Shown one piece after another: positions 1 to 64,000 of a DNA stretch of 64,000 nt (positions are counted from its first letter, which is position 1; the number at the start of each line of letters is the position of its first letter). Location: contig CAWJHF010000016.1 of NCBI GenBank assembly GCA_963842445.1, positions 8,067-72,066 of the forward strand. The letters are read 5' to 3'. The notes under the pieces are model-generated. The model did no database searches and was not told where the DNA came from. It was given only the letters and a program-made list of their open reading frames with translations. The position numbers and the translations under genes were made by a program. The stretch comes from an uncultured Verrucomicrobiae bacterium. GTDB taxonomy: Bacteria > Verrucomicrobiota > Verrucomicrobiia > Limisphaerales > UBA11358.

Positions 1-187
1 AGTGCCAATTGGTCGGCCACCATTGAAAGCCGGTTGTCCCCGGACCCGTGGGAGTCAAACCGGTTGCGGGCATGGTTTCCAGCGCTCGCGTCAACTCGGA
101 ATCATGAATAGCCACAACCGGCAACGTTGCATGAGCTGCTGACATTACTCCTAAAATACAGAAACAGGCAGTGGCCAGTGTTTTCAT
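1..187 (-). CDS. 5' end of a secreted-protein gene that runs off the window (partial)
   Basis: ATG at 187-185 is followed by a signal-peptide-like MKTLATACFCILGVMSAAHA. The frame stays open to position 1. It is absent from the ORF track because there is no stop inside the window. Confidence 0.3.
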   Translation of the reverse strand, partial: MKTLATACFCILGVMSAAHATLPVVAIHDSELTRALETMPATGLTPTGPGTTGFQWWPTNWH

Positions 188-318
188 CGTGCAAAAACGC
201 GTAAAATTAGCCCAAATTCAGAGATTAGCAACTATCATTTGCAGCTCAAAACCGAGTTATGATGTGAGGAACCAGCCGCCCGATTGGTTCCCAAGCAATG
301 AGTTTGGAAACGGATGTT

Positions 319-858
319 TCAAAATTCCTTTGAACTTCTATCTGGTTTGACAGGACTCATCTGCTTGAGCCGCCACGAGAGTGGTTCCGGAAGTTGGTTC
401 TCAATGCCGGCCTCGTTGAATTCCCCATTACCTTCATCGAACGGAACAAAGGCGCGGGCATCAAGCGGAGAAGCATCCATTTGATTAATGTGCCATCTGC
501 GCGAGCGCCAGAGCGGAAATAGAATCCGGAATTTCCGCGCCGTTCCGGCACTGGCATACTCTGCCCGATGGCCTAACAACTGACGGTGATAAATGCAAAC
601 ACTTTTAAGGTCAGCCCATTGCTCATCGCTAATCAGTTTTTTTGTCTCGCCAGCTGCAAATCCAGCCAGGAAGGTGTCATACAGCCCCAAGCAGCTCTTG
701 GCGTCGCGAATCATCCGTTCCTCCGGTTGCCTGACAGCGTTCCATGAAGCCGCCAGTTCGTGGCGGCGGGAGAAAAGGTTATTTCCACGAATACGCCGTA
801 TGGTGTACGTATCGATGGAAATTAACTGCTTGTGTTTTAGTTTACGCTTTATTTCCAC
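319..858 (-). CDS. hypothetical protein, last gene of the polysaccharide operon
   Basis: 179-aa ORF, co-directional with the upstream GT2 gene and overlapping it by 17 nt. I recognised no motif. Confidence 0.4.
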   Translation of the reverse strand: MEIKRKLKHKQLISIDTYTIRRIRGNNLFSRRHELAASWNAVRQPEERMIRDAKSCLGLYDTFLAGFAAGETKKLISDEQWADLKSVCIYHRQLLGHRAEYASAGTARKFRILFPLWRSRRWHINQMDASPLDARAFVPFDEGNGEFNEAGIENQLPEPLSWRLKQMSPVKPDRSSKEF

Positions 859-1909
859 GGCGAAGTCGAACGCGAGTCAGAAAATAGAGTTCGGACAGAG
901 GGCGAGGCAATAAACGGGCAACGGTTCTGGTGAGATCGTGGCCATCCCTGATCAACTCAAAGGCGATTCTAAGGCGGTCCTTCAGCCTGCTGTCGTACAT
1001 CTCACACTGCAACTGGAAACGACGCTGGACTTTCGTGATTGCAGCCTCCAACTCTGCGGCATTCCCTAAACTTATCTTTCTCCTTCTCACGAGCGACTGA
1101 ACATCCGCACGAAAGCAATCATAGAGTCTAACCATTCTACCCAGTTCTCGGGCAGCTTGTTGGTGATATGCGCGCCACTGTTCGGCGTTGGTCACCGACT
1201 CTATCTGAATCGGGGCGAAAGTGTTTTCGCTATGCCGACGATATTTAACTAAGGGACGATTGATGAAATAGATCTCGCCGACTAGCGCTGATCGGAAGGC
1301 AAGCGCGAAATCCTCGTAAACGACGTATTCCGGCAGTGGCCCGAACACTGCGAATAGGTGTTTTGACGTCGTATGGCAGCTCCCTTGGACATGCGGCTTC
1401 CGATTGGCAATGAAGTCAATCGGCTTCACGAATTGTTTGACAACTGATGATGCTTCAACCACGGGCCAAGAAACTGTCTCTTCCTCATTTGTTCGGCACC
1501 CATATCGGTCAATTACGATCCAGCGTCCGTGGATGGAAGTGGCGCGCCGGCTTGAAGCCTCCCAAACCTCCACCATCAGAGTCGTGCGTTCAGGCAGCGA
1601 AACGTCATCGCCCGCGGCTCCCACCAACAACTCGCCGTGGGCAAGTTCCGCCAGACGATTGGAATGCCTGGCCAAGCCCAGGTTGGTGGAATTCTGGTTC
1701 AATATCAGCCGGTGCGGACCCCGGTAACCTGCCGCCATCTCACGCATGATTTCGAAAGTCTGGTCTTGGGAACAGTCATCGGACAAAATAATTTCCAAGG
1801 GCGAATACGTCTGAGCGAATGCACCCTCGACTGCCTCCCGGATGAAATGTTCCTGATTGTAGGCACAGATTATGAACGTCACCAACGGTTTGGTATTACC
1901 GGATGTCAT
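842..1909 (-). CDS. family 2 glycosyltransferase
   Basis: N-terminal GT-A signature: FIICAYNQEHFIREAVEGAFAQTYSPLEIILSDDCSQDQT, then GDD. Confidence 0.85.
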   Translation of the reverse strand: MTSGNTKPLVTFIICAYNQEHFIREAVEGAFAQTYSPLEIILSDDCSQDQTFEIMREMAAGYRGPHRLILNQNSTNLGLARHSNRLAELAHGELLVGAAGDDVSLPERTTLMVEVWEASSRRATSIHGRWIVIDRYGCRTNEEETVSWPVVEASSVVKQFVKPIDFIANRKPHVQGSCHTTSKHLFAVFGPLPEYVVYEDFALAFRSALVGEIYFINRPLVKYRRHSENTFAPIQIESVTNAEQWRAYHQQAARELGRMVRLYDCFRADVQSLVRRRKISLGNAAELEAAITKVQRRFQLQCEMYDSRLKDRLRIAFELIRDGHDLTRTVARLLPRPLSELYFLTRVRLRRGNKA

Positions 1910-1926
1910 AAATGCAAAAGCAGAGT

Positions 1927-2235
1927 TTACGAGCGTTGGTTAGAGACTGCTATCCATGAAGATCCAATGTCGAAACGTTTGAATACGTCCGGCTTTCCGA
2001 TTCCCAAGGAATTCCAAAGTCGCTTGGCGTGGAAGTAGTAATAAAGCTTCGGGGAATGTTTGTTCAAAACAATACATCTAACGCTATGCGGCAAAAGGTC
2101 CGTCCATTTTCCGTGCCGCTCAACCAGTAATGTCACTTGATGGTTCTTTTCGGTAAGCCAGCATGACATTCTGGCCAGAAGCGTCACGATTCTACCTAAA
2201 ACGCCCGGGGAAGCATAAACGAATAAAAAGTGCAT
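1927..2235 (-). pseudogene. possible N-terminal fragment of a GT-B (GT4-like) glycosyltransferase
   Basis: The 102-aa ORF begins MHFLFVYASPG..LARMSCWLTEKNHQVTLLVERHG, like the first Rossmann strand and helix of GT4 enzymes. It stops long before a catalytic C-domain. Confidence 0.3.
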
Positions 2236-2244
2236 AGTCCAAAA

Positions 2245-3150
2245 CTAGCGAACGGTCGCAAACAATATTATGCGCCCCAAGGCTCGAAAGAACGTGGTGG
2301 CAGCTCGAACATCTGTCATGGATGATCCAACGGCATGCCACAACAAGCGGCGCCCGGCGCGGATTTTTCCAAGTTCGCAAAAATCAACTCCCATTTTGAA
2401 GACGATATCGGCCTTGGCAGAACGTGGCAAGTCGGTGAACTCTCGCAATATTCGCCTGAATACCTTCACCCGATTCACAGCATAGCCTCGCTTCTGGACC
2501 CGATTGGTGCTATGACCATGCACGCGATATCTCGCCAGCGGCTCCTGAGAATATAAAAAGCGATGATGGCGGGAAAGCCGCACCCAATACCACCAATCCT
2601 CAACCCATTTTATATTTTCATCAAAATAGCCCGCGAGCTTCACACATTCCTTTCGCATGAGAACACTTTGCATATTGACGAAATTCCGTCCCAATAACTT
2701 GGGGAAAAGTGATCCAGAAGCTGGTTTCGGAGGGGGAAAAAGTTGACTGAAACGCTTCCCCGTCGAAAAACCATTTTCATCAATAATGATGCTGTCACAA
2801 TAGGTTAGATCGTATGTTGGATTGCTCCGCAAGAGTTCCATCTGCAATCTCAGCTTGTCTTTCTCCCAGATATCATCCGCATCGCAGAAGCCAATGAATC
2901 CCCCGCTCGCGACGCGAAGTCCGTCATTTCTCGACTTTGAAACTCCCTGATTGTGCCCGTGCCTGATGGTTTTGACTCTCGAATCCTTTCTGGCCACGCT
3001 TTGAATGACTTCCCATGAATTGTCTGAGGAGCAATCTTCAACGATGATCAGCTCCAAATCCTCCAAGGTTTGCCTGAGAATGCCTTCCGCAGATTCAACC
3101 ACAAATCGCGCATGGTTAAAACAAGGCATTATGACGCTTGCTTTCGACAT
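2245..3150 (-). CDS. family 2 glycosyltransferase
   Basis: SVIMPCFNHARFVVESAEGILRQTLEDLELIIVEDCSSDNS plus CDADD. I chose the internal ATG at 3150 (MSKASVIM), which removes the overlap with the upstream gene. Confidence 0.85.
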   Translation of the reverse strand: MSKASVIMPCFNHARFVVESAEGILRQTLEDLELIIVEDCSSDNSWEVIQSVARKDSRVKTIRHGHNQGVSKSRNDGLRVASGGFIGFCDADDIWEKDKLRLQMELLRSNPTYDLTYCDSIIIDENGFSTGKRFSQLFPPPKPASGSLFPKLLGRNFVNMQSVLMRKECVKLAGYFDENIKWVEDWWYWVRLSRHHRFLYSQEPLARYRVHGHSTNRVQKRGYAVNRVKVFRRILREFTDLPRSAKADIVFKMGVDFCELGKIRAGRRLLWHAVGSSMTDVRAATTFFRALGRIILFATVR

Positions 3151-3181
3151 TAAATTTGAACGGCAGCGCGTGCTCCGGGGA

Positions 3182-4510
3182 CTAGATCCCAGCGTCGCGT
3201 TCTCCCTGCTGCTCAATGGAGAACGTGCTGCTGTCTGGCGTTGTTAATTCCACACACTCCTGGTGCATGAGGGGCGCCGCACAAAGTCCGGGCACAGCCC
3301 CAATAAGCAGACAGAAAAAGACATAGCTCTGATCAAAATACGAGACAGCCATAAAGGTAAAAGCGTGAACGAAGAGGCTCGCCCCAATACACCAGAGCAT
3401 GAACTCAGTCGGATCTCCTGTCATTCGCATTGCTTGCATCCTCCGCCCCAGCAATTGAAATGCCTTGAACAGGATGGCGATGAAAAGCAGCATTAAAAGA
3501 AGACCACCACTAACACCCATTTGCACATAATGGTTGGTAATGTCAACTTGGTCCTTACTCCATTCAATTCCATAAGGCATCCAGTGACGTGTGTAGTCTG
3601 TCCCGACGAGCCACCATTCTCCAAGGTGTCCCACCGCCTGATTTATCAACTCCGCCCGATGCCAACTCGTGCTTCCGCCCACGATATCGATTTTGGCAAT
3701 CAGGTACCAAACCGGCGCGTTCATCACGATAGCGAGTGCGATAATCATCGCAATGAAGCCTATCCTGATCTGACGCATGTGCCTGCGCCAGCGCCAAAAT
3801 GCCAATGCCGTCAAACCGGCGAAAAGACTCATGAACGGGCCACTCGAAGCGGAGCAATACACTATCACTGCGCACGCGATTCCCCCCGCAAAAGCGAACC
3901 GAGGATATCGGCTATGCAAAAGCACCATCAGGGGGATGTAGACTCCACCAACTGTTCCCGCCAGGATCGCGTTCCCGAAGGGTCCCGAAGCCCGCACGCG
4001 GCCCTCCCGCACCCACGCTTGTTCGTAAAAAGCCCCGACAGCAGCATACATGTTCCGACCGGTGATCTTCTCCACAAGCAGGAACAACGCTAATGGCACC
4101 AGCACGACCGCGAGGCACTTGCAGAATCTTATAAAATCCGCTCGATCTTTAAGATAAACCCGAGCATAAAGGTAAGTACCCACATAATCAAAGGCTAATG
4201 ACATATGCATGGTCAGAGGGTTATAGTTGGCTTTCGCGACATGACCAAATGAGCTCAGTATGGCCCAGCACGCCCACACTACCAGCAACCGGTCCAAAGG
4301 ATGACGCAAAGACCAGCCGGATTCCCCGCCAGCCAAAGCCCGAAGCAACCCCGCAATAACCAATAGCCGAACAACTGTAAGGCTGGGCATAATCTGTACA
4401 TTCGAAACGTGACAGGCTGCAATAAGGACTGGTACGAAAGCAATGCGCCTGGGTAAAGTCAACTGGGCCACTAGCAAAGCCAAAGCAAAAACGATGAAAA
4501 CGGGATTCAC
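3182..4510 (-). CDS. O-antigen ligase/polymerase-like (Wzy-type) polytopic membrane protein
   Basis: 442 aa, about 10-12 hydrophobic helices and a large loop, inside a glycosyltransferase cluster. Confidence 0.65.
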   Translation of the reverse strand: MNPVFIVFALALLVAQLTLPRRIAFVPVLIAACHVSNVQIMPSLTVVRLLVIAGLLRALAGGESGWSLRHPLDRLLVVWACWAILSSFGHVAKANYNPLTMHMSLAFDYVGTYLYARVYLKDRADFIRFCKCLAVVLVPLALFLLVEKITGRNMYAAVGAFYEQAWVREGRVRASGPFGNAILAGTVGGVYIPLMVLLHSRYPRFAFAGGIACAVIVYCSASSGPFMSLFAGLTALAFWRWRRHMRQIRIGFIAMIIALAIVMNAPVWYLIAKIDIVGGSTSWHRAELINQAVGHLGEWWLVGTDYTRHWMPYGIEWSKDQVDITNHYVQMGVSGGLLLMLLFIAILFKAFQLLGRRMQAMRMTGDPTEFMLWCIGASLFVHAFTFMAVSYFDQSYVFFCLLIGAVPGLCAAPLMHQECVELTTPDSSTFSIEQQGERDAGI

Positions 4511-4779
4511 AAGGCGGAGTGGTCAGCACTTTCAAACCATTACAATTCAGGTCAACCACGAATAGAGACGAATGAACACCAACAAAGACACAGAACAGCG
4601 TAATGGCTTAACATGCTATCAGTCAATGAACGGAGGTCTTCTTGAACTTTTAGTTCAGGCCGGCCAGTTTTCTGTCGGCACCCAAACCGCCCGCGCTACA
4701 ACCTGCTCGAAGCCCGAAAGGCAGTTGATTACCCGGGGAGGCGGGTATCCCTCGACCTCCTAACGGGGATGCGCTTTCG

Positions 4780-6153
4780 TCATAAACCGACAACATGAAG
4801 TCCCGTCGGGGGCAATAAAACGACACCAACGTATTGATAAGCTCCTCGATCCCAAATGCCGTTTGCTCCTCTGATGTTGCCCAACATATCAATATTATAA
4901 GGTGCAGATAAACTTAATCCAGAAGCAGTATCGGCAGCCAACTGAAAATTACCTGTAGCATAACTGACAAAGATGGATGAAGGAAGGTTGGCCTGGCTAT
5001 AACTCTCACCAGAAATCGCCGACGATGCACTGGTTGCGTTATAATCGTGGTTGATGCTCTCAAAGGAAGGAGTTGCATTAAACCAAATATTGTTATAAGC
5101 ATAATTGTTAGTAGGCACTTGACCACTAGTGCTTTGTGGCAGATTAATCCCTTGACTATCTGAACCACCAACAATGGTATTGTTATAAAATAAAGTTCCC
5201 GAAGTGAGGTAAGTGTTGTTGACTCCGTTCCAGCCTACAATACCATCAGTACCAGAATTATTCCAGAACACGTTTCCGTAAATGGCACAGTTAGCTGATG
5301 TAACTAATGCTACAACTGCAGTGCCCCCATAGAAACCACTTGGTCCATACCCAGGAGAGAAATTGTTCTGAAAAATATTATAACGAACAACTGCATTGGG
5401 TGTATTGTAATATAGATTGACGCACTCACCATGATTGTTTGAGTCACTCAATGCATTCTCTGAGCCACAATACTCCACTATCGAACCGCTGGAACTTCGT
5501 AGGAAGAAATGATTGTTGCCGTTATTTACTAAACAATGACTAGCAATAAAGCCTGTTGTCACCGTATCGCTTTCCAAGTCAATCTGATAACTACGCACGG
5601 CCGCACCGCTGCTGGGTAACACTTGTGCTATGATGGCGGTATAGTAAATCTGGACGTTATTCGCACCAGCCGCGCCACTGTAATCGTAAGCACCATTAGC
5701 ATCCATGCCGCCAACCTTGATGGCTTGGTTGTAATCTCCCGACGCGTTGACAACAGAAAAGCCATAATTCGTCGCAGAGAACCAGTTATTTTCATTTCTA
5801 ACCTGTCCATTAAATGTGTAGTAACCCGTGCGAAACTTTAGCGGGGCAACAAAAACCGCCTGATTCGCATAAGCAGGAAGCCATCCAGTAGAAGTACCAT
5901 AGTCGGTGGCTGTGGCTCTCTTGATAGTAATGATATTTGTTCCGCTTACTGCATCATTGAAAAAATGGCTGCCATAATTGCCAGCAGCCACATAGTAGAT
6001 TGCGCCCCGTTGCAATGAGGCTGGCAAATCGGTATAGGCATTACTCCAATCTAAGCCGCTGCCGTTTCCACTTGCGGCGGCGTTCACATAATACGTTTGG
6101 CCTTGCGCCGCCAACGTGAATACCAGAAGGGGAGCGATGATTGCTGTTTTCAT
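4780..6153 (-). CDS. secreted right-handed beta-helix repeat protein (possible glycanase/lyase of the EPS locus)
   Basis: The internal start MKTAIIAPLLVFTLAAQGQ (ATG 6153) gives a clean signal peptide. The body is Asn/Gly-rich with periodic NN..Y.N.F/W repeats typical of parallel beta-helices. The segment is visibly more AT-rich than its neighbours. Confidence 0.6.
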   Translation of the reverse strand: MKTAIIAPLLVFTLAAQGQTYYVNAAASGNGSGLDWSNAYTDLPASLQRGAIYYVAAGNYGSHFFNDAVSGTNIITIKRATATDYGTSTGWLPAYANQAVFVAPLKFRTGYYTFNGQVRNENNWFSATNYGFSVVNASGDYNQAIKVGGMDANGAYDYSGAAGANNVQIYYTAIIAQVLPSSGAAVRSYQIDLESDTVTTGFIASHCLVNNGNNHFFLRSSSGSIVEYCGSENALSDSNNHGECVNLYYNTPNAVVRYNIFQNNFSPGYGPSGFYGGTAVVALVTSANCAIYGNVFWNNSGTDGIVGWNGVNNTYLTSGTLFYNNTIVGGSDSQGINLPQSTSGQVPTNNYAYNNIWFNATPSFESINHDYNATSASSAISGESYSQANLPSSIFVSYATGNFQLAADTASGLSLSAPYNIDMLGNIRGANGIWDRGAYQYVGVVLLPPTGLHVVGL

Positions 6154-6616
6154 TGCAGTTCCAAATAAACGCCGACTGTATTCGCCCCAAAACCGCCTGA
6201 AACTCGGTACCTTGTTGGTGACAATCACCCCGTAAACGAAAGAGGTTTTGTTCATCGTGTCTCTTCCATCATCAGGAATCGTGCCATTCCTCAGCCGGGC
6301 GCCAAGCTGGCCAATTTGAGCTCCCGAAGAACGGATGCCCGAATTGGGCTTTCCAGCCCACAGCATTCTTATTAGATGTAATTTCATGCTGTAAATCTGA
6401 CCTTTAGCGTGTTGGCCTGCAACTAGGAGTTTCCTTGCAGCCGCAAGGAAATTCTTGGGTTTCAGTTCCAACGCCATTGCGGCTCACAGTTAGCAGGAAC
6501 TTCAAACTGTTCAACTGCGGCGTGGCTGGTGGTCACTGTTGAGACAGGTTAGGTGTTTTCCAAGACAGACCCCCAGCTTCTTCGCCAGTGAGTAGCCGCC
6601 GCAAGCCGAGGTTACG

Positions 6617-6626
6617 CCCCCCCCCC
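6617..6626. repeat. C10/G10 homopolymer tract between asnB and the beta-helix gene
   Basis: Ten consecutive C on the plus strand, counted directly (6617-6626). It lies downstream of the asnB stop (6670) and upstream of the beta-helix gene. Confidence 0.9.
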
Positions 6627-6669
6627 GCGTCCATTTTCCCATTGTGCGCGCAAGCTCATCAAAGATTGC

Positions 6670-8595
6670 TTACAGACGAAATTCCTTATGCCACATCTCG
6701 AGGACGAGAAGGCTGAAAATCTCCCGTGAATAATCCAAAGCGTGCTGGGCTTTGCTGCCGTTTCGATTGTCCGACAAATTCTGTTGCTGCTTCTGCAGCA
6801 TGCCCCGTACGGAAGCCTTGTTAAAATAGGAATCCAACGCGGTATTCTGCGAAAGGATGGTATCGTTAACAAAATCTCGCAGTTCAGTCTTGAGCCAACG
6901 ATCATACGGAAGCGGGAAACCCGCTTTTTTTCGGGTCAGGATTTTGTTGGGGACGGACTCCTGCAAAGCGAGTTTGAGCACCCGCTTGATGGTCCGGCCG
7001 CGCACTTTGTATGACGACGGCATCGAAGCGGCAAATTCCAATACCCGATGATCAAGCAGTGGCACGCGGAGTTCGACCGATGCGGCCATCGTCATCTTGT
7101 CCGCCTTGATGAGCAGATCATCCGGCAACCATGACTTGGTATCCACATACAGCATTTTTTGAAGCGTGGATTTGCCATTTACTTGCGAAAACAGGTCTCG
7201 TGTTGGCTGGTTAGAAGAATAATCTCCCAACAAGGCAGCGAAATCACTCTTGTAAAAGGAACCTTTTAGCTGATTAAACGGCGTTTCGGGTGTTGCCGCC
7301 AAACCGTAGTAGTAATCTTGCATCTGCAAATTGATGCAATTCCGGTAATGCCGGTTCTCTTTGCCAGTGAAGAGTTCGACCGTTTTCAGAGCTGCGGACA
7401 GCAGACCCTTCGCCGGACCGAATGCAGATTTCAGATGTTCCAACACCAGGAGATTCCGATATTTGGGGTAACCAGCGAAGGCTTCGTCGCCGCCTTCTCC
7501 CGAGAGCAATACCTTGACCGAAGATTGCCGGGCCAAGCGCGACACGTAGTAGAGGCTGATGGCCGGCGGTTCGCACACCGGTTCTTCCATGTGCCAGACG
7601 TACTTGGGCAGAAAATCCCGGAAGTCCCGGGCCGTCAACGTGAGTTCGTGATGAATGGTGCGGAACTTATCCGCAGCCATCTTCGCGTAGGGGCGTTCAT
7701 CCGCGAAGCTGGCTCCGGAAAATCCGACGGTGAAAGTATTGATGGGCTTGTCCGAATGGTCCGCCGCGTAACGCAGCACGCCTGTGCTATCAACGCCACC
7801 GCTCAACAGCACGCCCACCGGCACGTCGCTGATCATGTGGTCTTTGATGGTACGGGAAAGCAGCTTCTGCAGCGCCGCGACTGCTTCTTCGATGTTCGTC
7901 CAATGGTTCGAGGTTTGGAAGTAAAGGTTCCAATATTCCCGGTCAACAATCCTGCCATTGCTGACCGTCATGTAGTGACCTGGTTCCAGCTTGTAAATAT
8001 CCTTGAACAGCGTCTCATTGCCAGGCAGGTAATAATAGGTAAGAAAACGATCAATGGCGCGGAGATTGACCTCTCGACGAACGGTGGGGTCAACCAGCAG
8101 CGATTTGATTTCTGACGCGAACAACAGCGCCTTGCCGGTGTTGATGTAGTATAGCGGCTTGATCCCGACACGATCGCGAGCCAGAAAAAGGAATTTTTTG
8201 CGTTCGTCCCAGATGGCAAACGCAAACATCCCCCGCAGGCGGCTCACGCAATCTTCGCCGCATTCTTCATACAGGTGGACGATGACCTCGGTATCGGTGG
8301 TCGAGGTGAACTTGTGTCCCTTGGCCAGCAATTCCTCGCGCAACTCAAGATAATTGTAAATCTCTCCGTTGAAGATGATCCACACGGTTTTGTCTTCATT
8401 GCACATCGGTTGTGCGCCCGTGGGACGCAGGTCGATGATGGCCAGCCGCCGATGGCCCAAGCCGATTGAACCAGACACATGCTTTCCCGATCCATCCGGA
8501 CCGCGATGAGTGATAATGTCCGTCATCCGCTGGATCAATTCGGGATCAACCGGGGTTTGTCCGTCCAGATAAAGTTTTCCTGCGATGCCGCACAT
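6670..8595 (-). CDS. asnB: asparagine synthase (glutamine-hydrolysing), EPS-locus paralog 1
   Basis: MCGIAGKL N-terminal nucleophile Cys2 (ATG 8595), a GATase-II domain, and the SGGVDS PP-loop motif. Confidence 0.9.
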   Translation of the reverse strand: MCGIAGKLYLDGQTPVDPELIQRMTDIITHRGPDGSGKHVSGSIGLGHRRLAIIDLRPTGAQPMCNEDKTVWIIFNGEIYNYLELREELLAKGHKFTSTTDTEVIVHLYEECGEDCVSRLRGMFAFAIWDERKKFLFLARDRVGIKPLYYINTGKALLFASEIKSLLVDPTVRREVNLRAIDRFLTYYYLPGNETLFKDIYKLEPGHYMTVSNGRIVDREYWNLYFQTSNHWTNIEEAVAALQKLLSRTIKDHMISDVPVGVLLSGGVDSTGVLRYAADHSDKPINTFTVGFSGASFADERPYAKMAADKFRTIHHELTLTARDFRDFLPKYVWHMEEPVCEPPAISLYYVSRLARQSSVKVLLSGEGGDEAFAGYPKYRNLLVLEHLKSAFGPAKGLLSAALKTVELFTGKENRHYRNCINLQMQDYYYGLAATPETPFNQLKGSFYKSDFAALLGDYSSNQPTRDLFSQVNGKSTLQKMLYVDTKSWLPDDLLIKADKMTMAASVELRVPLLDHRVLEFAASMPSSYKVRGRTIKRVLKLALQESVPNKILTRKKAGFPLPYDRWLKTELRDFVNDTILSQNTALDSYFNKASVRGMLQKQQQNLSDNRNGSKAQHALDYSREIFSLLVLEMWHKEFRL

Positions 8596-8614
8596 AAATC
8601 GAAAACTCCAACGA

Positions 8615-9598
8615 TCAGCTGATCGTTGCTTGTTCGGTTCTTCGGTATTGTCTTGTCCAGCCCGACAAACCGAGTCCCCAGTTAAAGACCGCAAACCACT
8701 TGCTGCAGGATGCTTTCCAACGGGACATCCCGCTCTTGACCAACAAGACGGGTGACAGGATTACCAACAACGCGACCCGGATTAATGCCAACCCGCTCAA
8801 CACCAACCGGTAGCACCCGCTGTAGCTGCCGCCTCGCCATTTGTTAAGAAATTGCCCGATGGATTCCATCATCATGATGTTGGAAAAATTGCTGTGCGCC
8901 TGCTGACTGCTTCCTCCTCCGTGATGAACAACCACCGCATCGCCGAAATAGTAATTGTTGAAGCCAAGCTTTCTGCATTTGTAGCAAAGGTCAACGTCCT
9001 CGGCATACATGAAGTAATCGGAGCTGAACTGCCCGATCTTTTCAAAGACCGAACGGCGCATCATCAGGCAAGCCCCGGAAATCATTTCAACCTCTGAAGG
9101 CTTCCCGCCGTTTTCGAAGATCGCCCGCATGCCCCACAACCGCGCTTTCGGAGTCAATCGGCGAAGCGCCTCGGCACTGAGGAGTTGATTGAGAATTGTG
9201 GGAAAGGCTTGAACACAAGTGGTCTGAACCGTTCCATCCGAGTTCAGCAACTTGCCGCCAACGGCTCCCGCATCGGGCAACATCTTCAGCACTGAGTGCA
9301 GCACGTTAATGGCCGGGCCGACGATTTCAGTGTCCGGGTTGAGAAAAAGCACGGACTCGCCGGTGGCGGACTGGAAGGCTAGGTTGTTCGACTTCGCAAA
9401 ACCGAGATTCTTCTGGCTCTGGATAAACCGAACCTGAGGGTATTCGTTCCGAAGCATTTCACCGCAACCGTCGAAGGATGCTGAATCGATGACGATGATT
9501 TCAAATTCGAGATCCCGCGTCTCGGCCAGAATCGAATCCACACATTTGCGAAGATATTCCTTCGAATTCCAATTAACGATAATGATCGAGAGATCCAT
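8615..9598 (-). CDS. family 2 glycosyltransferase
   Basis: LSIIIVNWNSKEYLRKCVDSI...VIDSASFDG, then NPD and YAEDVDLC motifs. Confidence 0.85.
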   Translation of the reverse strand: MDLSIIIVNWNSKEYLRKCVDSILAETRDLEFEIIVIDSASFDGCGEMLRNEYPQVRFIQSQKNLGFAKSNNLAFQSATGESVLFLNPDTEIVGPAINVLHSVLKMLPDAGAVGGKLLNSDGTVQTTCVQAFPTILNQLLSAEALRRLTPKARLWGMRAIFENGGKPSEVEMISGACLMMRRSVFEKIGQFSSDYFMYAEDVDLCYKCRKLGFNNYYFGDAVVVHHGGGSSQQAHSNFSNIMMMESIGQFLNKWRGGSYSGCYRLVLSGLALIRVALLVILSPVLLVKSGMSRWKASCSKWFAVFNWGLGLSGWTRQYRRTEQATIS

Positions 9599-9759
9599 CG
9601 AAAAACAGGGTGGAATATTTGGCGCAGTTGAGTGCGCGTTGATAAAATGCTGGCAACGCCGCGTTCGGCATGTGACCTACTGAAACCAGGGAAATCAGCG
9701 CCCATTGCCAAGTGTGTGGCGGGCGGAAAAAAGCAAACCACAAACATCTCTCCGTTGAC

Positions 9760-10578
9760 CTACCTGCGCCGACGCACCATCGCTAAAGCAAATGAACCGA
9801 GGCCAAGAAGGGCGAAGCTTGAAGGCTCGGGGACAGGCTCCAATCCGGATAATTGTAACGATACCCACGGGCTGTCGGGGTCGTTTTGGGCGAGAGTATC
9901 CGTGCTCATGGTTAACTCATATATGTCGCCCGCGTTGAAATCCGTATCAAGTGCAAGAGTGCCTGACCCTGCTGTTGTAAGTCCCCCCGTGTATACCCAT
10001 GGGGCCCAATCTGGGATTGCTCCTAGACCCGGATTAGGCAATCCATAATTCCACACCTCATTGCCTGATGTAACATCAAGCAGACTCAAAGACCCTTCGG
10101 AGCACTCAAGCCAATGGTCACCCCCTGAAAACTGTATGTTTATGATTGTTGTTTGGCTTGTTAAGAGTGAGAACCAGACTTCGCTTGTCGCACTCGCTGC
10201 ATTGTAGATAATGTCGGGGTCGCTAAAGCCTTGGCTTGGGGTATTCGCATATATTGCAAACAGGCCCGCATTAGCTTCTGCCGCCAACGAACCAGTGAAA
10301 AAGTCATTCAGCGAGTCGCTGATTGGAACAGTTGAAGTTATTGTTCTTGAGATTAAAGGGGGGCCCGGGTTGTTCTCCGCCATACTTACAGTAGTCGTGT
10401 ATTGAGTGTCGAGAATGTAAACCGGCGATGGATAGCCTGCCGACGCGAATGCCAGTGTTAGGAGCAGCGACACCCAAACGATTGACCTCGAATTCGTTCT
10501 GGCCTTAGCGCCAAGCTTGAACTCGGCACAATCAGCAGCAAGGAAAGATGGGAGGAAGGATTTGGTTTTCATATTCAT
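9760..10578 (-). CDS. PEP-CTERM sorting-signal protein
   Basis: C-terminus is VPEPSSFALLGLGSFALAMVRRRR (PEP motif, TM helix, Arg cluster). The N-terminus has a signal-like hydrophobic segment. Confidence 0.8.
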   Translation of the reverse strand: MNMKTKSFLPSFLAADCAEFKLGAKARTNSRSIVWVSLLLTLAFASAGYPSPVYILDTQYTTTVSMAENNPGPPLISRTITSTVPISDSLNDFFTGSLAAEANAGLFAIYANTPSQGFSDPDIIYNAASATSEVWFSLLTSQTTIINIQFSGGDHWLECSEGSLSLLDVTSGNEVWNYGLPNPGLGAIPDWAPWVYTGGLTTAGSGTLALDTDFNAGDIYELTMSTDTLAQNDPDSPWVSLQLSGLEPVPEPSSFALLGLGSFALAMVRRRR

Positions 10579-10598
10579 GGTGGATTTGGAATGTGCGT

Positions 10599-12569
10599 TT
10601 ACTTGACTGTCGTCGGACTGTGAATGCTTCGAGTTCCTGTGTAACCTGTGTAGCCCCTAAGTGTCGCACCTGTCGGCATTGCAATGGGTGGTTGGGCGCG
10701 CATGAACGTGCGATGCCACAACTCCAGCGACACAAGCAGGTAAATATGCCGCCGGTACTGTTCCTTGCCTTCGCGGTCCAGTTCAAGCATCCGCCGGATG
10801 TAGTCCTGGTCGAAATAGCGGCCCATCGAGGAATCCGGCCCCAGAAGGCAGTCCTCCACGAATGATTTCATTCGCACACGGAACCAGTTTTCGATCGGAT
10901 TGGCGAAACCCTTCTTCTTCCGGCGAACCACCTCCTTGGGCAGCCATTTTTCGCACGCCTTCTTGTGCAGGTATTTGCCGGTGAACCCACGCAGTTTTAG
11001 ATGAGAAGGCAGACTCTCGATGAACTCAACCAGGCGATAATCGAGGAAGGGCACGCGCACTTCCAGCGAGTTGGCCATGGCGGTCTTGTCACCGACCATC
11101 AACAGGTCGTCCGGGAGATTGGCGCGCGTGTCGATGTAGAGCATCTGCGTGAGTGGATCAAGGCCTTTGACATCGAATTGCAGCCGCGCCAAGGCGTGTC
11201 GTGGGCCATAAGGATCGGCATCGAATTGCTGCTTCAACGCGCCTTTGTAAAGTTGCGCCTTCATGTCCGCGTTGAAAAACGAGTAGATCTTCGTGAACCG
11301 CGTGAGCATATCCGGCTCGCCGAGCGACACCAGCCCGCGCTTCAAGCGTTCCATCCGCCCCGGCATCCTGTAGATGAGATGGGCCAGATCATTAGTAACG
11401 AACTTCGGCAGATGGCTGTAGATGCCAGACAACTTCACACCCTTGTAACGGTCGTAGCCGGCCCATGGTTCATCGGCGCCTTGGCCGGTTAACGCAACTT
11501 TTACTCGTTTGCTCGTGATGTTGGAGACGAAGTGAAACGCCGGGGCGGCTTCATGGCCGACCGGCTCTTCGAGGTCCATCATGTAACGCTCGAAATAATG
11601 AACGTAATCCTCCGGCGTAACCGTCATGCTGTAGTGGTCCGCGCCAAATGTGCGCGCCATCTCACGGGCATCATCAATCTCGTTGGTCTTTTCGCCTTCC
11701 TCGAAACCGATGGTAAAGGTCTGAACCGGGCCCGCGGCGTGTTGACTCATGATGGCGAGCAGCACTCCAGAATCCACGCCGGAACTGAGAAACAAACCCA
11801 GCGGCACGTCGCTCCGCAATTGAAGGCGCACGGCATCTTCAAGCAACGTTTGGTATTCTTCAATCAACTCTCCCTCGCGCCCATTCGCGCGCAAGCGCGG
11901 AATCCAGTTCCAAAACCGGCTGATGGCAAGCCCTTTCCTCGTGGCCAGCATGAGATGGCCGGGTGGAAGTTTGAAGATTCGCTTGAACAGCGTCTTGGGT
12001 GACGGAACAGAGCGGAACGTAAAAAGTTCGGCCAAAGCATCCAGATCAATTTCACGCGGGCACTCCGGGTCTCGTAACAAGGCCTTGATCTCGGACGAAA
12101 ACAGCAGCCGACTCCCAATCTGAACGTAATACAAAGGCTTGATGCCGAGGTGATCCCGCGCCAGGAAAACTTCCCGTTTGCGCGCGTCCCAGATGGCGAA
12201 CGCGAACATTCCATTGAATCGGTTCACACATTCGGCACCCCACTGTTCGTAGGCGTGGACGATCACTTCGGTGTCTGACTTGGTTTTGAACCTGTGTCCG
12301 AACGTCTCCAGTTCCTTACGCAACTCAATAAAATTGTAAATCTCGCCGTTGAAGACGATTTGCAGTCTCCCATCCTCGTTGCCGATGGGTTGCCCGCCGC
12401 CGCTCACATCAATAATACTCAGCCGGCGATGCCCCAAGCCGACTTCGCGATCTATGTAATGTCCGTCGCCGTCCGGACCGCGATGCTCGATGATCGAGGT
12501 CATTCGATCCAGAAGGCCCTGATTGATCGGGTTACCGGACAGGTCAAAGATGCCGGAAATGCCACACAT
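10599..12569 (-). CDS. asnB: asparagine synthase (glutamine-hydrolysing), EPS-locus paralog 2
   Basis: MCGISGIF start, a GATase-II domain, and the SSGVDS PP-loop. Confidence 0.9.
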   Translation of the reverse strand: MCGISGIFDLSGNPINQGLLDRMTSIIEHRGPDGDGHYIDREVGLGHRRLSIIDVSGGGQPIGNEDGRLQIVFNGEIYNFIELRKELETFGHRFKTKSDTEVIVHAYEQWGAECVNRFNGMFAFAIWDARKREVFLARDHLGIKPLYYVQIGSRLLFSSEIKALLRDPECPREIDLDALAELFTFRSVPSPKTLFKRIFKLPPGHLMLATRKGLAISRFWNWIPRLRANGREGELIEEYQTLLEDAVRLQLRSDVPLGLFLSSGVDSGVLLAIMSQHAAGPVQTFTIGFEEGEKTNEIDDAREMARTFGADHYSMTVTPEDYVHYFERYMMDLEEPVGHEAAPAFHFVSNITSKRVKVALTGQGADEPWAGYDRYKGVKLSGIYSHLPKFVTNDLAHLIYRMPGRMERLKRGLVSLGEPDMLTRFTKIYSFFNADMKAQLYKGALKQQFDADPYGPRHALARLQFDVKGLDPLTQMLYIDTRANLPDDLLMVGDKTAMANSLEVRVPFLDYRLVEFIESLPSHLKLRGFTGKYLHKKACEKWLPKEVVRRKKKGFANPIENWFRVRMKSFVEDCLLGPDSSMGRYFDQDYIRRMLELDREGKEQYRRHIYLLVSLELWHRTFMRAQPPIAMPTGATLRGYTGYTGTRSIHSPTTVK

Positions 12570-12614
12570 GACTTCGTGTTCCTGGGAATACTACCGACGA
12601 TTCAATCCCAATGC

Positions 12615-13505
12615 CTACGACTGGGATGAAGCCGACGACAAATGCAGAAGGCGTTTGAGCTTTGCCCGGTGTTCCGCGCGCAGATAACGGACGGCATCCG
12701 GTGGCAAAGCAATCGGTTCACCGCTGAATTTGCTGGCGAGAAAACCCCAAAACGCCGCGCAACTTCCCACAACTTTGGGTTGCTCCTTCGCGCGATAAAG
12801 GCAGCGCAGGAAATAAAACAAGGCTCCGTACCCCAAGGATTGCATGCGTCGCCCTTCTTTTACCCGCGACGCCAGCGGACGCTCGGTGGCAGAGCCGGTT
12901 CGGCGATGCTCAAGCACGCGAAATTCGGGAAATGTGCGAACCGTCCAAGCCTTCATGCGTGCTGTGACTTCGGCGGCGGTATCAATTCCGCCGTATGGCA
13001 ACATCAGGTAACCGCCCACTTGTTCAAAGCACGCGCGCCGGAACAACTGCACCGCCCCGGCCACGCTGTCCAACGCCACTTCCTGCGAGACGTATTCGTC
13101 GCCCAACCGGCTATGAATCATGCCGCCCGCTATCCCCAATTTTGCATCCTTCGCGAACTGGTGCAGAATATTTTCAAAATAAGTCGGCTCAAATGAAATG
13201 TCCGCATCGAGGTTTCCGATGTAATCGAACTTTAAATCGCGCATTTCCACGAGCCCCTGATTGAACGCGCGCACCTTGTTGCCAAAATGCCGGCCCGTGG
13301 GACGTTCGACATTCACCAACTGGATGAAGCTGCGCTCCATGGAATAGCGCTCGACAATCTCGCGGGTGTGATCCGTGGAGGCGTCATTCACGATCACCCA
13401 TTTGAGTGGACGGACGGTCTGCGCGAGCACCGAGGCGATCGTTTTTTCGATGAAGGCGTCCTCGTTGTGCGCGGGAGTTATGACGACGTAGTTTGTCACA
13501 CCCAT
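12615..13505 (-). CDS. family 2 glycosyltransferase
   Basis: VVITPAHNEDAFIEKTIASVLAQTVRPLKWVIVNDASTD plus NLDAD. Confidence 0.8.
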   Translation of the reverse strand: MGVTNYVVITPAHNEDAFIEKTIASVLAQTVRPLKWVIVNDASTDHTREIVERYSMERSFIQLVNVERPTGRHFGNKVRAFNQGLVEMRDLKFDYIGNLDADISFEPTYFENILHQFAKDAKLGIAGGMIHSRLGDEYVSQEVALDSVAGAVQLFRRACFEQVGGYLMLPYGGIDTAAEVTARMKAWTVRTFPEFRVLEHRRTGSATERPLASRVKEGRRMQSLGYGALFYFLRCLYRAKEQPKVVGSCAAFWGFLASKFSGEPIALPPDAVRYLRAEHRAKLKRLLHLSSASSQS

Positions 13506-13612
13506 TCAGTCTACCCCAAGAATGATGGCCCTTTGCATGTCTCACACGCCAATCTGCCGTCTCACAAGCGCTCCAATTCATCGGGGTGATCATCCACCTC
13601 ACGACCGGCAAA

Positions 13613-14728
13613 TCAACTCTGAGTTACAATGCCGTTGACAATTCTTCCCGCCGTCTGGCCGTCCCAAAGCGGAGGAATCTGGCCGAACCTAGGCTCGCGT
13701 TTGAGAACTTCATCAATGTCTGTCGCCAAAGTCTCCAAGCTTGTCAGCTTGTTGCTTCCGACGGCAACGGTGATCGGCCGCTCGGTGTTCGGACGCAGCG
13801 TCAGGCAAGGTGTTCTAAAATAGGTGCTTTCCTCCTGCAAACCGCCGGAGTCGGTCAGCACCAGACGCGTGTTTTCTGTCAGATACAATGAGTCGTGATA
13901 ACCGATTGGCTCCAGAATCTTAAGACCTTCGTCGTGATTCAGCGAAATGCTGAACTGCGCGCACATCTTGCGCGTGCGCGGGTGCATGGGAAACACCACC
14001 GGGACCTGACGGGCGAGCCGCTTCAACTCGGCCATGACCGCAGCGAGGCTAGTCTGGCAATCAACGTTGGAAGGACGATGCAGCGTCACATAGACAAAAC
14101 GCTTTTTCTCCAAGCCAAGCGTTTTGGGCAGATGAACCGTGTGCGCTTTCTCCAGATTAGCAACCAGCGTGTCGATCATCACGTTCCCAACGAGCTTTAT
14201 CTTCGAATCGGGAACCCCTTCCCGCCTCAAATTCTCGTTAGCGTCGGCCGAAGGTGTCAGCAGCAGGTCCGCCAATGCGTCCGTGACGAGGCGGTTGACC
14301 TCTTCCGGCATGGTGCGATCGAAGCTGCGCAAGCCTGCTTCAACGTGGGCCACCCGGATCCCCATTTTTGAGCAGACCAGCGTGCAGGCCATGGTGGAGT
14401 TCACGTCGCCCACCACCACCACCCAATCCGGCTGCTCCTGCTCACAAACCGTCTCGAATCCGGTCATGATCCGGGCCGTCTGCACCGCGTGTGAGCTTGA
14501 TCCGACGCCGAGGTTTATGTCGGGTGGCCGGATGCCGAGTTCCCGAAAGAACACTTCCGACATCGCTTCGTCATAATGCTGCCCGGTATGCACCAGCCGC
14601 ACATCAATCGTCTTTCCGCCATTTTCTCTGCCCGAATTGTGCTGACTGATCGCCTTCATGACCGGGGCGACCTTCATGAAGTTGGGCCGGGCACCGGCGA
14701 TAACGAGCAGTTTTAACTGTCGGCTCAT
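13613..14728 (-). CDS. wecB: UDP-N-acetylglucosamine 2-epimerase (non-hydrolysing)
   Basis: Full-length match to the WecB/MnaA pattern: RPNFMKVAPV, HTGQHYD, VVVVGDVNS, HVEAGLRS, TDSGGLQEE. Confidence 0.9.
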   Translation of the reverse strand: MSRQLKLLVIAGARPNFMKVAPVMKAISQHNSGRENGGKTIDVRLVHTGQHYDEAMSEVFFRELGIRPPDINLGVGSSSHAVQTARIMTGFETVCEQEQPDWVVVVGDVNSTMACTLVCSKMGIRVAHVEAGLRSFDRTMPEEVNRLVTDALADLLLTPSADANENLRREGVPDSKIKLVGNVMIDTLVANLEKAHTVHLPKTLGLEKKRFVYVTLHRPSNVDCQTSLAAVMAELKRLARQVPVVFPMHPRTRKMCAQFSISLNHDEGLKILEPIGYHDSLYLTENTRLVLTDSGGLQEESTYFRTPCLTLRPNTERPITVAVGSNKLTSLETLATDIDEVLKREPRFGQIPPLWDGQTAGRIVNGIVTQS

Positions 14729-14760
14729 GTGTTTTTCTGAGAAAGAACTTCCACCGCAAC

Positions 14761-15900
14761 TTAATTGCGGCAGTCCAACTTTATGATGTCTTCGACTTGT
14801 TCCACGATCTCCCGCAAAGCCTCTCGCGGCCTGGAAGCCGGCAGGCCGTTCCTTTTCCTGGGGATGAGAAGGATTTTATTTTGCACGTCTTCGATGCTCT
14901 CAATCAGAGTCATCTTCCCTTGGCTCTGCAAGTGGCGGTCCACGGCACCGCTTTTGCCCCGGAAAATACTGTAAACTGGGACTCCCAACGCCGCTGCTTC
15001 ACGATTCATCGTTCCGCCACCACTCACAACCAAATCGGAATGCCAGAGAAGGTTGAGCCCATCCACCGCCTCCTTGGGGACAACCACTTTGGAATCATTA
15101 AACCACTGAGGCCAGTTCGTCCGGATATCGGTTTCTTGATTCTTGTTGCGAGGCAGGAGGACAGCTTTCACGCCCGGAGTAATAAAAACTCTTTCCATGA
15201 ATTTCACAAAAAATGTTTCGCTCTCAGGATTGTGATAATGGGCTTCGTTAGCCGGTGGACGAACGGTAACGATTACATTGTTATCACCCAAATGGAGTTG
15301 CTGGCGAAGGGTTGGATCGGGCTTGAACTCCGGCGCATAGACATCTTCCTTTATGCCATTGTACTTTCGGATTCTTTCCTTTGCTTTACAATGCAAGCTC
15401 TCATTTAACAACACTTCAGGGACAATTTCCCACCGGGGCCGCAGGAGCAGCGGTGTCCGCGCGTGTTCATAGTCCATTATCATCACGGTCGGTATACAGA
15501 GCAGGTTGCAAAGGAGAATTTGGGAGCGGGAACCATGCGACAACCCCATAATCGGTCGTTCCTTCAGCACCAATGGGAGTAATTGCAGGGTTCGCCAGAT
15601 GAGTCCCAATATTTTTAACACACGGTTTTTTCCGTAATGACGGCCGACCTTCGTATAAACAAGGCCGGATTGTGTAGCTAATTCGCAAACCTGAAATGCG
15701 TCACGTGCTGTCAATATTACCTTGTAACCGCGCTTTTCAAGCTCCCTGATGATGGGCTTGAAAAACGGCACATGGGGGGTGTTATCCAGATCAATCCAAA
15801 TTCTTCCGTTACAAGGTGCGGCGTCCAGAGCCAGAGGTAGATTGCCAGAAATGGAAAGAGACGGAGAACGGCTCAGTTTGGATGATGCTGAAGAAGTCAT
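14761..15900 (-). CDS. DUF354-family protein (GT-B-like, often next to wecB)
   Basis: IWIDLDNTPHVPFFKPIIRELEKRGYKVILTARD and the C-terminal SGGGTMNREAAALGVP are typical of DUF354. Confidence 0.65.
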   Translation of the reverse strand: MTSSASSKLSRSPSLSISGNLPLALDAAPCNGRIWIDLDNTPHVPFFKPIIRELEKRGYKVILTARDAFQVCELATQSGLVYTKVGRHYGKNRVLKILGLIWRTLQLLPLVLKERPIMGLSHGSRSQILLCNLLCIPTVMIMDYEHARTPLLLRPRWEIVPEVLLNESLHCKAKERIRKYNGIKEDVYAPEFKPDPTLRQQLHLGDNNVIVTVRPPANEAHYHNPESETFFVKFMERVFITPGVKAVLLPRNKNQETDIRTNWPQWFNDSKVVVPKEAVDGLNLLWHSDLVVSGGGTMNREAAALGVPVYSIFRGKSGAVDRHLQSQGKMTLIESIEDVQNKILLIPRKRNGLPASRPREALREIVEQVEDIIKLDCRN

Positions 15901-15978
15901 TAATCTGGTCCTTAGCCTTTAAAAAATGAAATTTACGCCCGTTTTGGCAAACGGAGATGGCGTCTGAGGGGAAAATCC

Positions 15979-18237
15979 TCAGACATCGTTCAGGAATTCC
16001 TGATGTAAGCGTGTCGGAATGTAATTCCGGGTTTTATTGAGTACGGTGCTGACTTTTGCCTTGGATTCCGCCAGCAACTGGTTTACCCGCTTGACCACGT
16101 CTTGATTTGTTTTCTCCGACTCGATCACCAGCAAAACCATGTCCATGAGTCCGGCGAGCCGCGCAGTCGCACTGGTCTGGCTGACCGGCGGCATGTCGAA
16201 AATGATGTATTCAAACTCGCTGGCCTTGAGTTTGGGCATCAGCGTCGAGATTTTTTGGGGCAGGTTGGCTGGCAGCATGTCACCGTCCGCTTGTTTCGTG
16301 ATGGTGGAGAGGTTTGCCTTAACGAGTGCGCTTTGCTTTTCTCCGGTTTCCAAGGCTTCGTCCAGGCTGCAGCCGGGTTTGCCCTTGTAAAAATGCTGCG
16401 CGGCACCCTGCTCGCCGCTAATGTTGACCAATAGCACGTTGCCGTCACCGATTTCAGAAAGCGAAGCGGCCAATCCGGTGGCGATGCTGCTGACGCCAGC
16501 GCCGGCGCCACAGCTTGTCACGGCAACGAGCTTTGGTTTGTGGTTGAGATTCCTGGTCTCAAAATACACAATCAACCGGTCCCGCAATCCTTCATAAAAC
16601 CGGTGGAGAGGATGCTGACTATTCCGGATAACCACGCCTGGTTCCTCCTCTCCAGCAGTTTCGCGCTCGTTGTCCCCGGCTTCTAGTAAGCGTAAATTGC
16701 TTCCATTTTTTACCATATGACGATGGCCGTTCCCTGCCAAGACAGGAATTGAAATAAACAGGGGTAATCGTAATTTCGTCTCAATATCTGTCGGCCGCTT
16801 TATGGAACGGTCCAAAAACAACTCGATAAGAAATGCCAATGCCAGTCCGCCAAAGATGCCTCCGGCGGCCACCATTGCCACCTTTTTTTTGAAAGGTTTT
16901 GACCATCCTTTGCCTGGGGGTGATGGAGCCTGAATTACGCTGATATTCGCGGCTTTATCTTCCCCCAAAGTTTCATCAATGCGAGTTTTCTCCAAATTGC
17001 CCATAAAATACCTGAGATTGGCTTCTTCAACCTGCTCTTTTTGTTCCAACTCTGAAATGGTCATCTCCACTTTCTGGAAATTCGTCGCCTCGGCCCAGAC
17101 TTGATTCAACTGCAAATTCAACGCCTGGATTTTTGCCTTGAGCCCCGCTATTTGGTCAGATTCGGCTTTCAAATCAATCGAAGCCTCTGCCGGCTGTCCG
17201 GAGATGGGATTGGATGCCGGAGAAATGCTCAGGTCCGTGAGCTTCGGGTACTGTTTTTCAAGACCCTTTTTGAGCGCTTCGGTTTGCCCAATTTGTTGGC
17301 GGACCTCCTTGACCAAGTTGTTCTCCTCCGAAAATCCTTGCTGAGTCAGATAATTCTGCTCCTTCCCCTCAAGAAGAGTAAGACTCGTGCAAATCCTCTT
17401 GTAGTTGTCAACCTGTTCGGGGGGCACCCCCGTTGCCAAGTCAAAATTTGTGGTTTCTGGTGCTGTCCCAAACGATTTTGTCAGTTCTCCCAGCATGGCC
17501 TGACGTTCTGACAATTCAGCCTCGGCACTAAAGAGATCCTGGCGGATTTTTGAGATCTGTTCGGCATATGCTTTTTGATTATCTCCAACGGAAATCACAC
17601 CGGCTGCGCGTTTGAGATTTCCGAGTTGATCCTCAGTCTGCGCAAGTTCGGCGCGTAACCGGGCAGTCTCATTGGTCAGAAAATTATCAGACGCTCCCAT
17701 TCCTTGATGCATCTGCACATGCTTCGTGAAATAGGCGTCAATAATTTCACCCAAGGCTGGTCGAACGAGCGTAGGGTCTGGATTTTGGAAGGTGATTCGA
17801 ATCACGCTGCTTCCCAAGATCGGTTCAACAGTCAGACCGTTGCATACCAGACGGGTGGCTCGATTGGTGTCTGCGCCTCCTCCGACTTTGGCCAGAATCT
17901 TTTCCGGTGTCACGGCCTGAACCACCTGTTCGGCCAAATCCCAGCTGTGAAGAATTGCCACTTCAGTATTAATTATACTGTCGCTCCCCTCATTCAGCAG
18001 CCTGGTATTCTGCTCATCTCCAGGAGGATTCAGGGATCTCCCTTCCACCACATAACGAATGGAAAGCATGGCCACGGATTGATATTGAGGTGGTTTCACC
18101 ACAAAAAGCAGCAGAATGGCCCCCATTATCCCCGCAAAAGAGAAGAAGAGAATCATCCACTTATGTCGGAACAGGATGAAATAAATGTCGCCCAACGACA
18201 TTGCCGTAGAGGGCGGGTCTTGGCTCTTGTCACTCAT
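15979..18237 (-). CDS. polysaccharide chain-length determinant (Wzz/GumC-like) fused to a degenerate BY-kinase-like P-loop domain
   Basis: Two TM segments flank a long coiled-coil periplasmic region. The C-terminal domain has TSCGAGAGVSS in place of Walker A GxxGxGKS/T. A Walker B-like IIFDMPP is retained. Confidence 0.8.
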   Translation of the reverse strand: MSDKSQDPPSTAMSLGDIYFILFRHKWMILFFSFAGIMGAILLLFVVKPPQYQSVAMLSIRYVVEGRSLNPPGDEQNTRLLNEGSDSIINTEVAILHSWDLAEQVVQAVTPEKILAKVGGGADTNRATRLVCNGLTVEPILGSSVIRITFQNPDPTLVRPALGEIIDAYFTKHVQMHQGMGASDNFLTNETARLRAELAQTEDQLGNLKRAAGVISVGDNQKAYAEQISKIRQDLFSAEAELSERQAMLGELTKSFGTAPETTNFDLATGVPPEQVDNYKRICTSLTLLEGKEQNYLTQQGFSEENNLVKEVRQQIGQTEALKKGLEKQYPKLTDLSISPASNPISGQPAEASIDLKAESDQIAGLKAKIQALNLQLNQVWAEATNFQKVEMTISELEQKEQVEEANLRYFMGNLEKTRIDETLGEDKAANISVIQAPSPPGKGWSKPFKKKVAMVAAGGIFGGLALAFLIELFLDRSIKRPTDIETKLRLPLFISIPVLAGNGHRHMVKNGSNLRLLEAGDNERETAGEEEPGVVIRNSQHPLHRFYEGLRDRLIVYFETRNLNHKPKLVAVTSCGAGAGVSSIATGLAASLSEIGDGNVLLVNISGEQGAAQHFYKGKPGCSLDEALETGEKQSALVKANLSTITKQADGDMLPANLPQKISTLMPKLKASEFEYIIFDMPPVSQTSATARLAGLMDMVLLVIESEKTNQDVVKRVNQLLAESKAKVSTVLNKTRNYIPTRLHQEFLNDV

Positions 18238-18276
18238 TCAAAACTAAGGATTACGACATTGTCCGGTTAAGTCCAT

Positions 18277-18777
18277 TCAAACTTCGGCTTCAAATGACCG
18301 AATTACCCTTGCAGGATTGCCTGCCACCACCGTGCCCGGCGGCACGTCTTTGGTCACCACGCTGCCGGCCCCGATCATCGCATTCTCGCCGATAGTGATA
18401 CCGCAGAGCAGTGTGGTTCCGGAGCCAATGGAGGCGCCTCGTTTTATCAGGGTGCGAATGCAGACCCATTCCGCATCTGTTTGCAGCCGCCCTTTGCCGT
18501 TGGTGGCACGGGGAAAACGATCATTGGTGAAGGTGACATTGTGACCGATGAAAATATCGTCTTCCAAAGTCACCCCTTCGCAAATGAAAGTGTGGCTGGA
18601 AATCTTGCACCGGTTACCGATTTTGACACCTTTTTGGATTTCGACAAAAGTGCCAATTTTTACATCGTCTCCAATTTCACAACCATAGAGATTCGCGAAA
18701 TCACGAATACAAACATTCTTCCCCAGTTTTACGTCCGGAGCGATTCGTTGACATGATGGCTGAAGCGGTGAATTCAT
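18277..18777 (-). CDS. left-handed beta-helix (hexapeptide) sugar N-acetyltransferase, WbpD-like
   Basis: Hexapeptide repeats throughout (IGDDVKIGTFVEI..GVKIGNRCKISS...IGENAMIGAGSVV). Confidence 0.85.
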   Translation of the reverse strand: MNSPLQPSCQRIAPDVKLGKNVCIRDFANLYGCEIGDDVKIGTFVEIQKGVKIGNRCKISSHTFICEGVTLEDDIFIGHNVTFTNDRFPRATNGKGRLQTDAEWVCIRTLIKRGASIGSGTTLLCGITIGENAMIGAGSVVTKDVPPGTVVAGNPARVIRSFEAEV

Positions 18778-18787
18778 GCGGAGGAAT

Positions 18788-19957
18788 TTACGGCCCGTTC
18801 ACGCGAAATTTAATCCGCAATTTCCGACCGTTTTGAGATACTCGTTTTTTTGCACCCGACCGGGGCATCAACACCGGAAGCTCCGGACCACGGGAAGAAA
18901 TCCAAGCCGCCTCGGGCCGTTGGTCTTCTTTTCGTACGCCTGGAAGCTCGACCGGAGCGCCGCCCTTTCCCAACGATTTTGTGGAGGCTTCCAAAATCCG
19001 AACCAGTTCCAATCCTTGTTTGCCGTCGGTCAGCGGAGTTGTGCCGTTTTTGATGCAATCCAAGAAATGCTGGCACTCGGTCTTCAACGGCTCCTCCTGC
19101 TTGATGTAGGGCACATACATGTCCCCGTAATGATAAGCGTATTGGAATTCAGCAAAAGTGTCATAATGCGGCGGGCTTTCAACCCGCGCGTCGAAAATGC
19201 GGATTTTTTCCAGTGGCGCCACATCGTCATATACAATCATCCGTTTGCTTCCAACGATTGTCATCTCACGGACTTTTCTCGGGTCCAACCAGCTGCTATG
19301 GATGATGGCAGTCCGTTGCTTTGCGAAACCGAGACACATGGTCGTCACATCCTCGATGCCTTGCGTAATATGAGCGCTGCCGCGGCAGTTCACCGTAATG
19401 GGTTGCTCGCCGATGACGGACAAAATGATGGAGATGTCGTGCGGCGCAAGATCCCACGCCACATTGATGTCCTTCTGGAACAACCCCAAGTTGAGCCGGC
19501 GTGCACAAATGTAACGGATTTCCCCAACGTCACCGGAAGCCACGATTTCCCGGATTTTTCTGACCGCCGGGGAATATAGAAAGGTGTGGCCGACCATCAG
19601 CACCAATCCTTTTTTTTGCGCAATTTCGATCAGTTCTTCACACTGCTCGGAGGAACTGGCCATCGGCTTTTCGATGAATGTATGCTTGCCAGCCAGCAGA
19701 CTAGCTTTGGCCATCGGATAGTGCAATTTTACAGCGGTCGCTATGACCACGGCGTCAAGCTCGACGCCATTCAGCATGTGCCCATAATCCATTGCGCGCT
19801 GGACTTCCGGATACAATGCTTTGAGATGCATGAGACGCTGCTGGCTTAGATCGCACATGATTTTTAGCTGGCAGCCTGGGAGCGATCTGAAATTGCGGAT
19901 GAGGTTTGGGCCCCAGTAGCCACACCCCACAACACCAACTTTGAGTTTCCTAGTCAT
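18788..19957 (-). CDS. Gfo/Idh/MocA-family NAD-dependent sugar oxidoreductase, WbpB-like
   Basis: KVGVVGCGYWGPNLIRN Rossmann start and EKPMA motif. About 45 aa of basic C-terminal extension. Confidence 0.85.
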   Translation of the reverse strand: MTRKLKVGVVGCGYWGPNLIRNFRSLPGCQLKIMCDLSQQRLMHLKALYPEVQRAMDYGHMLNGVELDAVVIATAVKLHYPMAKASLLAGKHTFIEKPMASSSEQCEELIEIAQKKGLVLMVGHTFLYSPAVRKIREIVASGDVGEIRYICARRLNLGLFQKDINVAWDLAPHDISIILSVIGEQPITVNCRGSAHITQGIEDVTTMCLGFAKQRTAIIHSSWLDPRKVREMTIVGSKRMIVYDDVAPLEKIRIFDARVESPPHYDTFAEFQYAYHYGDMYVPYIKQEEPLKTECQHFLDCIKNGTTPLTDGKQGLELVRILEASTKSLGKGGAPVELPGVRKEDQRPEAAWISSRGPELPVLMPRSGAKKRVSQNGRKLRIKFRVNGP

Positions 19958-20043
19958 AATTAGTACATCATTATTTGTTTATTGGATCACGGAATTGGGA
20001 ATGACAGTTTCCCGCCATCACCTCAAAACAAGCACGGTTGGTT

Positions 20044-20149
20044 CTAACAGGGTGTTGAAAAAGGCCTGTTTTAAAAAATTGATCCTCAAAATCATTAGGG
20101 GGTTCGCATGAAAAATTGGTCAAAATGAGTTTTTCAACAGCCTGCTAAG
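20044..20149. repeat. inverted repeat (about 20-nt arms, about 63-nt spacer) in an intergenic gap of the EPS operon
   Basis: ctaacagggtgttgaaaaagg (20044-20063) pairs with gagtttttcaacagcctgctaag (20127-20149). The reverse complement matches at about 17 of 20 positions by hand alignment. Confidence 0.5.
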
Positions 20150-20153
20150 GCAG

Positions 20154-20954
20154 TTATTGACGGACAGCCTTTCTGGAAAGATCAGACATCGGAGCGGTAT
20201 CAAGGCGGGAAAAAGTTCTTTGTTCTCGGGACTCGCGTGATTCAAGTACCTGAGCCATTATCGCGGGGAAAGTCTTCAAAAGTATTTTCAGATCGAGCCA
20301 CAATGTCTTGGTGCGAGCGTAGCGGATGTCCAGGCAAATCATCTCGGTAAAAGTGGTTTTGTTCTTCCCGCCCACCTGCCACAGCCCCGTTAGTCCCGGC
20401 AAGGTGTTGAACCGTTCCTTATGCCATCGCTGATATTTATTGTACTCGTAGGGAAGACAGGGACGCGGCCCCACCAAACTCATTTCACCGCGTAACACAT
20501 TAATCAATTGTGGCAATTCATCTAGCCCGGTAGCACGCAGCAACTTGCCGAAGGGAATAATCCGGGGATCGCCTTTTGCATCCATTTTCACCAGGGGCGT
20601 ATCTGAATCCATCAAATGGTCTAAATGCCCTTGATGAACAGTTGTGTCGGCATTCACAAACATCGTCCGAAATTTGAAGCACATAAACCGCTGTCCCAAA
20701 TAGCCTACACGTTCCTGTCGGAACAAAATAGGACCCTCAGAAACGATTCTAACCAATATTGCCACTGCCATCATCAATGGCAAAAGGATCGGTGTTGCCA
20801 AGAGGAAAACACTCACGTCCAAGAGCCGCTTCCATCTCGGTATGGAAATCGGAGGGATAGGGAAGTCTCTCTGCTCGGAGATTTTATTTTGATACATGTT
20901 AAGATTTGTGGAGTGAAAGTTCAGTGGAAATTTCGGATCTGATGAATCCGACAA
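20154..20954 (-). CDS. undecaprenyl-phosphate sugar-phosphate transferase (bacterial sugar transferase family, priming enzyme)
   Basis: KRLLDV, LVGPRP and LPGLTGLWQVGG motifs, plus one N-terminal TM helix. Confidence 0.9.
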   Translation of the reverse strand: MSDSSDPKFPLNFHSTNLNMYQNKISEQRDFPIPPISIPRWKRLLDVSVFLLATPILLPLMMAVAILVRIVSEGPILFRQERVGYLGQRFMCFKFRTMFVNADTTVHQGHLDHLMDSDTPLVKMDAKGDPRIIPFGKLLRATGLDELPQLINVLRGEMSLVGPRPCLPYEYNKYQRWHKERFNTLPGLTGLWQVGGKNKTTFTEMICLDIRYARTKTLWLDLKILLKTFPAIMAQVLESRESREQRTFSRLDTAPMSDLSRKAVRQ

Positions 20955-21049
20955 TCAGCTAAAAATAAACTAATTTGCACAGCTCCGCACTTGCTGGTCA
21001 ATGTCCACTTTCCAAAAAAACCAGCTTTCACTCCGGCAAAGCCGGATTT

Positions 21050-21790
21050 TTAATTGTTGCCGCACCTTCTCTCAGGCCAGTTCCCCTTCTGGCTTGGGGC
21101 CGCCAGAACCGGCACAAAATCCGCCAAAGTGTTTCTTTCCAACACAAGCGAGCTCCGCTCCACTTCTACGGGAGTCGGGCCGCCCAAAACCTCAAGCAGC
21201 ACCTGCACCCGTTTTTTTGCCGGCATTACACGCAAAACAAACGCACGCATGCCGGTAAACGCCCCATCGACAAAAATCACTTCATCAGCAGGTGAAATAC
21301 GATCCTCAACTGTCATGGGGAGGTCGGCCTCAAAGCACTCCCGCAATTCTTCAATGATCGAATCAGGGACAGCAGGAATTTTTTGCCCAAAATGCACGAG
21401 GCTACTGATTCCACCGGCATGTCGAATGGCATTGAAATCTTCTTCAAGCACACAACGAATAAAGATGTAGCAAGGAAACAGGGGTTCCACGACACGCATC
21501 ACACCGCGCTGAGTTGCCCGTTCTATACGAAGCCGTGGATGAAATACTTCCAATTCAAAATTCTGGCGCAAATTAGCCGCCGCAATGTGTTCGTGCTTCG
21601 GCTTTGTCCGCGCACAGTACCACGCCAAACAACCCTCAATTCCCCGCTGGTTGGCAACCCTATGATCTGTTTCCCCAATCGAAACATCCACCAACGGACG
21701 AAGAACTGAACCACCCGCCTCCTGAGGCGTGTACACTTTAGAGACACCGATTCCCCTAGTGCTCGACAATATGGATGAACCACCAATCAC
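21050..21790 (-). CDS. NusG-like (RfaH/UpxY-type) operon-specific transcription antiterminator; start uncertain
   Basis: NGN-like WYCARTKPKHEHIAAANLRQ..EVFHPR and C-terminal KOW-like ISPADEVIFVDGAFTGMRAFV. It sits at the head of the polysaccharide operon. Confidence 0.7.
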   Translation of the reverse strand: MIGGSSILSSTRGIGVSKVYTPQEAGGSVLRPLVDVSIGETDHRVANQRGIEGCLAWYCARTKPKHEHIAAANLRQNFELEVFHPRLRIERATQRGVMRVVEPLFPCYIFIRCVLEEDFNAIRHAGGISSLVHFGQKIPAVPDSIIEELRECFEADLPMTVEDRISPADEVIFVDGAFTGMRAFVLRVMPAKKRVQVLLEVLGGPTPVEVERSSLVLERNTLADFVPVLAAPSQKGNWPERRCGNN

Positions 21791-21908
21791 ACCTATAGAA
21801 TACCTGAAATGCGAGATAAGTCAGTCGTTTAAAAGTGGATTATTGTGTAGTGGTATTTACTACAACATGAAAATTCCAAATTCTTTTCTTTTGCTTTTTG
21901 TGATTTCT

Positions 21909-22595
21909 TCAAGAATTTGGCTCGTTTGCCCAATTTATGGCATGTCGCACAAGCTCAAGGCCGCTTTCAATATTTAACTTCTCCTTGATTCTGGCTCTAT
22001 ATGTTTCCACTGTGCTTACATCAATATGTAATGTGGCAGCGATCTGGCGTGTGCTCTGACCGGAGCCGATAAGTTGAAAAACCTGCATCTCACGGTCCGT
22101 CAACAAATCAAATTTTGTGGCGGTCGGCGCTGCACCGGCAATCTTAGAGGCAATTCGCGCCGCAGCCCTTTCGCTCCAGTAAATTTCACCGCTCAGTATT
22201 TTTCGAATCGCCAGCAGAATCCTCGCAGGAACTTCGTATTTGGTAATGTATCCGCGCGCACCTGCACGGATCGCCCGTTCAGCATGAATCATTTCATCAT
22301 GCATGGAGAGCACCAAGCTTTGCACTTCCGGAAAACGCTCTCGAAGGTCTTTGATGAGTTCCAGTCCGTGAGAACTTTTCAAAGTCAAATCCACAATCGC
22401 CAGCTGGGGTTCGGTGGCACTCACAATCTCCAAGGCCTGCTCGCGATCCTCCGCTTCACCGCAAACCACCAGATCAGGTTCCCCTTGGATAATTTTCTTC
22501 AACGACTCACGAACCAGTGGATGATCGTCAACGATCAAAACACGCACGCGCGTATTGTCCTTGTCGTCGGATTTGTCGGAATTGTCACCGTTCAT
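21909..22595 (-). CDS. NarL/FixJ-family response regulator (REC + LuxR HTH)
   Basis: VLIVDDHPLVRESL...AIVDLTLK receiver domain and LTDREMQVFQLIGSGQSTRQIAATLHIDVSTVETYRARIKEKL. Confidence 0.9.
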   Translation of the reverse strand: MNGDNSDKSDDKDNTRVRVLIVDDHPLVRESLKKIIQGEPDLVVCGEAEDREQALEIVSATEPQLAIVDLTLKSSHGLELIKDLRERFPEVQSLVLSMHDEMIHAERAIRAGARGYITKYEVPARILLAIRKILSGEIYWSERAAARIASKIAGAAPTATKFDLLTDREMQVFQLIGSGQSTRQIAATLHIDVSTVETYRARIKEKLNIESGLELVRHAINWANEPNS

Positions 22596-23127
22596 GCGTT
22601 TTGCATGTTATTACAAACCTGATTTTGCACAAGCGGTTTTTGGCGGATTTTCGGTGGTTGCAAATCGGATTTTGCTCGCCATGGGACATGGGCACCCCAA
22701 CAACGCGACACGTTCAACGGTTCATCAAAATCTTAGCCATCGTCCACATTGGTAATCCCCAAAATAAGGGTCCTCATCAGCAACTTTCCGCGATCTGAAT
22801 TTTGCACTTGGTCATCGCGGGCATGTTCCTTTGAATTCAATCAACCGTTTCGTCCGGAGAGTCTAGATGAAATTTCATGTTCCTTTTCAAGACAGCGCTG
22901 TCTTGAAGGCTTTCAACAAAATGCGATCCCGCTTGGGTAGAAACGTCCTTTAAAATTAAAGTTTTCACAGCTTCCGTGGTGGAAAACAACGGAATCTTCT
23001 GATTTCAATGGAGATTTGTTGAAAACCTCTGTCTTTTCGCGCCACGGCATTCACGCCTTGGAAATTTCCGGCTTAAAAACGATCACGTTGGCAAAGTTTT
23101 TGCATAGGGAAGTGCAGACGTAGTAAA

Positions 23128-26100
23128 ATGAGTAGTATACATTTTTTTGACCGGGTGGGGTGTGCCGCTCTCAATTCGCTTCTATTAAGTGGGATGGCCC
23201 TTATCATACAGTTGCCGGCCTTTGCCCAAAACGTAACCCTTGCATGGAATCCAAGCACTGATCCAACTGTGGTGGGTTACAATATCTACTATGGTGGAAC
23301 GAGCGGCAATTACACCAACACACTTCCTGCCGGCAATGCAACAAATATCACGGTTTCCGGTTTGGTTGCAGGAGACACCTATTATTTTGCAGCCACAGCG
23401 TATAACAACTCGGGCGAACAAAGTCCGCTTTCAAGCGAGGTTTCCTACTCTGTCCCCACGAATGCCGCAGCCGTCAATCAGCCGCCGACGTTGAACCCCA
23501 TCAACAACCTGACCATCAACGAAAACGCCGGCCTGCAAACGGTGAATCTGTACGGCATCTCTTCCGGTGCCACCAACCAAAATCAATTCCTCACCGTCAC
23601 CGCGACCTCCAGCAACACCAATTTGATTCCCAACCCGACGGTCCATTATACCAGCGCCAACACCAACGGCTCCCTGACCTTCACGCCGGTGACCAATGCC
23701 ATTGGCTCGGCCACCATTACCGTCACCGTCAATAACGGGGGCGCGAGCAACAGCATCGTTACCCAGACTTTCACCGTGACGGTCAACCCGGTGAATCAAC
23801 CGCCGACGTTGAACCCCATCAACAACCTGACCATCAACGAAAACGCCGGCCTGCAAACGGTGAATCTGTACGGCATCTCTTCCGGTGCGGCCAATGAAAA
23901 TCAAAAGCTCACCGTCACCGCGACCTCCAGCAACACCAATTTGATTCCCAATCCGACAGTCAATTATACCAGTGCCAACACCAATGGCTCCCTGGCTTTT
24001 ACGCCGGTTACCAATGTCATTGGCACGGCCATCATCACCGTCACCGTCAATGACGGCGGGGCCAGCAACAACATCATCACCCAATCCTTTACGGTCAACG
24101 TTCAAACCAACAACGATCATACCACGCCCACCGATCAAATCACGGCACCAACCTCCAATCAGCAATGGACCAACGGAACATTTACGGTAACAGGCAAGGC
24201 CAGCGACAACGTGGGGGTGGGGAAGGTGTATTACTCACTGAACGGTTCGGGCTGGACGGCTGCCACGACGACCAACAATTGGACCAATTGGACCGCCAAC
24301 CTGGCGCTGACACCCGGCACCAACACCGTCCAAGCCTATGCCGCCGATACCAGCGGGAACTTCTCACCCACCAACACCGTCAAATTTGAATATGTCGTGC
24401 TCAAGCCCTTGACGGTGCAGATCATGGGACTCGGCACGGTCAATCCCAAGTGTGGCACGCTCAATCCCAACTACACAAACGGCACGCCGCTGGCGATCAA
24501 CGAGAACTACACGTTGACCGCCAATGCGTCGTCGGGGTTTGCCTTCACCAACTGGACGGGGAGTCTGACGACAAACAGCGCGACTCTGCGGTTCATGATG
24601 CAGACCAATTTAACGTTGAAGGCGAATTTTGTGGATGTGATCAAGCCGACAGTGAGCATTGTGACCCCAACCTCCAACCAGCAGTGGACCAATGGAACGT
24701 TCACGGTGACGGGCAAGGCCGGCGACAATGTGGCGGTGAGCACCGTGCATTATTCGTTGAACGGCTCTGGCTGGACGGCGGCCACGACGACCAACAATTG
24801 GACCAATTGGACCGCCAACCTGACGCTGACACCCGGCACCAACACCGTCCAAGCCTATGCCGTGGACACCACCGGGAATATCTCAACTACTAACACCGCC
24901 AAATTTGAATATGTCGTGCGCAAGCCCCTGACGCTGCAGATCTTCGGACTCGGCACGGCCAATCCCAAATGGGGCACACTCAATCCCAATTACACAAACG
25001 GCACGCCGCTGGCCATCAATGAGAACTACAAGTTGACCGCCAATCCGTCGTCAGGATTTGCCTTCACCAACTGGACCGACGGGTCTGGCAACCTGCTGAC
25101 CAATCGGGCCACCCTCCAGTTCACCATGGTGACGAACCTGGCGTTGAGGGCCAATTTCGCGGATGTGACCAGGCCGACATTGAGCATTGTGACCCCAACC
25201 TCCAACCAGCAGTGGACCAATGGAACGTTCACGGTGACGGGCAAGGCCGGCGACAATGTGGCGGTGAGCACCGTGCATTATTCGTTGAACGGCTCTGGCT
25301 GGACGGCGGCCACGACGACCAACAATTGGACCAATTGGACCGCCAACCTGGCGCTGACACCCGGCACCAACACCGTCCAAGCCTATGCCGTGGACACCAC
25401 CGGGAATATCTCAACTACTAACACCGCCAAATTTGAATATGTCGTGCGCAAGCCCCTGACGCTGCAGATCTTCGGACTCGGCACGGCCAATCCCAAATGG
25501 GGCACACTCAATCCCAATTACACAAACGGCACGCCGCTGGCCATCAATGAGAACTACAAGTTGACCGCCAATCCGTCGTCAGGATTTGCCTTCACCAACT
25601 GGACCGACGGGTCTGGCAACCTGCTGACCAATCGGGCCACCCTCCAGTTCACCATGGTGACGAACCTGGCGTTGAGGGCCAATTTCGCGGATGTGACCAG
25701 GCCGACAGTGAGCATTGTGACTCCGACCTCCAACCAGCAGTGGACCAATGGAACGTTCACGGTGACGGGCAAGGCCGGCGACAATGTGGCGGTGAGCACC
25801 GTGCATTATTCGTTGAACGGCTCTGGCTGGACGGCGGCCACGACGACCAACAACTGGACCAATTGGACCGCCAACCTGACGCTGACACCCGGCACCAACA
25901 CCGTCCAAGCCTATGCCGTGGACACCACCGGGAATATCTCAACCACCAACAAGGTAATCTTTGCGTACGCCACGGCACCGAACTCGCTTGCCGGGTTGAT
26001 GGGTGCGGTAAATGAGAATGGTGGCGGCACATTTTATCTTTGCTTTGGCACCAGCACCTTCAGTCAGAACTCGGGCAATACCAACTATGACAACGGCGTT

Positions 26101-27264
26101 GGTAATTACAGTTACACCAAACTGAATCCGGACACGGCGCAGTTGTCCATCGCATACACCGCCCCGCCCAATATATCGGGCACAAAGACTGTCGTGTTGC
26201 TGACATTCTTTACCAACAACGAGTGCATCTTTAGCAACCAGAGTAATGTGGTAAACACAGGGACAATCAGCTTCTGGTCGGTGCCCACTTGGGCTCCCAC
26301 CTCGTTGAATGGGAAGACATCGGTGCTGATCGCCAACGGGCAACTGACGACAGCGGCCTTTGAGTCGAGCACGCTAACCATTACCAATTCTGCCGGCCAG
26401 GTGACTAACGGGAACTACGCGTTCAAGCAATACAGCCCACTGGGAGCGTTGCTGACGGTGACGCAATCCAATGAAACGAACTTCCTGCAGCTCACCTTTG
26501 CCGCGACCAATTACGGGTCGTATTATGCCACCGCCTATGCCGATTCAAGTAATGCGCCGATGGCCGGTACAGGTGTATTTACGATACTTTCGGAATCATC
26601 GGGCGGGAATGCGCCGGATTCATTGGCGGATTTGACGGCGCAGGTGACGCAAGCTGACGGTTCGTTTGAAATGAATTTTGGGATCGCCACGTTCGGTCAG
26701 AACTCGTTCACCACCAATTACGCCAATGGTGTGGGGGCTTACACCTACACCAGGTTGGGTGCTGATAGCGCCACGTTAAGTTTAAACTATACCGCACCGC
26801 CAACCGTTGCCAGCGCTGTTGGGCCGGTGATTCTGACGTTTATCGCGCCGAATTTCTGCGTCTTAACCAATCAGGACAGCAGTGGCAGCAACACCATTGC
26901 GGCGATCAGCTTCTGGGCGCCGCCGACAAATTGGGTTCCGACCTCGTTGGCCGGGCAGACCCTCTACACAACAAATGCAAATGGAATTGTTGACGCGGTG
27001 ACGCTCAACAGGGACGGGACGTTTGGCCAGACTGAAACAGGTTCCAGCAACCCCGGAGTATCGACGGGCAGCTATACCTTCACACCATATGGTCCACTGG
27101 GCGGAATGCTTGTTTTAACCTACAGCGGTGGTGTGGAGGCCGGGAGTGTGTCTTATATTCAGACCACGTTCACGGGCCAGGGAGTGGGCAGTTTCTTTGT
27201 GACATTCTACGACGGTTCCGCAGATCCACCGATGAACGGCTTCGGCAACTTTACCATTCCGTAA
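23128..27264 (+). CDS. giant secreted repeat protein (FN3 + cadherin-like repeats + Ig-like/InlB-B-like tandem units + two divergent C-terminal modules)
   Basis: Signal-like N-terminus and an FN3-like region (NVTLAWNPSTDPTVVGYNIYYG). Then 2 x 106-aa repeats and 3.5 x about 176-aa repeats. Very Thr/Asn-rich. Confidence 0.85.
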   Translation: MSSIHFFDRVGCAALNSLLLSGMALIIQLPAFAQNVTLAWNPSTDPTVVGYNIYYGGTSGNYTNTLPAGNATNITVSGLVAGDTYYFAATAYNNSGEQSPLSSEVSYSVPTNAAAVNQPPTLNPINNLTINENAGLQTVNLYGISSGATNQNQFLTVTATSSNTNLIPNPTVHYTSANTNGSLTFTPVTNAIGSATITVTVNNGGASNSIVTQTFTVTVNPVNQPPTLNPINNLTINENAGLQTVNLYGISSGAANENQKLTVTATSSNTNLIPNPTVNYTSANTNGSLAFTPVTNVIGTAIITVTVNDGGASNNIITQSFTVNVQTNNDHTTPTDQITAPTSNQQWTNGTFTVTGKASDNVGVGKVYYSLNGSGWTAATTTNNWTNWTANLALTPGTNTVQAYAADTSGNFSPTNTVKFEYVVLKPLTVQIMGLGTVNPKCGTLNPNYTNGTPLAINENYTLTANASSGFAFTNWTGSLTTNSATLRFMMQTNLTLKANFVDVIKPTVSIVTPTSNQQWTNGTFTVTGKAGDNVAVSTVHYSLNGSGWTAATTTNNWTNWTANLTLTPGTNTVQAYAVDTTGNISTTNTAKFEYVVRKPLTLQIFGLGTANPKWGTLNPNYTNGTPLAINENYKLTANPSSGFAFTNWTDGSGNLLTNRATLQFTMVTNLALRANFADVTRPTLSIVTPTSNQQWTNGTFTVTGKAGDNVAVSTVHYSLNGSGWTAATTTNNWTNWTANLALTPGTNTVQAYAVDTTGNISTTNTAKFEYVVRKPLTLQIFGLGTANPKWGTLNPNYTNGTPLAINENYKLTANPSSGFAFTNWTDGSGNLLTNRATLQFTMVTNLALRANFADVTRPTVSIVTPTSNQQWTNGTFTVTGKAGDNVAVSTVHYSLNGSGWTAATTTNNWTNWTANLTLTPGTNTVQAYAVDTTGNISTTNKVIFAYATAPNSLAGLMGAVNENGGGTFYLCFGTSTFSQNSGNTNYDNGVGNYSYTKLNPDTAQLSIAYTAPPNISGTKTVVLLTFFTNNECIFSNQSNVVNTGTISFWSVPTWAPTSLNGKTSVLIANGQLTTAAFESSTLTITNSAGQVTNGNYAFKQYSPLGALLTVTQSNETNFLQLTFAATNYGSYYATAYADSSNAPMAGTGVFTILSESSGGNAPDSLADLTAQVTQADGSFEMNFGIATFGQNSFTTNYANGVGAYTYTRLGADSATLSLNYTAPPTVASAVGPVILTFIAPNFCVLTNQDSSGSNTIAAISFWAPPTNWVPTSLAGQTLYTTNANGIVDAVTLNRDGTFGQTETGSSNPGVSTGSYTFTPYGPLGGMLVLTYSGGVEAGSVSYIQTTFTGQGVGSFFVTFYDGSADPPMNGFGNFTIP
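23476..24111 (+). repeat. 2 x 318-bp tandem coding repeat (106 aa, NQPPTLNPINNLTINENAGLQTVNLYGISSGA...)
   Basis: Unit starts at 23476 and 23794, so the period is 318 nt. The first ~85 nt of each unit are nearly identical by eye. Confidence 0.9.
24112..25950 (+). repeat. tandem coding repeat: one divergent 519-bp unit, two near-identical 528-bp units, and a partial fourth
   Basis: The tccaaccagcagtggacc landmark (tccaatcagcaatggacc in the divergent first unit) recurs at 24154, 24673, 25201 and 25729, so the period is 519 then 528 and 528. Long stretches such as 24901-25140 and 25429-25668 read identically. Confidence 0.9.
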
Positions 27265-27291
27265 TTACTATAAAACCGGGCGCCAACCCAT

Positions 27292-28944
27292 TTACTTGCC
27301 GAGGGCGCCGCGCAGGTTCTGATGGGCCTCGGCGTAATCCGGTTTCAGGCGGATGGCTTCCTGAAATTGGATGACCGCCTCGTCGATTCGGCCTTTCTTG
27401 AAGAGGGCGATGCCAAGGTTGTTGTGAGCCTCGGCGTCATCGGGTTTCAGGCGGATGGCTTCCTGGATCTGGATGATCGCCTCGTCGATTTGGCCTCCCA
27501 TGCCAAGGGCGTTGCCCAGGTTGTCGTAGGCGTCGGCATAATTGGGTTTCAGGCGGATGGCCTCCTGGTATTGACTGATCGCCTCGTCGATTTGGTTTTT
27601 CTTGGCGAGGGCGTCGCCGAGGGTTTTGTGTGCGAGGTAATTATTCTCCGTGACTTCGAGCGCATGCCGGAAAAGAGTTTCATTGTCCTTCCAATACCCG
27701 AGCTGCTGCCGCGTCAACCCGATGCACAGGACAATCGCCGCTGAACCCGCCACCGATAACACCATCGCCTGATGCCGCCAGCCTCTGGTCAGTTCGTATG
27801 CGCCCCAGATTGCCAGAATCAGCACCCCAAGCGACGGCACGTAAGTGAATCGGTCGGCCATCGCCTGTTCGCCTGACTGCACCACTTCGATGACGGGCAC
27901 CAGCGTCCCGACAAACCACAGCCACCCCATCAGCAAAAAAGGATAGCGCCGCCGCTTCACAAAAAGAACCACCGAAATGCCGATTATCAACACACCCGCC
28001 AGCAGCACCTGCTCCATCGGCCAATACCCGGGGTGCGGATAAAAAACCGCCAGATCCGTCGGCCAGAACATCTTCCCCAGATAGCGGCAGTACGAAATCA
28101 GGGCGTTCCCGACGCGCGCGCCGAGTGGCAGGTCTTCAAACGACGCCACTGCTCCTCCATGTTGCTGCGCCACGAAGGTCACCACGCTCGCCAACGCCGC
28201 CAGGACAAAGAACGGGATTTTCTCCCTCACCAATCGTTGCGCGCTGCTGGGCTTGAAGCGCTCCAAGGGCCAGTAATCCAACAGCAGCAAAACACACGGC
28301 TCCGTCACCAGCATCGCCTTGCTCATCAATCCGAGCACAAACATCGCCAAGGCTGTGCCGTACCAGATGCTGGATCTCGAATTCTGGGCTTTGCCGGCTT
28401 CGACATATTTCACATACGCCCACAACGTCAGCATCCAGAAGAGCGTGCTCAAAACGTCCTTGCGCTCCGTTATCCAGACAACCGATTCGACCCGCAACGG
28501 ATGCCACCCGAATAACGCGGCCAGAATCAGGCTACGCCACGCTGCCCCGGTCATTCGCCGAAATACGAGAAACACCAGGGCGGTGTTGGCGGCGTGAAGC
28601 AGCACATTAATCAGGTGATGTCCCCAGGCATTCGGCCCAAAGAGCTGCCAGGCCAGCATGTGCGACAACCACATGAGCGGCGCCCAAGAGGCGGCTTGTT
28701 CCGTGTTGCCAAACGCCCATTTCACCCCCTCCCAGTTCAAACCGCCCTGAACGTGGGGATTCTCAGTTACATACGCCAAATCATCGAGGTTGATAAAGTC
28801 ACATCGCATCGCCGGCCAGTAAAGGGCAATCGTGACCAGCACCAGCAATGCTGCAACAAGCCACACCGGAAAACGCGACCAATACACAACGAGGGCAGAT
28901 GCCTTTGCTGGTGTGGGGTTGAGATTCGTCTTTGGCCTGCGCAT
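27292..28944 (-). CDS. TMTC-like GT-C-fold membrane protein with C-terminal TPR repeats (putative protein O-glycosyl/mannosyltransferase)
   Basis: About 10 TM helices and the family-typical CDFINLDDLAYVTENPHVQ motif after TM1. The C-terminus carries 4-5 TPRs (AISQYQEAIRLKPNYADAYDNLGNAL...). Confidence 0.7.
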   Translation of the reverse strand: MRRPKTNLNPTPAKASALVVYWSRFPVWLVAALLVLVTIALYWPAMRCDFINLDDLAYVTENPHVQGGLNWEGVKWAFGNTEQAASWAPLMWLSHMLAWQLFGPNAWGHHLINVLLHAANTALVFLVFRRMTGAAWRSLILAALFGWHPLRVESVVWITERKDVLSTLFWMLTLWAYVKYVEAGKAQNSRSSIWYGTALAMFVLGLMSKAMLVTEPCVLLLLDYWPLERFKPSSAQRLVREKIPFFVLAALASVVTFVAQQHGGAVASFEDLPLGARVGNALISYCRYLGKMFWPTDLAVFYPHPGYWPMEQVLLAGVLIIGISVVLFVKRRRYPFLLMGWLWFVGTLVPVIEVVQSGEQAMADRFTYVPSLGVLILAIWGAYELTRGWRHQAMVLSVAGSAAIVLCIGLTRQQLGYWKDNETLFRHALEVTENNYLAHKTLGDALAKKNQIDEAISQYQEAIRLKPNYADAYDNLGNALGMGGQIDEAIIQIQEAIRLKPDDAEAHNNLGIALFKKGRIDEAVIQFQEAIRLKPDYAEAHQNLRGALGK

Positions 28945-29220
28945 AGGACTCCCATAAATGTCATGTTCGAGAGTTCGTTATCTTATTTCGGAACACACTA
29001 CAAGGAATACCATTTCGTATCCGGGCAAAATTCATCCTCAAGCTACCCGGCTTCCACTGGAATCCATCGGGATCTCTGCTGATTCCAACGGACAGTTACT
29101 GGAGTATTAAACAAGGTTAAGGGGCGGGGTTCCGGCACAGTCGGCGCCCTCGTCATTTCGCCATGTTCTTCTCTGTCCACCAGTTCGGGGTCTCAGATGA
29201 TCATCGCTTGGCTCCACTAA

Positions 29221-29272
29221 ACATGCTCACGCCGCGAAGTTCGCGCTTTTCATCGTTGGAAATCAGGGTTAG
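29221..29272 (+). repeat. direct repeat copy A (left island boundary), homologous to the tRNA-Leu upstream region
   Basis: acatgctcacgccgcgaagttcgcgcttttcatcgttggaaatcagggttag matches 51024-51075 at 48 of 52 positions with no gaps (hand count). Confidence 0.85.
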
Positions 29273-29307
29273 AACTAATGGCCGAGGGGTAGTGGTACGT
29301 TTTGAAA

Positions 29308-29520
29308 TTAGGCAGCGACTGGGTTTGAAGGCGGGGGACTTTCCTCGCTAACCAATAATGCTGGCGTTTCCAAAGCCCATAGAACATCAAATGAACAACG
29401 TTCACATCGCGGCAGCACTTGGCCCTTCAAAAATGAGCGTTTAATAGCGTGAACACAGTGCGCTTTGTAAATCCCAGAGACATCACAGTGTTCACCGCTC
29501 ATTTTAAGTACTGAAATCAT
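29308..29520 (-). CDS. small Cys-rich hypothetical protein
   Basis: MSGEHCDVSGIYKAHCVHAI...GQVLPRCERCSFDVLW has two Cys pairs that resemble a zinc-ribbon. No other support. Confidence 0.3.
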   Translation of the reverse strand: MISVLKMSGEHCDVSGIYKAHCVHAIKRSFLKGQVLPRCERCSFDVLWALETPALLVSEESPPPSNPVAA

Positions 29521-29572
29521 GCCTTTCTTTACGGTCTATGGCCGCAGGCGTCAATGTAATAGAACAAATTTA

Positions 29573-30088
29573 TTAGTCCAACAATTTCACGATTTGTTCC
29601 AAGCTCCAAATGTGGTCTGAAATTCCCGCTTCCATCGCTGGCGTGACGCGCAAGCTTTGATGCACACGGCCAAAATTGTAATACATATAATGCAACGCAA
29701 TCGCAGCTTCGTGATTTTCGACCTTTTTTGAAAAGGCATTCGTTAGGCGCGTAAATCGGCGCATGGACATTCTCATCGTCAGATTTTGCCGCTCCGTGTG
29801 GCTGGTGGAAATGTGTTTGAAATCCGGCATCCCCGAAATCACCGCCCGTTTTGCACCCATGCAGACCGCCGGACTGTAACGCACTTCCCCTTGCGGCTGC
29901 TCAACGCCGTAAATCTTTTGCAGCATCGTATAATCAATGTCCGCGCCAAAAGCATCTTCAACCACCGTCAGATACGCCTTGTGGCCGTCCGTTGTCAGTT
30001 GGACACGGTTTGCCAGCCGTCCGGCCAAATCGTGCATAAAATGATACGCTGCGCCAGCGTCACGGCTGCTGACGAACCAACACGGCAC
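29573..30088 (-). mobile_element. IS1-family transposase, C-terminal two-thirds only (5'-truncated remnant)
   Basis: LANRVQLTTDGHKAYL...STSHTERQNLTMRMSMRRFTRLTNAFSKKVENH...YNFGRVHQSLRVTPAMEAG matches the DDE region of this IS1-like group. The N-terminal HTH and first Asp region are missing. Confidence 0.75.
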
Positions 30089-30093
30089 AAGTT

Positions 30094-30489
30094 TTGTGTC
30101 AGGGTCAAGAGCAACCCGTGGCCGTAGGCGGCGAACGCCGGGGCATCATCGCTTCGGCTTCCTACGAGGCGCGGAAGTTCGGCATCTATACGCCCATGCC
30201 CACGGCACGGGCGCGAAAACTTTGCCCCAAGCTCATCGTGTTGCCCGGTGATTACGAACGCTACGAACAGTTTTCCAACTGGATGTTCGGCTACGCCTAC
30301 GACTTCACACCGGACGTGGAACAAACTTCCATTGACGAAGGCTATTTCGACCTGACGGCCAACCACAAAAAACCGCCGGTTGAAATCGCGCTGACGATTC
30401 GCAAAGCCATCGGACAATCCCTCAAAATCACCGTCAGCGAAGGCATCGCGTCAAACGAGCTCGTCATTCTGCCTTCTTATCTTCAATAG
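30094..30489 (+). pseudogene. dinB: DNA polymerase IV (DinB) internal fragment, truncated at both ends
   Basis: PVAVGGERRGIIASASYEARKFGIYTPMP...SIDEGYFDLT...ITVSEGIASN corresponds to roughly residues 20-150 of DinB. No N-terminal MDxFYAxVE and no little-finger domain. Confidence 0.8.
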
Positions 30490-30562
30490 AATCAAATTGA
30501 CATCGGAGCCAGCGCTGATTACAATGACTCGCCCAAAGTGGGTGGAACATCAACGAAACCGT

Positions 30563-33535
30563 ATGAGAGCGGAGATAGTCTGCATTCTGACAACGCTGGT
30601 GATCTTCAACGCAGTCCTTCCTGCTGTCGCACAAGGGAGCTTTCCGGCTGATGCGGTTTCCGCGCGCCAATCCATTCCGTGGAACGCCGTTGGCGTGGTT
30701 GCAGGCAAACCATCGCAAGGTGATGCGCTGGCAGTATTGGCGTGCGATGATGGCGCGCTACTGCACTGTGCGTTCCAAAGGATGGATGGCCATGCAACCG
30801 CCGCCGGTCTCTGGCTGGCCTCCACAACGACCAATTCGCACGACGAACGATTTCGTCTTGTGGCCACCAGTCTGGCGCGGATGAGCGCGGACCGCTCGCT
30901 TGGAGCGGGCGTCCAGGACGAGATGTCGCTGTGTCCCACTGGAACGGTGCGGGTGATGGATTCCGTGGTGCGTTGGGAGCGGCCCGGCGTGACGGAGGAG
31001 TATTCGGTGAGCGTGGATGGAGTGCGGCAGGATTTTGTCATCGCGCAACGTCTGCCGGGGCAGGGCCATTTGCGGTTGGAGTTGACGCTGTCGGGTGCGC
31101 GGGCGGAAGCCGCCGCGGATGAGGTGAAGATCATCTTGGAGGGTTCGCGCCGCGAACTGGCCTACAGCCGGCTGCGCGCGACGGATGCCTATGGCAGGGA
31201 ACTTTCCGCAAGGATGGAAGTGGTCTCCGCCAATCGCTTTGAGGTATGGGTGGATGACGCGGGCGCTGCCTACCCCGTGCGCATTGACCCGACATTCAGT
31301 GATGCGAATTGGGTCAGTCTGGGTTCGTTGCCGGGCGCCACCAGCACTGTCTTTGCCATGGTTGAAGACAAGAACGCGGGGGTGCTTTACGTCGGCGGAG
31401 GTTTCAGCGTCGTCGGTTCCGCCGTGGTTTCTGGCGTTGCCAAATGGGACGGGACCAACTGGTCAGGTGTCGGGACGGGATTGCCGGGTCTGGTGAGGGC
31501 GCTGGCGGTGGATGGAAAGGGGAATCTCTATGCCGGAGGGGCGTTCACGAATTCGGTCCTGATGATCACCAATGTTGCTAAATGGGATGGAACCAACTGG
31601 TCCGCGTTGGGGACAGGAATGAATGGAACCATCCTGGCCGTGGCGGCGGACGGCTCCGGCAACGTTTACGTCGGTGGTACTTTTACCAACAGCAACATTT
31701 CGGCGTATAACATCGCCCAATGGAACGGGAGCAGTTGGTCAGGAGTCGGTGACTTCAACGGCACAGTCTCCGCTCTGGCCGTGGACGGGAGCGGCAACCT
31801 TTACGCCGGCGGCAGCTTTTCCACCCCCACTTTTTTTGTGGCTCTGTGGGACGGGAGCAGTTGGTCGGCGATGGGGGCGGGGCTGAATAGCTCGGTTCGC
31901 GCTTTGGTGGTGGACGCCTACGGCGATGTTTATGCGGGGGGCGCATTCACCAACGCGGATGGCAATCCGGCCAATCACGTCGCGTATTGGGACGGCATCG
32001 GCTGGTCGGCCTTGGGCGCGGGATTGGGCGGCGCGCCTGCGGCGCTGGCCCTGGACAACGCGGGCAATCTCTATGCCGGCGGCGGGTTCACCACCGCCGG
32101 AGGCTCGCCTGCCAATCACATTGCGGTTTGGAATGGCAGCAGTTGGTCGGCTCTCGATTCGGGAATAGGCACCTCGCTGGTCATTGCGTTGGCCGTGGAT
32201 GCCGGGGGCAATCTCTACGCCGGCGGCACTTTCGGCACGGCGGGCAGCGTCGGAGTTGACAATCTTGCCCGGTGGAACGGGAGCGCATGGTCGGGAATTG
32301 GTTCGGGACCAAACTCAACCGTGTATGCGGTGACCGTTGATCCTTCGGGCAATCTTTATGTCGGAGGCCAGTTCACGTCGGTTGGCGGCATTACGGTCAG
32401 CAACATTGTCGAATGGAATGGCAGCGCCTGGTCGGCGTTAGGCTCCGGCATTCCGGGCTCTCCCCCCACCACGGTTTACGTGCTGACGACGGACAGCGCT
32501 GGGAATCTTTATGCCGGTGGCATTTTCAGCAATGCGGGAGGTGCGAGCGCCAATGATATCGCCAGATGGAACGGGACTAACTGGTCGGCTCTTGGCTCCG
32601 GGATGGGCGGCAGCCTCCCCTACGTTTATGGGTTGATCACGGACGGGGCCGGCGACCTTTACGCCGGAGGTTTTTTTACCACGGCGGGCGGCGTCACGGT
32701 CAACGGCGTTGCGAAATGGAATGGGAGCACGTGGTCGGCTTTGGGCTCGGGCATCAGCGGCGCGAACGCCAACGTGGACGCGTTTGCCTTCGATCACACC
32801 GGGAATCTTTATGCCGGCGGCAGTTTCACCACGGCGGGCGGGGTGCCGGCTAATTCCATTGCCAAATGGAGCGCAAGCACATGGTCCACCCTCGGCCCGG
32901 GATTGGGCACCAACGGAACCTATGTCGGGTCGCTGGTCATGAATTCCGCCGACCATCTTTACGCCGCCGGGCAGTTCACCAATGCCGGCAGCGTGATGGC
33001 CAACTACGTTGCCGAATGGGACGGAAGCAACTGGTCGGCCTTGGGCGCGGGGATGAATTACTACGTTTTTACACTGGCTCTTGATCCGGCGCAGAATCTC
33101 TATGCCGCCGGGCAGTTCACCAACGCCGGAGGCATTTACGCCAGCGGCATAGCCAAATGGGACGGAACCGCCTGGTCGGCCCTGGGTTCGGGGCTGAACA
33201 ACACAGTAATTTCGCTGGCCGCCGATGGAGCCGGTCGTCTTTACGCGGGAGGCGTCTTTACCGCTGCCGGCACCAATGTTTCAGCTTATGTCGCCCAAGC
33301 CAACGTCCTGGACATGATTTCCAAACCGCGCCGCAATCCGGATGGCAGCCTGACGTTTAATCTCCTGACCACGCCCAACACCACCAACCGGGTGCAGGCG
33401 GCGACCAACCTCGCACCGCCGGCAGTCTGGCAACCAATCTACACCAACATTGCTCCAGCCAATGGTGCGTGGCAGTTCACCGACACGAACACCAGCCGTT
33501 ACCCGGCCCGGTTTTATCGCTCTTCTACGCCTTGA
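30563..33535 (+). CDS. large secreted beta-propeller-type repeat protein (~20 repeats of ~55-60 aa)
   Basis: Signal peptide MRAEIVCILTTLVIFNAVLPAVAQG, with alternative starts at 30497 and 30524. The repeat is W[DN]G[ST].WSALG.G.......ALA.D..GNLYAGG.FT.AGG..AN.IA. Confidence 0.8.
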   Translation: MRAEIVCILTTLVIFNAVLPAVAQGSFPADAVSARQSIPWNAVGVVAGKPSQGDALAVLACDDGALLHCAFQRMDGHATAAGLWLASTTTNSHDERFRLVATSLARMSADRSLGAGVQDEMSLCPTGTVRVMDSVVRWERPGVTEEYSVSVDGVRQDFVIAQRLPGQGHLRLELTLSGARAEAAADEVKIILEGSRRELAYSRLRATDAYGRELSARMEVVSANRFEVWVDDAGAAYPVRIDPTFSDANWVSLGSLPGATSTVFAMVEDKNAGVLYVGGGFSVVGSAVVSGVAKWDGTNWSGVGTGLPGLVRALAVDGKGNLYAGGAFTNSVLMITNVAKWDGTNWSALGTGMNGTILAVAADGSGNVYVGGTFTNSNISAYNIAQWNGSSWSGVGDFNGTVSALAVDGSGNLYAGGSFSTPTFFVALWDGSSWSAMGAGLNSSVRALVVDAYGDVYAGGAFTNADGNPANHVAYWDGIGWSALGAGLGGAPAALALDNAGNLYAGGGFTTAGGSPANHIAVWNGSSWSALDSGIGTSLVIALAVDAGGNLYAGGTFGTAGSVGVDNLARWNGSAWSGIGSGPNSTVYAVTVDPSGNLYVGGQFTSVGGITVSNIVEWNGSAWSALGSGIPGSPPTTVYVLTTDSAGNLYAGGIFSNAGGASANDIARWNGTNWSALGSGMGGSLPYVYGLITDGAGDLYAGGFFTTAGGVTVNGVAKWNGSTWSALGSGISGANANVDAFAFDHTGNLYAGGSFTTAGGVPANSIAKWSASTWSTLGPGLGTNGTYVGSLVMNSADHLYAAGQFTNAGSVMANYVAEWDGSNWSALGAGMNYYVFTLALDPAQNLYAAGQFTNAGGIYASGIAKWDGTAWSALGSGLNNTVISLAADGAGRLYAGGVFTAAGTNVSAYVAQANVLDMISKPRRNPDGSLTFNLLTTPNTTNRVQAATNLAPPAVWQPIYTNIAPANGAWQFTDTNTSRYPARFYRSSTP

Positions 33536-33932
33536 TGGCAAGCAAATTGGCCCGGTCCTTATTGCTGCAAAGCTGGTGAACAATGCCGGAAACAACTTCC
33601 CGGAATGTTTGACGCCAACACGAGCCGACACGACGCGAACGGCTGGAATCCACAAGGAGATCGTTCATCACACGCAGACTACATACTAGCAAACCTGCTT
33701 GCAATTGAAGCCGAGGCACCTACGCCGGAGTTGGTTAGCCTTGCTTAATGTCCACCCGTGACCGTGTAACCAGCCAAGGCAAATCCTCCGCGCAAATCCT
33801 TCTGCATCTGCACCACCGCCGCGTAAGGCATCGGGGTTAGGCGCGCGTACAGTTCCGGCAGTTGCTGGATGTGACCAATAGTCAACCGGCAGGCTTGACT
33901 TCGCAGAGACATGGGGATTCCCTAGCACAACA

Positions 33933-34214
33933 GTGACGCATCTACGACGCATTCATACTGACCAGACACACTGGTTTTGCGTGTTTCGCTCAGAACAGAC
34001 TGGAGACCATGTGCTTCAAGCCACCTTGCGTGAGGAGGGATGGCCTGACATCGCGATGCGGCTCACCGCCGATGAGATAGCGATGTTTCAAGATCGTCCG
34101 ACAGACTTCGTCACGTTCGCTAAAGAATTCATCGCGTCTCACGATTCGGCGATTTTTCGTCCGAGAAAGATTTCAATTCGCAGCAGTGGGCCGGGTTTTA
34201 TAGAGATTGATTGA
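33933..34214 (+). CDS. hypothetical protein
   Basis: 93-aa ORF with protein-like composition (LTADEIAMFQDRPTDFVTFAKEFIASHDS). No motif recognised. Confidence 0.35.
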   Translation: MTHLRRIHTDQTHWFCVFRSEQTGDHVLQATLREEGWPDIAMRLTADEIAMFQDRPTDFVTFAKEFIASHDSAIFRPRKISIRSSGPGFIEID

Positions 34215-34369
34215 CTAACACATTACGGAGCCAGTGCCGGTTGGCACGCTCCAGGACAAGCCCCGACAGAGTGGCCCGGCTGGCAGCCACACAGGAAGCC
34301 AATTCAAAAATCCAACCTTGCCCGCGACGGCACGACGGATACACTGCTTCAGGTCAGGCATCGTGCGCC

Positions 34370-34648
34370 ATGAGCACTTTTAAGACTCAAGATGGTACGT
34401 GGACCCGCAGAGTGGCTGCTCGCAAGAAGGGCACGTGGCGGACATCCGTTTTGCGGCCGTGGCTCATAGACGAACGATTCCAGCAGGCACGATTCGTCCT
34501 GGTTGGTGGTCCTACAGTTTTGGTTTCGGCGGGCGATTTGCGCCGGGCACTTGACGCCTCCACAGCACCGGGCAGGCTTATCTGTTCGGTTCGCATCGAT
34601 CCTGAGAAAAGCACTATCAATGATCAGCCAGTTCATTTTATGGGCTGA
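34370..34648 (+). CDS. hypothetical protein
   Basis: An internal ATG (MSTFKTQDGTW...) gives a 92-aa product. The upstream part of the tracked ORF looks non-coding. Confidence 0.3.
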   Translation: MSTFKTQDGTWTRRVAARKKGTWRTSVLRPWLIDERFQQARFVLVGGPTVLVSAGDLRRALDASTAPGRLICSVRIDPEKSTINDQPVHFMG

Positions 34649-35135
34649 CTGGATCGCTCGCAGGCTGCTCCGGTCCAATTCGATACTGCGCGACGGCCAT
34701 ATCGGCACCGAACCGCTCACTCACTTGGTGTTGGAACCAGCGGAAGGAAGGTCGGCGTTTGGAATAAAACAGGTGGCTGGTTCGGCTGCGCCGGTAATCC
34801 GATGAGCCAAAGCGGCGGATCGGCATACGAAACCCGGACGCCTGTTCCAGCAGTTCCGCCAGGTCCTGCTCCCGTTTCCGACCCGAAAGGGCATACCAGA
34901 CCTCGACTGGCTCAGCATAGCCAAGCAGGTAATCTATGTGCCAATGCGGTTCGGCCACTGATTCCAGATGGTGATGTATCCGCGCTCGGAGGCCACCGGG
35001 ACCCAACGCACTCCCCACATAAGCGTAAAAGCCAGGAAGGAGGCCGTAGGTTCCCAAGCGCCCGATCTTCAGGCGCTTCATTTGCAAAACCGAGGCAATC
35101 AGGATGTAGGTTCCCCTTTCGTCCGGCAGTTCCAT
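34638..35135 (-). CDS. DUF123 / GIY-YIG-superfamily (Uri-like) endonuclease domain protein
   Basis: GTYILI...GFYAYVGSALGPGGLRARIHHHL....HWHIDYLL is the DUF123 signature. Confidence 0.65.
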   Translation of the reverse strand: MELPDERGTYILIASVLQMKRLKIGRLGTYGLLPGFYAYVGSALGPGGLRARIHHHLESVAEPHWHIDYLLGYAEPVEVWYALSGRKREQDLAELLEQASGFRMPIRRFGSSDYRRSRTSHLFYSKRRPSFRWFQHQVSERFGADMAVAQYRIGPEQPASDPVSP

Positions 35136-35164
35136 AGCGTGAAGCGTATCGGCAGATTGAGTCG

Positions 35165-35416
35165 CTACAGGTTGGGTCGGTCGCAGAGCGCGTGCTGCTG
35201 TGAGATAAAGGAATGCCCGGCTGGCAAGATTTCTTCAATGACATATCTGTCGGGATCGTCGCCAAACTTTTTATCTCCTAACTGTATCAACTGTTCTTTG
35301 AACAGCGCCTGAACGATTTCTGCCGAAAATCCGCACTCGCGCACGGTGGGCCGCACTCCAAAATACAGCATATCCCGCAGGCGGATTAACGCTACCAGTT
35401 TGTCCTTATCTTGCAT
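35165..35416 (-). CDS. hypothetical protein
   Basis: 83 aa from the internal ATG 35416 (MQDKDKLVALIRLRDMLYF...). Co-directional neighbours. Confidence 0.3.
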   Translation of the reverse strand: MQDKDKLVALIRLRDMLYFGVRPTVRECGFSAEIVQALFKEQLIQLGDKKFGDDPDRYVIEEILPAGHSFISQQHALCDRPNL

Positions 35417-35633
35417 TGGTTCTCCAGACCGAGACCTGCGCACTGGAACTGGCATCACATCGTTTTGATATGTAACCGTAAAGGACTCGTTTGAACTTCT
35501 GCGCCCAATACTCCAAACGCGCCGTCACTGCGACTATGCGCCGATAAGCCCTGATTTCAAGCCTCAACTGCGAGGCTCGCCAGGGCGACCGGCAGGCCCC
35601 ACCTTGATTCGTTCCAGCAACACCGCCGCAGAC

Positions 35634-35678
35634 CTCGTCGTTGGGGTTTTGGGGGACGAGTTGGCCTCGGAGGGCGCG
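35634..35678 (-). pseudogene. short remnant resembling the C-terminal tail of an R-M specificity/MTase subunit
   Basis: The reverse strand encodes RALRGQLVPQNPNDE, the common ..F.G.LVPQDPNDEP tail motif. It is embedded in an otherwise non-coding-looking ORF (35406-35861). Confidence 0.35.
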
Positions 35679-35829
35679 GGCGAGGCTTGTCGCGCCAAAG
35701 TGACGCGGCGGCGGAAGCAACAGCGTGACGGCGTCCGGCCGCCTTCGCCATGCTTCGGCCGGCCGGGTCTGCCGCTGCGCCGATGTCAGCCGCGCTTCAA
35801 TCGGGTCGGCCAGCGCAAACAAGACGCCA

Positions 35830-36327
35830 TCAGCGGTTTCGGTCTTTAATGTCATCTTCATAGGGCACGTTGTTCGCCTCGGCCCAGCTGATCACGAACG
35901 CCTTCATGGCCTTGTCACGGTATCCGAACCATTGGTCCTGAATCCCCAGCCGGTAAAGCGCGTCCTTGAAATGGTGGGAAGCAGCGTGGCCCTTGGTCGC
36001 ACGCCAAAGCTCTTCCGCGACTTTCGCGTCGGGCAATGCCCGGATGAATCGCTCCATGTGACGATATTCGTTAAACTCAAACTTGCCCGGCGGGTCAATG
36101 AAGCGGTCGCCGCTGTGGTTCACAATCGCCCGCGCCGTTTCGACTTCTTCCTTCTGCCAGTCAGGCATGCTCCTCAACGCCTCCTCCTCGCCCTCTTCCA
36201 CGGCACTCAGGATACGGTCCGCCACGCTGACGATCCGGCCGGTATGCCGGTCAAAATAAGCGCGCCGGTCCACAGACTCGAACTCGAGCGCGTCCGTCAA
36301 CTCGCTCAGTTTGGCGGGTGGGTTCAT
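35830..36327 (-). CDS. UPF0158-family protein
   Basis: YFDRHTGRIVSV... and the C-terminal GHAASHHFKDALYRLGIQDQWFGYRDKAMKAFVISWAEANNV resemble the UPF0158 pattern (G.GAFRRFKD....W..). Confidence 0.5.
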   Translation of the reverse strand: MNPPAKLSELTDALEFESVDRRAYFDRHTGRIVSVADRILSAVEEGEEEALRSMPDWQKEEVETARAIVNHSGDRFIDPPGKFEFNEYRHMERFIRALPDAKVAEELWRATKGHAASHHFKDALYRLGIQDQWFGYRDKAMKAFVISWAEANNVPYEDDIKDRNR

Positions 36328-36701
36328 ACAGTGACTCTAGTCCCGCCAGGGACGACACGCAATCGCCCGCGGTCTCAACCGTGGGGTTGGGATGTAAAAC
36401 AAACAAAACTCCCTGGGGCGACAGAGAGCGTAGGAGAGCAAGAGCGTTTTCTTTCGTCCCTGCGGGACTCGGGTAACTGGCCCCTTTCGGGACATTCCCC
36501 CGGGCAGGCGATTTATGCCGATTTATCTTGCCCTGCCCGGTTTCCGGCGTAAGGTGTAACTGCAAACGGAGCATAGTTTACCAGGTGTCCGACTGCCCTT
36601 CGTATTGGCATTCACTCCCCTCTTATTCCCTGCGCTGCAAAGCCGGAGCCGCAATCGCGGCTCAAACCAAACAAAAAGCAGTTCCAGAAAGAACAAAAAG
36701 T

Positions 36702-36941
36702 ATGATTACAAACACAAAACAAACAGCGCCTCCCACTTCCAAAGAGCGGGGTGCCGTGAAATCAACGCAAGTTGCGACTGGCCGCGGTTTTTTGCTCAAT
36801 CCATCAAAGTTGCAAAGCGCAGCCCCATCTCAGGCGATGATCGCGGAAGAAGCCTACGAGATTTGGGTCGCGCGAGGACAGGCACCGGGCCATGACCAGG
36901 AGCATTGGTACGAAGCCGAACGGCGGTTGCGGCACGGGTAA
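36702..36941 (+). CDS. DUF2934-family small protein
   Basis: C-terminal IAEEAYEIWVARGQAPGHDQEHWYEAERRL is the DUF2934 signature. Start at ATG 36702. Confidence 0.7.
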   Translation: MITNTKQTAPPTSKERGAVKSTQVATGRGFLLNPSKLQSAAPSQAMIAEEAYEIWVARGQAPGHDQEHWYEAERRLRHG

Positions 36942-37055
36942 GCGGCCCGTCAATTGGGCAACCAAAGGGAGCGGAAGGCGGCAGTTTACCGCCTCCGTTC
37001 GCTTCCTTGGCCGGCTGGTCAATCCGGCAGATGCCGGGTGTCCGTGAGCGCGTTT

Positions 37056-37090
37056 TCATAATTCTCCTTTGAGGACGCGGTCGAGTTTCC
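37056..37090 (-). pseudogene. hsdS 3'-tail remnant (..LDRVLKGEL*)
   Basis: tcataattctcctttgaggacgcggtcgag is near-identical to the tail copy at 41517-41545 (ttacaattctcctttgaaggcgcggtcgag). Confidence 0.5.
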
Positions 37091-37157
37091 CGCTACGGGT
37101 GCGGTGGGATTTGATTACGATTAACAGACAAACCAACAACGAAACGAAAAACAAACT

Positions 37158-37331
37158 ATGGCACTGAACATCAATCCGATCGGAGACCGGATTCTGGTTG
37201 AGCCGGTCGAAGAGAAGGAAGGCGCCAAGGTTGGTGGCAGCCGCCAAAGACCTTTGCGTCGCAGCGTCAAAAAGGCAGGGTCGCATTGCCGGGACGACCG
37301 AATAACGGACGGTTCGGCGAGCCGTCCCTAA
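37158..37331 (+). pseudogene. decayed groES-like fragment
   Basis: MALNINPIGDRILVEPVEEKEGAKVGG matches the GroES N-terminus. After residue ~27 the frame degenerates. AAKD and QKGRVALPGRP-like pieces appear in other frames, and the 57-aa ORF ends early. Confidence 0.35.
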
Positions 37332-37565
37332 CACTATGTACATACTGAAGCTCATCTGCCTGACAATCATCCAAGTGGTCAAACAGGCTTGGTTGCTTCC
37401 CCAATCTGTCGTGAATGCCGTCCACCAAAGGCAGCGGCGGATCGTTTTGAACGAACAGGAAGCCGAACGGCTCGACCGGATACGCAACCCGTCAAAGTAT
37501 CTTGGGAGGTGATCTGGACCCATGACCGGGAACGGCCAAAAAATCTGCCAAGATAATAAATCATC

Positions 37566-37892
37566 ATGAACACCAAGTTATACGTGGACAATCTGGCTGC
37601 TACCACTACCTACAGCGATCTTGTGGATCTGTTTGCCGTCCACGGCAACGTCGCCGAGGTCAGGCTCCCGGTTGATCCCGCCAATGGCCGGCCGCGCGGT
37701 TTCGGCTTTGTCACCATGGTCACGCCTGAAGGCGCCCGGGCGGCCGCTCGGGCTCTTCATGGAAAGGAGATAGGAACGCACAATCTAATCGTAAGCGAGG
37801 CGTGGTTGCATGAAGAGCGTGACGGTTCGTCCCGTGAAGGCCGCAGCCCCGCCGCCGTTCCACTTGCACCTACCAAGTCCAAAGCTAGATGA
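37566..37892 (+). CDS. RRM-domain RNA-binding protein
   Basis: RNP2 KLYVDNL and RNP1 RGFGFVTM. Confidence 0.85.
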   Translation: MNTKLYVDNLAATTTYSDLVDLFAVHGNVAEVRLPVDPANGRPRGFGFVTMVTPEGARAAARALHGKEIGTHNLIVSEAWLHEERDGSSREGRSPAAVPLAPTKSKAR

Positions 37893-37972
37893 GAAATTTG
37901 GCATGATCAACATTGCCTAGAACCCATCCTGAGCGCGTCAATGTTTTGCCGCGCCTAAATGAAAGAACCTCT

Positions 37973-38182
37973 ATGCGACGCCCCAAAGGTGTTAAAACCA
38001 GAAAGTCAGTGTCCAAACGTTTCAAGATAACGGCTACCGGCAAAATCCTGTATCGAGGAGCAGGCCGGCGCCATTTGCTTCAAGGCAAGAGTCCAAAACG
38101 GCGGCGATCATTGAGGAGGGCGGCGCTCATCGGACCCACGGACGTTTATCGCATCAAACAAAATTTGCCATTCAGCCACTAA
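37973..38182 (+). CDS. rpmI: ribosomal protein L35-like (stand-alone, not next to infC/rplT)
   Basis: MRRPKGVKTRKSVSKRFKITATGKILYRGAGRRHLLQGKSPKRRRSLRR... follows the L35 pattern (K.....KRFK.T..GK..R..AG..H.L..K...R.R.LR). Confidence 0.75.
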   Translation: MRRPKGVKTRKSVSKRFKITATGKILYRGAGRRHLLQGKSPKRRRSLRRAALIGPTDVYRIKQNLPFSH

Positions 38183-38312
38183 ACCACCCGCTGCCTTCTG
38201 CAACCCAAAATCCAAGCGAAAGACAAAACGTCCATGAAACTGCCGAGTGTCACCGCCCGCTTGAAACCTGCCTGCGGCGGGGGCCAAGACAACGGCAGAT
38301 CCCCTCAAATTG

Positions 38313-39896
38313 TCATCCTCCAGCACCAACTGTCCACGTTGACAGTTGATTGCCAACCGTTCCGGGTGGGGATGGCGGCGGATGGGCGACCGGCTTCTCC
38401 ATCTCGGGTATCCGTTCCGTGCGGGACACCAATGAAGCGTAGCGGCCAAGCTTCTCTTCGTAGCAACGGTGGTAAAATTCGGGGAGGGAAACGGAACCCC
38501 CTTCGTGGAACGACCTGAACGCACGATCCGTCTTAAGTTCCTGCTGCAACCGGCGAAAGGTGGCCAGGTCCTGACGCAGGCTGAACGTCCGCAGCGCGTG
38601 CAACAGACTGAATCCGATGGTTGACTTCGTCACCAGCCGCCGCGTCAACATCCGCGTGGACGTCATTGCGGAGTAAATCTCGATGAGCTTGTCGTAATAT
38701 TCGACCGGAGGATAGTTCGGCATCGTCGTTACGAGGTAAGGCGTGTAGTAAAAACTGAAAGGCATCGGCTTCAAAATGCTGCCTTTGGCGAGCGCCCGGT
38801 CGTAGAGCGGAGTGTTGCCAAAGGGAGTCGGAATGTTAACCGTGGGCCAGACGTAAGGGAGCGAACGGATGAATTCCTTGGTCAGCTCAACCGGTTCGTC
38901 GCCGTAATCAACCTCGGAGCCGAACATGAAATTGGCTTGCAACCCCGGGACATATTCCCGCAGCACGCGAAAATGTTCCACGACGTGCTTCAACTTCTCC
39001 TTGGGGGCCATCGCACCAACCCCGGCCTTGTTGGAATAGCTGGTCCATGCCTCGATCCCCGGCGCGATGTAAAGGCAATTTGTCTCCTTCAAACGCTGCA
39101 ACCGGGACCCGCGCAGGATCGAAAGAGAACTCTCCATGATGTAGGGATTACGGGCTTTTTCAGGAACCTTCTCGATGATGCCCAGGACCTGATCAAACTT
39201 CACTCCGAAGTTGGGATCGTGGTAAGTGACCTTGACGCCGGGCAGTTTTTTGGAAATGTAGCGTAAATCGGCTTCGAGCCCTTCCAGCGGGAGCACCGCA
39301 TACGGGCTGTTCCAATCCACGCAGAAGTCGCAACTGTAAGGACAGCCCACACTGCTTAACAAGGGCACCGAACCGACGCCCCGCGCTCGGCCCCGGGTGA
39401 ACACGGCTTTGACAATTTCCGGCATCCGCTCCTCGATGCTGGGGATTTCCTTCAAAGGCCGTCCGCTGCTGATGATGGAGTGGCGGTCGAAGCTGCCGCG
39501 CAGAATGTCGTTTATCAACGTCTTGTCGCAGTCTTTAACGACGAGGTCGAAAAACCGGAGACAATCGGTAGGGAAGGACTTGGCGTGCGGTCCACCGATG
39601 ACCGTCAGGGTTTTTTCGGTGCGATAAAGCTTGGCCAGGGCGTAGGCCAGCGCGCTGGCCTGGGTGTAGGTTGAAATGAAGACCACGTCCAGGTCGTCTG
39701 GCAGCAATCTTTTCGGATCTTGATGTCCGTAAAACGTGGCGTAGAACGTCTGATGACCGAGTTGGCGGCACCAGACGGCCACCACCTGTGGGGTGATGCT
39801 GCAATAATACCTCTTGAAATGGGCGCCATAGGCCGACTCAACCCGGTTCCGGGACTCTGATTCCACGAGCAATTCGAGGATGCCGACTCTCAGCAT
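38313..39896 (-). CDS. B12-binding-domain-like radical SAM protein
   Basis: CX3CX2C cluster motif GCPYSCDFC preceded by a Rossmann-like N-terminal domain (DVVFISTYTQ..TVIGGPHA). Confidence 0.8.
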   Translation of the reverse strand: MLRVGILELLVESESRNRVESAYGAHFKRYYCSITPQVVAVWCRQLGHQTFYATFYGHQDPKRLLPDDLDVVFISTYTQASALAYALAKLYRTEKTLTVIGGPHAKSFPTDCLRFFDLVVKDCDKTLINDILRGSFDRHSIISSGRPLKEIPSIEERMPEIVKAVFTRGRARGVGSVPLLSSVGCPYSCDFCVDWNSPYAVLPLEGLEADLRYISKKLPGVKVTYHDPNFGVKFDQVLGIIEKVPEKARNPYIMESSLSILRGSRLQRLKETNCLYIAPGIEAWTSYSNKAGVGAMAPKEKLKHVVEHFRVLREYVPGLQANFMFGSEVDYGDEPVELTKEFIRSLPYVWPTVNIPTPFGNTPLYDRALAKGSILKPMPFSFYYTPYLVTTMPNYPPVEYYDKLIEIYSAMTSTRMLTRRLVTKSTIGFSLLHALRTFSLRQDLATFRRLQQELKTDRAFRSFHEGGSVSLPEFYHRCYEEKLGRYASLVSRTERIPEMEKPVAHPPPSPPGTVGNQLSTWTVGAGG

Positions 39897-40159
39897 GGTA
39901 GTGGGTTCACGGCGTTGCGGAGTTGGTCTGCGCCGCCGAATTTGCCGATGATTTCCGCCACGTTGCCGTGTTGTGAAATCGGCGGGACTTTCAGTGCGTC
40001 GGGCAGCGTGACTTGGAATTCGCCGTCGAAGGCCGGGGACAGGTGGAATTTCTCGTTGGACCGAAAATCCGTCACAAGCTCTTTAGCCTTTGCAAAGACC
40101 GCATCAAACCCGGCTGGCATGGTGGGAGTGAGTGTGCGCCGAAGATTTATCAGCGTCAA
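39890..40159 (-). pseudogene. hsdR C-terminal (EcoEI_R_C-like) tail remnant 1
   Basis: DGEFQVTLPDALKVPPISQHGNVAEIIGKFGGADQLRNAVN parallels the intact HsdR end DGELQFTLPDVLKVPPISFHGNVNEIVGKFGGTDQLRNAVN. DNA homology spans 39905-40030. Its stop overlaps the radical SAM ATG. Confidence 0.75.
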
Positions 40160-40219
40160 TGCTCTTCAGGATGAGCCGTCCACGGGGTGTTTACCCCATA
40201 GACGGAATGAGGCACCAAG

Positions 40220-40609
40220 TCAGCTTTCGGTCACGTCATTGCACACAGGTTGCCAGCGGAGAATGAGATCCCGTTCCTCCGTGCATCGGGCCCCCTGACC
40301 GGCGGTAGAATAATGGACATGGACATGCGTAGCGCCATTCGCAATGGCGTTATCCAGCGTCACGTGACCCTCAAGTCGCTGGTGCAGATCTCGAGTTTGA
40401 GCAATGTAGATGGGAATCCAACTACCGTCCTCGGATTGTTTGGCATAAATGTAATTGCCTGGCAGCGGCCTGAAAGCAGTGTTAATGGGATGAATCTCGT
40501 ATTGATACTCGTTGCCGGACTGCCCGAGCCAACGGATGGATAGGGACTGCGTGCTCTGCGGCTGCAGGTGACGACCGAATAAACGTTTTAGCAAGTTCAC
40601 CTTGTTCAA
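40220..40609 (-). CDS. small GIY-YIG-like protein (non-ATG start)
   Basis: YQYEIHPINTAFRPLPGNYIYAKQ....WIPIYIAQTRDLHQRLEGH....AIANGATHVHVH fits a small GIY-YIG-like family pattern I recall. Only TTG or GTG starts are available. Confidence 0.45.
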   Translation of the reverse strand: MNKVNLLKRLFGRHLQPQSTQSLSIRWLGQSGNEYQYEIHPINTAFRPLPGNYIYAKQSEDGSWIPIYIAQTRDLHQRLEGHVTLDNAIANGATHVHVHYSTAGQGARCTEERDLILRWQPVCNDVTES

Positions 40610-40721
40610 ATCAGTCCATTAAATGAGCACTCTGTCAAGCGCTGAATCTCGTCGTTGTCAGACTGGTTAGTCAGTCCCCGTGGACACTACGAGGGGAATG
40701 CCGTTCGAGCAGGGCGCGGCA

Positions 40722-40773
40722 GGCACGGTCGCCTGTCGCGGCGAAGCCTGGCGAAAGCCGGAAGGATGGCGGG
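40722..40773. repeat. REP-like element type 2, copy 1
   Basis: ggcacggtcgcctgtcgcggcgaagcctggcgaaagccggaaggatggcgg aligns with 42766-42815. Confidence 0.45.
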
Positions 40774-40842
40774 GAGCAAGGCGTCCAACCCGGCGGCGGT
40801 CTCGGTTTGCAGGCGCTTCAGTCCGTCAACCTCCGCCACCAT
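40766..40842 (-). pseudogene. hsdS 3'-tail remnant (EVDGLKRLQTETAAGLDALLPAIL..), with the distal end replaced by REP type 2
   Basis: The reverse strand reads MVAEVDGLKRLQTETAAGLDALLPAIL. The intact HsdS end is EVDALTRLQAETAAKLDALLPAILDRAFRGEL. Confidence 0.6.
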
Positions 40843-40921
40843 TTGGCTCTCCCGCGTTCCATTTCAGTATGGCCTCGCTCCATCTGATGCAACGGCAAAT
40901 AATGTGGCTTCGACCACACCT

Positions 40922-41476
40922 TCACGGCGCGGGTTCCGCCAGCAATTTTTTGATGACCGGCTCGACGTACTCCGGCTGCAGACCGATGACGCGGACAATT
41001 CGTTTGCGGTCAATGATGGCGTAAGTGGGATAGTAATGCACGGCCCAGGCTTTCTCGGATTTCAATTCGGGATCGCGGGCGGCCGGATATTGGATGTGAT
41101 GTTCCTGGGCGTTGGCCGCAAATTGTTCCTGACCATCACTGGACGTGCAGACCCCGATGATGACCAGTCCCTGATCCTTGTATTTTTTCAGGAGTTCGTT
41201 GTTATGGGGAATGGCCCTCATGCAGGGGCCACACCAGGTGGCGTAAAAATCCACAACAACGACTTTGCCCTTGATGTCGTTGGCGGTTATGCCGCCATTA
41301 ATCCAATCGCTGACGTGAAAGGCGGGGAAGGGCTTGCCTTCCAGGGCGGCGTGGGCAGCGCGGTACTCAGGCTTGTCGTCCCAAGTCCAAGTGTCGGGAA
41401 ATTCGCCCGCCCGAGCGGCCTGTCCGCCCAAAACGAGTGAACCCAGTGCAATGAGCAACAATTTCTTGGTGGTCAC
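40922..41476 (-). CDS. secreted TlpA/redoxin-family thiol-disulfide oxidoreductase
   Basis: A WCGPC active site in VVVDFYATWCGPCMRAIP. The GTG start at 41476 gives the signal peptide (M)TTKKLLLIALGSLVLGGQAARA. Confidence 0.85.
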   Translation of the reverse strand: MTTKKLLLIALGSLVLGGQAARAGEFPDTWTWDDKPEYRAAHAALEGKPFPAFHVSDWINGGITANDIKGKVVVVDFYATWCGPCMRAIPHNNELLKKYKDQGLVIIGVCTSSDGQEQFAANAQEHHIQYPAARDPELKSEKAWAVHYYPTYAIIDRKRIVRVIGLQPEYVEPVIKKLLAEPAP

Positions 41477-41516
41477 ATAATCAGAGTTATCACAAATCGC
41501 GATGGCTGACAATAGA

Positions 41517-41603
41517 TTACAATTCTCCTTTGAAGGCGCGGTCGAGCATGGCGGGGAGCAAGGCGTCCAGTTCGACGGCGGTCTCGGCTTGCAGGTAGTT
41601 CAT
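41517..41603 (-). pseudogene. hsdS 3'-tail remnant preserved as a 28-aa mini-ORF
   Basis: MNYLQAETAVELDALLPAMLDRAFKGEL*. It starts 5 nt after the stop of the upstream lipoprotein gene and ends 4 nt before the tracked TTG start of the redoxin ORF. Confidence 0.65.
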
Positions 41604-41608
41604 GGATT

Positions 41609-42721
41609 TCACTGTTCCTGCCGTTTCAGTTCAATCTCGACCATTTCGCAGTTGTCATCGAAGCCGGCATTCTGCAGACCCGGTGTGAAGGTGAGATTCA
41701 TCACCCGGCCATTCTCCCGAAACAGTTCCGGATGCAAGTAGGCACAATACACCAGCTCCACACGTTTCCCCTGACGATATTCGGGCACTTCGATGCGCGC
41801 GAGCGGCGGACTCCAAGGGCCATAAGGCGTATCCGCAACATGGAACCGAATCTCCCGCGGGTGATCGAAGTCGCTCGACGAAGCCATGACATACTTTGCC
41901 AGATACGGATTCCAAGCAACGGAGACTTGACCGGGGACGTTTTTGACCAGAAACGTTGCGGCCGCTTGCCGAGACGAGAATTTCGGACCAGCACCCGTGT
42001 AGAACTCGTAGGCATCGGGGTCCTCGATTTTCTCCGGGCGCACCCGGGCCAGAGCGACGCCCTGCTTCCCTTTGTTTTCCTTGATCTCGTATAGATAAAT
42101 CCACCCGTCCGCCTCAAGAACTTGAGCCGCTCCAACTGGAAAACGCCAATCCCCGTGCGGACGAAGCCGCTCGTATGGGCCGAGCGCAACCTTTGCCCGG
42201 CCGAGGCCGGAACCGACGCCGCGAAAATCCCATTGTCCCTTCCCAAAAATCTCCATCAGCGTATAAAAAAGGTAGTATTGACCGTTCACGTGGATTCCGC
42301 CCAGCGCCCAAATTCCATGGCGCTTCGCAGTTTCGTCCGGGAAATACGCAAATGGCGAGACGGCATCACCATTGCTGGACACGAGATAAGTGAAGGCCGG
42401 CGGATAACTTCTGGCATTCTCCCCAAGAAAGGCGATGGAGCAGGATACGGCTCCTCCGGCGAAGTGCGGAGTCCCATCAGCGAACCGCGAGCCTTTGAAG
42501 GTGTCGCCGAAAACCCAGATCGCCCCGCCCGGGACCGCGAATGACTGTCCGCCATCCTGGGAAACAACTGAAGCCCGGGCGTGCGACTCGTTCCAAAGCG
42601 AGCCGAGGAAATTGGTTTGGACAATCTCAAAAGTCCCGCCCGCCTGCTTTTCCGTCGGCATGGAGGTGGAACATCCCGCAACGATGACTATCAGACCAAG
42701 TGCGATGAAAAGTTGTTTCAT
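41609..42721 (-). CDS. lipoprotein, DUF4185-like / glycoside-hydrolase-like beta-propeller
   Basis: Lipobox MKQLFIALGLIVIVAGC (ATG 42721). The motifs IWVFGDTF and GGIHVNGQYYLFY resemble DUF4185. Confidence 0.5.
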   Translation of the reverse strand: MKQLFIALGLIVIVAGCSTSMPTEKQAGGTFEIVQTNFLGSLWNESHARASVVSQDGGQSFAVPGGAIWVFGDTFKGSRFADGTPHFAGGAVSCSIAFLGENARSYPPAFTYLVSSNGDAVSPFAYFPDETAKRHGIWALGGIHVNGQYYLFYTLMEIFGKGQWDFRGVGSGLGRAKVALGPYERLRPHGDWRFPVGAAQVLEADGWIYLYEIKENKGKQGVALARVRPEKIEDPDAYEFYTGAGPKFSSRQAAATFLVKNVPGQVSVAWNPYLAKYVMASSSDFDHPREIRFHVADTPYGPWSPPLARIEVPEYRQGKRVELVYCAYLHPELFRENGRVMNLTFTPGLQNAGFDDNCEMVEIELKRQEQ

Positions 42722-42765
42722 AATTCCCCTTCTTGTCGCGCCGAAATCGGATGAAGGCGGATGAA

Positions 42766-42815
42766 GGCGCGGTCGCCTGTCCCGTCGTAGCCAAGCGAAG
42801 ATGGAAGAATGGCGG
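42766..42815. repeat. REP-like element type 2, copy 2
   Basis: ggcgcggtcgcctgtcccgtcgtagccaagcgaagatggaagaatggcgg, in the hsdS-lipoprotein spacer. Confidence 0.45.
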
Positions 42816-42878
42816 ATTTCCTCTCCGCCTCGAACGGGGAGAGGATGAAAGGTGAGGTGTCGAATTGACTGGCGGTAA

Positions 42879-44075
42879 TCATAATTCACCTCGAAATGCC
42901 CGATCCAAAATCGCTGGCAGCAAGGCGTCCAGTTTGGCGGCGGTTTCGGCTTGCAGGCGCGTCAGCGCGTCCACCTCCGCCTGCAACGCGTCCAGCTCGG
43001 CCACGATCCGGCGCTGCTCGGCGAGCGGAGGCGTTGGAATTTCCAAATCACGAATATCGCCAAGTGAAATGTTTGGGCGTGCCGTTTCAACTTTTCCACC
43101 GTGAATTGTATCTTGCGCAATTGGGCTAAGAAGAAAGTGAACGAGGAAATCTGGCACCAACTTTTCTTTGTCCGGGCTAATCACGCCGACGGCTTGGTTG
43201 ACGTTTGCATCGCCCAAATCTCCGGGCACAGCGCACGCTCGTCCGATAGACGCGCCGACGAGATTTATCAGAACGTCATCTTTACGCAATTGGCAGCGCG
43301 ACAATTTTTCATGGAAGCCTTGCGGGATGTGAATAGCGTTGCGCGGGTCAAGGCTGCCCCACAGGACATTTTCGCTTCGGATGAAAAGCGGACCTGTATC
43401 TTGGTAAGTGAATCCTTGCCATTCTGGTGATTCGCCCTTCGTGACGCGACTCGACAAATCTTCAAGCCGTGAAGCGCCAAAATCCTTCGCAGCAGAAATA
43501 AAGAATGTGTTGCGTCCGGCGCTACGAAGCGCCTCGGCTTCTTCGGCGGCTTGGTGGCGGAGGGTGCGGGCCTCGTGGATTTGGGCGGCCAGGGCCTCAA
43601 TCCGCGCCACCACCCGCCGCTGCTCCGCCAACGGCGGCAACGGAATTTCGCAAGCGAGAAAAATTTTCGGCCTGACAGCGGCATAGCCAGTCGTGCCTTT
43701 CGCCTCCGCGTCCAACTGCTCTTGTAGAAAGTTCGCGTCGAAGATGGCTTTGAGCCAACGCCGATCAAGCTTGTCCTCACGAATATCGAACAGGAAGAAG
43801 TGGTTTGTGCAAAGTGCGCCTTCACCTTCCGGCGGAACGAAACCAATCGCGCCTTTCTTGCCCCAGATTTCGGACAGGATAACTTGCCCGGCTTTTGCAA
43901 GCTGATGGCGTTTCATCTTGAGCATCGCGCCGTCCGTTGGAGCATCAAGCACAACTCCTTTGCCGTAGAGTTTTACCGAGAGCTTCCGGTATTCTCGCGG
44001 TTCAGGTGCTTCGATGTAATCGGTGTAGTGCGTGAGCACTTCGCCCAACTTCACGGTTGGCCATTGCTTGCTCAT
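42879..44075 (-). CDS. hsdS: type I restriction-modification specificity subunit
   Basis: Two target-recognition halves, each followed by a conserved helix (LPPLAEQRRVVARIEAL... and PPLAEQRRIVAELDAL...). The ATG at 44075 overlaps the hsdM stop (ATGA). Confidence 0.9.
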   Translation of the reverse strand: MSKQWPTVKLGEVLTHYTDYIEAPEPREYRKLSVKLYGKGVVLDAPTDGAMLKMKRHQLAKAGQVILSEIWGKKGAIGFVPPEGEGALCTNHFFLFDIREDKLDRRWLKAIFDANFLQEQLDAEAKGTTGYAAVRPKIFLACEIPLPPLAEQRRVVARIEALAAQIHEARTLRHQAAEEAEALRSAGRNTFFISAAKDFGASRLEDLSSRVTKGESPEWQGFTYQDTGPLFIRSENVLWGSLDPRNAIHIPQGFHEKLSRCQLRKDDVLINLVGASIGRACAVPGDLGDANVNQAVGVISPDKEKLVPDFLVHFLLSPIAQDTIHGGKVETARPNISLGDIRDLEIPTPPLAEQRRIVAELDALQAEVDALTRLQAETAAKLDALLPAILDRAFRGEL

Positions 44076-45652
44076 GCCTGCTTTGCCAAAAGTTTCTGGA
44101 TGTTGCCCATGATTTCCGCGATGCGCTGCTCTTTCTTCAGGATTTCGGCGGCGAGTTGCGCGGGCGGCAGGTGCGTGATGTCTTCCTTGGCGCGCGGGTT
44201 CTTGCGGTCGAGATTGCATCCGTTCGCCAGCAACTCGGCGGCGGGCACCACCCAGGCCCGGTCACTTTCCTTTCGGTTATTCCACCATTGGATGCAATCG
44301 GCGAATTCCTCAAACTGGATGGGTGCGGTTTTGGTGTAATTCTTCCGGCCTTCGGGCAGCGGTTGTTCGTAATACCAGACTTCGCGCGTCGGGCCGGAGC
44401 GGTCGAAGAACAGCAGGTTCGTCGGGATGCTGGTGTAGGGCGCAAACACGCCGTTCGGCAGCCGGACGATGGTGTGCAGGTTAAATTCTTTCAGCAATTC
44501 CTCCTTGATGCGGGCGCAAACGCCATCGCCGAACAACGTGCCATTGGGAACGACCACGGCGGCCCTTGCATAGGTAGGGACGCTGCGCTGCGGCGTCCGG
44601 TCATCGCAGCGCGATGACCCTACCTTTTTCAGCTTCCGCATGATTAACTGGAGGAACAGCAGCGCCGTTTCCGCCGTTTGTTTGTCTTCGGGGAAATTGC
44701 CTTGGATGCCTTTCTCCTCCTCGCCGCCGAAAGGCGGGTTGGTGAGGATCACGTCCACGCGGTCGCGCTCGCCGATGTCCGTCAGCTTGAAGCGGAGCGA
44801 ATTGCCGGGATCAATCTGCGGCGCGTCGAGGCCGTGCAACAACAGGTTCATCTGGCAGAGCAGATACGGCAGCGTCTTGGGTTCGCAGCCAAAAAGAGAT
44901 TTTTCCTGCAAGACCTTGCGGTCAGCCACCGTCTTAACTTGTTTTGACAAGTGATTAAACGCTTCAACGAGGAAGCCGCCTGTGCCGCACGCCGGATCGA
45001 GCACGGTCTCGCCTAAGCGCGGGTCGGTGACGGCGACCATGAGGCGCACGACGGCGCGTGGGGTGTAAAACTCGCCGGAATCGCCCGCCGCATCGCGCAT
45101 CTCGCGGAGCATGGATTCGTAGAGCGCACCCAGCGTCTGCAGCTCGCTGCTGGAGGTGAAATGAATGCCGGCAAGCTTATTGATGACATCGCGCAACAGG
45201 TAGCCGCTGACCATGCGGTTCTGCACTCCCTTGAACACGGTGGCAATCACGTCCCGCCGATCGTCGCCATTGGAACTGGTGAGCGTGCGCAGGTAACGGA
45301 ACAGGCCTGCGCCACGCTTGCCGTCCGGGCGCGTGGTCTCCTCGTTGTTGATGAAGGCGAGCAATTCGTCGCCGGTGATGCCGTCGGACTTGGCGGCCCA
45401 ATCGCGCCAGCGATAGGGCGGTTCGATGGCCGGCTTGAACTTTTTGGCGGCGAGCTTGGCCTCGCCCTCGCGCTGAATTTCCAGGTCGTCCAGAAATTTC
45501 AGGAACATGATCCATGTGAGCATCGGCAACCGGTCAAGGTCGCCATTCAGCCCCTTGTCCTTTCTCATGATGTCGCGCGCAGATTTCAGGAGCGCCCCGA
45601 GTGATTGGGCGGTGGTAGGAGAAGCCGGAACGAGCTTAGGATTCGGCGCCAT
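44072..45652 (-). CDS. hsdM: type I restriction-modification N6-adenine DNA methyltransferase subunit, with an 18-aa in-frame palindromic-element insertion
   Basis: HsdM N-domain (LDRLPMLTWIMFLKFLDD), motif I DPACGTGGF and motif IV NPPFGG. The start is set at MAPNPK (ATG 45652). Confidence 0.9.
   Translation of the reverse strand: MAPNPKLVPASPTTAQSLGALLKSARDIMRKDKGLNGDLDRLPMLTWIMFLKFLDDLEIQREGEAKLAAKKFKPAIEPPYRWRDWAAKSDGITGDELLAFINNEETTRPDGKRGAGLFRYLRTLTSSNGDDRRDVIATVFKGVQNRMVSGYLLRDVINKLAGIHFTSSSELQTLGALYESMLREMRDAAGDSGEFYTPRAVVRLMVAVTDPRLGETVLDPACGTGGFLVEAFNHLSKQVKTVADRKVLQEKSLFGCEPKTLPYLLCQMNLLLHGLDAPQIDPGNSLRFKLTDIGERDRVDVILTNPPFGGEEEKGIQGNFPEDKQTAETALLFLQLIMRKLKKVGSSRCDDRTPQRSVPTYARAAVVVPNGTLFGDGVCARIKEELLKEFNLHTIVRLPNGVFAPYTSIPTNLLFFDRSGPTREVWYYEQPLPEGRKNYTKTAPIQFEEFADCIQWWNNRKESDRAWVVPAAELLANGCNLDRKNPRAKEDITHLPPAQLAAEILKKEQRIAEIMGNIQKLLAKQA
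44573..44624. repeat. REP-like structured palindromic element type 1, copy C (inside the hsdM coding sequence)
   Basis: ggtagggacgctgcgctgcggcgtccggtcatcgcagcgcgatgaccctacc belongs to the same family as 61174-61225 and 62499-62549. In hsdM it is translated as VGSSRCDDRTPQRSVPT. Confidence 0.8.
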
Positions 45653-45848
45653 GAGATTTGGTACGGTATGGAACCGGTGTTTCGCGCAACGCAGCGGCCT
45701 CCGTGACGGAAATCCACACGGCTTTGCCATCCCGCCAGACGGCCAGCGGACGGCCGCGCCGCTGATGGTCGGCAACGACTTTGGCCACGGCATCCGCCAG
45801 TGCCTGTATCGCCTTTTGTGTCAGAGAGGATTCGGTTCGTTTTTTCAT
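45636..45848 (-). CDS. small hypothetical protein (70 aa), possible partner of the zeta-like ATPase
   Basis: MKKRTESSLTQKAIQALADAVAKVVADHQRRGRPLAVWRDGKAVWI... Its ATG overlaps the ATPase stop (ATGA), and its 3' end overlaps the hsdM start by 17 nt. Confidence 0.45.
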   Translation of the reverse strand: MKKRTESSLTQKAIQALADAVAKVVADHQRRGRPLAVWRDGKAVWISVTEAAALRETPVPYRTKSHGAES

Positions 45849-46430
45849 GGTGCAAACCGCCGTCGCAATTGTTCGTAAAGCGCGGCATCGCCAATCGTAG
45901 TGTGGCCCGCTTCGTCTTTGAAGATTAAACGCGGCGTGTCGGACGAGTTGTCGAAGAAATGCAATGTGTCGAGCCACGGGCGGTAAAGCGTGAAAAGATT
46001 GCCCACCGTGCGGCCAAATCGCCGCCGGACATCGCGCTCCGGGACGTTGTGTCCGCCGCTCTCGACGCGATCGCGAATGCGCAGCAAGGCCAGGTCGGGA
46101 CTGGGAATCCACAGATAGAACATGTGCAGCCGGAAGCCGGCCTTTTTCGCGCCGCGCAGCAACGGCACATAGGAGCGACCCGACAAAAATGGTTTCAAAG
46201 GCGAAATCGGTTCGCGCTGCCGTGAATTCCGCGATGCGCTCCAGAACGGCGCGCCCGACGCGCAACATGCCCGCGTCTGGATCGAAGGGCGAATAGGCGC
46301 GGGCCAGCAAATCTGGATTGATGAAATTGCGGCAGTTGGCGTAGAGCGGCAGGAACTCCGTGGCAAACGTGGTTTTGCCTGCGCCGTTCGGGCCGGCGAT
46401 GACATAGCAGTTGGCAAACTTACGCGGCAT
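45845..46430 (-). pseudogene. zeta-toxin-like / COG4185-type P-loop ATPase, split by a +1 frameshift in a homopolymer
   Basis: Frame A carries MPRKFANCYVIAGPNGAGKTTF...TDFAFET. Frame B carries LSGRSYVPLL...GGHNVPERDVRRRF...FFDNS. The frames join if one base is removed from the A5 run at 46185-46189. Confidence 0.7.
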
Positions 46431-46506
46431 ACAGCAGCGTTTGCAGTTGGTTCACGGCGTTGCGGAGCTGGTCTGCGCCGCCGAATTTGCCGATGATTTC
46501 ATTCAC
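46420..46506 (-). pseudogene. hsdR 3'-tail remnant 2 (..VNEIIGKFGGADQLRNAVNQLQTLLYAA*)
   Basis: It begins directly after the Fic stop. Its terminal codons overlap the ATPase ATG. It contains the 50-nt conserved core. Confidence 0.7.
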
Positions 46507-46513
46507 GATTTGC

Positions 46514-47632
46514 TCATTTGATTTTAGCCTTTGGCTTTCGACCTTTGGCGGTTCCGTTATTACCCTCTTTATTACCCTCTTTCAAGGGTAATACCCTCTT
46601 TTGCCATTTCGCACCCGGGCCGCGGCCGAGACATTCGACGTGGCCGGCAGCCTTCAGGTCGCGCAACAAAAGACGAATCATGTCGCGGCTGACGCCGGGG
46701 CAGAGCCGCTCAAGGTCGGTGATGCCGAATTCGCCGGCAAGGTTTTCAATGGCGTGCTCGACCAGTTCGGTTTTCGCGCCGCGCGGCGATTTGAGCTGGC
46801 CGACGCGCTGCTCAAATTCCTTACAGGCTTGCGTGAGGATGAAGAGCAGGAAATTCATCGCCGGCCAAGGATCATGTTTGCTTTCGTGCCAGCGCTGGGA
46901 ACTCTGTTCCAGGACTTCGTAATACCGTTCCTTGTTTTCCTCGATGAGGCGTTCCAGGCTGATGTAGCGTCCGGCTTCAATGCCGCAGTGATAGCACGCC
47001 AGCAGAAAGAGCAGACGCGAGACGCGGCCATTACCATCGCGAAAGGGGTGGATGCAGAGAAAATCCAGATTCAACGCCGCCGTCAGGACGAGTGGATGAA
47101 CCCATCTTTCGCGCCAGCCACGCTCCCACAGTTCAACCATTTCCGCCATCGCCCGGGGTGTTTGTTTTGCCGGAACGGATTTGAAACGGACGCGGCTGCG
47201 GCCATCGGCATAGGTCTGGATAATGTCCACATCTTTTTCTTTGTAACGACCGGCGTCCCAGACCTGGCCTTGGCAGAGTTTGTGGAGCCGCTTGATGGTG
47301 GTTTCAGCGATTGGCAGTTTTGCGCCGGATTCGTGGATGAGTTTCAATGCGTCCCGATAACCGCGCACTTCCTCCTCGTCGCGGTCGCGCAAAGCGGGTT
47401 TACCGAAAATGAGCGTAGCGACGCGGGATTTGTCCACTTCCACGCCTTCGATGCGGTTTGATGAAATAGCGCTTTCAATCAAGGCGTGCTCGCGCAGCAC
47501 CTTGAGCTTTTGCGGTGACTGGCGGGTGAACAACTCTTGTTTTCCGCGCGCCTCGGCCAGGTCGGTCAAATACCACGTCGTCCGCGTCGGCAACGCGGCT
47601 GGTTCGGCGGCGAGTTGGCGGAGGGTCATCAT
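46514..47632 (-). CDS. Fic-family protein (AMPylase-type) with a C-terminal winged-helix-like domain
   Basis: Canonical Fic motif HPFRDGNGRVSR. N-terminal Fic-N-like helices. Confidence 0.9.
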   Translation of the reverse strand: MMTLRQLAAEPAALPTRTTWYLTDLAEARGKQELFTRQSPQKLKVLREHALIESAISSNRIEGVEVDKSRVATLIFGKPALRDRDEEEVRGYRDALKLIHESGAKLPIAETTIKRLHKLCQGQVWDAGRYKEKDVDIIQTYADGRSRVRFKSVPAKQTPRAMAEMVELWERGWRERWVHPLVLTAALNLDFLCIHPFRDGNGRVSRLLFLLACYHCGIEAGRYISLERLIEENKERYYEVLEQSSQRWHESKHDPWPAMNFLLFILTQACKEFEQRVGQLKSPRGAKTELVEHAIENLAGEFGITDLERLCPGVSRDMIRLLLRDLKAAGHVECLGRGPGAKWQKRVLPLKEGNKEGNNGTAKGRKPKAKIK

Positions 47633-47635
47633 GGG

Positions 47636-47743
47636 TCAAGCGGAATAGAGCAGCGATTGGAGTTGGTTGACGGCGTTGCGGAGCTGGTCCGTGCCGCCGA
47701 ATTTACCGATGATTTCGTTTACGTTACTGAGAGATCGCGTCAT
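47636..47743 (-). pseudogene. hsdR 3'-tail remnant 3, preserved as a 35-aa mini-ORF
   Basis: MTRSLSNVNEIIGKFGGTDQLRNAVNQLQSLLYSA*. Its ATG overlaps the cupin gene stop (ATGA), and its stop lies 3 nt before the Fic ATG. Confidence 0.7.
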
Positions 47744-48114
47744 TTGACAGGACTCCTGCTTTCTTCAACCGATGACGGCCACCGGACGGTGATGACAACC
47801 GCTTTGGTGAGAGCTTCCCACCTGTGTTCTCGTTTGTCCTCCCAGACGACGAAGTTTCCGGGAGACCGCAAAACAAAAGTATCGGTTTTCCTACTGGAAC
47901 GGATTTGCACGAGAAACTCTCCGGACAAAAGTAACGTAATGGTTTTCTTTCCAGGCTGCGATTTCCAATCGCCGGATTCACCAGTTTCATGCACACCCCA
48001 TTTGATTTCGATATCGTCAGTCGCTCTCAATGAACGTTTCTTCACAAAGTGGCCGACAATCCAACCACGTGTGGGCTGACCACAGACTACTGCGTTTCCA
48101 AACTCTGGGCGCAT
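47740..48114 (-). CDS. cupin-like small protein
   Basis: PTRGWIVGHFV...DIEIKWGVH..G......TLLLSGEF....VVWEDKREHRWEALTKAVVITVRWPS resembles small single-domain cupins I have seen. Weak. Confidence 0.4.
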   Translation of the reverse strand: MRPEFGNAVVCGQPTRGWIVGHFVKKRSLRATDDIEIKWGVHETGESGDWKSQPGKKTITLLLSGEFLVQIRSSRKTDTFVLRSPGNFVVWEDKREHRWEALTKAVVITVRWPSSVEESRSPVK

Positions 48115-48115
48115 A

Positions 48116-48340
48116 CTATCGTGGGTCCCTCTGTTTTATCGGCTGTGAAGTTGTTCTCGGATTCTCGTATCCTTGGCGTATTGTTTCCAACCATCTGTCG
48201 CCTCCTCGGAGGCTTCGCCCGCCGGACGAAACAAAGAAGTCGATCCCTCCCAGAAACGATTTGTTTAGCTGCTGTTGCAACCAGAGCGCAATCGGAGCTT
48301 CCTCATGCACATGCGAAATAAACACCAAGGGCTTACTCAT
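48116..48340 (-). CDS. TIR-like domain N-terminal fragment (74 aa)
   Basis: KPLVFISHVHEEAPIALWLQQQLNKSFLGGIDFFVSS...GGDRWLETIRQ looks like the first strand, helix and strand of bacterial TIR domains. The ORF ends before the region where the catalytic Glu would lie. Confidence 0.4.
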   Translation of the reverse strand: MSKPLVFISHVHEEAPIALWLQQQLNKSFLGGIDFFVSSGGRSLRGGDRWLETIRQGYENPRTTSQPIKQRDPR

Positions 48341-48346
48341 ATCATA

Positions 48347-50725
48347 TCAGGTTGCATACAGCAGCATTTGAAGTTTGTTCACGGCGTTGCGGAGCTGGTC
48401 CGTGCCGCCGAATTTGCCGACGATTTCGTTGACGTTGCCGTGGAATGAAATCGGCGGGACTTTCAGCACATCGGGCAGGGTGAATTGGAGTTCGCCGTCG
48501 GTGGCGTATTTCTCCAGCAGGTCTTTCAGGATTTCCTGGGCTTCCAAGCTGAAGTAGCCGAAGAAAGCCGATTGCTGTCTCTTAAAGCGGTCGGCGCGCT
48601 GGCGGCGGGTGACCACGGGCGCGTTGAAGGCGAGGTGGCACAGCAGGTCGAATGGGTCGGCGTCCGGTTTGCCCACCTGCGCGGCGACTTGCTGGAAATC
48701 AATCCCGCGCTCGGCAAGCTGCTGGATGATGTCGGCGCGCTGGCCGGCGTCGGCCCAGCGGGCGCGCAAATCCTCCGGGCTGGCGCAGAGCGTCCGCACC
48801 TTCTCGGCGGTGTAGTCGGTGAGCTTGACGACGCGGAGTTGTTTGCCGTCGGAATCAAGCTCGTGGACCAGTTCGGCGGCAATTTCGACCTGTCCGCCGT
48901 CGAAGTAGTACTTTCGGCGTTCGGACGGTGGACCGTCCACGATGACGGGCGGTTGGACTTCTTCCTGAAGCTTGCCGTCGTCATCCTCGGTTTCCTCCGG
49001 CGTGATGACTTCGGTTTCTTTCACCTTGCCGTATTCGTCAATTTCCTCCTGCGTGGCGAACGCCGGATCACCGTCGAAGGTTGGGTCGGCGAAGTTGCGC
49101 GTGGCCGTGCCGGTGTAGTCGAGGATGTTGAACCAGAGCTTGCCGTAGTCGTCGCGCACGCGCGTGCCGCGCCCGATGATTTGCTTGAACTCGACCATCG
49201 AGTTGACAAGGCGCACGAGCACGACGTTGCGGCAGGTGGGCGCGTCGAGGCCGGTGGTGAGCAGTTGCGAGGTGGTCAGGATGACGGGCGTGCGCGTCTC
49301 CACGTCCTGAAACCGCTGCATGTGGCCGCGCCCGATGTCGCCTTCGTCGGCGGTGACGCGGCAGACGTAATCGGGGAATTGCTGGACGAGGTCGGTGTTC
49401 AGATTGTTGAGCGCGGTGCGCATCTCGGATGCGTGTTCCTGGTCCACGCAAAAGACGATGGTCTTGGCGAAGCGGTCGTTTTTTTTGAGGAAGTCGGTCA
49501 AGTGTTTCGCGATGATCTCCGTGCGCTTCAGTAACGCCACTTTTCGCTCGAAATCTGCCGTGGTGTATTCCCCGTCAGGGATGCGGCGACCGTAACGGTC
49601 GAGGTCGTCTTTGCTCGGGCGCCAGCCGGCAGCATCCCATTGTGTGATGATGCGGTGGACGCGATATGGCGCGAGGAAACCGTCGTCAATGCCCTGTTTG
49701 AGGCTGTAGGTGTAAATCGGGTTGCCGAAGTAGAGATAGGTGTCCTTGTTGTCCTGGCGCAACGGCGTGGCGGTCATGCCGAGTTGATAGGCGGGCTCAA
49801 AGTATTCGAGGATTTCGCGCCAGTTGGAATCTTCCTTGGCGCTACCGCGGTGGCACTCGTCCACGATGATGAGGTCGAAGAAGTCAGGCGCGAATTCTTT
49901 GTAAAGACCGGGACGACGTTCGTCCTTGGCGATGGATTGATAGGTGGCGAAATACATCTCACGGCTGAACACGGCGTTACCGCCCTCAATCTTGTGCCGG
50001 GCGTCCCCGAATGGTGCGAAGATTTTGTCCTTGGGGTCGTCCACGAGAAAGTTGCGGTCGGCGAGATACAGAATGCGTGGTTTTCTTTGGGGCTCGTTCT
50101 TCCGATTCCATTTCGAGGACCAAAGTTTCCAGCAAATTTGAAAGGCGACATCCGTCTTGCCCGTGCCGGTAGCCATCGTCAGCAACACCCGCTTCCTGCC
50201 TTGCAGAATGGCTTGCACGGCGCGGTCAATCGCGATGCACTGATAATAACGCGGTTCCCTCCCGGTAGTCAGATTGGCCGAAGTCAGCAGGCGTTGTGCG
50301 GCGGTGTCGTCCGTAAGTTTTTCCCCTGCACGAAGCCGTGACCAGAGTTCGGCCGGCGCCGGAAAGCTTCCAATCACCCGTTCTTTGCCGGTGAGGAAAT
50401 CAAACTCGACGATACCCTGGCCGTTGGTGGCATAGGCGAATTTCAGGCCGAGGATTTGGGCGTATTCCTTGGCCTGTTGCAAGCCATCCGCTGCTTTCTT
50501 GTATTGCGCCTTGGCTTCGACTACTGCCAAGGTGAAGTCGCGCGTATAGCGCAACAGGAAATCGGCGCGTTTGCCTTTGCGGCGTTCGGCCCGACTGCCA
50601 CGAACCACGATGCGTCCGGCGGTGAAATAGCGTTGCTCGGCGATGGAATGCGGGTCGTTGTCCCACCCGGCAGCTTGAAGCTTCGGCACAACGAATTTGC
50701 GGCATGTATCGGCTTCGGTTGACAT
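48347..50725 (-). CDS. hsdR: type I restriction enzyme R subunit (EcoAI/EcoEI-like, with an EcoEI_R_C-type tail)
   Basis: N-terminal nuclease region (ADFLL...VVEAK), helicase motifs MATGTGKT and DECHR, and the C-terminal tail LKVPPISFHGNVNEIVGKFGGTDQLRNAVNKLQMLLY. Confidence 0.92.
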   Translation of the reverse strand: MSTEADTCRKFVVPKLQAAGWDNDPHSIAEQRYFTAGRIVVRGSRAERRKGKRADFLLRYTRDFTLAVVEAKAQYKKAADGLQQAKEYAQILGLKFAYATNGQGIVEFDFLTGKERVIGSFPAPAELWSRLRAGEKLTDDTAAQRLLTSANLTTGREPRYYQCIAIDRAVQAILQGRKRVLLTMATGTGKTDVAFQICWKLWSSKWNRKNEPQRKPRILYLADRNFLVDDPKDKIFAPFGDARHKIEGGNAVFSREMYFATYQSIAKDERRPGLYKEFAPDFFDLIIVDECHRGSAKEDSNWREILEYFEPAYQLGMTATPLRQDNKDTYLYFGNPIYTYSLKQGIDDGFLAPYRVHRIITQWDAAGWRPSKDDLDRYGRRIPDGEYTTADFERKVALLKRTEIIAKHLTDFLKKNDRFAKTIVFCVDQEHASEMRTALNNLNTDLVQQFPDYVCRVTADEGDIGRGHMQRFQDVETRTPVILTTSQLLTTGLDAPTCRNVVLVRLVNSMVEFKQIIGRGTRVRDDYGKLWFNILDYTGTATRNFADPTFDGDPAFATQEEIDEYGKVKETEVITPEETEDDDGKLQEEVQPPVIVDGPPSERRKYYFDGGQVEIAAELVHELDSDGKQLRVVKLTDYTAEKVRTLCASPEDLRARWADAGQRADIIQQLAERGIDFQQVAAQVGKPDADPFDLLCHLAFNAPVVTRRQRADRFKRQQSAFFGYFSLEAQEILKDLLEKYATDGELQFTLPDVLKVPPISFHGNVNEIVGKFGGTDQLRNAVNKLQMLLYAT

Positions 50726-51023
50726 TCGTGATCTGGTCCCAGATCGATTCCCCGACCAAGCAGATTCAACAGCATCCTAAGCCGCGGCGGATTTTAGGCA
50801 ATGGCAAAACTTTGTGCAGAAAAGGCTTTTGCGAAGGGCGCGTCGCCGTTTTTTGGCGGCAGCATGGCAACAAGATCAAAGCGGTGTTGCAATTCCCCGA
50901 AACGCTCCGCTGAATCTCCGAACGGAAACATCACTCCCGTCGCGGAGTTCAATACACCAGCAACAATAACAGACCGGGACTTTCAGCGTCACTTGCTGGA
51001 ATTCCGGCAGTTTTGGAAACGTG

Positions 51024-51075
51024 ACATGCCCACGCCGCGAAGTTCGCGCTTTTCTTCGTTGGGAATCAGGATTAG
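51024..51075 (+). repeat. direct repeat copy B (right island boundary), 16 nt upstream of tRNA-Leu
   Basis: acatgcccacgccgcgaagttcgcgcttttcttcgttgggaatcaggattag. Both copies contain the palindrome CGCGAAGTTCGCG. Confidence 0.85.
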
Positions 51076-51091
51076 CGTTTGCCCACGAAGC

Positions 51092-51179
51092 GCCGGTGTG
51101 GCGAAATGGCAGACGCACAGGACTTAAAATCCTGGGACCATAAAAAGTCGTGTGAGTTCGAGTCTCACCACCGGCACCA
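51092..51179 (+). tRNA. tRNA-Leu (anticodon UAA), class II with long variable arm, CCA encoded
   Basis: Hand fold: acceptor GCCGGTG/CACCGGC, D arm GCG/CGC, anticodon stem CAGGA/TCCTG with loop CTTAAAA, 17-nt variable arm, T arm GTGAG-TTCGAGT-CTCAC, discriminator A, then CCA. Confidence 0.9.
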
Positions 51180-51471
51180 GCCTGCGCCCTTTGGGCTATG
51201 GCTCGGCAAGCCAACTAAATTTCGCTCGCGGCGTAGCAAGAGCGAAGGTTGCCGCGCCGTCGCGTAGCAAGGGCAGACTGTCAGAGACACACCACAAACG
51301 GACGTTGCGAGCTGCGGTTGACAGGCCAGTTCCACGATTGAACGCCTTTTGCTGGCGGTTTGTCAGACTTTCATCCTCGCCATTGGGCGCTGGAGCAACC
51401 GTGGAAATTTTACAGGAGATTCCTCCCGATTCGAGCGGGATTGCAAGCCGGGAACAACAAGCGAGTTGAAA

Positions 51472-52401
51472 ATGAATGAAACATCTGAAACCAAAGTACC
51501 AACCGGTCCAACCTCCGCCATGCCACCGCACGAACAACTGATGCGCCAGCATTTGCAGGAGGAAAATCTACCGCAGGCGGTCATGCCCACCTGCCCCATC
51601 AATAAGGTTTTAACCGGCCAGAAGGCGCTGGTCACCGGCGCCAATTCCGGCATCGGCCAGGCCGTCGCGCTGGCGCTCGCTCAGGCCGGCGCCGATGTCG
51701 TGATTAATTACGTCACACATCCTGAAGCCGCCGACGCCGTCGTGAAGGAAGCCGCCGGTTATGGCGTAAATGCTTACGCCCATCAAGCCGACATCAGCCG
51801 CGAAGATCAGGTTCAGGCGATGTTTCAGAAGATGATCCAGAAATTCGGCTCCATTGACGTTCTCGTCAACAACGCCGGCCTGCAAAAAGATTCGCCCATT
51901 GAAAACATGACGCTGGCCGACTGGCAGTTGGTCATCAACGTGAACCTGACCGGGCAGTTTCTTTGCGCCCGCGAGGCGATCCGGGAATTCAAGCGGCGCG
52001 GCATCCGTCCGGAAATTTCCTGCGCCGCCGGCAAAATCATCTGCATGAGTTCGGTGCATGAAGTCATTCCCTGGGCCGGCCACGTCAATTACGCCGCAAG
52101 CAAGGGCGGCGTGATGTTGATGATGAAAAGCATCGCGCAGGAGGTCGCGCCGTATCGCATCCGCGTGAACTCGATCTGCCCTGGTGCCATCCGCACCCCC
52201 ATCAACACGGAGGCCTGGAGCACACCGGAAGCTTACCGCCGGTTGATGAAACTGGTTCCCTACAAACGCATCGGCGAACCGAGTGACATCGGACACGCGG
52301 CCATCTGGCTGGCATCGGATTATTCGGATTACATCCACGGCGCGAGCATTTTCGTGGACGGTGGCATGACGCTGTATCCGGGATTTGAGACCGGCGGTTG
52401 A
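51472..52401 (+). CDS. short-chain dehydrogenase/reductase (glucose 1-dehydrogenase-like)
   Basis: TGANSGIGQA cofactor motif, NNAG, and the catalytic YAASKGG. Start at MNETSE (ATG 51472). Confidence 0.85.
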   Translation: MNETSETKVPTGPTSAMPPHEQLMRQHLQEENLPQAVMPTCPINKVLTGQKALVTGANSGIGQAVALALAQAGADVVINYVTHPEAADAVVKEAAGYGVNAYAHQADISREDQVQAMFQKMIQKFGSIDVLVNNAGLQKDSPIENMTLADWQLVINVNLTGQFLCAREAIREFKRRGIRPEISCAAGKIICMSSVHEVIPWAGHVNYAASKGGVMLMMKSIAQEVAPYRIRVNSICPGAIRTPINTEAWSTPEAYRRLMKLVPYKRIGEPSDIGHAAIWLASDYSDYIHGASIFVDGGMTLYPGFETGG

Positions 52402-52410
52402 AGCGAACGC

Positions 52411-55125
52411 ATGAATCCAGAAAAAGAACGCCTGATCGAAACGCAGGCCGGCGCGGCTCCCTGGCAGCTTTGGGGGCCTTATCTTTCCGAACGCCAATGG
52501 GGTACCGTGCGCGAGGATTACAGTCCCGGCGGCACCGCTTGGGAATATTTTCCGCACGACCACGCCCGCAGCCGCGCCTATCGCTGGGGCGAGGACGGCC
52601 TCGCCGGCATCAGCGACGATCAATGTCGTCTCTGCCTGTCGCTAGCTTTGTGGAATGGCAAGGACCCGATTTTGAAAGAACGGCTCTTCGGCCTGTCGAA
52701 CAGCGAAGGCAACCACGGCGAGGACGTGAAGGAGCTTTATTATTATCTCGACGCCACACCGACCCATTCCTACCTGGAGATGCTCTACAAGTATCCGCAG
52801 CGGGAATTTCCCTACGCCCGTTTGGTGGAGGAAAATCGCCGACGCGGAAAGGACCAGCCGGAATTTGAGCTGCTCGACACGGGCATCTTCGACGACGACC
52901 GCTATTTTGACGTCTTTGTCGAATACGCGAAAGCCGGGCCGGAAGACATCCTGATGCGTGTTACGGTTCACAATCGCGGGCCGGAAGAAGCGACCTTGCG
53001 GGTATTGCCGCAGCTTTGGTTTCGCAACACGTGGTCCTGGGACAATTCAGCCAAACCGAACCTTTTCCTCACGAAGAATGCAACCATTTCAGCCAAACAT
53101 GCCAAACTCGGAAATTACATGCTGCATTGCGACGGTAAACCGGAAATCTTGTTCTGCGACAATGAAACAAATTTTCCCCGTCTTTTCGATTTAAACCAGG
53201 CCGCCGGCCATTTCAAAGACGCCTTTCACGAATACATCGTCTTCGGCAACCGTTCCGCCGTTAACCTGGACCTCGAAGGCACGAAAGCCGGTGCGCATTA
53301 CATGCTGTCGATTCCACCGGGAGGTTCGCAGCAAATCCAGTTGCGCCTTATTCGGGCAGGACAAGCTTCCAGTCTGTCTCCATCTTCAAAGAATTCCAAC
53401 CAGCCTCGCCAAATAAAAAATCACAGACAGGCTGGAAACCTGTCCTGCTTTGACGATTTCGATTCCATCTTCGCCCAACGCATCCGCGAAGCCGACGAAT
53501 TTTATTCCGAGTTGCAGAAGGGTGTCCCCGACGCCGATGCGCGCCTCGTCCAGCGTCAGGCGTTCGCAGGCATGATTTGGAGCAAACAATTTTATTATTA
53601 CGACGTGCCGGAATGGTTGCGTGGTGATCCGGCCCAACCACCGCCGCCGCCCGAACGCAAGCGCGGCCGCAATTCGGACTGGAAACATCTCAACAACGCG
53701 GACGTCATTTCCATGCCGGACAAATGGGAATATCCCTGGTATGCCGCGTGGGACCTGGTGTTCCATTGCATCCCGCTCGCGCTCGTGGACGCCGCATTCG
53801 CCAAGCACCAGCTCGTGCTGCTCACCCGCGAATGGTATATGCACCCGAACGGCCAGTTGCCCGCCTACGAATGGGCGTTTGGCGACGTGAACCCGCCCGT
53901 TCACGCCTGGGCTGCGTGGCGCGTATTTCAAATTGACCGCAAACAGCGGCGCGGGAAAAACCCAAACGATCCCGGCGACATCGCGTTCCTCGAACGTGTC
54001 TATCACAAGCTGCTGCTGAACTTCACCTGGTGGGTCAACCGCAAGGACGCCCAGGGACGGAACATTTTTCAGGGCGGCTTTCTCGGCCTCGACAACATCG
54101 GCGTGTTCGACCGGAGCAAACCGCTACCCAACGGCGGTTTCATCAACCAGGCGGACGGCACGAGCTGGATGGCGATGTATTGCCTGAATCTTTTGCGCAT
54201 TGCGCTGGAACTGGCCCGGCACAACAAGGTTTACGAAGACATCGCGACCAAATTCTTCGAGCATTTCCTCAACATTGCCGCCGCCATCAACAGCGTGGAG
54301 GAAGGCGCGCTTGGCCTTTGGGACGAGCAGGATGAATTCTACTACGACCGCCTTTGCCCGCCGGATAGTGAAAGCGTGCCGCTTAAGGTGCGCTCCATGG
54401 TCGGACTGATTCCGCTCTTCGCAGTGGAAGTGCTTGAACCGGCGTTGCCAAAGGAACTGCCTGACTTTGCCGGCCGGATGGACTGGTTTCTCAACTACCG
54501 GCCTGACCTCGCGAAGCTGGTTTCGCGCTGGCGCGAATGCGGCACCGGCGACCGCCGGTTGCTCTCGCTGTTGCGCGGTCATCGTATGAAATGCCTGCTC
54601 CGCCGCGCATTGGATGAAACCGAATTTTTGAGTGACCACGGTGTGCGGGCCTTGTCCAAGGCGTATGAACACCAGCCGTATCGCCTCGATTGCGGCGGTA
54701 AAACGCACGAGGTCTGTTACTGGCCCGGCGAATCGCAGAACGGCCTGTTCGGCGGCAATTCCAACTGGCGCGGACCGGTCTGGATGCCGCTGAATTACCT
54801 GCTCATCGAATCGCTCCAAAAATTCCACCATTATTACGGCGACGATTTCAAAATTGAATGCCCGACCGGTTCCGACCAATGGCTGACGCTCAGAGGGGTC
54901 GCCAATGAACTGGCCCGCCGGCTCACGCGACTTTTTCTCAAAGGCGGAGACGGCCAGCGACCGGTGTTGAAATATCATCCTAAGCTGGCGACCGACCCGC
55001 AGTTCCGTGATTACGTACTCTTCCACGAATACTTTCACGGCGAGACCGGACGCGGCGTCGGCGCCTCGCACCAAACCGGGTGGACCGGTCTGGTTGCGAA
55101 ATTGATTCAGCCGAGAGCAGCTTAA
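52411..55125 (+). CDS. GH63-like (MGH1/glucosidase-type) glycoside hydrolase
   Basis: The N-terminus WGPYLSERQWGTVREDYS..GTAWEYFPHDHARSRAYRWGEDGLAG and an (alpha/alpha)6-like C-terminal half are typical of this ~900-aa family. Confidence 0.7.
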   Translation: MNPEKERLIETQAGAAPWQLWGPYLSERQWGTVREDYSPGGTAWEYFPHDHARSRAYRWGEDGLAGISDDQCRLCLSLALWNGKDPILKERLFGLSNSEGNHGEDVKELYYYLDATPTHSYLEMLYKYPQREFPYARLVEENRRRGKDQPEFELLDTGIFDDDRYFDVFVEYAKAGPEDILMRVTVHNRGPEEATLRVLPQLWFRNTWSWDNSAKPNLFLTKNATISAKHAKLGNYMLHCDGKPEILFCDNETNFPRLFDLNQAAGHFKDAFHEYIVFGNRSAVNLDLEGTKAGAHYMLSIPPGGSQQIQLRLIRAGQASSLSPSSKNSNQPRQIKNHRQAGNLSCFDDFDSIFAQRIREADEFYSELQKGVPDADARLVQRQAFAGMIWSKQFYYYDVPEWLRGDPAQPPPPPERKRGRNSDWKHLNNADVISMPDKWEYPWYAAWDLVFHCIPLALVDAAFAKHQLVLLTREWYMHPNGQLPAYEWAFGDVNPPVHAWAAWRVFQIDRKQRRGKNPNDPGDIAFLERVYHKLLLNFTWWVNRKDAQGRNIFQGGFLGLDNIGVFDRSKPLPNGGFINQADGTSWMAMYCLNLLRIALELARHNKVYEDIATKFFEHFLNIAAAINSVEEGALGLWDEQDEFYYDRLCPPDSESVPLKVRSMVGLIPLFAVEVLEPALPKELPDFAGRMDWFLNYRPDLAKLVSRWRECGTGDRRLLSLLRGHRMKCLLRRALDETEFLSDHGVRALSKAYEHQPYRLDCGGKTHEVCYWPGESQNGLFGGNSNWRGPVWMPLNYLLIESLQKFHHYYGDDFKIECPTGSDQWLTLRGVANELARRLTRLFLKGGDGQRPVLKYHPKLATDPQFRDYVLFHEYFHGETGRGVGASHQTGWTGLVAKLIQPRAA

Positions 55126-55211
55126 ATCGCTGGAAGTTCCTTGTCAGATTTCCCCGGCCGGAGTATTTCCCCGTCCATCCCGTCTAAATGAGAAACCCAA
55201 CCGGGCTTGAG

Positions 55212-56741
55212 ATGAACAAAACAATTATGAAAAATCTGACCTCGATTCTTTTGATGGCCGGCACGCTGGCCCCGGCCATTGCGACCGCCGAACCGACCCT
55301 AACGATTTACAACCAAAACTTTGCCGTCGTTCGCGACACCGTGCCGCTCGACCTTCAATCCGGTGTCAACTCCGTCCGTTACACCGGTGCCACGGCACAG
55401 GTGGAGCCGGACTCAGTGATTTTGCGCGACCCGAACGGCAAACATGCACTCCAAATCTTCGAACAAAATTATCGCAACGACCCGGTTTCGCAGGAATTGC
55501 TGTTGTCGCTGTTCGAGGGCAAGACGATTGACTTTGAGAGTTTCCGACCGAAAGAAAGCGTGGAGAAAACGACCGACACAAAAATTAAAGTGCCGCTCAT
55601 CTACGAAAGAAAGTCGGAGAAGGACAGCACGCAGACGCGAAAAATCATCCGAGGCAAAATCATCCGCAGCGGTTACGTTCCCGGCGGCGAAGCGCAGGAA
55701 CCCATCATCGAGGTGAGCGGCAAACTGCAGTTCAGTCTGCCCGGACAGCCGTTGTTCCCCGACCTGGGCGACGACACCGTGCTCAAGCCGACGCTCAACT
55801 GGCTGCTGCAATCCGACAAACCGGGCAAATTCGACGCCGAAGTCGGCTACGTCACCGGCGGTTTGGACTGGAGCGCCAGCTACAACCTCGTCTCGCCGGA
55901 GAAAGGCGACAACGTGGACCTCGTCGGCTGGATTACGATGAACAACAACAGCGGCAAAACGTTTGAGCAGGCCAAGATCAAACTGATGGCTGGTGACGTG
56001 AATAAAATCCAGCCGCAGAATATGCCGATGGGAGGCTTTGGGGGAAGATTCGACCGGCTGGCAATGTCTGCAGCCGCTCCCGCCGTCACGGAAAAAGCCT
56101 TCGACGAGTTTCATCTTTACAACATTGCGCGGGCAACAACGCTGCACGACCGCGAGACGAAACAGGTCGAGTTTGTCCATGCGGAAAACGTCCACGCTCC
56201 GGTGATTTATGTTTATGACGGCGCGGAAGCTGGCTACCGGTTTTATGGCTTGAACTACGACCAGGGCTACGGCACGCAATCGAACAAAAAAATCTGGGTG
56301 ATGCGCGAATTCGTGAACGCGGAGACGAATCATCTGGGTATCGCGCTGCCCAAAGGCAAGCTGCGGTTTTATCGCCGCGACGCCGACGGCCAGTTGCAGT
56401 TCGTTGGCGAGAACGAGATTGACCACACGCCGCGCAACGAGACCATCCGCGTGAAGACCGGCAATTCCTTCGATCTGGTTGGCGAACGCAAGCAGACGAA
56501 TTTCCGTGTGGACACCGGCGACAAATGGATTGACGAATCATTCGAAATCAAGCTGCGCAACCGCAAGAAGGAGCCGGTCGAAATCCGTGTCGTCGAACAC
56601 CTTTACCGCTGGAGCAGTTGGGACATCACGGCCAAATCCGACGATTTCACAAAAAAGGATTCGCAGACCATCGAGTTCCGCATCCCGGTCAAGCCCGACG
56701 AGGAACGGACGGTGACTTACACCGTGCATTATTCGTGGTGA
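55212..56741 (+). CDS. DUF4139-family secreted protein
   Basis: Signal peptide MNKTIMKNLTSILLMAGTLAPAIATA, TIYNQNFAVVRD... at the N-terminus, and a C-terminal beta-rich region typical of DUF4139. Confidence 0.6.
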   Translation: MNKTIMKNLTSILLMAGTLAPAIATAEPTLTIYNQNFAVVRDTVPLDLQSGVNSVRYTGATAQVEPDSVILRDPNGKHALQIFEQNYRNDPVSQELLLSLFEGKTIDFESFRPKESVEKTTDTKIKVPLIYERKSEKDSTQTRKIIRGKIIRSGYVPGGEAQEPIIEVSGKLQFSLPGQPLFPDLGDDTVLKPTLNWLLQSDKPGKFDAEVGYVTGGLDWSASYNLVSPEKGDNVDLVGWITMNNNSGKTFEQAKIKLMAGDVNKIQPQNMPMGGFGGRFDRLAMSAAAPAVTEKAFDEFHLYNIARATTLHDRETKQVEFVHAENVHAPVIYVYDGAEAGYRFYGLNYDQGYGTQSNKKIWVMREFVNAETNHLGIALPKGKLRFYRRDADGQLQFVGENEIDHTPRNETIRVKTGNSFDLVGERKQTNFRVDTGDKWIDESFEIKLRNRKKEPVEIRVVEHLYRWSSWDITAKSDDFTKKDSQTIEFRIPVKPDEERTVTYTVHYSW

Positions 56742-56748
56742 ATTTTTT

Positions 56749-56827
56749 GTAGGAGCCGAGGTAACGAGGCTCAATTCAAAAATGGAAATCGAAAAGTTGA
56801 TCAGAGCCTCCTCACGTCGGCTCCTAC
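56749..56827. repeat. long imperfect inverted repeat between convergent genes (possible bidirectional terminator / REP type 3)
   Basis: gtaggagccgaggtaacgaggctc (56749-56772) and gagcctcctcacgtcggctcctac (56804-56827). The arms are complementary at about 21 of 24 positions with a 31-nt spacer. Confidence 0.55.
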
Positions 56828-56834
56828 ACTCCAT

Positions 56835-59800
56835 TTATTTTGCCATCACGACCTCGGCGGATTCTTCGGATTGCGGAACGGCGGCTTCCGGCCCGCCGGT
56901 CTTGTGGAATTTCACGCTGACGATCTTGCTCACGCCGTGTTCCTGCATCGTCACACCGTAAAGCACGTCGGCCATGCCGATGGTGCGCTTGTTGTGCGTG
57001 ATGATGATGAACTGCGAGTGCGCGATGAACCGCTGGAGCAGGCGGACAAAGCGGTTGATGTTGGCCTCGTCCAAGGCCGCGTCCAATTCATCCAGCACGC
57101 AGAACGGGCTGGGCTTGACCTGATAAATCGAAAACATCAAGGCTACCGCCACCATCGTTTGTTCACCGCCGGACAGCAGTGAAATACTTTGCAGTTGTTT
57201 GCCTGGCGGACGGGCCATGATTTCAATGCCGCTCTCCAGCACGTCGTTTTCATCCACCAGAATCAAATCCGCCTTGCCGCCGCCGAACACCTCGACAAAC
57301 ATAGCGCGGAAATTTTCGCGGATTTTCTCGAACGTCTCGACGAACATCTGCCGCGTCTGAACGTTAATGCGGTTGATGATTTCCAGCAATTGCGCCTTGG
57401 CCGAAACCAGGTCGTCGTGCTGCTTGGTCAGAAATTGATAACGCTGCTCGGTTTCTTCGTATTCCTCAATCGCCACCAGGTTCACCGGTCCGATTTCATC
57501 GAGCCGCTTTTGCAGAGCCTCGACCTGCTGTGCCACGGCGTTCCAATCAGTGGCCGCTCCCGCCGCCGCCATTTCCTCCGGCGTCATCACATGCACCTTG
57601 GCCGGGCCTTCATCGGCAAACGTGATGGTAATGCACTCGCTGCGCACGTCGTCGAGGCTGACGTGATATTTCTGCTGGATCCGCTCGCGCAAATTTTGAA
57701 CCGACATGTTTTTCTGCGCCAGTTCCACGTCCAGGGCGCCGCGCTGGTTCTGCAATTCGGTCAGCCGGCTGCGCTGGGCGCGCAAATTTCCATCGCGCGA
57801 CGCGATGTCGGTTTCCTGCGCGTGTTTTTGTGAAAGCAATTCCGCCGCTTGCGTGTTCACCTGCTCGCGCCCATGCGATAGCTGCTCAATCTGACTGCGC
57901 GAATCCTGAACCTCGGATTCCGCCTGCCCCTTGCGCGTCACGAACGCCGAACATTCGCCGCGTCGTTGTTCGATGACCTGCGTCAACTCGCGGATGCGCT
58001 GCGCCAAAGCCTGGTGCTGCTGGCGGAACGACACCGAAAGCTGCTCTTCCGCCGCGAACGCGACTTTGCTTTCAGTGAGCGCCATGTTGGCGCTGTCGCG
58101 CTGTTGGCGGAGATTTTCCAACTCAGCCGTGAGCGCGGTGACTTTTTCCTGACCGGCGCGTTCACGCGCCTCAAGCTCGCTCAACTGCGTCGCCAACGCG
58201 TTTCGTTTCTGTGAGCCTTCCTGCTCCTCCGCCGCGAGGTTTTGGATTTCAAAAACCACCGTCTCAATTTTCTGATGCAGCAGCCGGTTGGAATTTTGGA
58301 GCGCATTGAATTCGCCTTCGCGCGTGGCGATGGCGACTTCCTGCTCGCGCAATTCCGTCTGCGCCTGTTGCAAGCTGGCCTGCAACTCGGTCTGCTCGCT
58401 CAACAGCGCGCCGCGTTTGCGGCTCATCTCGGCGACGCGGATCGAGACTTCCGTCAGTTCACCGTGAAGTTCGGATATCTGGTTTTTGCGTCCGAGAATC
58501 GAAGCGGGCGCCTTGGGATTGCCGTTGCCGTTCAAGTAACCGCCGGTGTAAATGCCGTGCCGGCTCAGCAAATCGCCGGTCAACGTGACAAAATCGCAGC
58601 CCGCATGACCGTTTTGAATCTGGGCTGTGGCCGTGGCCAGGTCGGAAGCGATGAAGGTGCGGCCTAACAACGCTTTCAGGAGTTTATCCACGGAAGGTTC
58701 GGCCTGAACCACGGCCAAAGCATGAATGACTTGCCCCTTCTGCAAGCCGTTTTGAATCACCTCGAGTCCGCCGCCCGGCGCCATGTCGCCTTCAAACGCA
58801 AGTTGTTTGTCGTCGTATTCCATCGCCAGGGCCGCGACGCTGGCGCGACCGACTTTGTTGGCGGTGAGGTCGGCGAGAATCTGCTGTGCGGATTCGGGGC
58901 GTTCGGTGAGGACAAGTTGCAGATGGTGGCCGAGTGCGTTTTCGATGGCGACGACATACGAATCCGGCACGCGAATGCGGTCGGCGAGCGAGCCGATGAC
59001 CTTGCGCGACTGGCGCAAGGCGGCCTGGGTGCCCGCACTGAAGCCTTCGTGCGAGCCTTCGAGCTGCTCAAGCACCTTCAGGCGAGTGCGTTTCTCGGCC
59101 TGCGCCTGCAAAAACTGGTCCTGTTCGGCGGATGATGCCTGCAGCTCCATCTGGAGTTCGCACAAGCGGTTCTGCCGTTGCTCCACCGAACCACGCTTGG
59201 TTTGTGCGCTCAGTTTTTCGACCTCGACGCTCGCGGTGAATTCCTGCAACCGCGCTTCCAGCCGCGTGCGCTCCTCTTCAAGCTGGATTTTTTCCGCGGA
59301 CAATTTTTCCAGCCGGACGACGCTGCCCTGTTTTTGCAAGTCGAGCGCGGTGATTTCGTTGCGGATGCGCGTCAAATCCTGTGCGGCGGCAAATGCGGCG
59401 GCCTGCCCTTCGCGCAGCAATTCCTGCCGTTGTTTCAAATCTTCTTCAACTTTTGCCAAAGCCCGTTGCCGCGCCTCCAGCGTCCGGCGATGCTGCGCCA
59501 GCGCGGTTTCGGATGCAGCCAGCTTTTCGGCCACGGCCTTCGATTCTCCCTGCGCGGCGCGGCAGCGTTCCTCGGCCTGCGTGATGTCCGCGAGCGCCTT
59601 GGTGTTTTGCGACGCCAGTTCGTGCAGACGTTCCTCGTTGAACTGAATCCGGCTTTCGTGCCGGTCCATTTCGCCCTTCAATTCCAGTCCGCGCTGTTGC
59701 TGCGCGGCGATTTCGTGCTCCAGTTCCGAAAGTCGCTCGCGGAGCCTGGCGATTTCGTTTTCAAGCCGCAGCACGGTGGCGGAACCCTGTTCGATTTCGT

Positions 59801-60575
59801 TCCGCAATTTTTCGACGGCAGCCTGCTTTTCGGAAATCTCCGCCTGCAACACGTCGAACTGATGCCGTGCAAGCTGCGTGTCGAGGTGTTGCAATTCCGT
59901 TTGAATCTGTTTGTAGCGGCGCGCCTTGCCGGCCTGGCGTTGGAGCGACCCAATCTGCCGCTTCACTTCGCGGATGAGATCGGCCACGCGCAAAAGATTT
60001 TGCTCCGTGTATTCCAGCTTGCGGAGCGATTCCTTTTTCTGGCTCTTGAACTTCGTAATGCCGGCAGCTTCCTCAAAAATCAACCGGCGATCTTCGGGTT
60101 TGCTGGAAAGAATCTGCGTGATGTGGCCCTGTGCCAGAATGCTGTAGCTCGTCCGCCCAACGCCCGTGCCCATGAACAGTTGCTGGATGTCCTTGAGCCG
60201 GCACGGCGTGCGGTTCAGGAAATATTCGCTGTTGCCATCGCGGAAAATCCGGCGCGTGAGCGTGACCTCGTCGTAGGCGACCTCGACGCCCGCCGCGCGC
60301 AAGCTTTCCTCGCCCACGCCGCCGAGCGTGAGCGACACTTCGCCCATGCCCATCTGTTTGCGGCCGTCCGTGCCGTTGAAAATCACGTCGGCCATTTCGC
60401 CGCCGCGCAAAGCCTTGGCCGACTGCTCGCCGAGCACCCAGCGGACGGCATCGGAGACATTGGACTTGCCGCAGCCGTTGGGGCCGACGATGGCGGTGAC
60501 ACCGGGTTGGAAGTTCAACGCGGTCTTGTCCGCGAAGGACTTAAAGCCGAAAAGCGTTAAATTTCTAAGATACAT
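56835..60575 (-). CDS. smc: chromosome segregation protein SMC
   Basis: Walker [10 protein letters not shown], long coiled coils, a hinge, the signature LSGGE, and Walker B-like [11 protein letters not shown]. Confidence 0.95.
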
Positions 60576-60986
60576 GCTCTTGAACGCGCCTAGGCAACCA
60601 AAGTTGCCGGATTAAGTAAAGCAAAAACCACAATATACAGCGTAGCCTTGCTGTTGCAGGCACAACTAATTGGTGAGGAACCATGATTTGCTTTGTGCCG
60701 ACAACTGCTTACTCTAATCTCTCAAACCGTTGGCATTTATACGCCTGCCGGAAGAATCCGTCAACTGGTATTTTTAGCGGTAGAATTTAACCAGCAGCAG
60801 CGGACGCAAATCGGCCACAATTCCGCGAAGGATGAACTGACTCATGTTGGCCGGTACGATAATTGGGTCGCGAAGGGGGTGGAATAATCATTGCAGCTTG
60901 CCTTTTTAATACGACATCAGATCAAAAAACCAATTGACACTTTTACAATCTTGCATCAGTTTATCCGCATCCGTTGATTTGACGGT

Positions 60987-61100
60987 CTCATGCAGAGTGG
61001 CTGAGGGACTGGCCCGATGACGCCACGGCAACCGGCCCCGAATGCGTTCGGGGCGACCAGGTGCCAATTCCAGCCCTGACAGGTGTCGGGGAAAAATGAG
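60987..61100 (+). promoter_or_regulatory. SAM-I (S-box) riboswitch aptamer
   Basis: P1 CTCAT...ATGAG. Conserved cores GAGGGACTGGCCCGATGACGCCACGGCAACC and AGGTGCCAATTCCAGC, then GAAAAATGAG. Confidence 0.9.
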
Positions 61101-61120
61101 AAGCGTGCGCAAATTTTATC

Positions 61121-61153
61121 AGCCCCTTCTCAGCCATGAGTCGGGGCTTTTTT
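61121..61153 (+). terminator. intrinsic terminator (riboswitch expression platform)
   Basis: AGCCCC-ttctcagccatgagtc-GGGGCT followed by TTTTTTG. The loop contains CATGAG, which could pair alternatively with the P1 3' strand. Confidence 0.75.
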
Positions 61154-61173
61154 GTTGCCCCGGAAGCAAAAGA

Positions 61174-61225
61174 GGTAGGGACGCCGCGCTGCAGCGTCCG
61201 GTCGGCGCAGCGCGCCGACCCTACC
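61174..61225. repeat. REP-like structured palindromic element type 1, copy A
   Basis: ggtagggacgccgcgctgcagcgtccggtcggcgcagcgcgccgaccctacc. Outer stem GGTAGGG/CCCTACC and two internal hairpins. Confidence 0.8.
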
Positions 61226-61238
61226 AAACGAAAAATTT

Positions 61239-62495
61239 ATGGAAAAGCACAGTGGTTACATGAAGGCGCTGAAATGCCGGGAATGCGGACGCGAATATCC
61301 GCTCACGGCCAATCACGTCTGCGAGTTCGACTTCGGCCCGCTCGAAGTCGCCTATGACTACGACCGCATCAAAACGTCTTTGACGCGGGCGGCCATCCAA
61401 TCGCGCCCGCAGACGATGTGGCGTTACCGCGAATTGCTGCCGGTGGCGAACGACCCGACCGTCGGGCTGCAAGTCGGTTTCACGCCGCTCGTTAAAGCCG
61501 ACCGCTTGGCGAAAAAACTCGGCATCCGCGAATTGTGGATCAAGAACGACTCGGTGAATTACCCCACGCTGTCATTTAAAGACCGCGTCGTGAGTGTCGC
61601 GTTGAGCCGTTCGCGCGAACTCGGTTTTGAAACCGTCGCTTGCGCCTCGACCGGCAACCTGGCCAATTCCGTCGCCGCCCAGGCCGCGAGCGCCGGATTG
61701 AAAGCTTATGTGTTCATTCCGTCGGATTTGGAGCAGGGCAAAATCGTCAACTCGTTGATTTACGGCGCGCACGTCATCGGCATCAAAGGCCATTACGACG
61801 AGGTGAACCGGCTTTGCGCCGAGATTGCGGGCAAGTTCGGCTGGGCGTTTGTGAACGTGAACATGAGGCCATATTACGCCGAAGGCTCGAAGAGCATGGC
61901 GTATGAAATCGCCGAGCAACACGGCTGGCGCGTGCCGCGGCACACCGTCGTGCCGGTGGCGTCCGGTTCGTTACTGACAAAAATCCAGAAAGGCTATCAG
62001 GAGTTCATCAAGCTGGGCCTCGTGCCGGAGACGGAACATGCCGTGCACGGCGCGCAGGCGACGGGTTGTTCGCCGATTTCCGTAGCGCAAAAAGCGGGCC
62101 TGGATTTCTTCAAACCGGTGAAGCCGGATACGATTGCGAAATCGCTGGCCATCGGCACGCCAGCAGACGGCTTTTATGCGCTCAAGGTAATGCGGGACAC
62201 GAACGGCGCAGCGGAGGACGTGACCGATGATGAGATTCGCGACGCCATGAAACTGCTCGCCGAGACGGAAGGTATTTTTGCCGAAACCGCCGGCGGCGTG
62301 ACCGTGGGCGTGGCCAAGAAACTGATTGATTCAGGCAAAATTCCGCATGATGATTCGGCGGTGCTTTGTGTAACGGGCAACGGACTGAAGACGCTCGACG
62401 CCGTCATCGGCCACGTCGGCAAGCCGCGTGAAATCAAGCCGAGCCTGCGTGAGTTTGAAGCGCTGATCACAAATGAAGAGAAAGTGAATGCGTAA
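61239..62495 (+). CDS. threonine-synthase-like fold-type II PLP enzyme with N-terminal zinc ribbon (under SAM riboswitch control)
   Basis: CRECG...HVCE zinc-ribbon, PLP-lysine motif TLSFKDR, and ASTGNLANSVAA. The start could be 61239 or 61260. Confidence 0.85.
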   Translation: MEKHSGYMKALKCRECGREYPLTANHVCEFDFGPLEVAYDYDRIKTSLTRAAIQSRPQTMWRYRELLPVANDPTVGLQVGFTPLVKADRLAKKLGIRELWIKNDSVNYPTLSFKDRVVSVALSRSRELGFETVACASTGNLANSVAAQAASAGLKAYVFIPSDLEQGKIVNSLIYGAHVIGIKGHYDEVNRLCAEIAGKFGWAFVNVNMRPYYAEGSKSMAYEIAEQHGWRVPRHTVVPVASGSLLTKIQKGYQEFIKLGLVPETEHAVHGAQATGCSPISVAQKAGLDFFKPVKPDTIAKSLAIGTPADGFYALKVMRDTNGAAEDVTDDEIRDAMKLLAETEGIFAETAGGVTVGVAKKLIDSGKIPHDDSAVLCVTGNGLKTLDAVIGHVGKPREIKPSLREFEALITNEEKVNA

Positions 62496-62498
62496 TAT

Positions 62499-62549
62499 GG
62501 TAGGGACGCCGCACCGCGGGTCCGGTCGGCGCAGCGCGCCGACCCTACC
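62499..62549. repeat. REP-like structured palindromic element type 1, copy B
   Basis: ggtagggacgccgcaccgcgggtccggtcggcgcagcgcgccgaccctacc, between the thrC-like and ThiS-like genes. Confidence 0.8.
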
Positions 62550-62568
62550 GCGAAAATGGATTTAATTT

Positions 62569-62844
62569 ATGCCAAAGAAAGTCCGAATCCCAACGCCGCT
62601 CCGCAAGTTGACCAACAACAAGGAACTGGTCGAAGTCAACGCCGCCACCATCGGCGAGGCGATTGTCGAATTGCAGGCGCGCTTCCCCGGCATCCAGGAA
62701 CGCCTCGTGGATGAAAAAGGCGAGGTGCGCCGCTTCGTGAACGTCTATGTGAACGAGGAGGACATCCGCTTCCTCAAGAACAAACAGACGCCTCTCAAAG
62801 ACGGCGACGAAATCAGCATCATCCCCGCTATCGCGGGTGGTTGA
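62569..62844 (+). CDS. ThiS/MoaD-family ubiquitin-like sulfur-carrier protein
   Basis: 91 aa ending ...DGDEISIIPAIAGG*, the beta-grasp family C-terminal GG. Confidence 0.8.
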   Translation: MPKKVRIPTPLRKLTNNKELVEVNAATIGEAIVELQARFPGIQERLVDEKGEVRRFVNVYVNEEDIRFLKNKQTPLKDGDEISIIPAIAGG

Positions 62845-62889
62845 ATCGTTGAACCGTTAAATGGTTGAATCATAAAAAAGAAATTTGTT

Positions 62890-63177
62890 ATGGCCACCAA
62901 AAGGAAAAAGATTCCTGCAACGAAATCCAGTTCACCCACACAACAGCGGCTGTGGCTGATGTTCCCGCCGAAGCTCATCAAGAAGCCAATCGTCTGGGAA
63001 GTCGGGCACAAGTTCAAGGTCGTCACCAACATCCGGCAGGCCAGCGTGACGGATGAAATCGGCATCGTATGCCTCGAACTCGACGGCCCGCGCGATGAAG
63101 TGAAAGCCGCCATCAAATGGCTGGAGAAACACGGCGTCAACGTCGAGCCGGTGGAAATCAGCGTAATCGAAAGCTGA
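62890..63177 (+). CDS. NIL-domain protein
   Basis: LMFPPKLIKKPIVWEVGHKFKVVTNIRQASVTDEIGIVCLELDGPRDEVKAAIKWLEKHGVNVE resembles the NIL domain found at MetN C-termini. Confidence 0.65.
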   Translation: MATKRKKIPATKSSSPTQQRLWLMFPPKLIKKPIVWEVGHKFKVVTNIRQASVTDEIGIVCLELDGPRDEVKAAIKWLEKHGVNVEPVEISVIES

Positions 63178-63271
63178 TTGTTTTTGAGCGCCCTGCTCTT
63201 CCAACGTTAAGTCCGCTGGACCGGGCCGATACCGTTTTGCTATGACCCTGTCTGGCCGCCGATTGGCGGGA

Positions 63272-63970
63272 TTACATCAAAGGCGTTACGACAATATTCG
63301 CCTTGGCCTTGAGTTGGGCCATGTATGCATCCAGTTGTTGTTGGTATTCGGTTCGCGTTGCCGCCGCCAATTGCCCGCGAATCTGGAAATCAATCGTCTG
63401 CCAGGCTTGCTGACGCGCCTGCGGATCAGCGGGCAACTCGCCAAATTCGGGAATGTGGGCCTGGTAATATTCTTCAACTTGATCGGGAGTAACATTGGGT
63501 GCCACACCCATCTGCGCCATAAGAGCCGTTTGCAACATAAATGCCTGCGCATCCCGAAGTTCAAACTCGATCTCCGCAGCATTCACCGTCAGTTGGCTGA
63601 CCATGCCTGGATACGGCTGTTCCCGTTCCGCCCGCAATTTTGTCAGTTGATCTTCCTGGGCCTGGTTCAGGGTGACGCCTTGCGCCTTGGCGGCCTGCAA
63701 GACCAATTCGCGATTGATGGCACGCTGCAGGAAATAATTATATGTTGCGGAATCCATTTTCTGCTCGGCCTCTGAATTGGTTGATTGAAGTGGCATCAGG
63801 TCCCCGAGAGTGATGGGCGTGCCATTGACCGTTGCCAGCACTTGATCCGGGCGTGCCAGAAATACCCTGTTGGTGGATTGAATTTCGCCTCCTTGGGATT
63901 GTTCCACGGCCTTGTTTGGGTGGTTGGCCACGCCCTTCTCTTCACTGGAGAACCGGGAAGGGGCAGTCAC
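63272..63970 (-). CDS. SurA-N/PpiC-type chaperone-like periplasmic protein (start may lie beyond the tracked ORF)
   Basis: VLATVNGTPITLGDL... then helical QAQEDQL..., and PEFGELPADPQARQQA resembles SurA N-terminal-domain proteins. Confidence 0.4.
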   Translation of the reverse strand: MTAPSRFSSEEKGVANHPNKAVEQSQGGEIQSTNRVFLARPDQVLATVNGTPITLGDLMPLQSTNSEAEQKMDSATYNYFLQRAINRELVLQAAKAQGVTLNQAQEDQLTKLRAEREQPYPGMVSQLTVNAAEIEFELRDAQAFMLQTALMAQMGVAPNVTPDQVEEYYQAHIPEFGELPADPQARQQAWQTIDFQIRGQLAAATRTEYQQQLDAYMAQLKAKANIVVTPLM

Positions 63971-64000
63971 CCGGCCGTGAAGCTGCCAATATACTAGCAG

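Follow-up and report, generated by a model that had tools for sequence, protein, structure and literature searches.

The hsdM gene in the window, the 64,000-nucleotide stretch of DNA analyzed here, contains a 52-nt palindromic repeat that is translated in frame within the methylase of a Type I restriction-modification system. The repeat belongs to a dispersed family, is built of two inverted GTAG-tagged hairpins, is absent from close orthologs of the gene, and has family members that are read in frame in other genes, and the methylase around it is under purifying selection. The explanation that we consider likely is that a selfish, nonautonomous GTAG-tagged REP doublet entered a loop of HsdM, that it is translated through, and that the methylase stays functional. 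One copy of the family would have landed in the DNA for the loop that leads from a helix to a strand, after motif IV (NPPFGG) and before the RAAVVVPNG strand.

The element lies at positions 44573 to 44624, where GGTAGGGACGCTGCGCTGCGGCGTCCGGTCATCGCAGCGCGATGACCCTACC is matched exactly, and the family consensus orientation of this copy is the + strand, antisense to hsdM. It is predicted to fold into a Y shape (z = −6.4). In this fold, GGTAG (44573 to 44577), which carries the GTAG tag of the first half-element, pairs with CTACC (44620 to 44624), which is the GTAG tag of the second half-element on the minus strand, the tag being that of the REP definition (PMC3733652). Pairing within the outer stem delimits two hairpins on the + strand. 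Hairpin 1 (GGACGCTGC-GCT-GCGGCGTCC, 44578 to 44598) has a 9-bp stem with one G·T pair, and hairpin 2 (GGTCATCGC-AGC-GCGATGACC, 44599 to 44619) is, by comparison with other copies, a minor “CATC/GATG” subfamily variant that is common to all hsdM copies. The architecture is that of a head-to-head REP doublet of the REPIN type, and it can be read as two inverted REP units (GTAGG plus a hairpin with a 9-bp stem and a 3-nt loop) that abut tail to tail with their tags outward. GTAG-tagged REPs and REPINs have been described previously (Nunvar 2010, PMC2817692; Bertels & Rainey 2011, PMC3116915). A REP of this class is an imperfect palindrome of 20 to 40 nt with a conserved tetranucleotide, GTAG or GT[AG]G, in front of it. 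In all 58 distinct family copies analyzed, each half consists of G-GTAG-G followed by a 9-bp stem and 3-nt loop, with GTGG in one, and as in REPINs and HH dimers the tags face outward, the halves abut, and an outer 5-bp stem encloses the two hairpins. An Rfam scan of the window returned no family at the element, the only matches being a SAM riboswitch and a tRNA.

The earlier note had assigned the element to one family with two intergenic sequences in the window, and this was borne out. The pattern GGTAGGG-N25-50-CCCTACC occurs at exactly three sites (44573, 61174, and 62499), all in one shared orientation, where none is expected from 100 shuffles. The second copy (61174 to 61225, + strand) lies between the SAM riboswitch (60985 to 61102) and the start of a PALP enzyme gene (61239), i.e., in the leader of that gene, and the third, of 51 nt (62499 to 62549, + strand), lies between the end of the PALP enzyme gene (62495) and a ThiS-family gene (62569). 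All three fold into an outer stem of 5 to 6 bp around two hairpins with 9-bp stems and 3-nt loops (z = −3.5 to −6.4 versus shuffles), and hairpin 2 differs among them by compensatory changes (GGTCATC/GATGACC versus GGTCGGC/GCCGACC). The rare variants shared by the hsdM copies (CATC/GATG, T12) are absent from the other two window copies. In addition to these three copies in 64 kb of source DNA, soil and peat metagenome contigs yielded at least 120 more, whose ends are sharp and whose flanks are unrelated, as expected of the REP-like, dispersed palindromic repeat that had been proposed. The family consensus is GGTAGGGACGCCGCGCTGCGGCGTCCGGTCGGCGCAGCGCGCCGACCCTACC. Base pairing is kept in 97.4% of cells across family copies, and the pairs 31-43 and 32-42 show compensatory changes.

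On the minus strand, the element is read through by hsdM (44072 to 45652; 526 aa from the ATG at 45652, in an ORF that is open up to 45793), and the translation across it is KVGSSRCDDRTPQRSVPTY; four of the six reading frames of the 52-nt element are open. The gene product, a gamma-class N6-adenine methyltransferase, contains N6_Mtase and HsdM_N domains (Pfam PF02384, 2.8e-60, and PF12161), and its motifs I (DPACGTGG) and IV are intact and align with those of the solved Vibrio vulnificus YJ016 HsdM structure (PDB 3ufb). Its neighbors, also on the minus strand, are a Methylase_S gene, hsdS (42879 to 44075), with two target-recognition stretches and a likely ATG start that overlaps the hsdM stop (ATGA), and a ResIII/EcoEI_R_C gene, hsdR (48347 to 50725). 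The latter encodes 792 aa with HSDR_N, ResIII, Helicase_C, and EcoEI_R_C domains and is apparently intact, as the earlier note had said of the restriction subunit. The in-frame reading given there, KLKK-VGSSRCDDRTPQRSVPTY-ARAAVVVPNG between NPPFGG and the RAAVVVPNG strand, was likewise recovered from the minus-strand ORF. The enlarged loop, K-VGSSRCDDRTPQRSVPTY-AR (44564 to 44626, minus strand), has 21 aa compared to 7 aa in empty orthologs.

The proposal of a clean insertion of 18 aa (54 nt) did not hold. Relative to the nearest empty orthologs, which read RQGGKSR at this position, the net gain is 42 nt (14 aa) with 12 nt replaced, because close orthologs (85 to 93% identical) already have a 7-aa loop there; the core of that loop, QGGK, is replaced in element-bearing hsdM. 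The DNA junctions are AAG[GTAGGG...CCTACCTAT]GCA in the filled allele and CGG[CAGGGCGGCAAG]TCT in the empty one, and upstream of the loop every element-bearing allele has AAAAAG where others have CGNCGG. RQGGKSR or RQTGKAR is found in 44 of 120 close orthologs. Orthologs without the palindrome also lack the peptide, and wherever the DNA of a peptide-bearing ortholog was retrieved, it contained the palindrome.

It is very improbable that the segment is a native hypervariable loop with a coincidental palindrome, or an assembly artifact. Loop length does vary in the family, even among solved structures (3ufb, 5ybb, and 2okc), but the hsdM loop DNA is 85 to 89% identical to the two intergenic copies in the window and matches the family of at least 120 copies, and a 7-aa loop is present in orthologs that are 5 to 6% diverged in protein. 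The match to family copies and the empty close orthologs refute a native loop, and misassembly is refuted because three metagenome assemblies made independently (L081, L082, and L083) each have the element in that place. An intein or intron was also rejected, as the element is 52 nt long and is translated through without splicing features, and so was a diversity-generating retroelement, as the loop varies in length and its inserts are repeat families.

Inactivation of the methylase by the insert, a possibility that the earlier note had raised, appears unlikely. HsdM with the insert still looks functional from its sequence: motifs I and IV are intact, as hsdS is and hsdR appears to be, and four diverged element-bearing alleles all keep the frame through the element, with dN/dS of 0.08 to 0.12 in the rest of hsdM. 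The restriction system is most likely not drastically affected. V. vulnificus HsdM can be aligned over 513 residues (E = 3e-232) and agrees in domain order and motifs, but the loop of that protein, RPGHGSDNGG, is 10 aa shorter than that of the query and has no repeat element; short loops at the insert position are common to the solved homologs. An AlphaFold2 model of HsdM from a 55-sequence alignment places a helix at residues 325 to 341, a low-confidence loop at 342 to 363, and a strand at 364 to 370. Only the secondary structure of this model was used, its mean pLDDT being 52 because all available homologs are 85 to 93% identical, and the location of the loop at the surface is therefore argued from homology and fold logic. 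On these grounds, the insert appears to occupy a surface loop between helix and strand. As the loop leads into the N terminus of a Rossmann strand, the insert would simply be translated as an extra bulge of 14 aa that is hydrophilic and probably disordered.

Copies in other genes point the same way. A search of the metagenome contigs for further coding-region copies placed ∼18 of 109 family copies inside long ORFs and ∼80% of copies outside them. Ten in-ORF copies were checked. In nine, Pfam domains flanked the insert or extended across it (DnaE-like, FadB-like, GHMP kinase, CysRS, LplA-like, PMT_2 glycosyltransferase, Methyltransf_33, and two FAD-oxidase/Fe-S fusion proteins), while the tenth (MGMT) was matched only downstream of it.

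In-frame insertion of this kind had been thought undescribed for the lineage and for methylases, but there is a precedent for both. Di Nocera, De Gregorio & Rocco (2013, PMC3733652) catalogued in-frame GTAG REP dimers in the verrucomicrobium Opitutus terrae; most of the intragenic cases are dimers encoding 20 to 30 aa, and Oter_3011, an “N-6 DNA methylase,” appears among the genes with intragenic REPs in their Additional file 3. The GTAG-17/18/19 dimers of O. terrae share with the 52-nt element the GTAG tag and then a G+C-rich hairpin of 9 bp in each half, the inverted halves 0 to 1 nt apart with tags outward (the “HH dimer” class), what appears to be a high copy number and a dispersed distribution mostly between same-direction or convergent genes, and, as the names on orthologs of the window's proteins suggest, a host in the phylum Verrucomicrobia. 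A sizeable minority are likewise in frame, encoding ∼17 to 24 aa, in genes that include a DnaE2-type polymerase, a tRNA synthetase, and the N-6 DNA methylase, and peptides from GTAG-18 dimers also start with VG and end with PPY (GTAGGG...CCCTAC). The HsdM insert is a further example of the “REP-decorated” proteins catalogued in 2013. What goes beyond that paper, which reports no loop used by ∼28 families, synonymous freezing, or inversion in place, is the set of ∼28 insert classes in one loop, the frozen synonymous sites, and the CysRS slot occupied in both orientations. The stem sequences of the O. terrae dimers differ from those of the 52-nt element, which is therefore a separate family.

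The Rickettsia palindromic elements (RPEs) were described from this alphaproteobacterial genus, and one of them, RPE-1, is longer, at roughly 100 to 150 bp. Like the 52-nt element, RPEs are palindromic repeats that lie in frame in the loops or linkers of many unrelated, still functional genes. The short RPE-4 and RPE-6, which are intragenic in R. conorii, have been equated with CGTC REPs (PMC3733652). By length, tag (CGTC in RPE-4/6 versus GTAG), and literature description, RPEs appear to be a different family, analogous to the 52-nt element in behavior only.

The embedded copies are more alike than the genes that host them, in both hsdM and CysRS. In six pairwise comparisons of hsdM, the element shows 0, 1, 1, 1, 1, and 2 synonymous differences at ∼15 sites, whereas dS in the rest of the gene is 0.59 to 0.94. 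In CysRS, 0 of 16 synonymous sites in the element are changed, whereas pS in the flanks is 0.44 to 0.55. Local gene conversion between hsdM alleles was rejected as the cause, since hsdM sequence directly adjoining the element is as diverged as elsewhere in the gene. Judged from these counts, the low synonymous divergence of the embedded copy is left unexplained if the element is purely a passive passenger.

It is conceivable, although we doubt it, that the embedded hairpin is kept for a role at the DNA or RNA level and that the protein loop is a tolerated by-product. The hairpin might be a live REP bound by a transposase or host factor, might stabilize the hsdM mRNA or cause pausing, or might terminate antisense transcription. 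Such a role agrees with a selfish REP doublet on the origin of the element and differs on why it persists. It would fit the near-frozen synonymous sites next to diverged flanks, the stem pairing kept via compensatory changes, the AAAAAG upstream of every element-bearing loop, and a TTTTT after the element on the + strand, which was scored as terminator-like in the direction antisense to hsdM. However, other hsdM alleles have quite different inserts or none, and the operon therefore needs no particular structure. Pairs of the outer stem are broken in some in-gene copies (G to A in L082 and T to C in L083), and recent spread or renewal in place could instead account for the low divergence.

The mechanism by which REPs and REPINs disseminate is still unresolved (PMC8266576). 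For the selfish REP doublet that we favor, the mobilizing enzyme may have been a tyrosine transposase of the RAYT type (TnpA-REP), with hairpins in single-stranded DNA as its substrate. A phmmer search of all ORFs in 2.2 Mb of sequence with E. coli RayT found no RAYT beside any copy of the 52-nt family. The role of a transposase is accordingly drawn by analogy only. One locus, L007, is a REPtron, with a Y1_Tnp RAYT gene flanked by ∼143-nt GTAG REPINs of nested-hairpin architecture. This REP family differs from that of the 52-nt element, but it shares the GTAG tag and has entered the same hsdM loop in other orthologs, where it forms inserts of 42 to 47 aa (L086, P0004, P0042, and P0107). When the L007 RAYT was used as the query, 120 RAYT homologs from related bacteria were found, several of them from Verrucomicrobia; most have read-through peptides of the L007 REPIN family on their flanks, and peptides of the 52-nt family adjoin none of them.

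Identical bases flank the 52-nt family on both sides in 54 of 107 copies (33.6 expected), with TT on both sides in 11 copies and AA on both sides in 7, and a 2-nt direct repeat is present in 20 of 107 (10.6 expected). The flanks are A/T rich, and insertion into runs of A or T also fits this excess. To our knowledge, RAYT/IS200-type enzymes make no target duplication. The excess could mean a target duplication of 1 to 2 nt, which would count against mobilization by a RAYT.

A duplication of this kind is what a MITE would leave, that is, a deletion derivative of an IS with 7-nt terminal inverted repeats (GGTAGGG/CCCTACC) moved by a DDE transposase with a 2-nt target duplication. Each insertion would then add 52 + 2 = 54 nt, so that the frame is kept and in-frame insertion is easy. 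The 7-nt inverted termini are present, and a related 56-nt element in L088 has AA on both sides. We nevertheless consider a MITE unlikely. The 2-nt repeat accompanies only about a fifth of the copies and could come from A or T runs as well, the bases flanking the hsdM copy differ (AA and TA), and a GTAG tag with a hairpin on each strand is the signature of a REP and not a typical IS end. No IS with GGTAGGG/CCCTACC ends was seen in a nonexhaustive search of the sequence examined.

The loop that holds the 52-nt element has been hit many times. Among 183 HsdM orthologs, including those of Nitrospira and Binatia, it holds ∼28 unrelated insert classes, and in 121 aligned sequences it is the only long-indel site in the protein. 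For recB, two Xanthomonas species have been noted to carry their REPs “about at the same site” (PMC3733652). Some inserts are nonpalindromic repeats (NRTDRTD and NSQPSTLNS), and the compound loop of P0114 combines two families, a KVPLS...HP insert and TLNPQPSTLNS. Insert boundaries differ by a codon or two between families, which argues against a single sequence-specific target. Searches of the ∼20-kb flanks of the respective loci for extra copies of the other insert classes mostly found none in these short flanks, only the Nitrospira inserts having partial extra copies. Three causes may contribute to the repeated hits: additional residues would be tolerated nowhere else in so compact an enzyme, the loop DNA forms a G+C-rich stem-loop even without an insert, and the operon probably moves horizontally among repeat-rich soil bacteria. 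The empty-site stem-loop (CGGCGG...GCCGCC) arises from the RR...RAA codons, and the loop block ranks within the most stable 5% of windows along the gene at 18 of 54 loci and first at 7 of them. This very conserved, horizontally mobile enzyme with dozens of independent inserts in one loop amounts to a natural experiment. It marks out a position in HsdM that is fully permissive, which is of use for building tags into Type I methylases, and provides a dense data set on the target choice of REPs and on the conservation of embedded copies beyond the host synonymous rate.

A more tentative idea is that the loop is a landing pad and not merely permissive, with REPs homing to existing REPs or REP-like hairpins. 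A slot once colonized would, on this possible but rather doubtful account, be overwritten, inverted, or replaced repeatedly by any family active in the host at the time. Active renewal would leave the embedded repeat near identical while the host gene diverges to a dS of 0.6 to 0.9, and element identity does exceed host identity. The ∼28 classes confined to one loop and the compound loops fit this account, as does the resemblance of the empty-site stem-loop (GGCAGGGCGGC...GCCGCC) to GGTAGGG plus a hairpin. The nearest relatives of the query have empty loops, short loops, or different inserts, and the element recurs in alleles that are less closely related to it. On the other side, boundaries are off by a few nucleotides between families, nonpalindromic inserts are also present, and the rare variants shared by the hsdM copies fit inheritance with the gene better than overwriting from a host master copy. 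Selection for the only tolerant loop could yield an identical picture.

CysRS may offer a second such site. Its linker holds the 52-nt element in one and the same slot, in some proteins in one orientation and in others in the opposite one, and further repeats also occur there, in a list of the best 120 homologs that is biased towards insert-bearing proteins. We would suggest only with reserve that intragenic REP doublets are more than neutral passengers that arrived once, and that hairpin-prone codons of helix-to-strand loops or linkers, such as the RR...RAA loop of HsdM and the CysRS linker, are long-lived landing pads in which REPs are renewed, flipped in place, and swapped between families. 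If true, this would mean site-directed turnover of REPs, or selection on the repeat itself, inside essential coding DNA. Filled, empty, inverted, and replaced versions of orthologous coding sites are unusually clean material for such questions, as the reading frame fixes the alignment.

The hsdM open reading frame (ORF; 44072-45652, minus strand) contains a 52-nt palindromic element, GGTAGGGACGCTGCGCTGCGGCGTCCGGTCATCGCAGCGCGATGACCCTACC, at 44573-44624. The pattern GGTAGGG-N25-50-CCCTACC occurs at three sites in the 64-kb window (44573, 61174, and 62499), all in one orientation, where shuffled sequences are expected to give none, and the GTAG doublet signature within the window is confined to these copies. 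All three are predicted to adopt a Y fold, with an outer stem of 5 to 6 bp (GGTAGG/CCTACC) around two hairpins that each have a 9-bp stem and a 3-nt loop (fold z-scores of -3.5 to -6.4). The hsdM copy belongs to one family with the other two, as the earlier note had proposed. In each half of the element a GTAG tetranucleotide precedes a hairpin, and the two halves are on opposite strands with the tags outward. This architecture is that of the GTAG-tagged REPs which Di Nocera et al. defined in 2013 (PMC3733652) as "head-to-head dimers," or REPINs.

An exact-pattern scan of metagenome contigs detected this family at at least 120 loci (consensus GGTAGGGACGCCGCGCTGCGGCGTCCGGTCGGCGCAGCGCGCCGACCCTACC), with sharp ends and A/T-rich flanks that are unrelated to each other. 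Across 58 distinct copies, 97.4% of cells in the Y structure were paired, a value much of which the search pattern itself fixed outside the compensatory pairs; compensatory changes are found in two stacked pairs of hairpin 2 (G-C/A-U and G-C/U-A). The same base stood on both flanks in 54 of 107 copies versus 33.6 expected, including 11 with TT and 7 with AA on both sides. This excess could be a target duplication of 1 to 2 nt or mere insertion into A/T runs. The other two window copies, both on the plus strand, lie at 61174-61225, between a SAM riboswitch (60985-61102, plus strand; Rfam RF00162, 82.6 bits) and the start codon of the PALP-family enzyme gene that follows it (61239-62495), and at 62499-62549, between that gene and a ThiS-family gene (62569-62844). 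The repeat is thus inside a riboswitch-controlled leader and operon.

The hsdM copy is read through as KLKK-VGSSRCDDRTPQRSVPTY-ARAAVVVPNG, after NPPFGG and before the RAAVVVPNG strand. The encoded protein aligns with Vibrio vulnificus HsdM (PDB 3ufb) over 513 residues (E value of 3e-232), and the solved homologs 3ufb, 5ybb, and 2okc have a short loop at the insert position. Among 120 HsdM orthologs with 85 to 93% identity, 44 have a 7-aa loop (RQGGKSR or RQTGKAR), while 5 have the window's peptide or a shortened form of it. Orthologs without the palindrome lacked the peptide, which speaks for an in-frame insertion and against a segment that HsdM proteins carry regardless of the repeat. Misassembly was rejected, since the element occupies the same place in hsdM in three independent assemblies (L081, L082, and L083). 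Alleles with the element read AAG[GTA GGG ... CCT ACC TAT]GCA AGG, and empty alleles, those with the 7-aa loop, read CGG[CAG GGC GGC AAG]TCT CGC. The difference is a net gain of 42 nt (14 aa) with 12 nt replaced, rather than the clean 18-aa (54-nt) insertion first described.

HsdM motifs I (DPACGTGG) and IV (NPPFGG) are intact, and hsdS and hsdR look intact. A structural model, poor as a whole, places the insert in a helix-to-strand connection (helix 325-341, loop 342-363 with pLDDT below 50, strand 364-370), and by general Rossmann-fold logic it should be on the face opposite the cofactor and substrate. The four element-bearing alleles share rare variants (the CATC/GATG form of hairpin 2 and T at position 12), which suggests that they descend from one inherited insertion. 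If so, the divergence of hsdM outside the element (dS of 0.59 to 0.94, dN/dS of 0.08 to 0.12) indicates strong purifying selection on HsdM ever since. With intact motifs and these ratios, the inactivation considered in the earlier note appears unlikely; modulation of the methylase, its other suggestion, is possible. The best-supported reading, which we think likely, is that a selfish REP doublet entered the only HsdM loop tolerant of extra residues and is translated there, with the enzyme left working. Translation would be permitted because four of the element's six frames are open.

Embedded copies show far greater conservation than the genes around them. The window and L081 are identical at 57 of 57 nt of the element, versus 86.6% for the hsdM gene. 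The hsdM copies differ at 0 to 2 of about 15 synonymous sites, where 6 to 8 differences are expected, and between alleles of the cysteinyl-tRNA synthetase (CysRS) gene the embedded copies changed at 0 of 16 versus a flank pS of 0.44 to 0.55. The hsdM flanks adjoining the element show no unusual similarity. Upstream of the insert, AAAAAG (Lys-Lys) is found in every allele of the GTAGGG type, in place of the CGNCGG (Arg-Arg) of empty alleles; in the window this places TTTTT directly after the element on the plus strand (44625-44632). The plus-strand element with this T run scored as terminator-like, antisense to hsdM, which would fit selection on the repeat itself, whether it acts as a live REP, as a structure in the mRNA, or as a terminator of antisense transcription. 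We rate this possibility as rather doubtful, and it is compatible with a selfish doublet in a tolerant loop.

This loop is the only place with long indels in a 121-sequence HsdM alignment, in which other indels span at most 6 residues. Long loops occur in 79 of 183 orthologs and form about 28 unrelated classes (for example KVGRGVPSAPPAR, RVRSSGFSRSGSDADRLKAELQTAR, KHSLSAMGRGTKGEVLPAR, and the Nitrospira form RPGAHSEMRDLKSQISRGGR). The insert DNAs retrieved are mostly strong hairpins, two families are joined in some loops (as in ortholog P0114), and the nearest relatives of the query HsdM (5 to 6% protein divergence) have empty, short, or quite different inserts. One class of 42 to 47 aa (L086, P0004, P0042, and P0107) is part of the REPIN family found around the Y1_Tnp RAYT gene of locus L007. 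Peptides read through from that family flank most of this RAYT's 120 homologs, several of which are labelled Verrucomicrobia and many annotated RayT. RAYT-associated REPINs thus make up at least part of the loop traffic. The L007 transposase gene (3707-4780) has GTAG REPINs of ~143 nt on both sides (a REPtron) and lies about 5 kb upstream of hsdM on its contig, which is labelled Candidatus Acidoferrum; the closest homologs of the RAYT are labelled Verrucomicrobia. Judging from its architecture and this neighboring insert class, the 52-nt element would also be mobilized by a RAYT; none for this family was found among ORFs in the 2.2 Mb of sequence searched.

The 52-nt family also lies within long ORFs in about 18 of 109 copies among the matches listed. 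Of ten such copies checked against Pfam, nine sit in proteins whose domains lie to either side of the insert or run across it: a DnaE-like polymerase, a FadB-like protein, a GHMP kinase, CysRS, an LplA-like protein, a PMT_2 glycosyltransferase, a Methyltransf_33 protein, and two FAD-oxidase/Fe-S fusion proteins. For the remaining one, an MGMT, the only match is downstream of the insert. Inserts in the checked proteins usually fall at a linker or loop. In CysRS, the element occupies an identical 52-nt slot in both orientations in different genomes, plus relative to coding in L210 (gene 1652-3073) and minus in L162, L164, and L117; further orthologs have other repeats (NVQRPTSNAQRPT type) or an unrelated 17-aa linker there.

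The empty hsdM site is itself suggestively hairpin-prone: its RR...RAA codons read CGGCGG...GCCGCC, and the loop block ranks within the gene's 5% most stable windows in 18 of 54 mutually related loci and is the most stable in 7. Colonized slots may be actively renewed, flipped, and swapped by homing to REP-like hairpins, a possibility that is compatible with the selfish-doublet reading and that we rate as rather doubtful. Strict site specificity is at odds with insert boundaries that differ by a codon or two, with some loop inserts being nonpalindromic, and with an hsdM copy that differs from the other two of its own window.

According to PMC3733652, over half of in-frame REP inserts are dimers or groups encoding 20 to 30 aa, with partners in some dimers merely 1 to 2 bp apart, and DnaE2, UvrA, DNA ligase, helicases, and tRNA synthetases are among the proteins decorated, a picture with which the domain-bearing hosts here agree. 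Its Additional file 3 records a REP dimer inserted in "Oter_3011, N-6 DNA methylase," and also GTAG-18 dimers (GTAGGG...CCCTAC, ends like those of the window element) translated VGPALAAG...PPY. REP dimers inserted in frame were thus already known both for this phylum and for a DNA methylase, of which the earlier note was not aware; the family and host gene are new here, and the kind of event is not. That note is therefore partly supported, in the nature and in-frame status of the element and not in its size, novelty, or inactivating effect. HsdM has a minor second indel site at query residues ~457-461 (WWN-NRKE; 6-aa insert QPGPGTK in ~10% of orthologs), and the Oter_3011 REP, numbered 444-496, may correspond to this site rather than to the loop. 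New relative to that record are the hotspot at the loop, the freezing of synonymous sites, and the inversion in place in CysRS; with these, the target choice and persistence of REPs can be tested in alignments anchored by the reading frame.

Other repeats were observed alongside. The L178 ORF for a FAD-oxidase/Fe-S fusion protein contains three different repeat-encoded inserts (EVGSARCADRTPQSGVPT, HCKGAVAGVADPGTAVSNRGYKK, and LNSLSSQLSTINSQLSTTP). At ~24281-25928 of the window, short palindromes and a 21-nt motif repeat every 528 nt, which indicates a tandem array of about 176-aa units within a large gene. The last 80 to 130 nt of hsdR (encoding ...NEIIGKFGGTDQLRNAVNQLQTLLYAA*; 48347-48430, minus strand) recur on the minus strand at ~47595-47725, ~46420-46507, and ~39891-40028, adjoining cargo genes within the operon or downstream of it, for instance directly upstream of Fic and of an AAA-like ORF. 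The hsdS 3' end (42879-43031) has two further copies (~41519-41595 and ~40763-40837). Both sets suggest that cassettes inserted, or recombination took place, at the 3' ends of genes. Cargo between hsdR and hsdM/hsdS varies among orthologous operons (window 45636-48114, minus strand; loci L081 to L089), with Fic/DOC and an AAA-like ORF in the window and 23S_rRNA_IVP, PIN_3, DUF3800, SLFN_AlbA_2, or TIR_2 plus RES elsewhere; by gene content, the restriction-modification operon is a variable defense islet. The hsdR start lies about 370 nt from a tRNA-Leu(taa) gene (51092-51179, plus strand), which may mark an island boundary.

Follow-up and report, generated by a model that had tools for sequence, protein, structure and literature searches.

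A gene that every source labels threonine synthase, placed behind a riboswitch that responds to SAM, raises the question of what its product makes and of what the two small genes that follow it contribute. The locus lies in a 64-kb stretch of DNA (64,000 nucleotides, called the window here) from a member of the Verrucomicrobiota, a PVC phylum. The original prediction had read a textbook S-box aptamer with a terminator platform, a gene that would be auto-annotated as threonine synthase, a ThiS/MoaD-type protein ending in GG as the next gene and a NIL-domain protein as the third one, and each of these was recovered, as follows:

60985..61102, + strand: SAM-I (S-box) riboswitch aptamer (Rfam cmscan, RF00162)
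61096..61153, + strand: expression platform, with the P1 3' strand/antiterminator 5' half at ~61096-61103, the terminator hairpin at 61121-61148 and the U6 end at 61153
61239..62495, + strand: MetM-like PLP enzyme (ThrC homolog), 418 aa; PF00291, TIGR00260
62569..62844, + strand: MetO/CysO-type ubiquitin-like sulfur carrier, 91 aa; PF02597 ThiS, 67.8 bits
62890..63177, + strand: stand-alone NIL-domain protein, proposed accessory/regulatory subunit, 95 aa; PF09383, 44.4 bits against a cut-off of 24

The three co-directional genes probably constitute a methionine-biosynthesis operon of the MetM/MetO type that is turned off by SAM. The aptamer was matched by RF00162 in an Rfam cmscan along the complete model (positions 1-108 of 108), with 82.6 bits and an E value of 5.6e-18, the gathering score being 44.4. 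Downstream of it, an intrinsic terminator hairpin (61121-61148) folds with -17.3 kcal/mol and is followed by a U6 tract that extends to 61153; this terminator was recognised from sequence reading and folding, since its loop, with more than 8 nt, caused a simple consensus scan to overlook it. Folding also indicated that the P1 3' strand (AUGAGAAG) can alternatively pair with the terminator 5' arm CUUCUCA, with -8.9 kcal/mol, and that terminator and antiterminator are mutually exclusive in this leader. The hairpin and its U-run are almost unchanged in 5 close relatives (L001-L005). A GC-rich hairpin at 61174-61225, which had been considered as part of the switch, was rejected because it is not kept in relatives, and the promoter scan called no sigma-70-type promoter upstream of the aptamer.

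The aptamer structure was further evaluated in 28 homologous leaders, in an alignment fitted to the RF00162 model, whose structure comprised P1-P3 with P4 omitted. It was verified that 95.6% of the cells were paired and that 16 pairs presented compensatory changes, a level reached in 0 of 500 shuffles; slid controls paired at 38-50% (~40%). These features suggest that the leader works as a transcriptional OFF-switch. When SAM is plentiful, it would bind the SAM-I aptamer and stabilise P1, the terminator (61121-61153) would form and transcription would stop, whereas under SAM scarcity the P1 3' strand would pair with the terminator 5' arm and the operon would be read through. Such control is not restricted to this host, as a SAM-I element was found directly 5' of the orthologous enzyme gene in 28 of 82 related loci from at least four phyla, the loci preceded in this way belonging to Verrucomicrobiota, Planctomycetota, Kiritimatiellae and Thermodesulfobacteriota. 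Additionally, a Micromonosporaceae homolog of the enzyme (L089) has a SAM-I leader of 68.8 bits.

A comparable system has been established in Streptomyces albulus, where MetM and MetO lead from O-phosphohomoserine to homocysteine by a thiocarboxylate route (Hasebe et al. 2024, AEM 90:e01247-24, as cited in the GapMind 2026 preprint). That preprint describes MetM as a ThrC homolog, "often misannotated", which works with MetO as carrier and with MoeZ and Mec as helpers, Mec being required for MetO maturation; a SAM riboswitch upstream of metM is described in PMC12172450. The actinomycete metM/metO route named in the original prediction proved to be real, on the citation given by the preprint. 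The part that appears new is the NIL partner; the core route and its riboswitch control had already been published for S. albulus. The window and S. albulus have in common a PLP enzyme of the ThrC type that bears the wrong label of threonine synthase, a ThiS/MoaD-type carrier encoded next to it and a SAM riboswitch upstream of the enzyme gene. They differ in the host, a member of the Verrucomicrobiota here, to which the carrier-dependent logic would be extended as predicted for a PVC-type bacterium, and in the nearby genes, since the window locus has no E1/JAMM gene close by and carries NIL as its third gene. Another difference is that the window carrier stops exactly at GG, with no maturation needed, whereas MetO needs Mec according to the preprint. 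A NIL protein goes unmentioned in the accessible accounts of the pathway.

The carrier gene begins 74 nt downstream of the enzyme gene, and its product ends in ...IIPAIAGG, immediately followed by the stop codon, which leaves a free Gly-Gly. Among solved structures, those closest to it are M. tuberculosis CysO (3dwg_C, E 1.7e-20, ~50% identity over the full length) and 4n6e_B. In ~79 of the 82 related loci, which cover ~9 phyla, the carrier gene comes after the enzyme gene, and the pair stays together amid differing flanking genes. Some of these loci add genes for an E1 of the ThiF/MoeB/MoeZ type, a JAB/JAMM protease or CysK/CysM. A ThiF-family gene was present in 19/82, none of the 19 being from Verrucomicrobiota or cyanobacteria. 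The absence of an E1-like activating enzyme, pointed out in the original prediction, was borne out by the scan of window ORFs (at least 150 aa, nearly all of the non-overlapped ones in the 64 kb), among which neither ThiF/E1 nor JAB/JAMM families had a match. Likewise, the surroundings, up to 4 kb, of 80 related NIL loci contained neither an E1 nor a JAMM gene. The E1 for the window carrier may be encoded elsewhere in the genome, and M. tuberculosis MoeZ is likewise encoded away from its carrier. In the proposed mechanism, the carrier would be charged by such a distant E1-type adenylyltransferase/sulfurtransferase, sulfur would pass from the carrier C-terminal thiocarboxylate to O-phosphohomoserine to give homocysteine, and the product would perhaps be released by a JAMM hydrolase, also encoded elsewhere in the genome.

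The third gene was conserved with the carrier as well. NIL immediately follows the carrier gene in 17 of 21 loci of Verrucomicrobiota and in 9 of 9 of Nitrospirota, and a MetM-like gene was located upstream in each of the 36 NIL-anchored metagenomic loci whose sequence extended far enough in that direction. One NIL protein (P0121) is 100% identical to that of the window, its gene context having been taken from a 99% relative. Identity among the NIL proteins was 81-97% inside Verrucomicrobiota and 29-62% in comparisons with other lineages. On the other hand, NIL was absent nearby in cyanobacterial, Gemmataceae and Kiritimatiellae loci, indicating that the chemistry can proceed without it. A role in persulfide relay was rejected, given that the window NIL has a single, non-conserved Cys and that the family is devoid of a conserved cysteine. 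The label "L-aspartate semialdehyde sulfurtransferase ferredoxin", which JGI attaches to some NIL homologs, was found to be a domain-level mislabel. NIL is thus a conserved and apparently undescribed partner of the MetM/MetO module, as the original prediction had proposed from its place in the operon.

This partnership is closest in a carrier-NIL fusion family that has no name and comprises at least 120 clusters, in which NIL follows directly after the carrier Gly-Gly across a linker of only 2-3 residues. Fusions were found in 8 of the related loci by the genome scan, with carriers told apart from NIL proteins and fusions by single-sequence phmmer and length criteria, and the fusion lineages comprise Thermodesulfobacteriota, Planctomycetia, Omnitrophota and a bin labelled Limnocylindrales. 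Since NIL is fused straight behind Gly-Gly, the fused carriers must be cleaved before use. Genes for a JAMM protease and an E1 are often situated close to them. A JAB protease was present in 7/7 fusion loci of the genome scan that were not cut by a contig end; however, none was found within 7 kb in three further fusion contexts (0/3), so that JAMM was not upheld as a constant companion of the fusions. The carrier domain of the fusion superimposes on CysO 3dwg_C with a TMt of 0.92, and the AF2 fusion model (pTM 0.54) predicts no fixed carrier-NIL interface. In T. thermophilus 1v8c, a MoaD-like protein of solved structure, a further domain comes after an internal GG, although identification of that C-terminal domain as NIL was rejected at the sequence level. 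Processing of a similar kind is known in Wolinella, where the protein thiocarboxylate of the HcyS route gives the sulfur of homocysteine and a JAMM protease trims the C-terminal extension of the carrier. This route, formed by HcyS/HcyF/HcyD/MetY in Wolinella succinogenes, was reportedly described by Krishnamoorthy and Begley in 2011. The trimmed extension parallels the extended and NIL-fused carriers of the related loci, but the Wolinella enzyme is an O-acetylhomoserine sulfhydrylase of fold type I instead of a ThrC homolog acting on O-phosphohomoserine, and the route is without a NIL domain.

What NIL does may be approached through the two settings from which the original prediction knew the domain, namely MetN and homocysteine-synthesis clusters. 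The window NIL has no solved sequence relatives other than C2 domains of the methionine ABC importer MetN (3dhx, E 2.9e-5; the domain is also seen in 3dhw and 3tui). The AF2 model of the window protein is poor (pLDDT 56), and the fold was evaluated in a fused homolog, whose NIL domain lies on MetN C2 within 1.5-2.5 A over ~75 columns, in a model block with pLDDT 84-97 through residue 160. Besides sequence and fold, the resemblance includes the nearly invariant NIL motif N47-I-R, which aligned with N295-I-I of E. coli MetN. The C2 domain of MetN binds methionine for trans-inhibition, and NIL is treated in the literature as a methionine-binding regulatory domain. Unlike in MetN, where it forms the tail of an ATPase, the NIL domain stands by itself as a 95-aa protein in the window and is joined to a sulfur carrier in other loci, and ligand binding is putative here.

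In the second setting, the L-aspartate-semialdehyde sulfurtransferase of methanogens and Desulfovibrio is formed by MA1821 (COG1900/DUF39) and the NIL-ferredoxin MA1822, and a twofold control has been proposed for it, with methionine acting through NIL and SAM through CBS. There too NIL is attached to a homocysteine-forming sulfur insertion, and the dual control parallels the combination of NIL and SAM riboswitch in the window. However, that system uses aspartate semialdehyde and sulfide with no homoserine intermediate, and its NIL is fused to a 4Fe-4S ferredoxin; a profile search detected no ferredoxin domain in the window NIL, and the scanned window ORFs did not include a DUF39 gene.

Considering these relatives, it is tentatively suggested, as the favoured reading, that NIL could be a methionine-binding (ACT-like) accessory sensor of the carrier system. 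As such a dedicated carrier accessory, it would feed back on carrier maturation, charging or use, and this protein-level feedback would complement the SAM control exerted on the RNA. The more specific idea that NIL, either as a separate subunit (Verrucomicrobiota, Nitrospirota) or as a cleavable C-terminal pro-domain in the fusion lineages, gates the ubiquitin-like sulfur carrier, so that JAMM processing, E1 charging or carrier use would depend on how much methionine is present, is rather doubtful at present. An alternative that is somewhat unlikely but deserves attention is that NIL is a structural adaptor or protective cap instead of a sensor, which would dock the carrier onto the enzyme or E1 or shield its C-terminus or thiocarboxylate, the fused form being a cleavable pro-domain that mainly ensures co-expression, as in ubiquitin-fusion precursors. 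The start of NIL 2-3 residues past the carrier GG, the JAB protease of the 7/7 complete genome-scan fusion loci and the 1v8c precedent are all in line with this explanation, and so is the tolerance of C-terminal extensions, seen in the carriers of many Nitrospirota loci, which run 1-4 residues beyond GG, and in S. albulus MetO with its need for Mec. Nevertheless, the fold and the motif Asn fit the ligand-binding MetN C2, interdomain packing was not confidently predicted, the three further fusion contexts were free of JAB within 7 kb, and a mere pro-domain would be unlikely to last as a separate gene with the high conservation given above.

Regarding the first gene, its product was matched by PF00291 (PALP, 234 bits) and by TIGR00260 (thrC, 283 bits against a cut-off of 167), remained under the cut-off of NF006050 (292 versus 303 bits) and gave a weak match to the cysteate synthase profile TIGR03844 (68.8 bits). 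Translation probably starts at the second ATG (61260), resulting in 411 aa, because a 1-nt indel in the near-identical L001 throws the first ATG out of frame. In the alignment of homologs, the PLP Schiff-base lysine K114 in SFKDR is invariant. The N-terminus carries a Cys-rich extension (C-x2-C...C-x2-[C/D]), which was rejected as a MetM diagnostic since it is also found in a distant ThrC-like clade. Identity was 33-38% to canonical ThrCs, 52-54% to the Micromonosporaceae actinomycete homolog with the SAM-I leader and ~60% to the Microcystis homolog L082, with 57-92% inside the carrier-linked enzyme clade. For comparison, B. subtilis ThrC is reported to be 33% identical to MetM, and 51.6% identity to MetM is given in PMC12172450 for a Microcystis aeruginosa homolog. 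In an NJ tree of 50%-cluster representatives, which is noisy, includes many fragments or chimeras and was used only for the coarse split between MetM-like enzymes and canonical ThrC, the enzyme clustered with the carrier-linked enzymes and far from canonical ThrCs. Orthology to S. albulus MetM is putative and transitive, by way of intermediate sequences. By homology to MetM, the enzyme would take O-phosphohomoserine and form homocysteine, with no addition of water to give threonine.

The product could also be thought to be another sulfur compound, such as cysteine from O-phosphoserine, in the manner of CysM/CysO, or another thio-amino acid. The M. tuberculosis system CysM/CysO/Mec+/MoeZ (3dwg) shares the logic of the window, in which a PLP enzyme would act on a phosphorylated amino acid with sulfur from a protein thiocarboxylate, and the window carrier is closest to CysO, a protein of cysteine synthesis; nevertheless, the window enzyme is of the ThrC type and not a CysM-type fold-II enzyme, its likely product is homocysteine, and we know of no NIL partner for CysO. 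ThrC homologs with altered specificity exist, and the weak TIGR03844 match may be seen in that light. S-box riboswitches in some bacteria also govern genes of Cys/Met interconversion, which would make the leader compatible with such a product. Even so, synthesis of another compound is very unlikely, considering that dedicated CysK/CysM genes stand beside the enzyme in some related loci, where a second cysteine synthase would be redundant, that SAM-responsive control in at least four phyla suits a step of the methionine branch, and that the characterised homolog, S. albulus MetM, yields homocysteine according to the GapMind 2026 preprint.

The threonine label itself can be judged from the related loci. 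A canonical ThrC (TIGR00260, 328-333 bits) is encoded immediately downstream of the module in Nitrospirota L032 and L075, and in Nitrospirota L035 a third ThrC-like PALP gene groups with those canonical ThrCs in the coarse NJ tree. Canonical ThrC adjoins the module in three Nitrospirota loci, and therefore the MetM-like enzyme is not the housekeeping ThrC there; in the 64-kb window, a second ThrC was absent among the ORFs of at least 150 aa that were scanned. In plants, SAM activates threonine synthase at the O-phosphohomoserine branch point, and a shut-off of threonine synthesis at high SAM would be the reverse of that logic. The Microcystis homolog showed threonine synthase/deaminase behaviour in vitro and only hints of MetM-like activity, with Na2S, not a charged carrier, as sulfur source, according to PMC12172450. 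Despite this activity, the TIGR00260 score above cut-off and the unanimous labels, an ordinary threonine synthase with a riboswitch present by chance and unrelated ThiS-like and NIL neighbours is hardly credible given the enzyme-carrier pair kept amid changing flanks across ~9 phyla (~79/82 loci), the canonical ThrC genes of the same Nitrospirota loci and the E1 and JAMM genes that cluster with the module in related loci, all of which agrees with the original view that SAM control makes threonine synthesis an unlikely role.

A MetM/MetO-type operon in this host has consequences for annotation, since thousands of "threonine synthase" entries in Verrucomicrobiota, Planctomycetota, Nitrospirota, Thermodesulfobacteriota and cyanobacteria probably represent MetM-type homocysteine synthases, and their reannotation alters how methionine pathways are reconstructed and auxotrophies predicted for bacteria that are abundant in soil and peat. 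The linkage of NIL with the carrier and their recurrent fusion represent the first comparative-genomic handle on the role of NIL in homocysteine synthesis, a question that dates from the MA1821/MA1822 work. Fusion of the two implies synthesis of a bacterial ubiquitin-like carrier as a pro-protein that has to be cut after Gly-Gly, which ties amino-acid biosynthesis to JAMM-type processing. Additionally, with a SAM riboswitch and a putative methionine-binding protein in one operon, two end-products would be sensed at two levels. If the carrier were indeed gated by methionine, this would be a protein-level feedback undescribed for any prokaryotic Ubl sulfur carrier, and the module would provide a small and tractable model for the long-enigmatic NIL domain of homocysteine-synthesis systems.

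The probable sulfur-transfer operon of the window was found to comprise the following elements:

60985-61102, plus strand, full-length SAM-I aptamer (Rfam 82.6 bits against a gathering score of 44.4, E 5.6e-18)
61121-61148, plus strand, terminator hairpin (folding at -17.3 kcal/mol) leading into a U6 tract
61239-62495, plus strand, PALP/ThrC-like ORF (PF00291, 234 bits; TIGR00260, 283 bits)
62569-62844, plus strand, ThiS/MoaD-family ORF, product ending in PAIAGG (67.8 bits)
62890-63177, plus strand, NIL ORF (44.4 bits against a cut-off of 24)

The S-box aptamer with its terminator platform and the three genes named in the original prediction (ThrC-like enzyme, GG-ending ThiS/MoaD-type carrier and NIL protein) were therefore all recovered, each ORF with its family match. 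The aptamer and the ORFs are co-directional, and the operon ends at 63177, since the next gene is convergent. Translation of the enzyme probably begins at 61260, with the second ATG of the ORF. In the leader, the 3′ strand of P1 (AUGAGAAG) was predicted by folding to have an alternative partner in the 5′ arm of the hairpin, CUUCUCA (-8.9 kcal/mol), and aptamer, terminator and alternative P1 pairing together form, as read from the sequence, the classic S-box OFF-switch layout. The terminator hairpin and its U-run are almost unchanged in five close relatives. A further, strong GC-rich hairpin (61174-61225) follows the terminator ahead of the start codon, in a region (61085-61245) that folds at -65.8 kcal/mol (z = -3.0); it is not conserved, and the close relatives are GC-rich there too.

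Homologs of the enzyme were searched exhaustively over clusters at 50% identity, and species-representative genomes were then scanned with a diverse alignment (A1). The scan retrieved 80 loci, at 57-92% identity, that span Verrucomicrobiota, Planctomycetota, Nitrospirota, Thermodesulfobacteriota and relatives, Kiritimatiellae, Omnitrophota, Nitrospinota and Cyanobacteria; with two close-relative contexts, they make up a set of 82. A carrier gene is found 3′ of the enzyme in about 79 of the 82. Using Rfam and our own covariance model, a SAM-I element was detected directly 5′ of the enzyme in 28 loci (18 Verrucomicrobiota, 5 Planctomycetota, 1 Kiritimatiellae and 4 Thermodesulfobacteriota-type or unclassified), and in none of the cyanobacterial or Nitrospirota loci of the set. 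Compensatory variation across the leaders is strong, with 95.6% of cells paired and 16 covarying pairs, which was matched by 0 of 500 shuffles. Two complete SAM-I aptamers in tandem (L086:3779-3881 and L086:4014-4118; 79.8 and 81.2 bits) precede the MetM-like gene of one related locus. There, a carrier-NIL fusion is accompanied by two ThiF genes, a CysK/M-like PALP gene and one for a ClpP-family protease; the arrangement recurs in L087. In one Verrucomicrobiia locus (L006:6001-7257), SAM-I and the MetM-like gene are present but, unlike in its relatives, no carrier or NIL was detectable in the 4.9 kb downstream.

A route of this kind in actinomycetes, which the original prediction had cited, corresponds to the work of Hasebe et al. 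2024 as summarised in the GapMind 2026 preprint. According to that summary, MetM takes sulfur from the thiocarboxylate of the carrier MetO, with MoeZ as the ligase and Mec maturing MetO. A SAM riboswitch 5′ of metM in Streptomyces albulus and MetM homologs in cyanobacteria are likewise described in PMC12172450. The combination of riboswitch, enzyme and carrier is thus an already known kind of system, and the operon core is likely a further member of the published pathway, in a phylum new for it. A Micromonosporaceae homolog with 52-54% identity to the window enzyme also has SAM-I immediately 5′, which ties the clade of the window enzyme to the actinomycete MetM group. Identity to canonical class-II ThrCs is only 33-38%, in line with the 33% reported between Bacillus subtilis ThrC and MetM.

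In two Nitrospirota loci, L032 and L075, the gene immediately 3′ of the module encodes a canonical ThrC (TIGR00260, 328-333 bits), and in a third (L035) another ThrC-like gene groups with these two; the housekeeping ThrC of these loci is thus not the MetM-like enzyme. Further related loci also carry CysK/CysM, ThiF/MoeB/MoeZ-type E1 and JAB/JAMM genes (for example cysK-thiF-enzyme-carrier-NIL-thiF-JAB in Nitrospiraceae), which together supply everything that a protein-thiocarboxylate pathway needs. The expectation of carrier-dependent homocysteine formation rather than threonine synthesis is supported by the carrier linkage, the SAM-I elements and the ThrC neighbours, and a homocysteine route of the MetM/MetO type is likely encoded in the window. 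One biochemical caution applies above all: a Microcystis homolog was reported as a threonine synthase/deaminase with no more than hints of MetM-like chemistry, in an assay that supplied sulfide and not a charged carrier (PMC12172450).

The enzyme also bears an N-terminal Cys-rich extension of about 55 residues (61239-61400; C13, C16 and C28) that weakly matches the NinF zinc-ribbon-like family; where most homologs have a cysteine as fourth ligand, the window enzyme has an aspartate (D31). This extension is not MetM-specific, since distant ThrC-like clades have it too. Module copies 90-92% identical occur on contigs labelled 'Candidatus Sulfopaludibacter' (Acidobacteriota; L002) and 'Candidatus Acidiferrales' (L005), which, given such identity to Verrucomicrobiota sequences, are probably mis-binned.

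The proposed extension of the MetM/MetO logic to a PVC-type bacterium with a NIL partner is supported. The NIL gene comes next after that of the carrier in 17 of the 21 loci from Verrucomicrobiota and in all 9 from Nitrospirota. No NIL was found near the module in any of the 32 cyanobacterial loci, nor in the Gemmataceae and Kiritimatiellae loci, and NIL is hence not required for the chemistry, because whole phyla do without it near the module. When metagenomic loci were anchored on NIL, the carrier lay within 400 nt in 56 of 64, and a MetM-like gene was upstream in all 36 with at least 1.9 kb of upstream sequence. Additionally, carrier and NIL form a single ORF of 171-190 aa in eight loci (Syntrophaceae, Thermodesulfobacteriota, Acidulodesulfobacterium, Planctomycetia, Omnitrophota and unclassified), with the N-terminal carrier ending in IIPAIAGG, a short linker and then NIL. 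With one fusion as the query, at least 120 clusters (90% identity) were obtained; among the matches listed, all were 167-189 aa long with both Pfam domains, their names being limited to 'MoaD family protein' or 'molybdopterin synthase sulfur carrier subunit'. In each of the contexts examined for these, the fusion stands directly 3′ of a MetM-like gene. Anchored loci, fusions and synteny together indicate that NIL is a dedicated partner of this carrier system. The literature searched on 'NIL domain' yielded no link to a ThiS/MoaD carrier or to MetM/MetO, and, as far as could be checked, neither the conserved partnership with NIL nor the widespread pro-protein of carrier and NIL has been described. 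In a Nitrospirae contig (L084:7596-8831), an ATP sulfurylase gene directly 3′ of the MetM-like gene and fusion ties the module to assimilatory sulfate activation.

The window carrier, about 50% identical to Mycobacterium tuberculosis CysO, terminates exactly at GG, so that no C-terminal processing is required. The fused carrier must be cut after Gly-Gly, because a thiocarboxylate forms only on a free C-terminal glycine. In the AF2 model of a fusion, both domains are confident (pLDDT 88.8) and their mutual arrangement is not fixed (pTM 0.54), with Gly-Gly (residues 90-91) between the last carrier strand and the first NIL strand. Among the seven genome-scan fusion loci uncut by a contig end, a JAB protease is encoded in all and ThiF in six; three further contexts had no JAB within 7 kb, one of them carrying two ThiF and a ClpP-like gene and another ATP sulfurylase. 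Many Nitrospirota carriers extend 1-4 residues beyond GG, which, together with the need of S. albulus MetO for Mec in the summarised account, suggests that C-terminal processing is general in these systems.

Other carrier arrangements were also observed. Two tandem carrier genes, one ending in PSIAGG or PAFAGG and the other in PAIAGG, lie between the MetM-like gene and NIL in three Verrucomicrobiota loci (L010:7265-7834, L012:4437-5044 and L014:7275-7892). About nine cyanobacterial loci, lacking NIL and SAM-I, have besides the downstream carrier a divergent ThiS-family gene (84-92 aa, PF02597 56 bits) 0.1-1.6 kb 5′ of the MetM-like gene (L050:1087-1353, L043:4572-4835 and L066:4827-5105, for example). 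The 168-aa 'MoaD related protein' of Thermus thermophilus (PDB 1v8c) has an internal Gly-Gly (PPVAGG|GFE), beyond which lies an additional domain of about 80 aa, and aligns with the fusion over about 170 columns in Foldseek, the sequence profile match being limited to the carrier domain; it may represent another 'pro-carrier' architecture.

Regarding the role of NIL, solved structures related to the window protein come solely from MetN, the methionine importer, whose C2 domains match it at E 2.9e-5; on these, the NIL domain of the predicted fusion superposes at 1.5-2.5 A. The motif residue N47 is almost invariant and aligns with MetN N295, mutation of which abolishes methionine trans-inhibition. 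In the archaeal homocysteine enzyme L-aspartate-semialdehyde sulfurtransferase, the NIL domain is described as methionine-binding and regulatory, with SAM sensed by a CBS domain (PMC12068725). The favoured, still tentative, reading is that NIL may act as an accessory responsive to methionine, tuning how the carrier is matured, charged or used, as a complement to the SAM riboswitch. Its main rival, a non-sensing adaptor or a protective pro-domain, is only slightly less probable. A persulfide relay is disfavoured, since the NIL proteins of these loci have no conserved cysteine.

No E1-like enzyme had been predicted in the window, and indeed no E1, JAMM, ThrC or met gene was present among the ORFs scanned in its remainder, where an exopolysaccharide/PEP-CTERM cluster and a type I restriction-modification system are found along with a tRNA-Leu and SMC:

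842-22595, minus strand, large exopolysaccharide cluster with several family-2 glycosyltransferases, a Wzz-like protein, UDP-GlcNAc 2-epimerase and a sugar transferase
6670-8694 and 10599-12569, minus strand, asparagine-synthase paralogs of this cluster
9760-10578, minus strand, its PEP-CTERM protein
21050-21790, minus strand, its NusG-like paralog
21909-22595, minus strand, its LuxR-type response regulator
41609-50725, minus strand, type I restriction-modification region (hsdR 48347-50725, hsdM 44072-45793, hsdS 42879-44219)
41609-42889, minus strand, DUF4185 gene flanking hsdS
45636-46430, minus strand, weakly AAA-like ORF between hsdR and hsdM
46514-47632, minus strand, Fic-domain gene between hsdR and hsdM
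51092-51179, tRNA-Leu(UAA) adjoining the restriction-modification system

The position of the tRNA beside the restriction-modification system suggests a possible mobile island. Proteins with over 85% identity carry the labels Verrucomicrobiota, Limisphaerales or Pedosphaera.

After 2024, neither the central chemistry nor its control by a riboswitch comes as a surprise. The finding is useful for annotation, and the carrier-NIL linkage offers a tractable way into NIL function.
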